Positions 1-64,000 of a DNA stretch of 64,000 nucleotides are shown here, in pieces. Each line of letters starts with the position of its first letter. Positions within the stretch are counted from its first letter, which is position 1. Source of the stretch: Gnetum montanum (lineage: Eukaryota; Plantae; Gnetophyta). The DNA lies in assembly GCA_015680685.1 (NCBI GenBank), contig MNCI01000813.1, positions 18,800-82,799 on the forward strand, written 5' to 3'. The position numbers and the translations under genes were made by a program. A model generated the notes under the pieces. It was not told where the DNA came from. It worked only from the letters and a program-made list of their open reading frames with translations, and made no database searches.

Positions 1-282
1 GCTAGTTAATGTTAGACTAGGACATTAGTTAGATTTAGTTTAGTTCTCAACCCTTTCCTCCTGGTAGCATAGAAGATAAGCCAAAAATACCAAAAAAATC
101 ATATACCTCAGACTTGCTTAACCATACACCGTGACACATACAAGCAAGCCTGGGAAGACAACGAACGATTAACCCCAAGTGTTTCTTGTGGAGTTAAGGC
201 ATTTAGTCTGCGGAGTTCAACCAGATCGTGCGTGTACGCTCGTTTCATATGGTTGAGTGTAGGGGTACCTCGCCACTCATCA
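1..282 (+). mobile_element. 3' part of an Athila-type LTR (3' or solo LTR), inserted into the gag of element A1
   Basis: Ends ...AGGGGTACCTCGCCACTCATCA at 282, the reverse complement of the TGATGAGTGGCGAGGTACCCCT terminus seen at 2418, 17101, 28950, 53180 and 62546. It is followed by gag sequence, not a PBS, and keeps more CpGs than the other copies. Confidence 0.85.
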
Positions 283-2290
283 AGTTTGAAGAGAAAGGTG
301 CATCACAATAGTGGGCTTGTGCTGAGTTGGAGGATGTAGTGGTTTTAGAGCCATGTTGTCTCTTTCTATGGCCATTCCTAAAGAAAGGATGCTTTTGACA
401 TTGTTGAGGACTCCCACTATTGTTGATAGTAGTAGCAGAAGTAATATTCATTGGTTGGTGCTGTGGTACCAAACCTTCTGATACAATTGGTGGTGATGCA
501 TAAGGAGGTGAAGGATAAGAATATTGAGAGTAAGGAGAAGTGTAAGGAATGTGAGGTGGTGATCCCATGGGAGAGGACATGGGTTGCTTATACTCGAGAG
601 AATGATAATGATGAAGTGAAGTACAGGATGTTCATCCAATTGGAGAAACAAGGTGTTGAACATAATAAGCACTTAGTTTTAGGTGGTACTAAGGGTGGGG
701 CCAGTTTGGTGGTGGCCTCCCCCACAATTGTAGGTTTTTCCACTATGGTTGGACATGGTACTTCTGTATGAAATCTAGATGTAAAATTCTACCCCAATGC
801 TCATGTAAGTGTGACAAGATTGGACATTGGCCTTTGGGGTGATCATACAAGCAAACATTAAATTGATACTTATGATTTGTAGTTGAGCCACTATCCTTAT
901 TTCCTTCAATGCTTCCTTCGAATTTTTAAATGGTGTTTTGTCCTATTTATAGGTTTGGTATCCCCTATTTGTTTTGGTTGTCAAAGTTATCTTGCATGGT
1001 TCATCCTCTAATAATTTCTACATATTATTCACATTTTTCATGTACCCACTCCATCATCTTGTTGATTTTTTCCTTGATTTCATCCAGTGATTTTAGTATT
1101 GGCAAAGATGGGGACAGCTCCATCCCCTCGATGTGATATGATTTCTCCTCTTTATAATTATGGACCTTTGTTACCTCAAGAGTTTGGTCATGTTGAGATT
1201 TTTCAACATTCTTCCATTTGGCTATTTCTCCTTCTTTTGCTACCTACTTAATAAGCTCTTGGAATTGGTGAGTTCATAGTTTATATAGTTGACCTGGGAC
1301 ATACATCCGTAGGGTCTTCCTCATTTTATTACGGAGTTCATCCATGATGTGACACATTAGCCTTTCCTCAAAGAACCCATGGCATAGGAATTTGTTTAAA
1401 AAAAAGTACTATCTTTCTAAGGCCATGTCCAAGGGCTCATATTTCCCTTGTTTCCACTCTTGGATTTGTCTCCTCAAGGCTAACACTCTTGAATAGGTTT
1501 GATATCTTTCATTGAAGAGTTTCACCATTTTAGGCCAATGGCAAATTGAATTTGGTTTTATAGACCTATAACATACTTTTGTTTGGCCAACAAGTATCAT
1601 AGGAAAGAGCTTCAGTTTTTTCCATCCATTCTCAATGTTATTCCATGCAAAGGCATCATAGAAGGCTTGTAAATGATGTTTTGGATCTAAATCATAGCCT
1701 CTTAAGAACTTAGGAAAGTTGCTTAAATCAAGCCTAGGTAGGTGAATTTTCTTGTGATGCCTGCAAGATACCTAAATGGCCTCTATTATATGCATTAGGC
1801 TTTTAGTGGCTAGTAGGGGTTCATCATCACTAAATAGGTTGTGAGTTCATGAGTTGGAATGATGTTGCCTATATTCATGTTGGCATTCTTGATTTTTCTT
1901 GTGTGTTCGATTTTTATTTTTACGCTAATCCCTTAAGGAATAGACATCCACGTCACACCTTGGTTGTTGAAAGAGTAGAGGAAGAGAGGGAACTATAAGA
2001 CTCATCATGACTTTTGTAAGTCTCCCAATCATCCTCTGATGTACTCTTGCTAATCATTAAGAAGGCCTTACAAGCCCCCGCATTCTCAAGGATGTCCCAT
2101 ATTTACTAAAGCTTTCTAAGTTGGATGATAAGAGTCCTTGAGTATCATTGGAATGTCCATGAACATATGAAACTCCTGCATAGGACTGAGTACTCCAAAC
2201 TTCTTCTTCATCATAAATTTCATTGGTTCTCTAATGAATTGCCTCACTAGATGTTGTGTTATCATTGTCTTGTGAAAGATACATTGTCAT
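283..2290 (-). pseudogene. gag: Athila gag pseudogene (A1)
   Basis: Translation includes DPKHHLQAFYDAF...LKLFPMILVGQTKVCYRSIKPNSICHWPKMVKLFNERY (retrotransposon gag motif), a Cys/His knuckle-like CLYDHPKGQCP near 820-860, and a Pro/Ser-rich tail; many stops. Confidence 0.8.
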
Positions 2291-2398
2291 GAATTATGAA
2301 TGACTTAATTGAATTTAACTTCTTTTTTAAAAGATATATCATTAATACTCTGTAATAGTGATCTTGTATGATATAACTAATCTAGATAACTAGCACCA

Positions 2399-2416
2399 TC
2401 CCCAGCAATGGCACCA
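2399..2416 (-). promoter_or_regulatory. Primer binding site, tRNA-Asp type (A1)
   Basis: Minus strand TGGTGCCATTGCTGGGGA is the CpG-deaminated form of the Athila PBS TGGCGCCGTTGCCGGGGA, adjacent to the LTR end. Confidence 0.85.
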
Positions 2417-2417
2417 A

Positions 2418-3273
2418 TAATGAGTGATGAGGTACCCCTATGCTCAACCATACTAATATGAGTGTGTACATGTGATCTAGTTGAACTTTGTAGATAAACT
2501 AGTTGTGGCACCTAGACAATTATATGTTGATCATAGATCGTTCTCTTTTTAGCTAACCTAGTATTTGCTTTGCCACATATGGTTTAGTCTAGAGTGGAAC
2601 GTATGATGTCATTTCTACTACTATGCTACTCTTAAGGACAATGAGAAATAACTTGTTTAAGCTAATAAGAAATAGGAAATAAAATATAAGTTAGACTAAG
2701 TGCAACAAGCATCCATCCCTAATCATCGATATGCATGTTGGACTTCATGTACTACTTCTAGGATTACCAAGTGCACATCACTTAAGACACTACTTGATAC
2801 ACTAATGGGTTGCCACATACTTACACTTAAACGTTCATGATTAAGGTGTACTTAGTCCCCGTTAACAATAGGAATAGTAAATGATTATAAAATAAATATT
2901 AACTAAAAAAACAATAAATAATTAACAATTAAAACAAGTAAAAGCTAAGTGAATGTTGCATGATGGAGTAATCATGATCTTTATTGTCGATCGTGTGTGT
3001 GTCCAAGTACATCACACTTGAACCAAGGTTCCATACAATTACAAGCATCGCACTGCGGGCATACACATAGGAAAAGAACTAAAAACTAAAAATGGACTGA
3101 AAGACTAACTCAAAGACCAACAAAAGTACTTTCTAGCTATGCACCTAAGTGCTATATTTATAGGTTAACACAAGAATCATGATATTGTGTATACAATATC
3201 ATATCTAGGCTATGATATGGCATACTCAATATCGTGTACCAAATATCAAGGCCTACCAAACCATCATTCATCA
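2418..3273 (-). repeat. 5' LTR of A1
   Basis: Athila-type termini, TATA (CTATAAATA on minus, ~3155-3163), and a CACGATATCGTG-like motif cluster at 3178-3250. Confidence 0.8.
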
Positions 3274-5559
3274 ACTATCAACATACTTTTGTATATGTTG
3301 GATAGACTTATCCAAATATGACTTGGCTACTTGAATATAATTTACCCAAGATTTCACAAACTCACTAGCTAAAGAATGAAGGCCTTGATATGAGGTTCTA
3401 ATAGCTAAGGTATTGTTGATTATCTCTCCAAGAACAACTTTTCTAGAGAGAATCCTATGATTAAGGACTTTAAATGTTGTAACTAAACTAAGACATAGTT
3501 AATAGAGTCATGTAATTTTTTTAATCAAATTAGGTGAAATGCCTGAAGTACTCTTTCAAAACCTTATTCATCCATTCTATTTTTCCATTTTCCTAAGGAT
3601 GATACCCTAAACACATCCACTACTTTATGTCCATCATCTCAAATAACATTCACTAAAAATCCCTCATGAAATGATAGTCACAATCATATATAATTCTTGA
3701 TGGAATCCCAAAGTAACAAATCATATTTTGAAAGAATAATGATGTGGTACCCTGCTCTATGCAACATGTAGGACATGGAATAAAAATTTCATACTTATAG
3801 AGCTTCTCCATAACTACAAGGATGCTAGAGAATTCTTGCACTATGGAGATCCTTATGATAAAATCCACAAAAACATAATCCATATAAGCTATGGAATATC
3901 CAAGGACTATGCAAACCCCCTTGTTTCTCTTTGGAACTCTTGTCTTATTGGCAAATCAAATGACTTTGCACAAAATTCACCACATCTACCCCCAAGTTAG
4001 ACTAGTAGAAACTTCTTTCCATCAATGTCATAGTTCTTTTGTGTGTTAAATTTCCTACCTAGAGCATGTTATTGCATTCATCAATGACTTGAGAATGAAA
4101 AGAATCTTATTTTGAAGCATGGATTCGATTTTATTTTAACATGAGTAGGCCATTTTATTCACTAAAATTCGATTGATTACTACTATAAATTAGTTCAAAT
4201 AACTCTAGAGCATGTTGATCATGATGCAATCCTTCTTTAGTTATCTTCTAAAGTGCATGATTAGCCATCATCCAAGAGCTATTAAGGTCCCCTTCAATTT
4301 CCATTAAGCATACTTGAGAAATTGACTCAAAGCATTTTTCATCACATTCTTTCTATCCAAATGATAAACAGATTTTAGATCAAATTCTTATAAAAAACTC
4401 AACCATCAAGGTTTCTTTGGCTTTAACTTTTACTTAGTGAGAAGATAGCTTATGATAATATTATTTATTTTAACTACCACAGGATCTCCTAGGAGATAGC
4501 ATCAACATATGTAAGGAAAATGCATAATGTTGAATTTCTCCTTTCATGCATTGGCCACAATCAATCTATAAAATTCATCTTCTTTGATTTAAAAACCATT
4601 AGATGATTTTCTCATAAGAGGTAACCAGCAATAACCTCATCCAAAGTATTAATGTGCACTTCAAATATCTTTGAGAAGTCAAGAAGGATCAACATGGATT
4701 TTTTCATGAAGGTTATCTTGATCTTATTAAAATCTTTATATCACTTAGCATTCCATACTTATAGGGCATATTTATTCTATAAATTGATCAAGACTACTAT
4801 TACACTATAGGATCCATGAATAAAATTCTTATAGTAATTGGTCAACCCCACAAATTAGCATAGTTCATGCATGCCTTTTGGAATAGTCCATGTGGAAATG
4901 ACATCTACCATCTTTGAATTTAGCTTCACCTTTCATACATCAATGATGTGATCCAAGAATTTTAACTCTAGATTTTCAAATTTATTCTTCTCTTTCTTGA
5001 CATAAAACTTGTGATCTCATGATTTGAAGAACACTAGGTTCAAATGTGGACAGTGTTCTTTCATAGAATAAGNGTTTGTGGAATCCTTAAAACCACATTC
5101 TAAGCTTGTTGGGACCTTACGAGGTTGAGTAGTTTCACAATGAAAAAACACTCTAGAGAGGAGCTTAAAGCTTGTATATGGTGCAGTTTCCTTAAAACCA
5201 CATTTTTGAGAATAAAATTCTAGGGATGGACAAGAAATCNAAATCATTTTGTATAGGTGCTACTTGGAAGTGGTAGTTCCTAATAATAGTTTAATTTTAT
5301 GGTCTACCATTTATTTTTTGATATTTTACTTGAAAATCCTACTAACATCAAATTCTTATATCTCCCTAGCATGTCCTTGATGTACATGTTTAGTTGAGAT
5401 ACATCTTTCTCTTCCACCTCTTTCAAGATGGTAAGGAACATGGATTAGGTTGGGCCCTAAGAAACATACTTCATCAGCATTCATGACACACTTTGAACCT
5501 CATAAAGTATACTAGTTACTCCAACATAGAGGTAAGGATTGAGAACTTATAACAGGGGA
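3274..5559 (-). pseudogene. pol: Galadriel-like chromovirus pol remnant (protease end, RT ends, RNase H, integrase)
   Basis: Integrase DFIIRISIVQEFSSILVVMEKLYKYEIFIPCPTCC...LFFQNMICYFGIPSRII (3653-3883), degenerate RNase H around 4400-4700, and pre-RT linker MVDHKIKLL...HLYKM at 5245-5350. The RT core is missing at the N-bounded gap. Confidence 0.7.
5074..5239. other. N-bounded 166-bp segment, exact reverse complement of 5656-5821 (probable assembly artefact)
   Basis: Single N at 5073 and at 5240. The segment is identical to the reverse complement of 5656-5821 while all surrounding repeats are clearly diverged. Confidence 0.85.
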
Positions 5560-6375
5560 TGAATAAGTTCCCCAAAATAAAATTAAACAACCATAAAAAC
5601 CATATTCAAATTTTATGTTGTTCCCCAACTAGGGTACATCCACACTTAGAGGATAGATTTCTTGTCCATCCCTAGAATTTTATTCTCAAAAATGTGGTTT
5701 TAAGGAAACTGCACCATATACAAGCTTTAAGCTCCTCTCTAGAGTGTTTTTTCATTGTGAAACTACTCAACCTCGTAAGGTCCCAACAAGCTTAGAATGT
5801 GGTTTTAAGGATTCCACAAACTTTAAAGATTAAGCTTAACTTTGGAATCTTTTGATGATATACAAACACTAATTCCATAGAATCTCAACAAGCTCAATGA
5901 TGATTCCTTCTCACAAGAAGCACATCAACCCCACAAAGCAACAAGAGACAGAGATGAAAACACAAGGAAAGAGTGTAACTCAAATTATAGATCCTTGTAC
6001 TTTGATGCATAATTATATAAAAAATCAAGCAATTGATATGACAAATGAAGTACACACGTATAATAGAATAGATTACATAATGATTTCTTTGATGTTGAAA
6101 ATTCTTTTTGACTACTTGCACTATATCTAAGAGAATTAATTTTTGTTATAGGATTCAAGTTTCCAAAATCACCTCAGAATTCATGCAATGGCTATCTTGT
6201 TGCAACCAAAAATCTCAACCATAGAAAGCCAAGGATCCTTAGTTGTGAATAGTCTCAACCTTGAATCCCTAGGCCCTTTGAGAAAAATGGGATTTAGGGT
6301 GCCCTAGATGGTTTGGTAGATCACCTAGAGAGTTAGGGGGATACAAAGTGGGGTTGTGAAAAATGTAACAATTAT
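5560..6375 (-). mobile_element. LTR-like block of an unidentified element, truncated by the Tat insertion
   Basis: Begins TGAA exactly where Galadriel coding similarity stops; non-coding with LTR-like composition. No partner copy in the window. Confidence 0.35.
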
Positions 6376-6380
6376 AGATC

Positions 6381-7684
6381 TGTAAACCCAAAAATGCACA
6401 TTGCACAAAAAAAAACTATAAAATTTATTAAATAAATAAATAATGAGTTCAGAAATTTGTACAAAAGTGCCTGTAGGAGAGCAAAAGGGGGTTCACATGG
6501 GCAGGGGTTCCTAGTTTGTTGAAGCTAATAGAATCCACTTCATGATCTAGATGCTCAATCACTTTCAATGTTGTCAAAGCTTCTCTACTACCACTAAATA
6601 TTTGTAACATTGGTCACTATTGGGGTTGAGAAATGTGAAGGATTAGAGCTATTAAAATGCTCAACACTAGGATTTGGGAATCCTAGGAGGGCAATGTTAA
6701 CACACAAGGCTCACAAATCGTAAGGTGGGTAATAGGGGTAATAAGAGTATAATGATTCTATGTCAATAAGCTTCAAGAATCTACATTTCTACTAGGTAGA
6801 TAGAGCTCTTGAATTCCCAAGATGCCAAATTCTTAGAAATTCTAAAGTGTGAAAGCTTAAAATGGTGTGAGCATAGGGCTTTTATAGGTCTTTGGCGATG
6901 ATTTGGGCTGAAAATTTGCAATAAATGGCTACCATATTAGTTTGCAAATTTTTGCCATGTTTAGGAAGGTAGGTGCCCAAAATCTAGGTGATTATCATAT
7001 ATGGAAATTCTAATCCCCCATGAACATTTTGTTTACCAAAAATAGTAATGAGGATGTACCTTCCACATCGGCTTTGCTCCTTTCATGATGGGTCATCAAC
7101 CTTCCACGTTGGCATGGTAGGGTTCTTGATAGAGTTGATGCGATGTCAAAATATTGGTCATGTTGCTTCTATGCTAGGGAGAAGGTGTTAATTTTGGGCA
7201 AGGGGATGAAATATTAATGATTGGCTTGAAGCTCAAACCCTTCTATGTTGAGTATCACCTTCCTTCTATGTTGGAGGTAGGTGAGATCCACCCTCTTGCA
7301 AACCTTTACACTAGTTTTGATGCCTCTACTCTAGGAGTAGGTGGCCCACACTCCTCCACACTAGGGATGGGTGGGACATAGCCCCTTGTTGGTGTTTTTA
7401 GCATTAAAAGTGCATCCCCTTCATAAAACCCATCAAATTACCATTTTTAGCATTCAAAAAGGCATTTTTGACCCCTCCCAAAGCCCAAATATAAACACTA
7501 CATGACTCTTTTCACTTGGGGAATGAGGCTTTTTCCACTTATGAGGCATTTTTAGCCCCAAAGTATCACGTATGTGGGATTTCCTCTTATGGGCTACAAT
7601 CTTTAGATTTAGAATGATGTTTAGCCACAAGTTTCATGGGATGGGGTTAAAAAGGTTATAACATGCAAATTTAGTGGTGTTTCA
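6381..7684 (-). repeat. Putative 3' LTR of T1
   Basis: Termini TGAAACACC...CATTTTTGGGTTTACA on minus. PPT-like AATAGAGAAGGGCC lies immediately upstream (7687-7700), TATA CCTATAAAA at ~6880-6888, and CCT(T)CCACGCTGG-like motifs at 7050-7370. Boundaries inferred without a partner LTR. Confidence 0.55.
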
Positions 7685-8629
7685 TTGGCCCTTCTCTATT
7701 AGTGCCTAGAGGATTGACCTAAGAGGCATCAAAAAAGAATACAAGATACCACTACAAGTCCACCATTGACATTTCCTCTTTGTTCTTGATTCAATCATGT
7801 CAAACCATGCCAGAGAGTGCTTATGATGATGGGATAAAACTATGATGAGATGGTGGTAATGGTCATTAGGGAGATGGTCATGGAGGCTAACAATGCATTC
7901 CAATTGTTGTCATCATGGGTATAACATGATATTAACATGTTTTAAAGTGTTGGTTACTCGACAAATATGTTTGAGGATTCAATCACTTCGCTCCAAGATT
8001 TCTTTGGCCATTGGGATTTAAGACTCTATTGGCCATTCAACCTCTTGGTAACTTTCTTCCTTATTTTTTTTATTTTTTTGTGGGGTGAAACCTTCATTGG
8101 ATCTCATTTACAAGATCAATTTAATATAGTTTTCCCATTGAATTAGTTACATTACACTCAATGGAATTGGGGCTTTTCCATTAAAATGAAGCAAGTTACA
8201 CTTGATGGACTTAATGGTCTTCCAATTGAATGAGCTATGTTACATTCAAGCAGACTTCAAGATGGATCATGATGAAGAAATGTCATGAAATCATAATGTA
8301 TGAATGTCAAATATTGGTCAACATTGTTATTCAGGATAAGAAAGGCTATAATGAGATTATGGGGTTGGGCTCAAGGTGTGGTGCTAGATGAAGGGAAATG
8401 GTGTAAGCACTCTTGACATAGCAGGGGAAACTCATCAAATTGTGCACATCAAGGTCATATAGTAACTTTTTGTTGTGAGTTGCACCTTTGTGAAAACTCT
8501 AAGCTTCATGTTGCAAACATAGCTCCAAGAGGATAAGAAAACCAAGCAAATAGAGTATTTTATAATAATACAATGCCTATAGGTAACGTAGACAATAGAA
8601 AAAATCTACCTAAGTCATCCATGTTGCTA

Positions 8630-8770
8630 TTTTAATGCCATGGTAGGCCATGATAAAAATTTAAGGCCTTGGCAAGCAATGGTGCTAGTTTAAGATCATA
8701 ATAGACCATGGTGCTAGTTTAAGGCCCTGATAGGACGTATTGCTGATTTAAGGCCTCAATAGGCCATGAA
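8630..8770 (-). repeat. Short degenerate tandem repeats (~25-30 bp, TTTAAGGCC...) in the T1 3' UTR
   Basis: Repeated TTTAAGGCC/ATGGTGCTAGTTTAAG units; related arrays occur at 36290-36470 (reverse complement) and 41540-41710. Confidence 0.65.
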
Positions 8771-8819
8771 AAAGAAAGCTTGCTTGTTGATAGTTGTTGA
8801 AGTCATAGTTGTTGTAGGT

Positions 8820-11800
8820 TACATGTAGTTCATATGTAATAAGGCTTTAGATAGGAAGGATATTACATATGACCTACATGAGTTATCTATGATCATAACT
8901 CAAAAGATAGCTTTGAGGACAATATCATCCTTCTTAATCTTATAATTAGTCAAGTTATGATGGTTTTTCCATTTTGGCCTCTCTTGATAGTGCTCAACAT
9001 GGGCAACTTCTTGTATACATTGCTCCTCCATTGAGTCTAGGTCCACTATCTGCAACTCCTTTCTTTGTTCATCATTGATGTAGTTGGTCAAGGCCACCCA
9101 AAGAAATGTTACATGTAATTTAAGAGGTAAAATAGCTTTAGAATAATAAACCAAGCTATATGGTGTTACACTAGTTGTCATGTGATAATTTGTACAATAG
9201 GCCCAAAGTGCATGGACAAGCTACTTATGTCATTTTCACTTGTTATTATTGATCATCTTATTGAGCAAGTTAATGATGACCTTGTTACTTACTTCTACTT
9301 GTCCATTGGCTTCTAGGTAATAACGTAAGAAAGCTTAATTCCTAGGTCATGATAGAAATCCTTTATTTCTTGGCTACTAAATTGTGGTCCATTGTCTATA
9401 ACTATGATCATGGATATGTCAAAATGCGCTACAATGTTACCAAGGATGAATTTACAAACTTGTTGGAATGTAGTCTTTTTTAGGGGAATAGCTTCATCCC
9501 ACTTAATAAGGTATTTGGTTGCAGTGATAATGAAGCTATGTTTCGTAGAAGACTTAGACATTATAGGCCCGATGATATCTAAACACCATCATTGAAATCA
9601 CTAGGTTATTTGAGTGATATGAAACTTAGTTGGTGGTAAGTGTATAAGGTTGCTACGTTGTTGGCACCTGTCATAGTGCTTAACCTTCTGTAGGCACTCA
9701 CTTTTCATATAGGGCTAGTAATAGCCTAACTATATAATCTTAGCAGCCATAGCTCTAGGTCCTATATGTCCCCCAAAAACACCCTTGTAAACCTAATCTA
9801 GGACTATTCTAGCCTCAACTTTACCCAAGTAACTTAGAAGTATGCCATCGTAGGACCATCGACATATTGTGTTACTGCCTCCTATGACATACTATTTTGA
9901 TTGTTTACATACAAAATCCTTTTGAGTAGTAGTTAGGCCTTGTGAGGATTCACCATGCATAAGGTAAAATTTGATATCATCATATCATTCCCTAGCAAGA
10001 GTAGTATGAACTACAGCCATAGAGATATCCTCAACACTCTGCATGATGAAAATAGCACAGTCCATAATTAAGGTGGGTAACTTACCAAGCACATTTGGCA
10101 TCACATTGAGGGCTAACGTTGCAATTGCATTAGCTATGACATTTTCATTTCAAGGTATATGCTAGATATCAATAGCTATAAATTGTTCTAATAATTGCTT
10201 CCCTAAGTCATATTAAGGTTGTAAATTTTTTTCTTTACACACATAGATCTTAGTCACTTGGTTAACCACAAGCTGTGAATCATCTTTAATCATTAATTGC
10301 TTGATTCCTAGGTCACAAGATACCATAATTACTCTAATTAAACCCTCATACTCTACTATATTTTTGGTACATGAAAAATCAAAAATGATAGGTAAAGGAT
10401 TGGATTTCATTAAACGGAAATGATACAATGCCAGTGGAACTAGCTCTATGGGAAATTGAAGCTCTATCAATGTACATGACTACCTCATAGCCCTCAAGCA
10501 CTTGGCTAATGGTGTTGACATGTTCATCAAGGAACTCAGGAGCTATGGTTGCATGGTCATCAATAGAAAAAATAGTGAGTTGTATAACTATAGCTTGACC
10601 TTTCATTTAGGATTGAGATATGCAATGAAGGTCAAAATCTATGATTATGGTTTTCCATTGGGCTATACAAGTGCTTTCATAAATGTTCATCATTATGGTT
10701 CTAAACATGTTATATTTGCAAATGACATTGACTTGCCTCTTTAAGAGGTAGTATCCCCACTTCTTCAATGAGAAGACTAGTGCTAGATAATATTTCTCCA
10801 CTTCAGTGTATAGGGTCTCATGGGAAACTAATGCATGACAAAGGTAGTATACTGGAATCTCTACTCCATCATCACATTTTTGATAGAGAGGTGATGGACA
10901 TGTTGAAGATATCAAGGTAGATGTAAAATATTTTACCTTCTTGTGGAGGATAGACTATTAGTATCTGTTACAACTCTTGCTTAATTTTTTCAAAGGCCTC
11001 TTAGCATTGATCCATCCACTCATAGTGAGCCCCTTTCTTCAGTAAGTATTTCATGGGTTGTAACTTATCCAAAAGCCTAGTGATAAGCCTAAGAATAAAT
11101 TTTAATCTATCCTTTAATCCCTAAATCTCCTTAAGTTTGGTAGGTGTTGCTAATTTTGATATGGCCTTAACCTTGTCAGGATCAACACGAATCCTTACTT
11201 TAGATACTACATAGCCAAGCATCTTACTAGTCTTAATACCAAAGAAACACTTCTTAGGATTATCGTCATTAGCATGGTCATTTGTCACTTTGGACTTAGC
11301 AGTTATATCGTCTATGTAATCATTGAGCAAACCTAATATGTAATCACTAAAGATATAGGTCATGGCTCTCTAGTAAGTTGCCCTTACTTTATTAAGGTCA
11401 AAGGACATCATTGTATAGCAAAAGGTACCCCAAGGGGTTATGAAGGTCATGCTAAGATGGTGTTATGTGTTGATCCTAATTTGATTATATCCTAAGAATC
11501 CATCCATAAAGGACAACAAGGCATGTCTAGCCATAGTATTGATAAGTTGATTTATACTAGGCAAAGGAAATTCATCCTATTTGTCACTTTATTTAGGTCT
11601 TAGAAATTGATGAAAATGTGGATACTTCCATTTTTCTTAGGGACTACCACTATGTTGGACACCCATTCTATGTAGTCAATAGCTTGGATGAAACCTGCTT
11701 GCTAGAGTTTTGAGATCTCATCACGAATTGCTAATGCCAAATCAGGTCTAATCTTGTATACTTTATAGTTAACTAGTCTAATGCTAGGATTAAGTAGAAT

Positions 11801-12125
11801 GTTGTGTTGGACTAAACATTGGTGTAGACCTACCATATTTTCATATGATTAGGTGAAGACCTTAATATTATCTTGTAAGACTTTGGTGACATCTCAAGCC
11901 TATTGAGACTCTAGTGAGAAACTTAGTTTAAGGGTTTTCTCCTCACTAGTGTGTGTCATGATAGGAACCTCAACTAGAGAATCTTTAGTTATGTCACTAG
12001 CCTCAAGGTCAAAGGTTTTAACTAGGATTTTAGGCATTATAGAAGCTATGTGGTTGACAAGACTCTCAAGCTCAAGATCTATGCAATTAGGGTTGACATA
12101 CAATTCTACATCATCATGGGATCCA
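8820..12125 (-). pseudogene. pol: Tat-type pol pseudogene: RT (~11100-11850), RNase H (~10600-10950), aRH (~10110-10490), integrase (~8820-9900)
   Basis: RT YIDDITAKSK and NPKKCFFG; RH PVYYL...YTEVEKYYLALVF; KGQAI linker; aRH CTKNIVEYEGLI...DDSQLVVNQV; INT HSFIITATKYLIKWDEAIPL...IDNGPQF and KAILPLKL. Confidence 0.9.
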
Positions 12126-12833
12126 TGTAGGCACAAAGACAAACTGATTTACTTCTAGGTACTCATACTTTAATCCTAAATGTCAACCAAAAGCATATTA
12201 AGTGGCACCTAGGTAGATGTGGATAAGGAATGCTAAAATTCTATAAAATTATGCAAATACATGCTATTCTAATTCAAATAAAGTCATCGAAGCGTATGAA
12301 TAGAGTAAAAATAAGCAAAAAAATTACAATAAGGGCCAAATAAATGTCAAAGAAAGGAAAGTACAAGAAATAAGGCTACACATGGTTAAGAAAGGTTATG
12401 ATTTTTTACCAATTTAGGGCCATAGCATGCCATGATCACATGGTGTCAAATGGTAGTCAAGGAAGGTCAAACCCCACCATCTAATACCAATCAAAGGCTA
12501 AGCAAGTCTATATAAGGCTATAGTGTAAAGAATCTAGGGCTAACATATTGAGATAAGAAGTATTAGTGAGGCTAAGCAAGGTCAACAATGCATAATAGGT
12601 CATAATATGATAATAAAAGGCATCAAATAAGGTAAAGTGGGATATATATGGTGAGTCCTAGTTAAAACATGGTTAAAAATGGGTATATTCTACTAGTTTT
12701 AGGCCTTAGCAAGCCATGGCTTGAGGCTACACGTGTGATGGGGTACTTTGGGCATCAATTAGGGTTATTTCTAGGTTGTTTGAACTAAGAAAAAGGAAGG
12801 ATTTTAAAGCTTCCATGTTAGACCCCACTTGTT

Positions 12834-15734
12834 TCCACACTAGCGAGCCTGGAAGGGGTGACCCTTAATGCAGATGAAACGTCCAAAGGATTTTCAAGGC
12901 TTATTTTGATTAGTTATTTACTCTTGATGGCTTGTATGTCAACGTAGTTGACTGGAGAAGGTCATACACTACTTTTAACACCTATTTCAATGTCTAGGAC
13001 TCCCCTTTGAGCCTAACATTGTCTTCCACACTAGTTTCACACTGGTAAGTGTGGAGGTAGTGTGGGGAACAAGGAAAAAATGTTACATGACATCCAAAGA
13101 TGTTTAAATTAGGGTTCTAGGGCTTACCTAAGCTAGAGTAGGGCTACAATTATCAAATAGAGTCAATTCAAGGGTCACGAAAAGCTAAAAGGTAGGTCTT
13201 AAAGTTATACTTCCTTGTCTCCATGCTAGCCAATGTGGATGGAGGGGGCTTAACATAGAGAATTCAAATCTAGGCTCAAAAAAGGCTAAAAAATTTCATG
13301 GAAAACCTAAACCAAGTTCTAGTACTTGTGTAGCTCCTAGATATTCTTTTAGGTCATCTGGATGAGGTTTCAAGTGTCAAAGCAAGTTTGATGTAGTCTC
13401 CATGTTGGATCCATACTAGCCAATGTAGAGCCAAAGTGGAGCAGAGGTGGTAACCCTTGATTTTTAATTTTAGGATGGTCTAGAGAAAAAATCAACTAGG
13501 TTTCTAGGCCCCTAGGGTTGCAAACTATGATTTTTCAAGTTTTTGATCAATTTTAATTATGTTTGGAGGCTATTTGAGGTCATGCAATGTTAAACCCCCT
13601 TTGATCCATGATGGGGAGGTTTCTCTAGCATGGAGGATGGAATTTGATGAATTATAAGGACTAAAACAAGGTCAAACTAGTGTAATACTAGATCTATGAA
13701 CTCCTAGGATTTACCAATGTATTTTTTTGGCTTTCCAAGAATGTCAACTTACTATTGAAAGAATAAAAGTAATCCTTCCACACTATTTCCATGTTGGCTA
13801 GTGTGGAAGAAAGGGTGCCCAACATGGATAGGTCATAAATCCTAGATCTAGGCTAGTTTTGACCATAATCTATCATGCATGTTGGCCCTCAGGGTTGTAG
13901 GTGTCAAGGGTTAGGGTTTAGAGTTAAAATCTAGTGGTTTCTAGGATTCTCAAGTGGTGTTTTGAGTCATTCCCCTTGGATCCATGCTAGCTAGCATGGA
14001 TCCAATGTGGAGGACTTTAGGAAATGGTTTTTCTTTTCTTTTTTTTTTCATTTGTTGATATGTATTGAACACATATGCATGTTTTTAGGATCACTGGTGT
14101 TAATGGCTAAGGCTCAGGGTCAGAATTTGGTAATTTTTAAGCTTGTTAGATAGTTCTTGGGCTCACCCCCTTATTTTACATTGGCTCCATGCAAGCCAAT
14201 ATTGGTAAAACGTTGGGGATAAGAGGGAATTAATTTTTGATTATTTTTAATTAGTTTTGGCTATGCATGTCCATTCCTAGAATCACTAGCATTGAGGGCA
14301 GAGCCTAGGATCAAAACTTGGTAATTTTGAGGGTCTCTTAATTATTTTTTGGCTTTTCTCTTTAGTTCCATTCTAGCTCCACATTGGCCAACATGTAACT
14401 AGTGTAGAACACATTAGGAGATTTTTTATGGCTATTTTGGGTAGAAATTTTGAATTCTGAAAGCTTCCAAATGTGTGAAAAAGATTCTAGAATAAGTATA
14501 TGTTAGTTTCATGTTATTTTTATGTATTTATGATCTCACATGAATCTTCCTAGCTGCATTTGTGCTAGCTCCATGCTAGCCAATGTGAAAGAGAGGGGTC
14601 CTCTTCATGAAGGCCAAGAAATGCATAAAAATGATTATTTTTGTCTTGTTTTAGCTGCCACAGCCTTTGAGAAGGTTGGGTTGTTCATAAAAGTCCATTT
14701 GCAAGAAAATCTTGAGAGTTTTGGCTATGTCCCCCTCCATCCATCCTAGATCCATGCTAGCCAATGTAGATAGGTTCTCCCCTCATCATGGATAAACCTA
14801 GTGTAACGTTTTGAGCTACTTTTGACAAGTTTCAATAGGGTTTCAAAGATATTAAGGCTAAAGAGGATATAGAGTCCCAATTCAATGTTGAAATTAACTA
14901 GTTTGAAGGCTTCTAGGTGTTCATGCAGTTATCACCCCCCACCCCACCCATTTCATCCATGCTAGGTAGGGTGGCCTTACTATGGAAGGAAAGGGATTAA
15001 TGACTTTTTGACATTTTTGACTAGTTTGGGAATGACTAAAGGCTTTGAGAAACTCTAGCAAGGTCTAGACGTTACTAGGGTAGGTTATGGGGTTGTTTCC
15101 AGCTATAGAGAAGGTTAGATTGGACATCCCTAGGGCATCCACATTGGATCCACACTAGCTAGCATGGAGAGGAGGGTTCACCAGTGAGGAGAAACTTCAA
15201 GGATTGAAATTGACTTAAGCTTTTGTTATTGTTAACTACTAGAGGTAATGGGAAAGAATATTGGGTGTTAAGGTGACATTGATGATCTTTGAAGGCTTGG
15301 AGAAGGGTTTTAGATCATACCCCCTAAGCCTCAATGTTGGCTCCATTCTAACTAGCATGGAGGAGGGGTTCACCAACATGGATCAACTATGTCCAAAGGT
15401 TTCATGATCTTTTGACTAGATTTGATGAGGTTTTGAAGCTACTAGGACTAACTAGAGGGGTTCTAGGTCATGTGGGCCCACTTCATGGATGAAATTTGGG
15501 TGTGATGGGTAGTTAGGATAAGAATGGGTGTTACCCCTTGGATCCATGTTTGGCCATGTTGCCCTAGCATGGAAACTGAAAGTATCTAGTTTTGATAATG
15601 TTTAACCCCTTTTCAGAGCCTGAGGTTGAATGAGGTAGGTTAAAATTGCTAAAATTGGCAAGAGAGCTAGCTTTTATTTCTTTTATAAGGTTGGATGCAT
15701 GCATCCATGTTGGCTCTAGGCTACCTAGTATGGA
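12834..15734. repeat. Degenerate tandem array, ~16 units with ~190-bp period, each with palindrome TCCACGCTGGCCAGCGTGGA (CpG-restored consensus)
   Basis: Palindrome copies start at 12834, 13036, 13220, 13410, ~13605, 13788, 13981, 14186, 14378, 14570, 14751, 14956, 15149, 15342, ~15553 and 15715. Confidence 0.85.
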
Positions 15735-17100
15735 TGCATAGGGGTTAAGGCTAGAAGATGACTTTAGATGTTCCACAGGGTCAAAACCCAAGCATTGATG
15801 GAGTTTTGGGACTAAAAATAGCATGTATAAGGGCATATGGTGGGGCCCATAGTCCAAAATTTTAAAAATCAAGAAAATTAAATGTAACTATTTTTCTCTT
15901 CCACTCTTAGCTTAGAGAATACTTTTTCCCCCTTGTAATTTAGTGCACTTTGAATTCCAATGCACCAAATTGGAAATAGAGGTGAGAGTGGGAGCGTTTA
16001 TGTTTAGGTTTGATTTTTATGGTAAAGTTGCCTAAAACACCAATCACACTTTCCATGACATACCAAACACATTGGAGCATACCTATAGGATATTTTGGTG
16101 CTAGAAACACCATCTTCTTTCAACATTGAAGCACCAAAATTTCCTCCTAGCAAGAGAAGCCTCAACTCTTTAGTTTCCATGCTTCTCAAGCGTTGGTGTA
16201 ACCATGATGAAGGAACATGGATCAACTGAAAACCCAAGGATTCAAGAGGTAGATGAGACTATTTATAACCTTTTCAAGTTTTACAAATCTATTTCAATTT
16301 GGGATTCCTCCTCACTCACTCCCATGTACGCCATCTCTAACCATTTTTCATCAATTTCCTAACCATTTTTGTATTTTTCTAGCTAGGATAGGGTTATTTT
16401 CATTAGATCTATGAAAAGGGGGTTGATGAAGTTAAATTAAAATGAAATACTACATCATAATTTAGCTATTTCTATGTAGATATAGGATTATTGTGTTGTT
16501 CAATCTTTGATAGAATTTATTTGTAAAATAGGCTTGCTTATTTATATGTTTTTTCTAAAAAATTATGAGTGGAGTCATTTTTGTTAAATCTAGGCTAATA
16601 CTCATGTTAAAGTTAAATTATAAGAAACTAAAACAACTTATTTTGATGTGTTCTTACATGGGTTTAAGTTTATTTGTCTATTTAGGCTTCAATTCGTGGC
16701 TAAACTAAATTAGGTTTTATGAATTTTGTGTTTTCAAATGCTTTTTTGATGAAAAGAGGAAGCAAAGATGTGGATATTTTATTAAGAAAATAGCTAAATG
16801 TTGTTAAAATATAAGGTTATTGATTTTTAGTATTATGTATAATATTTACATTGGTTGTGGTCTCATCTAATTTAGATTCATAATGAGGATGTTATGGCTA
16901 TTTCAATTATGTTGTGTAATTAAGGTTTATGCCATTTTTGAAAGTTTCATCCAAGTTTAAAATTTGTTTTGAATAAACTATAGAGTTTTTCTATTTTCAC
17001 TAAGCATGGATGCATAGGGCTTGATTTATCTTTCAAAAACTATTGGATTCACTTCGTTTGGAGCTCAAACAAATTTTTGGTGAGATTTTTACAAACCTTT

Positions 17101-17990
17101 TCGATGAGCGGCTAGGTACCCCTATGCCCAACGATACGAATCACGAGTGTTTACATGCAACTTGGTCGAATCTCGTAGATTATAAACACTTAACATACAC
17201 TAGACCCTAACTAGGAAAACCTTGTTGTTGTCTTCCTAATCTCACTTGTGATATTCTATTTGCAATGGTTAAGTGATGTTAAGGCTAATGATTTTTATAG
17301 CTTTTTACTTATCTTTTTGCGTCTCATTAAAGTATGGAAGGTAAAGGATGAACTAATTTCTTATCTATAGTTATCCTAATTTGTATTCTAACTATTCCTA
17401 GCATAAGTATCTGATCCCATCTTCCGGGCACGTTCTGAGCATCCCCTAAGCACTTCTAGGTTACCAGACATTAAGCATCACTGGGTTCACCAAGTGTTGG
17501 GTTTACGTTCGAGATGGTTGTACTTATGGCCATGAAAAACTATAAAGGAGTGATAGCAATTAAAATAACAATATCAGAAACTTAAATAATTAACAAGCAA
17601 TTAACAAAGCATAAACATATTAAACTTATGAATGCATAAAATGGATAATTCAAAATGCTGTAAAGAATTCTTAAAGAGTTTGTCTTTATTGTCGTCACAC
17701 CAATGGGCTCAGATACATCAACACTCAAATAAAGAGCTGAGCACTTTTCTTACACTTGCTATAGGCACTTGGAAAATATTCTATCTCCTGCGGGAACAAA
17801 CTACAAGAGCTTCACTAGAACTAATTGAAAGGTACCTAAATGAGGCGGAAGGCCCTCTTATTTATAGGATGAAATAGGTTCTGTGTAAATGGGGCCGCAT
17901 TGACGCATGAAATGCTGCGTCGATGAGGCCACGTCGATGTGGCCGTGTATACACCACCTAGTCGATGCATCAACTAACGACACTTCATCT
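17101..17990 (-). repeat. 3' LTR of A2
   Basis: Direct repeat of 28950-29848. Preceded on minus by PPT CAGTCATGGGGGTA (17991-18004). TATA ~17859-17867; GCCGCGTCGACG-like motifs at 17890-17970. Confidence 0.92.
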
Positions 17991-18232
17991 TACCCCCATG
18001 ACTGAGTAAAAACTTGTCCTCGAGTTACTCTACAATTTGGAAGGTATGGGCTTTTATTTACAACACACATGACTTGACACACACACATGACATAACATCA
18101 ATTTGACCAAGTGCCCAAGTTACAAAGAAGGAAAAATTACAGAAAATGATGGTGTTCAGAGATAAAATTGAACACCTTGCTTTTCCTAGAGCCTTTGCCA
18201 TGTAGGATGATGCAAAAAATTGTTGGAGAAGA

Positions 18233-21087
18233 TCACACCATCCCTGGGGGTGGTGGCTTTGATGGACCTTCTCTAGCCTCTAGCCCATGTGTTGGCGATG
18301 CCATGAATGATGCTTGTCCCATAGTAGCTGCAACTTCTAGAGGTAGCCTAAAAGCCTCCAAGAGAGCCCTAATCTTTTCTTCTTTACTTTTGGGATCGTT
18401 CACTATCTAGGTAGCTTCTCCAATGTGTGTTGGAACTGGAACCTCCCAAGGGCATGAAAGCTCCAAGAAGAGTTCTTTCAGGTTGACAAACAAGGCTATG
18501 AACTACTTGTGTTTGATGTCAAACACTTAGATTAATGCCTGCAGCTGCTGGTAGTCATTCATTCTATGGGCCACGTTCTCTGCAACTATACATTATCCTT
18601 CAAAGCTTGTGCGGTGAACCTCGAGTTCCGTGTCTACCATTTCTAACTTCTACTTTGTTGCTTTGTGCACCTAGAACTCTTCCTCGTATATGGAATATGA
18701 GGCAACCACTTTTTTTCCAACTCTAACCATAGTATTTTGGCTATGAGCATATCCATGTTTTCATAGCGAAGGTTGGCAAGCTCCATATATTCTATCATCT
18801 CCTTAATCTACAACTCCTTAAGGTGGATTTCAGCTTGATTGTAGTCATTTAATCCATCAAAGATATGTTGCCATACCTCGCCTTCCTCTCGGAGCTGTTG
18901 GAGTGCTTGGTTCATCTTAGCCTTGGTGACTTGAATATGCTTTTCATTCACCTCTTTCTACAACCCCACTTGGTCCCTGTAATGATTTTTGACTTTTTCA
19001 AATTTTAGGACCTCATTCTTCCAAGCAGAAATTTCAATTGCAGACTTCTGTCACAATGCCCAAACCTTCTCCATTGACAAATTTTGATTCTCAACGGCCA
19101 ACCTTCTTACATCAGCATTCACCCTGGCTAATTCTTCCTACTATTGGTGGATAAAAGTTTTCATGTGTTCATTTTTTGCACCGATATTATGCAGGTGATG
19201 AACCTCCGTGGTCAATCAAATGTTCTCCTGGAGAACCTCCACCAAGTCCTTGTCTAAATGATACGCTCAAACATCCACCAAGGACTTATCGAAGATCACT
19301 GTCTCTCACACATCCTCAATGATTTGAAGTTTGAGTTAAAGCTATTGAAAAGCTTCATCTCTGGTGATTACGCAGTCAAGGATGGCTAGATAGGCAAGTT
19401 AGGCTTTTAATTGGGCTACTTCTATTGCCAAGCATTGACAAGAGACTTGACCAGCTTCAAGTTGCCCTTCTAAAATAAGTCTCTTACCCTTTTCCATGAG
19501 CAGCTCTGACTAGGTTGCAGTAATGTTTTTCGGAAGGTCAAAGACATCTGGAAGCGGTTGCCCAGTTCCCACCAATCAGTCCAACAACTCCTGATGTTGG
19601 GCTACATCAATCTTGCTACACAAAGTTCCAACAGATGCATGTACATCCTGTAGTCCATGAACATCTAGTACAGGTGTTGCTAGTGCGTTGAGAGCCATAG
19701 CAATTGTGTCAGCAACAACTTCGGCTGCAGTCTTCTATTCTTGGTGTTGCATCACTAGGACTGTTGCCCCTTGACCATCTTCAAGGCATACCGAAAAGGT
19801 AGCAGCATTTCCAAAAATTTAAGGAAATAAGTCTTGTGTGAACATTTTTACCTCTCAGACAGTAGGATCTATTCGTGTAGGCACTTGCATTCGGGCTGTG
19901 GAGAGCATCAACCCTACCCTTTCAAGTATGCTAATTGATCGAGCCACTCACTCCAACTGGCTCATTTCAGGGTGATAGACCGAAGGGTCTTCTCCTCCAT
20001 GAGTCCTAGTAGATTTCTCTTGCTGACTCAAGAGCATTTCTTGGATTTCGTGGATGTGTTCTACTATGGTTTCTGAACCCGGCTGTGATGTTTGTGCAGG
20101 TGGTCGAGGTGGTTGCTGCTCCTCCTCTGTCTATGTGGTGGAAGGAGTTTTATCCTTCATCATGTCCTGCCAAGAGGTAATCGGGGTGTGTTGGGCTACA
20201 TCATTGAAGTACCATGCTATCCCTACTTGTTTGCACAACTTTTGAATTAGGTAGGAAAAGGGGAAATCTCGTCTTCCACATTTGCTCTCAGCGAACCTCT
20301 TTTCAATCTCCAAGAACAACAGTTGTGGAATACTCATTGGGAATTTCCCACTCAAGGTGACACATGCACGGGCGGAGAAGGCTATGATTTTGCTGGGTCT
20401 TACCATTATGTTCAAGTGGTAAGACATGATCTTTGAGTACACCCTCTCCACCATGGTCAAAGAGCCAAATTCCTTGTGCTCTACCCCATAGCACTATTTG
20501 GTCCATTCCACCTTTACCTCTACATTGGCTTGCTTTGAAATTTTCACCACATTTGCCCTAGCCTCAGGTAACCCCAAAGCCTATGCTATTGCCTCCAAAG
20601 AGTAAGAGACATAAATTTCTTTGATTCTTACTCTAGACCCTAGTTGCCAATTCATCCAGAATAGGTAGGTCTCTCCTAACTACCATTCACCACTGGTTGT
20701 GATGATTGGCCACATCGAAAAGTTTTGCAGTTGGAGTCTCACTTCTTCCGGTGCATTCTTGAGGAATGGTCTAAAGTTTAGCTCTTGTAGGACCATCTGT
20801 TGCACCTCATGTAGCTTGATAGCATCAAGATAGACTTGGGTCAAGGTGACCTCAAGTCGTGGTGCTATCCCAGGAGTCTCATCCCCTTGCGATTACTCAC
20901 TGGGAATCTCCTCTTTGGGAATCTGATGGATAGATTCCACATTAGGTCCTTCGTCGAGGGAACTAGTTGCATGAGAGCCCTCTGCATGCTCTGGCTATTG
21001 CACATCTCATCCCCTTCCCATGTGTGGGTGGTTGTCCCTCAGTTGTGATGGTCCTTCACCCCTTGGGTGCCTTGGTTTGGGTGCCAT
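18233..21087 (-). pseudogene. Athila env-like/ORF2 accessory protein pseudogene (plant transposon domain plus coiled coil)
   Basis: ATG at 21087 (MAPKPRHPRG). Contains RVRIKEIYVSYSLEAIA*ALGLP...FPFSYLIQKLCKQVGI, resembling the Athila ORF2 (Transposase_32-like) domain, then a Q/E/K/L-rich helical C-terminus. Stop near 18233; many internal TAG/TGA. Confidence 0.75.
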
Positions 21088-23079
21088 CTTCAATCAAACA
21101 TGACCACCCATTAGATCATGCATAAGTAGCTCAAGATGGTCCTTATACACCCTCTTAGTTTGACTAAGTTATGTTATTGGCATAGGAATTTCTTTAAGTC
21201 TCCCATAGTGTTAATTTATGGGTTAGAGCCAAAATTTTTGTAATTAACTAACTGATTAATTAATTAATTAATTACACATAAGCAACCCCCCCCCCCCCCC
21301 ACAACTGAGAGCATACCTCTAATTGCTTAAAAGGATGAGGATCGGTTGATATGGATGCGCGATAGAATGTAGGTGCTTAGGGAAGGGTTGGGCAGAAAAA
21401 TTGGCAAAATCTCCCCTAAATTTGGATTCCAAATGATGAAAATTTCAAAGCACAATGGGCATATATATAGGGATTAGGCGCTACATCGACAAGGTCCTAT
21501 ATATGTAGGGGTGTGCACTGGTTGACCAACATTGACCAACCCAGAAAAAGCCCAAAAGGATGAACTTGAAATACCAAATTAGGGCAGTTGAAGCACGTGA
21601 GAGGCCTGGACATGGCAAATGATAGGAGTAGGAAAATTGGGGCTTGAGAAAGAGTCAAAAGTAGGAGAACGTGACTCAAAAGTACTTCACAGGGAAGAAA
21701 TTGAGCGATGGATGGCATAAAAATAAGCCACCAACCAACCCCAAGGATGAGAGACTAACGAACAACACCAACAATATGCAAGTAGGTCCTCCCCATAGTA
21801 GGCGATAGCCTTTGTAGCCCTTGCATATCCCCAACACCGGGGTCTGTGGGCCTCAGTGCGAAGGAATGGTGAACATAAGTTAAGATTTCTATCCAAGAGA
21901 ACCTACTTAAGCATAAGAAATTCATGAGAGATGCAACAAACAATGAAGTCATAACATTGGCAGTGGGATGAGGGGAGGAGAGAAGTGGGTGAGAGAAAGA
22001 AAAATGAGGTGTGGATGTCCAATGATCAGTTCCATGAAACCCCCACATGAAGCTATGGTTAAGCAACCTGATAGAACCTTTTCCAAGTTCAGACCCAAAA
22101 CCAACCACATCTAGTGACATCGCATCAACACATGAAGACTCATCCAGCACCCAAGTGGGTAGGAATGCACTCATAGAGAATCACCACTCCAACAGACGTG
22201 AGAGGGAGGAAGCAAAATGAGACCAAGTTAGAGGGGATAGAAGAAGTCCATTACTAGTGTTAGTGGCCCATGAGAGGTAGTCTAAGGAGTGTGCTTTGAA
22301 TTCCCACATGATGAGGATTTTATCCTTATGTTTTCTTTTGGTTTTCAATTTATGGGAACCACACCATGCGAAGACCCATGCTTGTGTACATGCATTTGAC
22401 CAAGGGGTGTGCTTTGAATCCTCATGGTTTTTTTTTCATTTTTTTTTTCTTGTTTATTTTTTCTTCATCAATTTTTGATGAGTACCACACCATGCAAGGT
22501 CAAACTACCAAGGAGCTTCCTTGTAGTGAAGAATTTGGAGTGGCAAGGAATCCGTAAGGGCACTTGTGCCACCCAAGGGTAGAAGAGGATGATGAATGTT
22601 GAATTCCCCTTGAAGTCACATCCTATGAAAACCATTGGGTCATCCTCTAGTCCAAGAACTACACAAGTCACATATTAATTAAAATATTTTTAAAAATGAA
22701 CTAGGGTTGCATGATCCCGATGGTAGGAAAACCACAAAGTTGATGAATGGGTGAATGATGTGGACCCACTACTGATATTATGAGGTGAAAGTAACCACAA
22801 AAATGAAGAACAACCATGCAAGGGCAAGACTGGGGTAAAAGGTACACCATTCACCCATCACAAGAAAAACCATCCATGCCAACCTGACAACAACAAGATG
22901 ATTTGTTAGTGGCAACAAAAGTGGAAATGAGACAACAAACAAAGAAATGGAAAAATAATGAAAATAGTTAAAGAAAGGAAATTTGTAGCAAGAATAGAAA
23001 ATGTAGTAACGATGTTGAAAAATAAAAAAGTGGAAAAAAAAAATAAAAAAAGTGAGGGGTGATCAGCATTGAAAATGGT

Positions 23080-23095
23080 CTCCCCCACGACTAGG
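23080..23095 (-). promoter_or_regulatory. Internal second polypurine tract (A2)
   Basis: CCTAGTCGTGGGGGAG just after integrase mirrors the terminal PPT; an equivalent is at 56092-56108 in A3. A duplicated PPT is a known Athila trait. Confidence 0.7.
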
Positions 23096-23149
23096 TGGAA
23101 AGGAGGAGACGCGAAATATGGAGCGAGGCTGTCCTAGTGATGATGGGGC

Positions 23150-26100
23150 AGTTGCACTAGTTGAGTGAAGTTCACAGAAAGGTTTCAGTTGTTGGCGATT
23201 GATTAACTACGTTTTGGTGGGGTCCTCAAGTTTGTGATAAGCAAGGCCCTAGATGGAAAGGTTTTTGAGACAATGTAAGGTCCCTCCCATAGTGTTTGAA
23301 ACTTGGTCGGTTAAGATACATGGGAGGGGTTCCAATACAACACCTTTTCTACACATCTAAATGTGACCTTCCAAATCCTAAGATCATGTCATTTTTTGTT
23401 GTAGGCCTTGCGGATCTTATTGGAAGATATGGCCACTAATCAGTTCTCATCTAGCACACTTAAATTGATAAGTCATTCATGTTGTGCTAGCGGGAGGTCA
23501 AGGCCCAAGTCACTGGCGGTGGATAGTATGCAAGGTTCGACCTGAATTAGAAGTGTGGGTAACTTTTTGTACACTAACTCATAGGGAAAGTACCCTATAG
23601 GAAGTTTCTAAGTGGAGTGATAGGCCCATAGGGCATCATTAAGTTTGGAACTCCAATCCCTCATGTATTTGCTAATGGTTCAGATAAGGATCTTGGTGAT
23701 CTCCCTATTGGTAACTTCGACTTGCCCATTGGCTTGGGAGTGATAAGGTGTTGTAAATTTATGAATAACCCCCAAGTGTTGCATGAGTTTCCAAAAAGTG
23801 ACACTTGTGAAATTAGTCCCATTATCATAAATGAATGCACATGGCACTCCAAACCTGTTGAGAATTTTTTGTTGGAAAAATCGTGTGGCGGTGTTGGAAC
23901 AACAGTTGACAATGATTTCTACTTCTACTAACTTTGTACAGTAGTCCACAGCTATGATGATGTATACATTTTCATTTGAAAAGGGTGTGATGGGCCCCCT
24001 GAAGTCAATACCCCAGAAGTCGAAGGGCTCCAGTGGTTGGATCCACTGTTGAGGTCCCTCCAACCGTGCCAACATCCCACCATCTTTTTGCCATCATTCG
24101 CAGGAGTGGGCAAATCATTGTGCATCTTTGAAGATTTTGGGCCAATAATACCCTACAAGCAAGATCTTAATGATTGTGCGGCATCCATCATAGTGGCCCC
24201 CACAAGGGCCCTCATGAGCATCATGGAGGATGCGTAGTGTATTATCATCAAGGACATACCATCAAACTAGGCCATCTACGCACACCTTCTAAAGGTGGCT
24301 GTTGATTTCCCTGAAATGATTAGCCTTTTAAAGAAACTATTGTTTCTATCGATGGTTCTACTCCTTTGGTAGCTCATGGGTTGTGAGGTAGGTGAGGATG
24401 CAGTTGAACCAAGGGGAGTCCTTAGACAGTTGTGGATCGACTACACCTATGAATAGGAGTTCATCTAAAAATTGGATGGAGAGGGGCTCCTCCTCTTCTG
24501 TGTCATCCTATCGTAACTGAGACAAGTGGTCAGCTACCACATTCTTGGTTCCTTTCCGGTCTACCATGGTGAGATCAAACTCCTGAAGAATCACCAGCCA
24601 CCAAATGATGTTGGGGCTCACCATTGGTTTGTTCATCAAGAACCGAATAGCACTATGGTTAGTATGGACAAACACCTTCTACCCAAGCACATAGTATCAA
24701 AATTTATCCAAGGTGAACACCACCACCATTAACTCCTTCTCGGTGGTGGTGTAGTTAAGATGAGCACCCAAAATGCTATGGCTTTCATAGTGGATATAGT
24801 ATGGACATTTCTAATCATCACACTATGTAAGCATGGCTCCCAAGGCATAATTAGATGCATCCATCATGATGTGAAAGGTCCTGGACCAAACAGGTTCTCG
24901 TAGAACTGGAGTTTCCATGAGTTTCTATTTAAGCAATTGGAATGTAGATTCACATTCCTTAGTCTAGATGAATGGAGCATCCTTCTTTGTATGTTCTACC
25001 AATGGCTTGGTGATCTTCGAGAACTTTTCAATGAAGCACCGATAGTAACTAGTGTGTCCAAGGAAGGATCCAACATCTTTTACAATGCTTGGTTGGTGGG
25101 TGATTCGTTGGATGACCTAATCTTTTTAGGATCCACACTAATCCCTATTTGTGAGATGTGATGCCCTAGTATAATGCCTTCTTGGACCATCAAATGGCTT
25201 TTCTGCTAATTGAGCCATAGATTAGTGTCTACACACCTCTTCAGAACCTACTCCAGATGGTCCAAGGCTTGCTCGAACATAGCTCCATAGGTAGAGAATT
25301 CATCCATGAAGACTTCTACTCCATTTCCAATCTGTTGCTAGAATATGTTGAGGACAAGGTGCTGGAATGTAGCAGGTGCATTACATAGGCCAAAGGGCAT
25401 CTTCTTGTATGTGAAAGTCCCCCATGAACTTATGAACGTTCTTTTATCCTGGTCCTTGGGTGCTATTTTGGTTTGGTTATAACCACTATAACCATCCAAA
25501 AAGATGTAATAGTGGTGCCCTACAATGGTTTCTAACACCTAGTCCACAAATGGGAGTGGAAAGTGATCCTTGAAGGCAGCCATGTTGAGCAACCGAAAAT
25601 CAATACAGACCCTGCATTTGCCATCTTTCTTTGGCACGATAACGAGTGGGCTGACCCATTTTCTATCAGTAATAGAATAGATAAACCCTACCTTTAGCAA
25701 TTGCTCAATTTCATCTTTGATGACCTACTTCAATTTTGGGTTCAATCATCTTTGTGGTTGTCGTCATGGCTTCATGGAGGGGTCAATATAGATCCAATGT
25801 TAGCAAACCCTGTGATCAACTCCAGTTAACTCAAAATACGACCATGAAAATGTAGCATCCCATTTGTTTACCACCTTTAGAAATCTCTTCTCCTGTTCAG
25901 GAGCAAGGGTGGCATTGATAATTACCGGCTTTCCATTTTGCAAAAATGCATATTCTAAGTGAGCTGGTAAAGAATTTAGCTCCAGGGGATGTTCTTTGAA
26001 GCTCTCAGGGATTTATAGCTTCCCCCAGTCATCATGGTCATCAATAGTGGAGACCTGTTGATGAACCTCTTCCATTTCTTCCATGCTCTTAATGTAGGCT

Positions 26101-28804
26101 TGCACAAGCCCCTTAGACGGTTCCATGCACAATGTGCTACTAGCAGGATTAGCTATCAACCACTGGGTGCCCTCTTGGTTAGTGGCTGCTGTGTATAGGC
26201 ACTATTAAGTAGGTGATTCCTCGGTACACTGACTACATGCTTGAATGAATATCCTCTTATCCTACCATAATTGTTGCACACATTTGCACCCTGAGTCATT
26301 GTATGCGATGGATGGAACACAATTCTTCTCAATCTTCCTAAAAGGATTTTCCTTTGAAATTTTAAGGGATAGATCTCAGAGTCCTAGTCGTACATCCATC
26401 ATGCTTAGCTAGGCTCTTCCCATGATGATTGGGAAGTTTCCCTTGTAGTTTTCCACACGGATGACCAGGAAATCAGTAGGATAGGACCACCCATAAATAG
26501 TGGTCACAATGTCCTCCACCAATCCCAAGGGAATGATGATGGACTAGTCTAATCACTCAAGCCAAATGTTGATCTTCTTTAGCAGGGGCAAGTTCCAATT
26601 CTTGTACATATCATGAGAGATCAAATTAACCCTTCACCCCGAGTCTAAAAGAAATTTGCATGGCTTGTTCCCTGCCACCTGAAGATAGATGAGGGGGCTT
26701 CCCGAATCAGTCAATTTCTGGGGAAGATGACCTTCCTTGATCCAGTCGATCACAGCATGTGTGAGCATGATCATCTCGATGTTAAAGTGTCGTTGGCTTG
26801 AAGGTTGCTCAGGCAGTGGAATAGTGGAGCTACTTAAAGGTTCAGAGGCACTGGCCACATGTGTATGTAAGGGAATGTTCAAATTATTGGACTAGAAAAA
26901 ATGACATTTTTGTGGCTTGGGTTTTGGTCCACTCGGTTGAGGTGCTAGTTGTAAGTTAATAGCCCTCGTAGCATTTTGTTGTTGTGGCTGTGGCAGAATC
27001 TCTCACTGCATTGGTGGAGCAGCTGGAAGATGAGTGGGATGTTGTGGAGGAGTGGTAGGAGAAGGTAATGGAGGATAGAAGAAATGTGGGTTTTGCCCCT
27101 TGGGTGATCGATATTAAGGTCAGAAATACTTCAGGGGGTGGTAATAACTTGGAAAGGCTGCATGACTAGAAGAGTCCTTGGAGAGACTAGTTATTGAACA
27201 TAGTACCCATGGGGATCTAGCTGTTTGTAAGGGTACTACTATCTTGGAGGTGGCATCCCGCATGCTTGTGGGTGCTACCACTACTGGAAGTATTCGTAAG
27301 GTTGCGGTGGCACTCCACTTGGATAGTATCCCTGCTACTGGTGGAACTGCCTAGGGTTGCCTTATGGGAAAGGCAACCTTCAGGGTGTTTTTCTTTTCAC
27401 CAAGCAAGGATTCAATGCATACGCCCTAGACTCTTGAAGATGTGACACCACAGGACAACATACCTTAGGATGTTCATATTGGCATATGCCACATTCATCA
27501 TCCTCCTCAGTGTCAGAGTCTGCAACCTGCTCTACTACAGTAACTTCACCCTTACCCTTGTATTGGGCATGTTGAACTTCCTTCTTCCTATGTTGATCGT
27601 AATCATTACCTTATTCCATGGACACTTCTACAATTTTTAACACACTTTGGAACCTTTATCTATATCTTAGATGAAACTTTTGTAATGGAAAGGTCTTTCA
27701 GTTCACCGCTGCTTCCAGTGGTGATTCCTCCTCCTCATCACAGAATTGGACTTTCCTTTTTCTGAGGGAAGGACCCTGGTTGAATTCTTCTGCACTCTCC
27801 TTTTTCCTCAGTTCTCCTTCCTCCCTGTCTACCTATTCAATGAGGAACTACAATTGATGGGCCCTTAGCTTCGATAGTCATCCCTAGGCATACACGCCAA
27901 GAGTCTTTTGTGTTTCAAAATGGAACCCATCAATGATGTGGTGAAGCTATGCCCGTTGAGAGTATCCATGAATAGGGCATCGATGTAGCAGTGAATAGTA
28001 TTTTCTCATGGATGCATCCAATGGTTCATGATTGCCTTGTTTCCACCCTTGGATTTGATGTCTCAGGTTTGCCATTCTGGAGTACGTTTGATACTCCATC
28101 TTCTAATTGATTCCGGCTCCAAGAACTAGTACTAGTTTTCTGCCTCCTTGATGAGTGTGTGAGGGAACAACTTCAACCTCTACCAATCATTGTCAATGTT
28201 CTGCAGGGTGCAAGCATCATGGAATGCCTACAGGTGAATCTATGGATCACAATTATATTCCCCTTCAAATATAGGGTTGTGGTTCATATCTACATGCTTG
28301 ATCTGGCTATCCTTCACATGCCTACTGGGAATCTAAACTACCTCTACAATCTGGAGGATGCTCCGAGTAGCCAAAAATGGCTCATCCAAGTCATAGTCCT
28401 GTTGAGGACCATGATGTCTATGATGATTCCAGCTGCCCCTCCTTTCATGCCGATGAGCATCGCATGATTGATCAAGCGCTTCCTCACGTTATCCCTTTCA
28501 AACCTTTTTACCACCATCCTTTTGCTCATTTTTACCCTGGTTAAAGTTAGAGCCTAAGCTGGATGAAGGTGTAGGGGAGTGAGAGGATGGAGAAGAAGGA
28601 GGTATCACCACTGTTCTAGTGTCGATCTCCCCCTCTGCCCTGATGATGGCCTCGATCATCCTACCCATCTTTTCTATGTGATCCTTCATCCCCTTGAGGA
28701 TCTTGGTCACTTAGAGGCTTGTACACCACCTAACATTCTTGTGGAACTGGTGGGTTGGATACCTCTCTCTTATGAGAAGACATATTGGATGTTAGATGGT
28801 CCAT
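23150..28804 (-). pseudogene. gag-pol: A2 gag-pol pseudogene (gag, protease ~26640, RT ~25100-25750, RNase H ~24550-24900, integrase ~23150-24300)
   Basis: Gag RLKLFPHTL; PR FLLDSG; RT FLDGYSGYNQ, MPFGLCNAPATFQ, VFMDEF; RH MDASNYALG; INT PFDFWGIDFRGP, YHSQANGQVEVTNREI. Confidence 0.93.
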
Positions 28805-28930
28805 GTAATCAATGTACCTTACTATTTACTTTAATCCACCTAGCATGCATAAATCTTTCTATCTTGGGTTTGTTCCAACGACTTGAATGATAATTTCACC
28901 AAGGTTAGATGACACATGTAAGACTAACAA

Positions 28931-28948
28931 TCCCCAGCAACGATGCTA
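28931..28948 (-). promoter_or_regulatory. Primer binding site, tRNA-Asp type (A2)
   Basis: Minus strand TAGCATCGTTGCTGGGGA adjacent to the 5' LTR. Confidence 0.8.
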
Positions 28949-28949
28949 A

Positions 28950-29848
28950 TGATGAGTGGCTAGGTACCCCTACGCACAACAATATGAATACAGGCATTCA
29001 CACAAGACTCAGTCAAATTTCGTAGATTGTCAGCACTTAACATACACTAGACCCTAACCAGAAAAACCTTGGGTTAGAATGGTCACTGTCTTCCTAATCT
29101 CACTTGTGATATTCTGTTTGCAATGGTTAAGTGAGATTAAGGCTAATTATTTTTATAGCTTTTTATTTATCGTTTGGCATCTAACTAAAGTATGGAAGAT
29201 AAAGGATGAACTATTTTCTAATCTATAATTTTCCTAATTTGTATTCTAACTATTCCTAGCATAATTATTCGATCCCATCTTCCAGGAATGTTCTAAGAAT
29301 CCCCTAAGCACTTCTAGATTACCAGATGTTAAGCATCACTGGGTTCACCAAGTGTTGGATTTACGTTCAAGATGGTTGTACTTATGGCCTCAACAAACTA
29401 TAAAGGAGCAATAGTGATTAAAATAACAATATCAGAAACTTAAGTAATTAACAAGCAATTAACAAAGCATAAACATATTAAACTACTAAATGCATAAAAT
29501 GGCTAAGTCCAAATGCTGCAAGGAATGCTTGAAGAGTTCGTCTTTATTGCCCTCACACCAATGGGCTCAAATACATTAGCACTCAAATAAATAGCCAAGC
29601 ACTTTTCTTACACTTGCTATGGGCACTTGGAAAATATTCTATCTCCTATAGGAACAAATTGTAATAGCTTCACTACAACTAACTGAAAGGTACGCAAATG
29701 AGGTGGAAGGCCCTCTTATTTATAAGCTAAAATAGGCTCCACATAAACGGGGCCATGTTGATGCATGGAAGGCTGCATTGACGAGGCTGCGTTGAGACGG
29801 CCACATATACGTGGCCTAGTAAATGCATCAACTAATGACACTTCATCA
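28950..29848 (-). repeat. 5' LTR of A2
   Basis: TGATGAGTGG...CTTCATCA, direct repeat of 17101-17990. Confidence 0.93.
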
Positions 29849-30544
29849 CCTATGTAGAAGGGGATTTATGTTGATGACTATGGTTGTGTAAATCTAGCTA
29901 TCTCTCATGTAAAATTGGTTATGTATTTTTGGTTGTACTCATTATGATTTCAAGATTCCTTCAATGATGGAATTATTAGAATTAGATCTTTGTAGGAGAT
30001 TTTATGAATTTTTAACTATGCTTCTGTTAATCAAGCTTAATTCTAGTTGTAGCACTTTACCCCTTGAAGATGGATGTTATTTCCATGGTTAGATATTCCT
30101 CTTGCTAACTTCCATGCTCCTAGGGATTCCTAATGATATAAACTATGCTCTAAGGTTGGTTTCATGAGAAATAGAAATTTTTACTATTATTAGTAAGCTT
30201 TCTCCATGGCCATTTTAAGTGTTAATTCTTTTTCCTAAATTAATGTATGGTTTGGACTAAGGCATAATTTTGGCTATGATGTTTAGGCTGTAATGTTTTT
30301 TCTATAATGGTTTAATGGCAATGGTTGTTTTAAACAAGTTGTTGTTGAATCTCTAAATGAATTTTGGCAAACACTTTAGAGTTTTTTATAGGAGTTAATT
30401 TCACCCCTAACTAAGGTGTTTTATGAAATTTAGAAGGAAATTATAAGCATTGAAACATAATGTTAACAATATCCTACTGAAGCCAATACTCATTGTGATG
30501 AGTTGGTAGGCATCTTGAAACACAACCAAATTTGGACTATGACA

Positions 30545-32210
30545 TCCCAATGGAAAATTTGTCTAAGTCTTAACACAAGGCCATCTTTTGCAAAATATTC
30601 TAAGTGCTAAGACTATGCTCTCCACTATGTCAGAGCATAGTCAAGCATAGTCAACATGAAGGGGTAGTTTTTACAAATTTTCTAAGTGTTGAGACTACAC
30701 TCTTCACTACCACAGAGCATAATTAGCCTCTCATGGAGAGCGTAGTCAACAAAAAGGCTAGTTTTGCAAATTTTTCTAACTATCAAGCTAGCCACTATAT
30801 ATTTTTCTAAGTGCCAAGACTATGCTCTCCACTACCCTGAAGTGTAGTTAAGCATAGTAAGCATGAAGGCCTAGTTCTTGCAAAATTCTTCTAAGTGTTG
30901 AAACTATGCTCTCCACAAACATAGAGCATAGTCAATCATAGGCAATTGGAAGCTATTTTTTGTAAGTTTTGACAAGTGCTAGGACTATTCTCACCCCTAT
31001 TCAAGAGCATATTCAACCTTCTATGGATAGCATAGTGAGCACATGGTCATTTTTTGCATAACTTTTTCAAAGTATGGGACTACACTCTCTCCTAGTCCAA
31101 AGTGTAGTTGAGCGTAGTTAGCCAAAATAGCCTCCATAGGCCTTCACAATGTAGCATCAACATTTATCACAACTCCAACTTACCTATAATAAGTATAATT
31201 AGAAAAATGCATTTTTTGTATCCTATTTTTGTCCCCAAATTGTGACTATGCTTGATCCCACACAAGATAGTGAAGACATAGTCTGCAAAGATGCATTTTT
31301 TTGGGTACATTGGGGTCTTATTATCACATGAACATGTATTCGATAGTGTATTCATAGTCTCTCAACTTTGCAAAGTTTAGCACAGTAACACCACTACCCT
31401 CAGTGGAGAGCATAGTTGGGTGATGGTGTAGTCATAATCGTTCCACTGCCATGTGGAAATTTCTCTATGTTTCATGCTAAACCTAGTCCTATAAATGCCC
31501 CTACCCTTAACATTTTTGAGGTTGGAAAATTTGAGAACTATGAAAATTTAGCAAACTCAAAGTTGAAAAAAAATGAAAGACGCACTAGAAAACTAGAGAA
31601 GGATAAACTTGCATACCATAGTAGCTCATCGTAGGACACTGCAGCCCATTGCATATAGCAGTGACCAACTTAATAGGTATAAACACCAAGGTGGAATGTC
31701 AGTCTTTGTGGTTATACATCCTTGATATTGTGACTATGTTGTCCACTATGCCTATTATACACTACATACCTTCTCTCCCCTTCTAGAGTTAACTATGCTC
31801 AACCCTATTTTGGGTTGTGTTCTTTTTCTCTCTATTCCTCTTTTTGCATTTTTATCATTTTAGTTGTACTTTTTAACATTTTTACTCACATTTTCTATCA
31901 TTTTAACACATAACCATGCATGGGTGGTGGTCCCAACACGTTGACACATTCATTTTTCACTAAAAAATGTGACTACGCTCACCCTCATTGATAGCGTTGA
32001 CACCATGCAAACACTTAGCATTGTTTTGCATTTACATTAAAGCTATCTATGTTGCACCCCAATTTGCATTTGGTAAGTCCCTATTTGACTGACAAGACCA
32101 TTTAGGGCACCTCTTCTTCACTTCCAACAAGCCCTCACATGGACACAAGGTCAAACTATGCACCCATGGACCTATTTGTGTTCCAACCATCAACATTTTT
32201 GGTTCCTATA
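30545..32210 (+). repeat. 3' portion of the T2 5' LTR with GACTACGCTC/GAGCGTAGTC repeat cluster
   Basis: Tandem ~80-125-bp units at 30600-31130 each contain inverted GACTA(C/T)GCTC...GAGC(G/A)TAGTC. TATA CCTATAAAT at ~31488; ends at 32210 before the PBS. Confidence 0.7.
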
Positions 32211-32216
32211 GTTTTC

Positions 32217-32233
32217 TGGCATTAGAAGGAGGG
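32217..32233 (+). promoter_or_regulatory. Primer binding site, tRNA-Asn type (T2)
   Basis: TGGCATTAGAAGGAGGG is a deaminated TGGCGCTAGAAGGAGGG, a PBS used by Tat-lineage elements. Confidence 0.75.
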
Positions 32234-32747
32234 TTGAACCATTTTTCCTCTTCTGTCTCCATTGGAATTTTCTCACATGCCCTCTACATCACTATTGCTA
32301 TGATCAGGCTTGTGTAGACCCAACACCCCTATGGACCTACTACATGTGTAATAGTAGGTAGATCTTAGGCTAGTGCAGGCATTGTCTACTAACTAGTTGG
32401 TGTAGATTGGACCTATTTTTGGTTCCCCTGGAACCCCATGTAGCAACCCCTAGAGCATACATTCCAACAACTAGCTAAATTTTGAACACTCTTAGTAGAG
32501 AGCATAGTTAGCTCTTAATGTAGAGAGTGTAGTCTCTAGACTTAGCCATTTTTCTATAGTCTCCATATTTAACCATTTTTCTACAATTACCAAAGTTAGC
32601 CATTTTTTTGCAACTAGCAAACTTTACAATCTTGCACATTAATTCCAACACATGAGTTCTAAAAAACCTTCAACATCAATCTTGTGCACACTAGACATAT
32701 TTCCAACCCAATAAGAAACTAGGATTGACCACCCTGTTAGTCTTGCC

Positions 32748-35700
32748 ATGCCAAAGACAAGGTAATCCCTTAGGCTGCATGGCCAAGACCTCGAATATAC
32801 TACACTAAATGATGAACAATATAACTTCATCTATGCAAAGATAAAAGTATGCCTTTTCATAGATTACTTAGACATGGAAGTAAAGCGAGGCTATGAGCTC
32901 ATTTACTAGAATGTATAGGAGTATATCCCCTCCCAAGTTGACTTCATCCCGCTCATAGAATCCTACTAGTGGATCCTTGTCCATCTCATCTAAAAAAATG
33001 AGTGCAAAGTGGGAACAAACTATGAGGAATCCCTATAAGAGAAGTAGGATGAGTTCAAAGCTCATTTTGAGCATGAGGACTCCTTCCACACTATCGTCTA
33101 GTGGACAACCCCTAATCTAGCCCTCCTATAGTCCCATTAAACTCTCTTTCTTGAGATAGTAATAGCCCCAATGTCACCTTCTAGGTCAATGCTTGTGTTC
33201 AAAACACACCAGATGCAGCATACATGTAAATATGTATTACCTCCTATTAACTTCCACTTCATGACATTCTCACAACTTGCCCAGTCAACTCTACCAATGG
33301 AAATCATGCCTCATCAACCTCATGTTCACATAGTGCATGTCTCCTAGCCTTAAATAACTAAAGCACCTTACATCCTGCCTATTTTGTTGGCACCCTTGAT
33401 AGTGGTCCAACCCATGTATGCATGGCTTGCCCCAGTCAATAGGCCATTGTATAACCAAGATAGCAAGCACCTCACATGGTCCCACAACCTACAACAAAGT
33501 TGTGGATCACACAACTAGCACTACGCAAGGGCTCTATCTCCTCTTTGGAGGATCTTCTAAGCTAGTTTCTAGTGCACTTCAAGTACAACTTGAAGCCTAA
33601 AACCACCCTAGACTAACTAATGTAGATCAAGTAGGACCATCTAGAGCCTATGAAAAAATTTATCCAATGCTGGAGCACCTCATTGAATGAAATTCAAGAG
33701 CCAATAGTTGAGAGACATAACTCTTGGCCATCTTGAAGGATGTAGTCAATGACTTCATCAAATTAAAATTGTACTACTTGGCCTTCTAGTCTCTAAGCCA
33801 AGCCTTTGCTCAAACAAAGAGCATACAAGATGTGGAAGAAGCTAGTAAGGACCCAGCCTACATGGCCTATAAAAACCTACATGCAAAAAAGCACAAGGAT
33901 AAGGGGAAGCAAAGTGAAACCATGGCAAATATGGCCAAAGAGGAAAAAATAACCAACCTGAGGTCAACAACTAGGCCACCCAAAGCCCCAACCAAAAATC
34001 AAACTACTAGCCCTAGCCCTATGGAAACTAACTAGCTTGCATCATTAGTGGCCATAGCACAAGCCACTCTAAGGCCTAACTTTGAGTTCAAGGATCATGA
34101 AAAATATACCCCACTACTATTAGAAACTTTAGAACTATTTGACCACCTTGTAAAGGCTAGATGTATCCAATATAAGTATATGTCTAAAGATGCTCACAAA
34201 AGACATGATAGATATTATGATCTCCTAAGAACTCTTACCTTAGTAGCCTCAAATGAGCCCTTAGTCTTGAAGCACTTTAGGCTGGATTGGTTCTACCACT
34301 ACCATTAGTTGCTTGGTCACAACATTGAATTTTGCATGGCCCTGCAGGATGACCTCCAAAGAATGATTGACAAAGGAAAGTTGGTACATGATGCCACCAA
34401 CCTAGTCAAGCCTTAGAAGCAATCTATGAGGGTGTACAAAGATCCTCTAAATGCGAATGATGCAAGCTATGTCATCAATGCTAACAACAGTGATAACAAC
34501 CTAGAATTAGCATGACAACCATTCATGGTTTGGATGTCCTCTAGTAGCATAAGGGCTTCCTTAGCCCATATATGTTTGAGGCCCCTTTTCATTATTAGAG
34601 TGCCACCTCGGGCACCTACAATTCCCTTCATGGTTAGGGTGCCATCCCATGCTGCAACAATGACAACCACCCAGCCATCCTTCATGGTCAAGCTGCCACA
34701 ACATGTTAACTCCTCATCTACTCAAAGTCTAGTAGTGGGTAATGCATCAGTCCCTTCCCATTCAAGGGCCAATCTCGCTAGCAATACTAAAAGACCCTCT
34801 AGGTGGCAACATTTGGAGAAAAGAATTCTTGGGTTACCAAAACTAGTCCTTCTATCTACAGTCCCCATGCCCAAAAAAAGTAAGGAGACCACCACCACCA
34901 ACTTACAACCAAGAATTGGGGCCCCTGCATAGGTCAAGCCAATAAAGCCAAAGTTGCCTCCTTATGAAATCTATCTCTTAGGGCATATGGAGGAAGTCAA
35001 AGCTAGCAAGAGCACAACTAATGGCAAAGACTTTGTAGATGTATTAGCCCAGGATAAGTAAGCACTAAAGTAGAAGAACACAACGTTGAGTCTATATGAC
35101 CTAATTATGACATCATCTACCCACAATGAAGCACTAGTGAAAATGTTGATCTCCATTCTTGTGATGGAGAACATCATAGTAGATGAGTGTTCCATCCATG
35201 CTATGATGTTTCCAACTGCAACATAGGAATCAAGATCCACATCCCTTGCATTTTTTGATGAGGAAATTAAGCTCAACCTTGAGAAGGGTGAGGGTATAAT
35301 GGCCCCCATGTTTGACACCATACAAGTCAAGCATTGCCAGATTTGGAGGATGCACATTGATGATGGGGTAGTAACAAATGTTATTTCATACACTATCATT
35401 GATAAGTTAGGCCTCATGAACCATATCAAGTCAATAAAAATCATGTGCCTAAAATCTTCAATGAGTCACACCTGACTATTAGAAGCACAGTAACCATACC
35501 CTTCATGGTAGGAAAGAAATTCCCCACCACCATTGAATTCATAGTCATAGAGGAGATTCCAAGATTTAACTTGATCTTAGGCAGCCCTTGGCTAGCCTAG
35601 CCATATGCCAGCTCCTCCTCGATTCATTAGGAAATCAACCTTCCATATGAAGATGTTAAAGTTATCATCCACATTGATAATGTTGCCCCTCTATCCATCA

Positions 35701-36100
35701 ACAACATAGATATGGAGCATGGGTAAGAGGTGGAATTTCTTGATGACATGTCTATAGAAAAGGATGAGAATGAAATACATGAGACAAACACACCTAAATA
35801 GGTAGTAGAAATTACTAATCTTCTAGAGGACACCCTATGGGTAGAATTGCTCTTCAGTGCGGTGAGCGAGGGTCAATAAGACTACCAAATAGTGCCCTCT
35901 AGGCCCTATGCAGCCCCTAATCCACACTGGATTAGGAAGCAAATGCATAGTTAAGGTATTCCCTTAGTCCAAAAGAGCACTAAGGACCTACCCACTATCC
36001 ACTTCCCTACACCTTGCATCCTACTATCTAGTGCTAGGGACCTACCTGCTATCTACTTCCCTGCACCCATACATCCTTCTCTCCATTTACATCGCATCAA
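32748..36100 (+). pseudogene. Tat/Ogre-like gag-protease pseudogene, not followed by RT
   Basis: N-terminus MPKTR*SLRLHGQD; knuckle-like YHYH*LLGHNIEFCMALQDDLQRMIDKGKL (~34290-34385); LSLYDLIMTSSTHNEALVKML; protease MHIDDGVVTNVI...FNLILGSPWL (~35350-35600). Confidence 0.75.
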
Positions 36101-36289
36101 CAATGCAGCATGTTACTTACATGTAATTTTATTACTTAAATTACCATTTTCATTTCCTATGCATTCAATAGCTTAGTTTACATTTCTACCATTGTTTCTT
36201 TAATGCATTTCCTTTCATGCATAAAAAACATCAAAATGCATAAAAATCATAAAAACTAAATTACAAAAAAAGTGATAACAACATAATAG

Positions 36290-36470
36290 CCTAGAATGAC
36301 CTTAAACCACTACATCAGCTTGAAATGTTCTCAAACTATGCTTCTAATTCTATCCCTATAGCCTATCATGGCCTCAAGCTGGAAACATTGCAATCCACCA
36401 TGGCCCTAAACTAGTAATGCATGGTCCAAAATGGCCTTAAACTAGCATGGGGCTCATAGTGGCCTAGTTA
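36290..36470 (+). repeat. 3' UTR-type short tandem repeats (GGCCTTAAAC...)
   Basis: Reverse-complement relatives of the repeats at 8630-8770 and 41540-41710. Confidence 0.55.
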
Positions 36471-36689
36471 CACTATCATCCCATAATACTAAGTTAGCAT
36501 ATTAATTCATCACATTATAAGCATAGCAAGCACATATCAAAAAAACTATAAAAAAAAATTTACACATTACACATTACATCTATCAAATACATGCATTAGA
36601 TATGATATGAATAGTAGTACATAGCATGAGTAGCATCATGCGACAAAAGTATAGCAAAAATAGCAAAAAATGCCCAGTAGTAGGGGTAC

Positions 36690-39600
36690 ATCTAGTCTTG
36701 CTCAACTAATGGTGCTAGGTGGAGATGGATGTTCTTCATCTTCAACCATGTTGCTAGGGACTACAACATCTCCTAGTACTTGCCATCATAACCATAGTAA
36801 ATAGGCACCATTAGTATGCAAACCTACATGATACAAGCTAACTCAAAACACAAAAAAGCATAAAAAACAAAAACTAACCTAAGAGGATCCCACATCAATG
36901 ACTTCTGGAGGCAAATTTCCAAGGTCAACCTCTAAGCACTAGAGGATCTCGATCTTGGAAAGTTGCGTCTAGCCCACTTGGCCAAAGTCAATCCCTGCAA
37001 GGGTCTTTCCTTTGTCAATGAAGGTCCATGTAGGTAACTCCATTAAAAAGGTAGCAAAAGAAGCCTTTTCAAAAGGGGTGATGATCTTCCTCTTAGGAGA
37101 GCCACTCACCACCATTTTCTGCATGAACAACTTGTACACTTGCCTCCTACTAGTTGCCTCAAGAAACATCTCAAGGTGAGGACGTTCAATAGACTCCTCC
37201 TTATACCATCTTAGGTATGCATTGTGCTCATGCTTGTATCAATGCTTATGGTTCTTCTGAGTCTACCCCCATTTATAGACCTTTGTGTTATAATTTTCTC
37301 AAACTTAGTTCTTCTAGGAAATTAAGTCCATCTATAGCCACTACTTTATCAACTCTTGTGTGGCCTCATTGTTATCTCTGAGAGCTATCTAGTATCAAGC
37401 ATCCTCTATCTCAAAGGTATGCTAGGTGTTATGTCTACAAGCTCTAGCCACCAAAACATCATATCTAGATTAAAGATCATTGGTCTTTGTATCTTGGCTA
37501 CTCACTCTCTCTTATAACTCATGCACACATTTCCACAAGTGCCCATTTGAGTACCTACAAGCCCACAATGCCTTCACATAAGAAAGCATGCACTTGTTTG
37601 ATGTCTCATACATGTGATGAGATAGTTGATCAACTTTAGAAGGGAGGTCAGGGAGAGCATCCATCTTGGCCACCATGCTTAGATCCCATTGAAGCTTAGA
37701 ACTAAGCATGTAACTAGTAGAGAAACATAAAGCAATGCAACAACATGCAGATACCAAGCCCAGGATCTACCTATTATAGGAAATCCATCATGTCCTCAAT
37801 GATGCCTTCCATAAAGGTGAATTTATTAGGCATGTCTACCCATGGCTCCATGTAGTAAGTAGAAATGGGACCACTAGCAAGGACATTTGATGCCATAACA
37901 TAGTATTGTAATTAGCACATAACTGAATAGCTAAAGATACTAGATCAAAGAATCAATAACTAATGGCAATCCAAGTTAGTTACCTGGAAAGCACTCATGC
38001 ATGAATATAGGGGGGTCACCTGGCTGCACATCATTGAATAGCCTATTAAAATCACCCCCATCAAGGTGGAGCAATCCCACTTCCTCCAACTATCAAAGGA
38101 TCTCTATTATATTAGGTAACTCATCCCCATGGGCCTCCCTCTCCTTAGCTTGAGAAGGTACTTCTTTTGGTACTACCTTGGTCACTACTCTTGTAGCCCT
38201 CTCTACTATCTCTACAATTAACACATATACATACATAGCACATTAGTACACATATGCATGTCATTATCTAGTTAACAATAATACATAAAAACATAAATAT
38301 ATACAAAAATATAATATATGCATCTAACAAGTTAAACATACTAGCCTACAACCTCTATGCACAAGCTCTAAAGCTTAATTCTAATCTTCTTGCTACTTAG
38401 CCTCCTAACCTCAAGGGTAGCCTCCTCTATATCACATAGCCTCTTGAACTTTGCCTTAGACAGTTCCACCATCTTTGCAATATAGCAATTTTCCTTAGTC
38501 ATGTTCCTAGTGCTAGCTTGAGGACTCTAGCCTACACTATCGCGCAAGTAATGTGATTGCCCCATGGGACCCTTAGTTGTTATATATAATGAATTATCAA
38601 TATCCTCTCAGGGGTTCTATGTGCATGTAGTACTAAACATGTGCTTAACCCATGGCTTGGATAGCTGCTTGTAGTCCTACACAACCCATTTCTCACCATC
38701 ACATACAAGCAAGAGCTCCACAAACCTTCACAGGTATCCTATGAAGAACATGAAGTTGACATGGGACCTCACCTAGAGGTTGAACTACAACCTAGAGATA
38801 TCTATGTGCAAGTTGGTAGCTATATAGGTAGCCCAATTGAACCTCATCCCCTCTAGTAGCACCTCCTTCATCACTCATGCCTACTCCACTGCAAGGATAT
38901 TTCCTTAGGAGAGCAACTTCCAAAAGGCACGAGCATACAAAGGAGGGTAGAGCTTCTGCACCTTAGGCACAAAAAAATTCTTAATTAGTAAGCCCTTGTA
39001 AGATTCGAAGGCCTCCAACTAGTCCTTGATCTCCCCTCTATGGTCCACCTCCCTACTATCGTTATTGAAAATTTTTAGGCCATTAGTGGGGAGTCCAAAG
39101 AGGTCAGCAAAGAAGGCCTTGGTGAGGTCTAGCACCACCATCATGTCACACACTTGGATCACAAATTGCTTGAAGTCATTACTAAAGGAGTCAACAATGA
39201 TAACCATTTTGGCCGTTGGGATACTTGGGCTAAGGGCCAAAAATAGGTCCATGAACCCTGCATGCATGAGGTAAGTAGTCAATGCATCTGAAGCTTTATG
39301 GCACAACCAGTGCTATGCACCATCCACATCACTATACTTCATGATGAAGGTGGCCTTTGTGTAGCTTGTAGTGATCACTATCATCTTCTCAATGGTAACT
39401 ACCATTGCAACAAAGGTAGAACAATGTTATCATCATGCAAAGGTAAACTAACAAGCATACACGAGCAAGCATATGAGCTAAAGCTTACACACATTCATGG
39501 CACAAATAGGGTGCAAGATGGTGGTGGTATTGCAAGAATCTCCTTGATGTTAAGCTCACTACTTATCCACTCCACATCCAACCAATCATGAGTCCTGCAC

Positions 39601-41100
39601 CACTCATATGCCTTCAAATATCAAGTGGGATAAGCCCTAGATCAAACCTCACCTACTCAATCACGGCTACCTAAAAATTTGGACTACAAGAGAACACCTC
39701 CAGGGTAGCGTGGGTCAAGGCTAGAGGATCTACTTCATCATGTAGGCCCTCCTCATTAACTCTAAACTTTTCATTAACTGTAAGCTACTAGCAATCTAAC
39801 ATGAGCAAGTAGCAAAAACACACTACAAGAATCGTGAAAGCACTTACACCCTGACATATTAGATAGTTCTAGGTGGGTTTTGAAACAAGGTGTGCATTTG
39901 CAATGTAGTGAAAAGGGTGTTTCTCTTATTGTAGCATCCAAACTATTTCATGTGCCATATCCTGTATAGGTGCCCAGAACTCCAAGGACCCCTACCCAAA
40001 CCACCTACCTCATCACCACTAGTAATAGGCTCATCTGACATGAACCTCAAGATGTCCCAATTAGCTCTAAGCAACAACATCTCAGTGATGGCGCTAGCAG
40101 CCTCCACTACCAAGTGTAACCACATGATCACACTAAACTACTATAATAGGTACTCTAGGAACTCACAAACCCCTAGCTAGAACCAAATTGCCTAATGGCC
40201 CACCCACATATCTAGTGTAGGCATGTTAGGGATAGATTTTCTTATGCAGCATAGGATGCCCACAAGCTCCAGAATAATCAAGATAGGCTTCAATAATACC
40301 TTGCAACCATCAAGCAATAAGAAAAGTGTTAGTATACATATATAGATGCAAGTTTTGGCATTAAATTATTAGATTAAGTTAGAAAAATTAACATAACATA
40401 GTACAAACTAACAAATTTTTTTAATTTTGGCAATACACCCTAGGGCCCCACAAGTATAGGACATTAACCAATCCATTTGACATGCCTAGTACTCACTAAG
40501 GTACAACATGTTTTCATAGGCTCAACATTACATTTTTTATGTTAGCATTATGCATAGTTTACAGGATTCTTGTAAAATTTTTATAACTCCAGACTACCTC
40601 AGTGGAGAGTCTAGTTTGGAAATTGCAAAATTTTCTAACCCTAGACTGCATCCATGGAGAGTGTAATTTCAGATTGTGAATTTTTCTAACTCCTAACTAT
40701 GCTCTCTATAGAGCATAGTCATAAAAAAGGAACTTTCAAGGAAAACATTTTAGCAAAAACTTGGTCATGCCAATAGGGAGTGTAGCCTCTATGAGCCCTG
40801 TGTTGTCACCCCACCACTCACTACACACTACATCCTATCACGTCACTATGCACCATGCTGATGCCCTACCATGCCTTGCCAAGAACCATGCTCTACCATG
40901 TTGCATAGCCACACCATCATGCTTGTCTTTCCATCCCTACCCTCTCTCCCTCCTCCTCTGCCATTTCCCTAAGCAAAGAAAAAAATAAGGAAAAGGGAAG
41001 AGAAAAAAGCATTTCCTAACTCATTTACCCTTGTAGCCCCTGCAACCGCATTGTAGGAAAAAATCACCTCATGACCCTTGCAGTACATCACAGGGTGCAA
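36690..41100 (-). pseudogene. Multi-exon antisense accessory gene with plant mobile domain (PMD)-like core
   Basis: Exon ~38342-39398 reads IVDSFSNDFKQFVIQ...DLTKAFFADLFGLPTNG...EGMRFNWATYIATNLH...FFIGYL. AT-rich GT-AG introns on minus at 38212-38341, 37874-37983, 39399-39488 and ~39778-39847. Outer boundaries approximate. Confidence 0.55.
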
Positions 41101-41159
41101 CAACTCCCACAACTCTCACAAAGTGCAATGTACCTAGCCTCTAATTCATCAAGGTGCAT

Positions 41160-43700
41160 CAAGCTTTTTTTGATGATTTCTTGTTTAGTTTATTTTAGGT
41201 TGGATGTTGTATTATCCATATTGTTCAATGCTTGAGTTGTAGACATTTTGACACTTATGATTTATTGTTTTAATATTTATGCTAGATAGTTTGGATATGA
41301 TTATATTTATTGTTTTAAAAATTTTTAAATTTTAAGTTTCGATTTTAGTTTTTGCTACATATGTTCTTGATGGCTTTACTACTCTAAGGTTTAAGGGTTA
41401 TAAATGTTGTAAGGAAGGTTATGCTACTGATGGCTATGTTGGCTATGTTGAAAATGGTTAGACAATAAGATTATGAATGGTCATATGATAAGGGTTACTT
41501 GCCTATTCTAAGTCATGGTGGGCCACATGTTTATCAGTATTTTAAGGCTATGGTGGGTTGTAGTGCCTGTTTAAAGTCTTAGTGAACCGTAGCACCAATT
41601 TAAAGTCTTAGTAGACTATGGTGCCAATTTGAGTTCTCAGCAGGTTGTAGGTTTGCTAGTTTTAGGCCATGGCAAGCCTTAGGTTTTGCCAATTTTAGGT
41701 TATGGCTAGCCCTCATTAAAAGGAAACTTATATTTTTGGTGATTTTCTATTTTAAAATTTTTATAGGGATTTTAGCATTTACAACATGTGCAAAAGTAAA
41801 AAGAGAAAAAGGCTCTAATAAATAAATAAAAATGCAAATGATAATAAAACGCTTAGGCTACATGTATAAAAGAGTAAAATAAAGAACACTAAAAAGAATA
41901 ACAAGTCAATAAAGAAAATTAGGGTAAATGGTTATTGATGCATATCATTATATGATTATAAGGGCATAGGTGAAAGGGACAAGGTGTAGTTCACTTGTCC
42001 AGCCTCTTCCTAATCTTTGCAAGATTATGATATGTGTAAGTTCTACTTTCTAGAAGTTTGTATTCTCCATCCCTTTCATTGATGATGTCAAAAGGAAGTT
42101 CATCCCATAAAGCATCCCACTGCCCATCGTTTTCATTATTAGCTTTATCCTCTCTCCCAAGTTGCTGGATTTTGTGGCTAGGAGTTTCTTCTTGAAAATC
42201 CACTTAAGATCCTTACTCTATGTACACATTGTTAAGAACTAGGGGCACCACGTTATTATCATGAATGATGATTTTTCCTCCCTCATAAGGAAGGTGAAAC
42301 TCTTGTTTGAGGGGTGAAGACATGGCTCATAACTAAGCCAACTAAGATCTTCCTAGGATAAGGTTAAATCTTGGTGTTTCCTCCACCACTAATAAATCTA
42401 CAGTTGGGAAATTTCTTCCTTGTCACAAAATCCAAGGAAATAGACCCTTTGACAATAGCCCTTGATCTGACGAAGGACATGAAAGCAATTGTTGATGTGT
42501 GTTTTATTTTCTCTATCAAGCCTAATCATTCAACGATGGTGCATGTGATGATGTTTGTTAAAACCCCATCATCTACATTCATCTGATGCATCTTAAAATA
42601 CCCCATCTAAATCATGATGAAAAGAGGAGCCCTATTCACTTTTCCATGTTGGAAATTGATCTTGATCTCACTATCACTAAGTACCAGCAATGTTGACTTC
42701 TTTTCCCTTGCTGTAGAAGAAACCAATATAGCATGGGTGGATTCCTCATTAGCAGGGATGTTCTCACTAATAGGGATATAATTCAACATCTTGACTAGTG
42801 CTTCATGATGTGTAGTAGAAGTCATGATCAGACCATATAGGCTCAAAGTTGTATTTTTTTGTTTGAGAGACTATTTAACTTACTCCATCACACTAATGAA
42901 TTTTTTCTCATTGGTAATGGACTTGTTACCCCAATCATGATTCACTTCCTCCATGCACACCAAAATGTGAACTTCAACCTTTGGTTTTTGCTAGTGGGGT
43001 CTCTTCTCTTTCTTCTATTTTTTGATTATGGGGTTCTTTCATGGTTTACTGGTTGATGTAGGTTGGGCAGAGGAGTTCATAGGTATAGATGATATTGGAA
43101 TGGGCTTCAGCAAGCTTCTTCCTTTACTTTTCTGAGACTTTTTGGTTGTTGTCAATTGTGTTAAAGGAAGAAGTCAGGGCTAGCTAGGTTATAGTTAGTT
43201 GCGCCACCCTAATGACAAAAGATTCCCTTGGAGGCATTCATGATGGTACTCTCATGAAAAATAATGATCTTAAGCTAGTGGAAGCTGAAAATGCACTTTC
43301 ATTATAAGGGGATCATCCAAATCACAAATGGTTCCCTCATGGGTAACTAATTGTCATCTATGTTGAACGACAATATCATGTATGTAACATTGTTGATGTT
43401 TAGTGGATCCTTATACACTTGCATCTATTGGTTCTATGGTCAAACAAGATTGGGTGCATATAGAACAAACTCTTTCCTATTTATCATCTTCTACAAGTTA
43501 TCCTTTAGCATAAGGGAGAAGTTTGTATCATGACTAGGTAGCTAGAGATAGTGGTAAAAGAAGTTTAATTTACAAAGCAATCATGATCATGTCTTCCTTT
43601 AGTGATGGTTAAGATAGCATGAAACCTATAAGGATCTTCACACTTCACCAACCTTCATTTTAAAGGAAATTAACCTTTGATCAACTAAGAAGGCATGTTT
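41160..43700 (-). mobile_element. Second Tat-type gag-protease-only remnant T3 with 3' UTR repeats
   Basis: LSLYGLIMTSTTHHEALVKML and MNVDDGVLTNII (42360-42850) are paralogous to T2 gag-pro. Coding ends at ~41991, followed by non-coding DNA and TTTAAGGC-type repeats (41540-41710). Confidence 0.7.
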
Positions 43701-46700
43701 TCCTACAAAACATCTAATTAATCTTTCAAATTATTAGAAACATAAATATTATTGATTTCAAAGTCCAATTTTCCCTATGAAAAGTGTTTACAAATAAATA
43801 AATGTCTCAAATTTAGATCTATTCAAGTTTTTACAAATTATAATTTAAGAAAAAATTGAACACATTACAAAAATGGCTTATGCCAATATGTACAAAAATA
43901 ATATATAAAGGCATATTCCTTATGTGGTGCTAGGTGGAAATGACTCCTATAGCTCCTCATGCCTTTATATGGGTTTTGGTTACCCTCTTGTTGTTGATCT
44001 TATCTAAATGCATTAATCAAGGCCTTCATCTTTTCCTCCTTAGTATTGGAATTGTTGATAGTCTAGGTTGACTTTCCTAGACTTGTAGTTGTATACACAT
44101 CCCAAGAACAAGACAAGGTAGGAAACATCTCATAAGCATTAATAAACCAGATAATGAACTATTTTCATTCAATTTCAAATGGATTCACTATGTTCTTTAG
44201 ATCCTAGTAGTTACTTATTCTCTTCATCAAGTTTTCAACTACTATTTTATAATATTAAAATAATGTATTGAGGACCTCAAGCTCTACATTAGCTATCTCC
44301 AATTTCTAGTTTGTCTTCTTATGAAGCTTGAATACATTTTCATATAACAAGTATGACCTAGATACTTACTGTTCTAATTTATACCTTGACCTCCTAATAA
44401 TGAGCATAGAAATATTGGCATAGTAGAGATTGATCAATTTCATGTATTCAATCATCTCCTTAATTTTTAGCACTTTCATGTGGATTTTAGCCTTGTTATA
44501 CACATTTAGTTCATCAAAGATAGACTTTCATGCATAATCTTGGAGCTACATGAAGACTTCATTCATTTTTATCTTGACTAGTTGAATCTCTTTCTCATTA
44601 ATCTCTTTCTGCATAACCACCTAGTTCTTGTAATGATTCTTAATTTTTTCATACATTAAGGTATCATTCTTATAGACAATAATTTTAATCACTAAAGTTT
44701 ACCTTATTATGTGCACCCCCTATATGTAGAGATTTCTATTTTTAACTATCAATCTTTACATATCCACATTCATTTTTGTCACTTGCTCTATTAGTGGCTA
44801 AGGTATTCTTCTAATTATTATTTATGCTTTTTAACCTTAACAAATATTTTATTCTACTTGGCCAAGGTTCTTGTTTTCTCTATGAATATAGGATAGTTTA
44901 TTATTTTCTCTATGTAGCATTACCTCCATTAAGAGATTTCTATTTTTAACTACTAATTTTTGCACATTCATAATTACATTTATTAGTTTCTACCACTAAT
45001 GCTTAGAGTACTCTTTAAATTATTCATTCTGATTTTTTACCTTAAAAAATCTTTATTCTTCTTGGCCAAGTCCTTATTTTCTCTATACACTTAGGAAAGG
45101 TTCCTATTTACTCTATGTAGCATTTCCTTTTCCAAGAATGCATTCTAGATGAATCTCTCTTTTTTCATATTTACATATTTTTATTTACCCTTTAGCTATT
45201 CAAAGGCCTCATCACTTGTTAACCCAAGTTGAAGAATAGTAGGATTGAACAAGAAATCTTTGAGTTGTGAAACTTTAGCTACTAATTATTGGTTCAATGT
45301 TGTAGCTTCTTGAAGTTATGTTTTTTAATTAGGAGCTTGCCTTGTATCTTGATCAAAGTAAATACAATTGAAGTAATGTCTTCCAAGATGTCAAATACAT
45401 CTAGAATTATTTTTCCAATGTCCACTAATGTGTCTTATACCTTTTTTTGCTACACTACAATCATTCCCCGTGCATCAATTTCTATAGACATATAGATATA
45501 TACCATCATAGCAAAGTTTGGTACTAATGTTGTAGAAAACTTAACTGCATCTCCAATTCTATCTGTCACCACCTCCATAGCTGTTTCATTCTCTTTGTGT
45601 AACATGATCATCACTTATGTGTTTTCTACTTTCTTTAGCATCATAGAAAAAGTTGTATCATTGATTGATTCTTGGAATTTTTTTTGATGGTAGTGATACT
45701 ACAACTTCTCCTATGGTAGGATTGGCTTGAATAGTAGCCTAGCTTATAGTTCTAATGACTTTGTTTAGGTGACTTTTTTTAGGCTTGCTATTATTTCCTT
45801 ACCTACCTTGGCTAGTAGAGGTGGTGCTTCTTCTTCTTAAAGATGAAGAGGTGGCTTTTCTTTCATCATTTATTATCACGATGTTACAATGATTCTTTGA
45901 TGTATGTCATATAAATATTAGGTGACTTTTTTCCCTCTATAATTTTTTCTAATCAAGCATAGGAATAGGAGTATCTTTCTTTTATTCTCATTTTTCTTGA
46001 ACTACTCTTCTATTTCAAGGAAGATGAGTTAGGGTATGTTGACTAGAAAGTTCCTACTAAGTGCAACACAAGTCCTAGTGAATAAGGACATTACCTTACT
46101 CAGGAGTACCATGGGATTTAGGTTATATACTTTAATCTTAAAATATACTAGCTTTGCCTAGGTAAGTACATCATACTTTTTTAAATCTACTCCATATCAT
46201 CTCTAGGTTCACTCTTTTTTACTCTTAGCATTAGATGCTATGGATACACTTGCTAACTTAGCCCTCATATTTGGAAGTCCTAAGGCCTTTAAAATGGTAT
46301 TTATCAAGTAGAATATTATAATATCCTTCATCTTTAGAGTGGCATCTCCTTAGTAGTTATTCTAGAAGAGACATGTTTCACCAAGTTATCATTTTTCACT
46401 AGAAAAAATGATGGTCTAAAGTGGTGATGACTGTAACTACTAGATTTGTTAGGGAGAATGGACTCTATATCTCTTTGATTCTAATTTTCTCTAGGTAAGT
46501 CTCTATTAAGGTAACATCTAGGTACTTCATCTTGTCTAGATTTTTCAATCTCTATAGTTGGAATGTATTAGATAGAATCCACTTTAGGCTCTCCTCTAAG
46601 GGATCTAGTTGTATGTGTGACCTTAGACTCTTAGTATGGATATTCTTGTCTTTAACCTCATCCTCTTCTTAGATACTTCTCTATTCTTTGAGATGGACCA

Positions 46701-47540
46701 CCCACTTGTGAGCATCCTTTAAGTGTTATCTGCAATCACATGGATGATTAGTCATTAGTCTTTAATTACTATATTTTAGGCATTATTACCTTTAATCATC
46801 CTTTGGATTTAGCTTAATTTGGAAAAATTTGACTCTACTACTCCTAAGTGATTATAATCTATCATTTTTGAGGTCCTAAAACAGATATTTTAATATTAAA
46901 TTACTAATTTTCTAATTTTTATTTATTTTACCTACCTTAGTTATTCAAAACTAGGATTCTTAAAGTACTTAAAATCATAGATTTCTTGTCCTCATAGTGT
47001 AGATATTAACTCTACAAGCTCATAATATTTTGAATAGGATCAAAAGGGTTTTTCCAAGACATTGTTCCTTGTAGGTCTACACTATTTCGATGGTAAAAAT
47101 TCCATTGGTGAAATTAGCAAAATGATGAAAACTTTTCTAAATCTCACATGTATATATAGGGTTGTGGGATCATGTTGATGCTAATGCGTTGATAAGGATG
47201 CATTGACAAAGAAAGCTCCTTTGAACTTTAACATATTTTCTATAAATTTTAGGGAAATATTTGAATTGAATGAGAGCCAAAAGAGGGGTCTAAATATCAT
47301 AATAGTGACATCAACTCTGGATAATAATTTGACAAATTAGTAAAACATAATTCTAAAAGTTTTGGATATGAAGTGAGAGGTTTAAAATGAAGATGAGCTA
47401 AATAATTATTCAATTTATTTATGAACTTGTTCTTTAATGATTTGGACATGTGGAGATGTGCATAAATTAGATGATATCTAAAAGTTATACAAATAAGTTC
47501 TTCCCAAAGTACTATGTAGCTTTGATAACTGATCTTAGTA
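43700..47540 (-). mobile_element. Athila remnant A4: highly decayed env-like ORF (~43900-46729) and its upstream region
   Basis: 44380-44670 aligns by eye with A2 18720-19020, with the same TATA-intron-start layout as A2. No 3' LTR or PPT; interrupted on the right by the CRM element. Confidence 0.75.
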
Positions 47541-47541
47541 A

Positions 47542-48494
47542 TTATGTGGAGCAAGTTCACTTCACAATTAAATCACCTTCAACATACTAAATCTAGATAT
47601 TATGAAAAGATAAAAATAATTGCTAGAAAAAAAATAAAACTAGCTAATTAATTTATCAAAAGATTACATCAAGGTTCACACAACTCATAAGCATCCAAAA
47701 ACCTATCACACTTAAACAATATTATAAAGCATGAGGCTCTACACCCATACAATGATTGTTCTCAATGTAAAACACAACCAATAGAAATCTCTCCCATAAC
47801 CCAATACTAAGATCTCAACTCACAATTGAGATACAAGAGAATAAGACACATAGATCAATACACCATAAGCTAATCTTGGAGCTACAATCATCAATTTCCC
47901 TCATCCACCATTCCTTGCATAACACTCCTTACATACCAACTCTCCTTTTTTTCTCATGAATCAATGCATTTCTCATGAATCAATGCATACATAATTATAG
48001 AGATCCAAAACCCTAGGAAGCTTTCTATTTACCTCCATAAATTTTTCCCTCACAAATCTAGAATATTTTAGATGTTTTCCAATCAAACAACCACATTAGA
48101 GCTTTTTTTTTTGTTTGCAGACATAGATGTTTCTTATTTTATGTAGATGTCTCCTTGGACTTGGGATGTCTCCACTTCAAGGGAGACATCTATCTTTCTA
48201 GGAAGATGTCTCTTTTGTAGGTGCTAAAAAATAAAAGTGCTCATTTTCATGTCAAGAGCCTCTAACTGCCTCCTAACAGGTTCCCATAGACCCTAGAACC
48301 TTCTAAACTCATCAAAATAAGCCAAAAACACCTCTAAACATGCCAAAACATCCATGAATATTCATCATAAAAATTCAACAAAAGAACAAACACAAATACT
48401 AGACACACACATCTAGGTCTTCTCCAAGCACAGAACCTATAAAAACAACTTGTAGGACAAGCACAATGGAATCAAAAGAGGTGTTCCTACACCA
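47542..48494 (-). repeat. 3' LTR of C1
   Basis: Matches 63415-63890 over 47542-48015. PPT GAAGGATGGGAGAGA (48495-48509) directly precedes TGGTGTAGG on minus. GAGACGTCTC-like motifs at 48118-48215. Left edge is uncertain by a few bp. Confidence 0.8.
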
Positions 48495-48509
48495 TCTCTC
48501 CCATCCTTC

Positions 48510-51500
48510 AAAAGAGTGAACTTATGTGAAAAATGGAGTAGGGGTAAAAGTGATCCCCACTAAACAAGTTTGGTCTCATGGACCCATACAATATCATTAG
48601 TAAATTGATCCTCCAAATGAATTAAATATCCATGCCTCTTGAATTTCCAAGTCCTAGAAGCTTCCCTTTGCTTGAGTATGATTGCCTTCTTCTCTATTGA
48701 AGGCTTGGACTAGTCAGTAGCCCCCTTCAACTCATTGATGCTCCCTTGTATAGTCTCCTCATCAAATAGTCCATGATAGTGCACAAGATCTGAAACACTA
48801 AATACAAAAGACATACCAACATCATGTAGTAAATCAATCTCAAAAGCACTATCATTAATCCCAATCATGGTTTCGAAAGGCCCCATTTTCTTAGCTTTCA
48901 ATTTGGAGAAGTGATCAACTCTTAATGGCTTCTTCTTCAAGTGCACACAAACCAAGTAACCAATAGTAAAATTAGGCTTCCTCATACCCTCATTCCTCTT
49001 GTGGACCCTATCATCAATCTTTTTCTTAATATTTGATTTTACTTGTGCATGGAGATTCCTCCTCTCTTGAATAGAATTGACACTAAGTTTAGCTTCATCA
49101 TCAAAGCTCTTCAAAGTATCCACCATCTTTGGACAAATCCTAGAATTCACCTTGAATGGGTTTTTTCCAATTACAACATGAAAAGCATTATTATACAAAA
49201 ATTTAACATGAAACAATATGTTTTTCCACTTGTTTGACTATCCATCACACAAACATATCAATATGTTTAGCAAGGATTTATTCACCACCTCCATTTGGCC
49301 ATTATATTATGGATGATATGCACTATAAAAATCAACTTTGTTCCTAAAATATTCCAAAGGGGGCTTTAAAAATGACTTATAAAATTGGAGTTCCTATCAT
49401 TAAAAATATTTAATGGAATACCATGCAACTTCACAACATGCTAGAAAAATAAAGTTGCAACATGAGAGGCATCACTCACCTTCTTACATGGAATAAAATG
49501 TGCCATCTTGGAGAACTTATCCACAACAACAAAAATTTCATCATTCTCACTCTTGATCTCTAGAATACCACTTACAAAGTTCATTAACATACATTCCCAT
49601 GGACATTTAAGAATTAGCAAAGGCATATAGTGTTTATTCACACCTTTACCATTTTTGAACATTTGACATGTCAATCACTCCTTCACAAATTTTGAAACTT
49701 CTCTTACCATACTAGGCTAAACATAGTTCCTACACAAGTTTCAATGTTTTAGCCCTATCCATGTGACTTGCCATGCAACTACAATGCTTTTCAAATAAAA
49801 TATTTTTCCTAAAATTACAATTAGGAGCACATACCTTTCCATTCTTAGATAACAGTTCATCTTGAATATAATAGTCCCTACATTGATCTATTCTATTCAT
49901 CAATGGCTCCTTGAGGCTCCTCCAAAGCTACCTAAAATCAAAATCATGCTCATATGAAGAAGAAAAATCACCCATAACTTCCACATGAGGTATGTTGAAA
50001 TTTACCACATGCACCCTAGATAATGCATCAGCTACCACATTGGCTTTTCCACTTTTTTGCTTCAACACAAAAATGACCTCTTGTAACTGCGCAAGCTAGT
50101 TCATGTGCTTTGCACTCAACTTCTTTTTTGAGTTTATAAATTGAAGTGCTTTGTGGTCTGTCATCAAAGTGAATTATTTGGGCAACAAGTAATGCCTCCA
50201 ATATTTGATTGCTTGTAGAATAGTGTACAGCTCCTTCTCATATACACTATATTTTTTCCTTGACTCATTCACATTTTTAGAAAAGAAAGCAATAGGCCTA
50301 CCTTCTTGTGAAGGTACCCCAACAATGGCAAGTCCACTTGCATCTACCTACACCTAAAAAGGCTTCTAAAAATCTGGAATTTGAAGCATTGATTCACTAG
50401 TAATCTTTTCTTTTAACAAGTCAAAGCCTCCCTTGGGTTTCATTAACTCATCTAAATTCCTTTGTTTCTTCAATAAAGCAAACATAGGTCACAAAATACC
50501 ACTAAAAATTTTTATAAACTATCTATAAAAATCTACTAAACTAAGGAATGATCTTACCTCCCTAACATTGTTAGGAGTTGTCCAATCCCTTGTAGTCTTT
50601 ACCTTGGTAGCTTCCATCTAAATCTAATTTTTAAAAACCACATGCCCCAAACATATGATTACCCTCTTAAAGAAATGAATTTTCTTTACATTGATCACCA
50701 ACTATGCCTCCTCCAACTTAAGGCACACCATCCTCAAGTGATCTAGGTGCTCTTATTCATTAGAGCTATACACCAAAATATCATCACAAAAGATAATACA
50801 ACACATACCAATAAATTTCTTTAATACATCATGATTTAACCTCATGAATGTAGTAGCCCAAATGCCATCACCAACCACTCAAACAAGCCATTTGGTATTT
50901 TGAAATTTGTCTTCACTCATCACCAAATCTGATTTTGATTTGATGGTACCCACTCTTCAAATCAATTTTGATAAAAATTTCAGCATTAGTAAGGACATCA
51001 AGGATATCATCCATCATTGGAATAGAAAACCTATACATCACTATTATCCTATTCACTACACTAGAATCCATGCACATCCTCCATTCATCGTTGGCCTTAT
51101 TTGGTGCTAGCACCACTGGAACTACACAAGGTAAAACGGATTTTCTCACAAATCCATTTGCAAGTAACCCATCTACTTTTCTATGCAATTCAACCCTTTG
51201 ATTTGGTGCCATCTAGTGTGCTCTTTCATTTGGAAGGGTATCACTAATAATGAAGTCAATCTGATGTTGTGTATTTCTCATCAATTTTAGTCCATCCAAT
51301 TCTCCCTTGAACACCTTGGAAAATTTCTCCTTCAATCCTAGCAGATGTATAGGAAGATCAACATGCACATCATGATGGTTAGTAGAAATTTTTATTATAA
51401 CAAAAAAACCAAAACTAGTTTCATCATGTTCCTTAATATATTCCCTCTCTGCTAGAAGGATTAAGGAAGCATTAAGTGAGCTTTGTTGCCTCACTTGTTT

Positions 51501-53179
51501 AGATATCATGGAAATCAAATCATGAATTCCATTAGGTCTAACAACACTCCACACATTTCTTGCTCCATCAAACTGAGCACCATTGTCAAAATTCCAAGGT
51601 CTACCAATAATTACATCAACACAATCTATTGGAAGCACATCACACCTCACAACATCATGAAATCATCCAATTTTAAATTTTAAAGTACATTGTTCCCTCA
51701 CCTCTTGGGAAAAATTTTTAGACAACTAATGCATCTTATATGATCTTGAATAAGAACTAGTTACCAAGCCCAATCTAGCACCTTTCCTAGAAGAAATAAC
51801 ACTTTCTTGGGCTTCCTCATCAATTAAAACATGAATCCATTTTCCACTAGGCAAACAACTAGCCCCAATCTGAAACAACAATTTCCTATCATGATGATCT
51901 CCTCTATTAACATTTCTAATGAATGCATGATAATTTAATATACAAATATCCTCAATTTTTGGAGCATTAGGATTACCTCTCTAAATATCTTGGCTTAATG
52001 TCTCCTCCACCTCCATGGTTTGCACATTTTTTCCTTTGGCTACCTTGTGAAGCAAACATTTTCATTACTTGTGTCCCTATTCTTCACACTTAATGAACTA
52101 AATTTTTGATCAGCTACTACCTTGACCCTTGCCTTCTTTACCTAGATTATTCTTGGTTTTACCCTTCTCATCATTTCCTTTAGTCTTCTTATCTTGGTTT
52201 TCCTCCTTGTCTTCAAATTTGTATTTGGATCCCTTATCAAATCTAGATCCCTTCTTCTTACTCTTAGAATTTTTTTTGCTCCTATTTCCAAATCCACCTA
52301 ATTTCTTCTCATCCTTGAGTGCCAAATAATAAGTCTCATCAAAGGTTTGTGGCTCATAAAAGGATAACTCTTACTCATAAGCTATTTTGAGACCTCGTAA
52401 AAAGATTGAACCTTGCTCATACTCATCCCAGTTTACCTTATCTTAATGAAATGGATCAAAAAATTCATTATCAAATTCTTTAACATCCTTGTCACCTTGC
52501 TGTAGGAATTTTAACCTCATAATGGTTTCTTATCTATGATGAGACTATTCAAATTTTCTTTTCAACCTATATTTCATTAGATCCCAATCTCTGATAGGCT
52601 TACTATTTCATCTTTCATAACCTTGGAACTCATTTTCCCATCATTTAGAAGCCATACCTTCTAATATAGATTCAACAATAGGTACCCTCAAGTAGTTTGG
52701 TAGCTCTTCCACTAGAAAATGCTTCTCAAATTCCTTCATCCAACTTGCAAAAGCGTTGGTGCCCTCTACATCATTGAAAGTCTTCAACTATACATATGAA
52801 AGTCTTGAAGCTTTTTTGAATGCTCTAACAAGCCTTGCCTCATCTTCATCGTTAAGCTTTCTTGAAGAATTATGAAGCACCACTAGAACCCTTGGAGTTA
52901 TTATTTTAGGAATAGGATTCCCTCCCATTGGAACCCTTGACTGACACTCCCATAGCTAGATTAATATTCCTCTCCATCTACTCCATCTCCATCCTAGTGT
53001 GAAACTTCTTTATCTGAATGTACATGCTCTTCAACTTCCAATATCTAGATATGGCTAGGATCATCTTGTCTATCAACCTTCATGTTGATTTCATCCAATC
53101 GAGCAACCATCATCTAGAAGGCTGACTTCATGTTCTTCATGTCCCTATTTATATCTTGCACCTATTTATTCTTGTGTGC
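48510..53179 (-). pseudogene. gag-pol: C1 gag-pol pseudogene (gag, zinc knuckle ~52050-52100, protease, RT, RNase H, integrase, chromodomain-like tail); start codon displaced to 63363-63365
   Basis: [74 protein letters not shown]...FSVSDLVHYH; tail IILKQREASRTWKFKRHGYLIHLEDQFTNDIVWVHETKL (48565-48690). Confidence 0.9.
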
Positions 53180-54024
53180 TAATGAGTGATGAGGTATCCC
53201 TACACCCAACCATATGAATCACTAAGGCATTACATGTGATCTAGTCAAATTTCATAGACCTATAGTTATCTAATGTACTAGATCATCTAGGAAGTGAAAT
53301 GGATATTAAGAATGTTCATTATCTTTCTAAATACACTTGTGAGGCTTGAGGATATGGTTTAAGTGTAATTGAGGTACATGATCTTTTTATTTCTTTATGT
53401 CTTATAGATGTAATTGCCTACAACAAGATTGAAGGGTGGAGTAACTTAGAGTCTAACTTGCTTACTACCTATCTAGCCTAACACAAGTAATCACCCCACT
53501 TTCTTGGACACATCTTGAACACATATAACATTACTAGGATACCAAACATTAAGCATTGCTAGGTTACCAAGTACTATATGAATGCTCAAAGTGATCATGC
53601 TTGTGTTCATTAACGATTGAAAATATATTGCCTAATTCAAATGCATTTAAGTAAATAGCATGAAAGAAAAGTATATTAAAAGAAATAGGAATCTATTATT
53701 AGTGCTGCAAGGATTGTCAAAAGACTTTGTTTTATTCCTGTCACATTGCGGTGCTTAGGTACATCAGTGCTTGAACAAAGAACTATACATACTTAGACTC
53801 TTTCTGCGGGCACTCAGAAAATATTCTAACTTTGAAAGAAAAAAATTGCAAAATCTCTACTACTCTAACTAGAAAATGATCAAAAAACTGATGTAAAAAC
53901 TAGAGCCTAGGCATGGTATTTATAGACTCAGGGTATAGACCCCAACATTGTGTATGAGACATCATAGCTAGGCCTTGACATCATGTACCCAACATCACAG
54001 CAAATGACATAAACATGTTCATCG
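53180..54024 (-). repeat. 3' LTR of A3
   Basis: Direct repeat of 62546-63357; abuts PPT CAGTCATGGGGGTA. Confidence 0.9.
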
Positions 54025-56169
54025 TACCCCCATGACTGAATAAAAACTCATCCTCAAGTGAAGAGGAGGACGAACAAGTTTTTTACAACATAAAATATTG
54101 GGTAAGTATGGGATTATTGACTAACACACAAATTAACTCAGATAAAACAAATAGACTCTGAGTGTCCAAGTGAATAAAATTACAATTTTTATAACACTGG
54201 GTTTTCATGATAAGAGAAGTGAACACCCTAGAGAACATTGACATCCAACACCTCTTGGTAGTATAAGAATGAGAGAGAGAAGAGATCCAATGATCACAAT
54301 TGGTCTTCATTGTGTGATACTGTTGCATCATCCTTGATGAAGATAGTCCCACTTCTAGTCTATGCTTTCTATTACAATCATAATAAAATCATGAATTAGT
54401 ATGTAATGTGTAACACATAGTGGTTAAATGCCTTGTCTTGTTGATGGTTACAATTGGCTAAGTTGTGATTATGATAGATTCGTTCCTTTATTAGTGTTAG
54501 TAGGAAGGCTAACAAATAGGGTAGATAAGATAAGTGATCCATGAATTTTAAACAAGTTCAACACAAGGAAATAGTTCAAGAGAGTATAAGAATTCACAAT
54601 AATAAAATGAAAAATTTATTGAAAAGTGTTGTGAAGATGTGCACAATTAGATGTCATTAATGGGCTAAACAAAAGAGAATTTGATTTTAAAAGTGTTTAA
54701 GGATAAAGAACTTAACTAACCCAACCAAAAGATATGCAAGTGGGTCCTCCCAAAAGTAGGCATAGGCCTTTTATTCCCTCGCATAACTTTAAACTAAAGA
54801 GTTTGTGGGCTCCATGGATGATTAATGATTATAAAAGGTTAAGTACAAAGACCTAGAAGTAACTAACTAAGAATCCCAACACATCAAACTAGGACATTGA
54901 ACTAGAACATGAAATTGGTAATGAGGTAAGACATGGAAAGCATAGATGGATGAGAGAGAGAGTGGAATGGAGTTTTTAATTATGGTCACATGAAGTCCCT
55001 ATGGATTTTTTGGTTAAACGACTTGATAGGATTCATCCTTAGTCTAGACCAAAACCAACCACCTTTACTGACTTCACATTGTCATTCTAAGACCAATCCA
55101 TCCCTTGAGACACAAGAGTGCTTCCATAAAACAACCACCATTCCTTACTAAAGAATAAGTAGGATGTAAGGAAGGGCCTTAGTTAGAGGGGACTAGTTCC
55201 ATAACCAGTGGTTATAGCCCAGTTATTCTATCTAAGGAGTGTGCTTCAAATTCCCATTATTTTTTTTCTTTTGAAATGGGAACCACACCATGAAAAGACA
55301 CATGCATTTATTTTGTCCAAGGGGTGTTCTTTGAATCCTTATCATTTTTTTCTTTTTCTCTAATGAGAACCATACCATGTAAAGATGTATGCATTTATTT
55401 TGTCCAAGGGATGTGCTTTGAATTCATCATTTTATTTATTTATTTATTTTTATGACAACCACACCATGCAAGGACTTATTCAACTTCCTTTTATTGGATG
55501 ACATAGAATGGTAAGAAGTCCATGAAAACACACATGCACCTAGGCAAATAGAAAAGCACAAAGAATACTGAATGCCGTTGAAGCCACACCCTATTCAAAA
55601 CTATGAATTCTTCACAATTCTGGAAAGTACCAAAGTCACAAATTTATTAAAGTTTATTAATGAAAAAGGAACTTCACATTTCCAAAACAAGGAAAACTAT
55701 AGAGTTTGTGGATGCGTGGATGTTGTGGACTCACTACCTATTGCATGAAAAGAAACCATGATCTAATCATCTGTAATGAAATTCAAAGCTAGAAACCAGA
55801 TACCAACAATCAAATAACAAAAAATAGTACACACCACCATCAAGTAATGCATTACCAATATACTTGGCACTTACTAACAGAAAGTTTAAAGATGACACCA
55901 ATTAAAATAATAGAAAATATAAAAGAAAGTGTAAAATATTAAATAAATAGAAAATGTGCTAACAATCATGTAGAAAAAAATTAGAAAATATTAATAACAT
56001 GAAGACTAAAAGATGTAAAATAAAGAATGTGTAAAACAAAAAATTTTGAAAAACTAAGGAGCCACTTCTATGGTTAACATGGTTGGCCATCTTCCCCATG
56101 ACTAAGTTGAAAGGAGAAGATCCAAAATATGGTGCATGGTTATCCATCCGATTAGGTTGTTGTTGTGTT

Positions 56170-59100
56170 AGCTAGATTATGCTCATGGAAAGGTTTAATT
56201 TATTGGATGTTGACTAGCAGTTTTTGTTTGGGCTCTTAGTTTTATAGATCATCATGGCCTAGAAGAAAAAGTCTCATAAATAATGTAAGGTCCTTCCCAC
56301 AAAATTTGGAATTTAGTTTGTTGAGGTATGTGCATGGGGTTTTAGTAGAGAACCTTGTCTCCTAGTTGAAATTTGGATTTTCTAATTTTCAAGTCATGAT
56401 GCTTTTTGTTATAAGCCTTGTGTAACTCATTAAATGATAGGGCTACTAATCAATTTTCATCTACTAGGTTGAGATTCATCAATTATTCTTTTTGGTCTAA
56501 ATGCAAGTCAAGATCAAGGTCACAAGTTGTTGAAAGTGTATAGAGTTTGGATTGAATAGGAAGTATTGGTAATTTTTTGTACATAAGCTCATAGGGAGAA
56601 TAGCTTATAGGAAGTTTCCAAGTTGACTGGTAGGCCCAAAGAGCATTATTGAGTTTTGTGTTCCAACCCTTCCTATACTTACTAATAGTTCTTGTTAGTA
56701 TCCTTTTGATTTCCCTATTAGTAACCTCAATTTGACCATTAGCTTAGGGATGGTAAGGTGTTGTGAGTCTAAGTTCAACCCCCAAGCATTTCATGAGCTT
56801 TAAAAAAGTACTGCTTGTAAAATGAGTTCCATTACTAGAAATTAATGCATGTAGCATACCAAATGTATTTACAATATTTTGTTGTACATACCAAATAGTA
56901 GTAGAGGATGTATAGTTGATGATAGCTACTGCTTCTACCCATTTTATACAATAGTCAACAACAACTATGATGTAAGCCTTTCCATTTGACATGGGTGTGA
57001 TAGGACCCATGAAGTCAATGCCCTAGATGTCAAAGGATTCTAGTGGTTGAATCCATTGTTGAGGTCCCTCCATTTGATTACTCATAACACCATCTCGTTG
57101 GCATCATTCATAAGAGTAGACATAATGATGAGCATCCTTGAAGAGTGTTGGCTAGTAGTGCCCTACCATCATTATTTTAATGATTGTGCATCTCTAAGCA
57201 TAATGTCCTCCACAAGGAATTTCATGAGCATCTTAGAGAATGCGTAGTTGATTAGCATCAAGAACATACTAATGAACCAAGCCATTAGTGCACACCTTGT
57301 AGAGGTGTTTGTTGATCTCCATGAACTACTTGGTTAAGAAACTATTATTTTTTCCAGTGGTCCAACCCCTATTGCATCTCCTAACTAAGAAGCTAGGTGA
57401 GAATTCCATCATACCATTTTGCCTCATTGGGCATTCATTCAGTTATAGCCCGAACAAAGAGAAGTTCATCAAGAAACATGTTAGATAATGGACTTTCTTC
57501 TTCTTGGTCATCCCATCACAACTAAGACAAGTGATTAATGACCACATTCTTAGTGCTCTTTTAATCTACCATCATAAGATCAAATTATTGCAAGATCACA
57601 AGCCATTGTATAACATAGGGGCTCACTATTGGCTTGTTCATCAGGAAGCAGATGGCATTGTATTCCATGTGCACAAACACCTTGTACCCAAGCATGTAAT
57701 GCCTAAATTTCTCTACAGCAAATACCACCACCATTAATTCTTTCTTTCTAGGGGTGTAGTTTAGTTGTGCACCCACAATACTTTAACTATTTCAATTGAT
57801 GTAGTATGGCCATTTCTTCTCATCTAACTACATTAGCACCAATCCCAAGGCCTAATTTGATGCATCTGTCATGACATGAAATGGCCTAGACTAGTCAAGT
57901 GCTTATAGGATTGGAGTTTCTACAAGCTTCTCTTTGAGTTTTTAGAATGCTTTCTCACATTTTATGGTCCAGACAAAGGGAGCCTCTTTCTTTGTTAACT
58001 CCACCAATGGATTTGTGGTCTTAGAGAAATTCTCTATGAATTGATGATAGTAGCCAGTATGTCCAAGGAATGACCAAACATATTTAACTGATTCTGGTTG
58101 GTGGGTTATTCCTTGGATAACCTTTATTTTCTCAAGGTCCACCTCAATTTCTGCTTGCAATATTATGTGCCCCAATACAATGCCCTCCTAGACCATGAGG
58201 TGACTTTTTTGCTAATTAAGCTAGAAGTTAGTTTCAACACATCATTTCAACACTTTCTCAAGGTGGTCTAAGGCTTTCTCAAATGTACCTTCATAGGTGG
58301 AGAAGCCATCCATAAAGACTTTCACACCACTATGGATCTACTGTTGAAAAATGCTCAGGACTAGGCACTAAAATGTGGTAGGTGCATTGCATAGATCAAA
58401 TGACATCTTTTGATATGCAAAAGTCTCCAAAGGTCTCATGAATTTAGTCTTTGCCTAGTCTTCTAGTGCAATTTGAATATGGTTATAGCCACTATAACCA
58501 TCTAGGAAACTATAGTAGCAATGCCTAGATATTGTGTCAAGCACCTGGTTTACAAATGGAAATGGAATATGATCCTTGAATGTTGCCATATTTAGCAATT
58601 TAAAATCGATGTAGACCTACTAGTTTCCACCTTTCTTTGGCACAATCACAAGTAGGCTAACCCACTTGCTATCCACAATGGGATAAATGAACCCTACATT
58701 AAGGAGTTGCTCAATTTCCTCCTTGATGATTTGCTTCAATTTAGGGTTCAACTACCTCTCTAGCTATCATTTTGGCTTTATTGCTAGGTCAATGTAGATG
58801 TGATGCTGGCATATCCTAGGAATAATCCCTATGAGTTCAAGATATGACCAACTAAAAGCTATTGATAATATTTCAACTAGTTTCAACATCATCCTTTTCT
58901 ATTCTAGAGCAAGTTTTGCATTGATTATATTGGCTTCCCATTCTTCAAAAATACATATTTCATTCTAGCCAGTAAAATTTTTAGCTCAAGGGTCTCTTAT
59001 TTGAATTTTTTAAGAATTTCCAACTCTCCCTAGTGAGTATCATTGTTTTTTTCATTATAGAGTTTGTGATGAACTTTCAAGTTCATCCATGCTCGTGACA

Positions 59101-62100
59101 TGTACATATGCCAAGCTCTTAGTTAATTCCATGCAAAGTGTGCTACTTTTAGAATGAGTGGTCAAACATTGGGTGCCCTCCTATTTTATGGCTATTGCAT
59201 ATAGACACCTTTGAATTTCTACTTTTGGTGCACACTATTTGCATATAGAGATAGATGCTTGGTTTATGCCCCAAGGTTTCTACGCATAATTACACCAGGT
59301 ATCATTGTACGTGATGCATGGAACTCTCTTCTTCTAAATTTTTTTGAATGAATTTTCTTTAAATATTTCTAGGGAAAGATCTTAGATGCACATTCTTGCA
59401 TTGATGATGCTTAGCCATACCCTTTCCATGATGATTTGGAAATCCCCTTTGCAATTCTCCACTTTGATTACTAGGAAATCGATAGGATAAGAACACCCAT
59501 AAACAATGGTCACAATGTCCTCTACTAGTCCCAATGAAATAGTGATTGACTGGTCTACCATTTCTAATCTTATTTTGCTCTTCTTAAGAGGTGGCAAGTT
59601 CCAAGTAGTGTACATCTCATGAGAAATTAGATTAACAGTAAAACCTTAATCAAGAAGAGCCTTCCACAGTTCATTTCTAGCAATCTACAAATAAATTAGA
59701 GAACTTTTAGGATCAACTAATTTCCTAAGAAGGTTGCCTACATGGATTTAGTTAGATATAGTATGAGTGAACATTACAGTATGGATCCTAGGCAGAGTTT
59801 GGTTTGAAGGAGACTTGAAGGTATTAGGTATAGAGAAAGATGCAGGAGCAGGGTTGTCAATTGTGGGTATATGTGAGGATTTAGGCAGACTATAGGGTTG
59901 AAAGAAAGGTATTTTTTTGGATAAGGTATTTGGCCCCTTTGATTGATAATTTAGTTGTAGATTGATAGCCCTCATAGCATTGTGTTGTTGTGGGTAGGCT
60001 GGTAGTTCACCCTGCATAGGTGAAGTAAGCGATAGTTGTGCAACTGGAGGAGGAATATGTGCAAGAACAAGAGGAGCATAAGGGTAAGTGGTGGTATCCC
60101 TTATTTCATGTGGAGAATGAGCTTGATAATAATCTGATAGTTGGTAGTGAGGTAGAAATTGGAAATGTGACTAGAAGAGTCACATTGAGACATGGTTTGC
60201 TAAATGTAGTAACCATATGGATTAGGTTGTCGGTAAGGGTATTGTTTCCTTGGTGGTGCCAGCACCCATGATTAGGGTTGCTACCACTATTGATATTATT
60301 CATATGGATGAAATGGAGCTCCACTTGGATAATATGTCTCTTACTAGTGGAACTTCCTAAGATTACCTTCAGGATAAGGTAACCTTCTAGATGTTTTCAT
60401 TTTTGTAAGTTGTGGATGTAAGGTGTATACCCCAAACTCCTATATATGTGACACAATAAGGCAAAATCCCTTAGGATGAACATACTATTAGACATCACAC
60501 CCATAATCATCATTTGATTCACTATCTACAACCTCTTCTATTGTAGCAGTCTTGCACTTACCTTTGTGATATACACAGTCAGCTTCCTTGGAACTCTTGA
60601 GCTCATGGTTACTGCCTTGTTCTTTGGACTCCTCAGCAATTTTGAGGATACCTTGGAATTTTTTGTCTATGGAGTCCCCTAATTAATCAACCTTGGCCAT
60701 AATTTTAGATTAAAAGTTTTGGAGTGGCAAGGTTTTCTTATTCACCCCCTCATCAAATACAAACTTGTCCTGACTATCGTGGAATCAAACCTACTTCTTG
60801 CAAATGGAAGGATCACAATTATACTCTTCTACACTTTCTCTTTTTCTTAGTTCTTCTNGAATGGAAGGATCACAATTATACTCTTCTACACTTTCTCTTT
60901 TTCTTAGTTCTTCTTTATCTTTGGCAACCTACTCTACTAATATTTGTATCTGATGGGAATTTAGTTCTTACAGTCATCCCTAGGCATAGACACCAAGGAT
61001 TCCCATTGCTACTAACTGAAGCTGATCTACTATGTGGTGAAGTTGATCTAGTTGAGAATAACCATGGCTTGGATATTTGTGCATTAAGGCATAGTATCAT
61101 CCAATGACAGCATCCATGGATTCAGGTCTTTATTATTTTCATTCTTAAATTTTCTTCCTTAAGTTGGACACCCTAGAGTACATTTGATATTTAGCATTGA
61201 ACAATTCCAACATGGTACTCCACTATCTAATAGATTCTGCTTCTAAGGATCAGTACTAGTTTTTTACTTCTTTCAGCAGTGTCTTGGGGAACAACTTCAA
61301 TTTCTACCATTTGTTCTCTATGTTGTACAAGACACATGCACCTTGGAAATCTTGAAGATGATTCTGTAGATCAAAGTTATATCCTCCTTCAAATTGGGGA
61401 ATATTGTTCATATCTAACCATTTGATCCAGCTATCCTTCACATGTCTTCTTGGAATTCTCACTACCTCTACAATGTTAAGCATACTTTAGGTAGTAAGTA
61501 GAGGCTCATCGAGGCCTTGATCATGGGGACTATGATGCCCTCTACTACCCTTCATTCATGGTGATGTGCCTCTCTTGAACATCTATGACCTTAATCTTTC
61601 CCTTCCTAACAATCCATTCAATCATTTTGGTCATTTTAGTCCCATTAGTTATTTTATGCATGTCGGTCACCTCCATCATGGTCTCACCTTCTATGATCAT
61701 GTTTAGAGCTAGAATAATAAGAAGATGACAAAGGGAAAGAGGAAGGAGAACCAACATTATCATAATGCCTGCTTGCACCTCTTTAGTAGTTGCAACCATG
61801 ATCACAATCTTGCTTCTTATCTGCATCCCTATCTTGACTTGCCCTTGTGAATTTGTCTTTGTTATTGGATCCCTTGTTACTAGAACTAGGATTGTGACTT
61901 GTTGGGTGCAAGTTCTAATTTTTACCTTCATCACTGAAGTCAAAGAGAGAAGTTTCATTGACTGGAAAACCCCTAAAGAAGGGTTCCCCACTAGCTTATT
62001 TGTGCAATAGGAATGGAGAATCATTAAGTTATTTTCCCCTTCAATAATTCATAGCACTACTCTAGCTGCTAATCCCACAGATGTGCTTCAATGGGATGAT

Positions 62101-62165
62101 AATCCCTAGCATCAGTCTCTTCCATAATATAATCCCTATGGAAATCTTGAAGACCACACCATGTA
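56170..62165 (-). pseudogene. gag-pol: A3 gag-pol pseudogene
   Basis: Gag LKLFPKTL (~61290); PR LLD*GFTVNLIS (~59650); RT FLDGYSGYNHI (~58500); RH KKELMVVVFAVEKFRHYMLG; INT IDFMGPITPMSNGKAYIIVVVDYCIKWVEA. 5' end approximate. Confidence 0.9.
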
Positions 62166-62526
62166 AGCATTTGGTAGAGCATTATAGGAATAGCTCAATT
62201 GGGTGGCAACACAATGTTACATTTCATGTCACATCACCACAGCTATTCATCCTAGTGTAAGATAAAAGTGATGTTTGGTACATACTCATCAATATAAGTA
62301 TAGAAAATTTGATATTGTTGAGGAATGGGCTAATAAGCTTTATCAGACATAGGTGGAGAAGTGCTCCTATGAGAAGAAGATAGTCTTAGTTAGAAAAATA
62401 AAAATCATAGTGTGCTTCTAACAATTTTTTATAGTAATGATAAAATAGGATATGACTCTATGGTTCATTCCAATGATTTAAATACTTTTCACTAGGTCCT
62501 AGATAGCACACAAAACAACAAAAATA

Positions 62527-62544
62527 TCCCTGTTAACAGTGCCA
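62527..62544 (-). promoter_or_regulatory. Primer binding site, degenerate tRNA-Asp type (A3)
   Basis: Minus strand TGGCACTGTTAACAGGGA adjacent to the LTR. Confidence 0.7.
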
Positions 62545-62545
62545 A

Positions 62546-63357
62546 TGATGAGTGGTGAGGTACCCCCTATGCCGAACCATATGAATCAATAAGGCATTAC
62601 ATGTGATTAGATCAAATTCGGTGGACCTATAGTTATCTAATGTACTAGCTCTTCTAGGAAGTGCAATGGATGTTGAGAATATTCATTGTCTTCCCAACTA
62701 CACTTATGAGGCTTAAGGGTATGATTTAAGTGTAATTGAGGTATATGATTTTTTTTATTGTTTTATATTTTATAGATGTGATCACCTACAACAACATTGA
62801 AGAGTGGAGTAACTTAAAATCTAACCTGCTTACTACCTATCTAGCCTAACACAAGTAACCACCCCACTTTCCTAGACACATCCTAAACACATATAGCATT
62901 GCTAGGCTACCAAATGTTAAGCGTTGATTGGTTACCAAGTACTATATGAATGCTTGAAGTGGTCATGCTTGTGTTCATTAACTATTGCAAATAAATTGCC
63001 TAATTAAAATGTATTTAAGTAGAAAGCTTGAATGTAAAGTGCATTAAAAGAAATAGAAATCTATTCTCAGTGTTTCAAGGATTGTCAAAAGAGTTCATTT
63101 TATTACCATCACACTGCTGCACTTAGGTATATCAATGCTTGAACAAAGAACTATACACACTTAGAATCCTTTTGTAGGCACTCAGAAAATATTCTAACTC
63201 TAAAAGGAAAAAATGACAAAAGCTCTACTACTCTAAATAGAAAATGACAAAAATTGATGTAAAAACTAGAGCCCATGCATAGTATTTCTAGACTCAAGGT
63301 ATATACCTTGATGTCATGTACGTGACATCATAGTGGACAACATAAATGTATTCATTA
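62546..63357 (-). repeat. 5' LTR of A3
   Basis: TGATGAGTGG...TTCATTA; about 30 bp shorter than the 3' LTR in the motif cluster. Confidence 0.9.
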
Positions 63358-63400
63358 GGTGCCATCTAAAATTTCCAAAATCCAAGCAATAATAAAACTA

Positions 63401-63413
63401 GGCTCTGATACCA
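63401..63413 (-). promoter_or_regulatory. Primer binding site, tRNA-iMet (C1)
   Basis: Minus strand TGGTATCAGAGCC, the canonical initiator-Met PBS, next to the LTR at 63415. Confidence 0.92.
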
Positions 63414-63414
63414 A

Positions 63415-63890
63415 TAACACTAGAGTAGGTTTACTCCACAATTAAATCACCTTCAATGTACTAAATCTAGATATTCTACAAAGATGAAATTAATTTCTAG
63501 AAAATAAGAAAAATAGATATCTTTAGTTAATTTCTCAAAAGATTACATGAGGGTTCACACAACCCACAAGAATCCAAAAACATATCACACACAAACAATA
63601 TTGTAAAGCATGAGGCTCTACAACCACACAATGCTTGTTCTCAATGTAAGACCCAATCAATAGAAATCTCTCCCATAGCCTAGGATTGAGATCTCAACTC
63701 AAAAGTGAGATACAAGAGAATAGAACACATAGATCAACACATCACAAGCTAATCTTGGAGCTACAATTACCAATTTCCCTCATCTAATGTGCTCACCCAC
63801 TCTCTCTTACACAACTCTCCTTGCATACTAACTCTCCTCTTTTTGTCTTATGGATGAATGCATACATAATTAAAGAGATCCAACATCCTA
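63415..63890 (-). repeat. 5' LTR of C1 (partial)
   Basis: Homologous to 47542-48015; similarity stops abruptly at 63890. Confidence 0.85.
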
Positions 63891-64000
63891 TGTGTTGGCA
63901 CATTTTAGGCCATTTCATGGAATAGGAGTTTCAGTCTATTTTAAAAAGAAATAGAAGGAGAATAAAAAATATATGCCTAAATTTACTAAAGATTCATACA
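63891..64000. mobile_element. Edge of a further insertion inside the C1 5' LTR
   Basis: Sequence starting TGTGTTGGCA replaces the expected LTR continuation (GGAAGCTTTC in the 3' LTR). Confidence 0.5.

What the first reader, a model, noticed from the sequence alone, without database searches (positions are those of the whole stretch)
12834..15734. Nucleosome-spaced array of a conserved 20-bp palindrome upstream of an LTR TATA box
Seen: about 16 copies of a motif that restores (C>T, G>A) to the perfect palindrome TCCACGCTGGCCAGCGTGGA. Spacings are 162-211 bp (mean ~192) and the array ends ~90 bp before a TATA-like GTATAAG at ~15825. Many units carry extra half-sites (TCCACGCTGG) at 11-bp steps, e.g. 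13399/13410 and 15138/15149. Spacers are much more diverged than the motif; only neighbouring units (e.g. 13981 and 14186) still resemble each other. Established: ~190 bp is in the range of plant nucleosome repeat length and ~11 bp is one helical turn. Inference: selection kept motif and period while spacers drifted, as expected for a phased array of sites for a dimeric protein, one per nucleosome. This resembles how VANC anti-silencing proteins target repeated motifs in VANDAL transposons, but here it is in a retrotransposon.
Basis: partly seen in the sequence, partly recalled or inferred. Interest (0 to 1): 0.8.

Follow-up and report, generated by a model that had tools for sequence, protein, structure and literature searches.

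The report
Evenly spaced palindromes inside a retrotransposon
A long-dead plant jumping gene carries 16 clusters of one mirror-image DNA motif about 192 bases apart, likely in its interior rather than its end repeat; the motif stayed fixed while the DNA between changed, so it likely served as a row of protein landing sites, and the match to nucleosome spacing is suggestive but unproven.

Summary
The array is real: 16 clusters (14 full 20-bp palindromes) at a mean period of 192 bp. There are 26 strict half-sites in 3.1 kb against 5 in the other 61 kb. Motif positions outside CG/CHG are 92% conserved while most spacers no longer align, which a uniform neutral model does not reproduce. The placement needs correcting. 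No LTR evidence was found; the array most likely lies inside a minus-strand Tat (Ogre/Retand-type) retrotransposon, in a gap of at least 5.6 kb between protease and RT. The same half-site clusters in that element's own LTR. A sister element has a different motif in its LTR and upstream of an antisense gene. This is the layout of Sirevirus repeated motifs. The nucleosome reading is open: the period is in the plant range and spacings step by about 10.5 bp (p about 0.01-0.02), but their spread is not clearly below drift and the sister's periods are 52-125 bp. All 28 motif CGs decayed, no binder is identified, and no RNA support was seen. Earlier scan notes found the gap architecture elsewhere in this genome and similar arrays in fungal elements, but not this array.

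The parts
12812..15734 (.). Array of 16 motif clusters, mean period 192 bp; each a 20-bp palindrome (two head-to-head 10-bp half-sites) with 0-2 extra half-sites at 11-bp steps
13788..14378 (.). Three units whose spacers still align: the most recent tandem duplications
   Evidence: Z 6.8-10.4; alignments
15825..15831 (+).
   Evidence: sequence; does not fit the stricter pattern met at the real LTRs
16082..16090 (+). Second, decayed TATA-like candidate followed by a pyrimidine-rich stretch (inferred antisense promoter)
   Evidence: sequence; function inferred
16249..16254 (+). Splice-donor-like AG|GT followed by T-rich DNA (inferred first intron of an antisense transcript)
   Evidence: no spliced read
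12150..12761 (-). Non-coding DNA between the array and the RT linker; relatives continue collinearly to 12761; one copy of the 29-bp repeat motif at 12689-12722 (weak match)
   Evidence: loose ends at 12731 in 3 of 4 DNA runs
8900..12150 (-). Broken pol of the host element in the order RT, RH, second (archaeal-type) RH, INT
   Evidence: Pfam RT_RNaseH, RVT_3 and rve; RT has no Pfam hit here and is read from translations and the depth peak
8619..8768 (-). 29-bp tandem repeats after INT, homologous to 41538-41678
   Evidence: score 111 vs null maximum 33
6200..7390 (-). Likely 3' LTR of the host; TATA at 6888; its end is homologous to the sister's LTR end; left and right limits approximate
   Evidence: start inferred from loose ends at 7406 and recalled Tat LTR termini
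7103..7364 (-). Four half-sites of the same motif in the U3 part of that LTR, irregularly spaced, without the paired palindrome
   Evidence: expected 0.06; P about 8e-5 after allowing for windows
17102..29850 (-). Younger nested LTR element (LTRs 84.5% alike) that interrupts the DNA downstream of the array; 17101 joins 29851
   Evidence: target-site duplication read by eye, 4 of 5 letters
41200..43600 (-). gag-PR fragment with 29-bp repeats, likely the 5' half of the host or of another copy of its family
   Evidence: linkage inferred
30500..40800 (+). Sister Tat element: LTR, PBS-like site 32217, gag-PR, 29-bp repeats, multi-exon antisense gene (about 39400 to 36700), and its own half-site motif (e.g. 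GACTATGCTCTCCA at 30611) in LTR U3, leader and upstream of the antisense gene

Best explanation
The array is a family-specific row of palindromic DNA motifs, likely protein-binding sites, that likely lies inside a Tat-type retrotransposon between its protease and reverse-transcriptase genes, where it would have driven a backward-facing internal promoter. Shown: the motif, its conservation against unalignable spacers, the 11-bp half-site steps, the same half-site in the element's likely LTR, and a sister element with a different motif both in its LTR and upstream of an antisense gene. Inferred: a ~192-bp unit was amplified by tandem duplication long before this copy inserted; selection during the family's active life kept the half-site while spacers drifted; one regulator, binding half-sites in pairs one helical turn apart, would have switched on both the LTR and the internal promoter. 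The most likely regulator is the family's own antisense-gene product, because the motif changes between families; a host factor is not excluded. The ~192-bp period is taken as the inherited unit length, possibly tolerated because it fits chromatin. This copy was later methylated and is dead.
For: Motif positions outside CG/CHG match in 154 of 168 cells. In star-tree neutral simulations the best 12-column window reached at most 0.79 (300 runs) at a divergence where spacers still align at Z 4, and 0.72 at Z 2.2, nearest the observed mean Z of 1.5. Listed contigs from other copies that span spacers are 80-93% alike to this copy (7 pieces; only pieces at least 80% alike are laid), while adjacent units are 52-65% alike over aligned columns, so units diverged before the family spread. 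Loose ends at 12731 (151, 173 and 102 contigs in 3 of 4 runs) return after 15 unlike letters to match 12747-12761 at 13-14 of 15 letters. Four half-sites lie in the host LTR U3. The sister has its own motif at the same kinds of place. No compensatory changes are seen and half-sites occur unpaired, which favours sequence recognition over hairpins. Published parallels: Sirevirus motifs sit in the LTR and upstream of the extra gene (PMC2829016); maize Grande gene23 has its own antisense promoter (PMC7264820).
Against: No antisense ORF survives downstream of the array in this copy, and 15700-17100 has no DNA similarity to the sister's antisense upstream region. No listed contig bridges 12762-12834 (one search shows only a small part of its tables). 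RNA runs gave 80 reads over 11700-17095, none at least 99% alike, with no joints. The link of gag-PR at 41200-43600 to this copy is inferred. The sister's antisense protein has no family, homologue or confident fold. The neutral null is a simple star tree with uniform rates.
Confidence: 0.5

Rival explanations
1. One reading: the period itself is selected, one cluster per nucleosome linker, as a loading platform for a self-encoded VANC-like anti-silencing protein.
For: Mean 192 bp lies in the plant range of 182-200 bp (PMC11140268). Spacings cluster at steps of about 10.5 bp (R 0.56; p 0.008 at fixed 10.5, 0.024 when scanned; the 11 cleanest intervals p 0.003-0.005) near 182, 192 and 202, which equal 147 plus 10n+5 linkers (yeast rule, PMC2522279 abstract). 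The four-half-site core is 42 bp, about a 45-bp linker. VANC is structurally related to MAIN (PMC13547354), and Tat extra ORFs often carry the plant mobile domain (PMC4408406).
Against: Spread of spacing is not clearly below drift: P(SD<=12.6)=0.25 and P(SD<=9.3)=0.03 at the highest divergence simulated. The quantisation test is post hoc, intervals are not independent, and slippage between 11-bp half-sites gives the same steps. The sister family's periods are 82-125 and 52 bp and the host's LTR half-sites are irregular. Motif CGs decayed 28 of 28. No binder identified.
Confidence: 0.22
2. The palindromes act in RNA, as hairpins in the genomic transcript or its PR-RT intron (small-RNA source, dimerisation, packaging or splicing control).
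For: Four-half-site clusters are inverted repeats; 12800-13790 folds with z -3.35 against 20 shuffles. Sirevirus palindromes form hairpins and are siRNA hotspots (PMC4728375). Ogre splices the PR-RT region (PMC6317226).
Against: Any palindrome array folds well. The sequence itself is invariant, with no compensatory changes. Unpaired half-sites occur in the LTR U3 and at +31/+32.
Confidence: 0.1
3. The array plus TATA is an old LTR or solo LTR of another family, captured in an ancestor of this subfamily.
For: TATA-like box, pyrimidine-rich stretch, donor site and T-rich tail also describe plant LTR R/U5 regions (recalled). Contig depth drops from 4437 to 227 across 12757 in run X1. No listed contig bridges 12762-12834.
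Against: No PBS-like site, second copy or LTR homology; collinearity through the TG candidates at 12734-12736; the motif matches the host's own LTR; depth in the host's LTR U3 (335-716) is as low as in the array (164-768).
Confidence: 0.1
4. A functionless decayed tandem repeat whose best-kept segment was picked out after the fact.
For: Tat/Retand interiors often hold family-specific tandem arrays of unknown role (PMC11963269); neutral drift can explain the period's regularity.
Against: The best-window null, which includes this ascertainment, never reached 0.92 at the required divergence; the same half-site recurs in the LTR in a different context.
Confidence: 0.06

Closest known systems
Sirevirus repeated motifs (Bousios et al. 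2010, PMC2829016; 2016, PMC4728375; passages read)
   Same: High-copy, family-specific, CG-containing palindromes kept amid divergent non-coding DNA; present both in the LTR upstream of the TATA box and upstream of the extra gene; function untested.
   Different: Those are Ty1/copia with a CGG-CCG core and a sense extra gene after pol; LTR copies span 300-500 bp. Here a Ty3/gypsy Tat element, no CGG-CCG core, a 2.9-kb array with a regular 192-bp period, between PR and RT, facing an inferred antisense unit.
VANC/VANDAL anti-silencing system (Hosaka et al. 2017, PMC5735166; passages read)
   Same: Short motif accumulated by tandem duplication in non-coding parts; motif differs between related families; element carries an extra gene (seen in the sister).
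   Different: VANDAL is a Mutator-like DNA transposon; its 9-bp motifs are not palindromic; binding and demethylation are shown there and not here; the word 'nucleosome' does not occur in that paper's main text.
Retand/Grande antisense ORFs and Ogre PR-RT intron (PMC11963269, PMC7264820, PMC6317226, PMC4408406; passages read)
   Same: RH followed by second RH then INT; gag-PR split from RT; family-specific tandem arrays; antisense gene with its own promoter (Grande gene23).
   Different: Retand's antisense ORFs and arrays lie between pol and the 3' LTR; Ogre's PR-RT gap averages 274 bp. Here the gap is at least 5.6 kb and holds the array, and in the sister the antisense gene follows PR.

Membership tests
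   self-BLAST and sensitive tiles; window only, so truncation could hide it
   one PBS pattern found only at 32217; relatives continue through the TG candidates at 12734-12736; right end not searchable past the nested inserts
   scores 29.5-36.5 within null
Sirevirus repeated motifs | Palindromic motif, at least 8 copies, highly conserved | tested here: met
Sirevirus repeated motifs | Copies in the LTR upstream of the TATA box | tested here: met
   four half-sites at 7103-7364, TATA at 6888 minus; half-sites only
Sirevirus repeated motifs | Extra copies upstream of an extra gene | tested here: inconclusive
   no ORF left in the host; met in the sister with its own motif
Sirevirus repeated motifs | CGG-CCG core; Ty1/copia Sirevirus host | tested here: not met
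   motif sequence; domain order RT-RH-RH-INT is Ty3/gypsy
VANC/VANDAL | Family-specific motif amplified by tandem duplication in non-coding DNA | tested here: met
VANC/VANDAL | Element-encoded protein that binds the motif | not testable with these tools
   sister ORF unassigned:
VANC/VANDAL | Local loss of CG methylation at the motif | tested here: inconclusive
   0 of 28 CGs survive in this old copy, so no lasting protection; young copies not available
VANC/VANDAL | Mutator-like DNA transposon | tested here: not met
Tat clade, Ogre/Retand type | Second RNase H between RH and INT | tested here: met
   RT_RNaseH 10607-10954, RVT_3 10213-10479 (E 8.7e-5), rve 9313-9588; definition
Tat clade, Ogre/Retand type | Ogre: short spliced gap between gag-PR and RT | tested here: not met
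   gap at least 5.6 kb; no spliced read
Tat clade, Ogre/Retand type | Retand: antisense TRP28 ORF between pol and 3' LTR | tested here: not met
   host INT-to-LTR stretch is about 1.5 kb with no ORF of 70 aa; sister ORF follows PR and has no Pfam hit
Tat clade, Ogre/Retand type | Placement in the RT phylogeny | not tested
   no reference set on hand; one search found no homologues
Nucleosome-phased site array | Period within the nucleosome repeat range | tested here: met
   192 vs 182-200 bp; this plant's own value unknown
Nucleosome-phased site array | Period tighter than indel drift, or quantised by helical turns | tested here: inconclusive
Nucleosome-phased site array | Same period in a related family | tested here: not met
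   82-125 and 52 bp in the sister
Nucleosome-phased site array | Phased nucleosomes in MNase or ATAC data | not testable with these tools
   no such run listed

The most novel reading that the evidence does not exclude
A plant LTR-retrotransposon lineage carries a self-encoded anti-silencing circuit in its PR-RT gap: an antisense gene whose product binds a family-specific palindrome laid out once per nucleosome linker (147 + 10n+5 bp) upstream of its own gene and again in the LTR, so that the element writes its own phased, open chromatin.
Probability: 0.15. Interest if true: 0.85.

Novelty: new variant of a known kind. Interest (0 to 1): 0.5.

Why it matters
Antisense extra genes and repeat arrays of Tat elements are common and of unknown role (PMC11963269), and Sirevirus palindromes are still untested. 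Here two related families each put a different motif in the LTR and in the internal gap, which gives a direct, crosswise test: each family's antisense protein should bind its own motif only. If the 192-bp period is phased to nucleosomes, it would show a transposon encoding chromatin geometry in its DNA. If not, it extends the Sirevirus pattern to Ty3/gypsy elements and to a new position between PR and RT. Seven literature searches of an open-access library listed no paper whose title or abstract start describes a nucleosome-spaced palindrome array in a Tat element; only the listings and the passages named were seen, no supplements.

Tried and rejected
No whole genome is held, so no genome-wide copy alignment was possible. 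A two-unit pattern found 0 matches in viral contigs and 1 in metagenome contigs; that locus, L001, is GC-rich bacterial-looking coding DNA and is taken as chance. No RNA holder was listed. Four raw RNA runs (about 2%, 2%, 26% and 26% read) gave 37, 5, 22 and 16 reads over 11700-17095, none at least 99% alike, mostly partial fits, with no joints: no support for expression or splicing, and no proof of silence for young copies. My first idea of an LTR starting at TG 12734-12736 was dropped; the TG at 12816 is a decayed CG of a half-site. Homologue searches failed for the host RNase H and for the sister's antisense ORF (Pfam; one search gave one hit, P0001, a repeat-rich unrelated protein). That ORF does not match the nested element's extra ORF in the one frame compared. 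Its single-sequence fold had pLDDT 45.8 and the fold search gave nothing at E<=0.001; both are uninformative. The protein atlas was not available. An unbiased palindrome scan of the window was too noisy to rank regions. The A/T-tract profile around the motif fits neither a dyad nor a linker model clearly. Contig joints between units hint at copies with other unit numbers but rest on 20-25 letters. Look-ups of earlier notes by this sequence and by 'nucleosome' words found nothing. The organism was not identified.

Full report
Setting. The window is a nest of old plant LTR retrotransposons with strong CG and CHG loss (CG observed/expected 0.15, CAG/CTG about 0.4). No whole genome is held. Public DNA runs under six coded organism labels hold the stretch or parts of it (14 of 24 rows); the organism was not identified.

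The observation. Of 16 full-length hits to the 20-bp palindrome in the window, 14 lie at 12834-15734, and two further clusters have a disrupted centre. Strict half-sites number 26 in 3,096 bp against 5 in the other 60,904 bp, with at most 2 in 1,000 shuffles. The mean period is 192.1 bp, SD 9.3 or 12.7 by register. Each cluster is built of 10-11-bp slots: an extra half-site at -11 in 10 of 16 clusters, at +21 in 3, at +31/+32 in 4. Across 14 palindromes the 12 positions outside CG/CHG match in 154 of 168 cells; 0 of 28 CG and 1 of 28 CHG sites are intact, nearly always changed by C>T or G>A. Near-identical contigs in runs of two organism codes show the DNA is real.

Motif against spacer. Only 16 of 105 spacer pairs align at Z>3 (control 5 of 105; mean Z 1.5), the clearest being three neighbouring units and one distant pair. 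A star-tree null with uniform rates, using the substitution and indel spectrum of three duplicate pairs in the window (311 substitutions, 9 gaps), gave a best 12-column conservation of at most 0.79 at spacer Z 4 and 0.72 at Z 2.2, against 0.92 seen. Seven listed contigs from other copies that cross spacers are 80-93% alike to this copy (the lay keeps only pieces at least 80% alike), whereas adjacent units are 52-65% alike over aligned columns. I infer that units diverged during the family's active history while the motif was held by selection, and that the motif then decayed by methylation after this copy inserted.

Where it sits. To the left, on the minus strand, lies a broken pol in the order RT, RH, second RH, INT, the Ogre/Retand order (PMC6317226, passages). 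Then come 29-bp repeats and a likely 3' LTR at about 7390-6200 with a TATA box at 6888. The array has no second copy in the window, no PBS-like site behind it and no homology to either nearby LTR. In 3 of 4 DNA runs, 102-173 contigs leave the window at 12731 and return after 15 letters to match 12747-12761 at 13-14 of 15 letters, so relatives run collinearly through the best LTR-start candidate. No listed contig bridges 12762-12834, so continuity up to the first cluster is likely but not shown. Four half-sites of the same motif cluster in the host's LTR U3 (expected 0.06; P about 8e-5 after windows). To the right, a younger element (17102-29850) and a plus-strand sister Tat element interrupt the host. 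A minus-strand gag-PR at 41200-43600 shares the 29-bp repeats more strongly with the host (score 111) than the sister does (72.5) and is likely its 5' half. The PR-RT gap is then at least 5.6 kb.

The sister as a model. It reads LTR, PBS-like site (32217), gag-PR, 29-bp repeats, then a multi-exon antisense gene (about 39400 to 36700). It has a different half-site motif in its LTR U3, its leader and upstream of that gene (40603-40774), with a minus-strand TATA at 40346. By analogy the host's array, followed on the plus strand by TATA-like boxes (15825, 16082), a donor-like site (16249) and T-rich DNA, would be the upstream region of an antisense gene that this copy has lost (no ORF left; no DNA similarity to the sister's region).

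The nucleosome question. For: 192 bp is inside the plant range (Arabidopsis 182-185, rice 188, maize 191-194, cotton 196-200; PMC11140268, passages). Spacings fall near steps of 10.5 bp (R 0.56, p 0.008 fixed and 0.024 scanned), close to 182/192/202, the lengths expected from 10n+5 linkers in yeast (PMC2522279, abstract). Against: simulated drift gives a similar spread (P 0.03-0.25 at the highest divergence); slippage between 11-bp half-sites would give the same steps; the test is post hoc on non-independent intervals; the sister's periods are 82-125 and 52 bp. I leave it at about one in five.

The protein question. The sister's antisense product has no Pfam family, no credible homologue and no confident fold. 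VANC binds tandemly amplified, family-specific motifs and lowers methylation (PMC5735166, passages); it resembles MAIN (PMC13547354, passages), and Tat extra ORFs often carry the plant mobile domain (PMC4408406, passages). The link is plausible but untested. Complete CG loss shows no lasting protection of this copy. RNA runs gave 80 poor-fitting reads and no joints.

Comparison and verdict. The closest known case is the Sirevirus repeated motif: 8-32 conserved palindromes per element, in the LTR upstream of the TATA box and upstream of the extra gene (PMC2829016, passages; PMC4728375, passages). Retand elements carry antisense ORFs and family-specific arrays after pol (PMC11963269, passages), and Grande gene23 has its own antisense promoter (PMC7264820, passages). 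The array works like these but is a member of none: it is Ty3/gypsy, lacks the CGG-CCG core, lies between PR and RT, and is regularly spaced. Unreviewed scan notes report similar palindrome arrays with extra genes in fungal retrotransposons. That PBS, LTR-start and R/U5 features look typical of Tat elements is recalled knowledge. No supplements were read.

Noticed in passing
window 30593-31100, 31404, 32496-32534, 40603-40787: The sister Tat element has its own half-site motif in LTR U3, leader and upstream of its antisense gene, with periods of 82-125 and 52 bp.
   Followed up: partly
window 36700-39400 (minus): Broken multi-exon antisense gene after PR; no Pfam family, homologue or confident fold.
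   Followed up: yes
window 8619-8768, 12689-12722, 36348-36467, 41538-41711: A 29-bp repeat family occurs after INT, before RT (weak match) and after PR in both elements; the array and antisense unit may have been inserted into such a repeat block inside an Ogre-like intron (inference).
   Followed up: partly
window 5074-5239 and 5656-5821: Perfect 166-nt inverted repeat, 100% complementary, with N letters at or near the left arm; possibly an assembly artefact or a fold-back.
   Followed up: no
window 17102-29850 and 53182-63333: Two related nested LTR elements (LTR pairs about 85% alike); the first has an extra ORF with a weak Transposase_32 hit (E 0.016, far below the cut-off) and both carry about 87-bp repeats.
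   Followed up: partly
window 40800-41200: Junction between the sister, which lacks RT-INT and a 3' LTR, and the minus-strand gag-PR piece; one deletion could explain both this loss and the host's missing antisense gene (inference).
   Followed up: partly
window 44728-45128 and 60803-60914: A 204-bp two-copy duplication (76%) and an exact 57-bp duplication next to an N, the latter possibly a gap artefact.
   Followed up: no
L001 10001-10199: Chance match of the two-unit pattern in GC-rich bacterial-looking coding DNA.
   Followed up: yes
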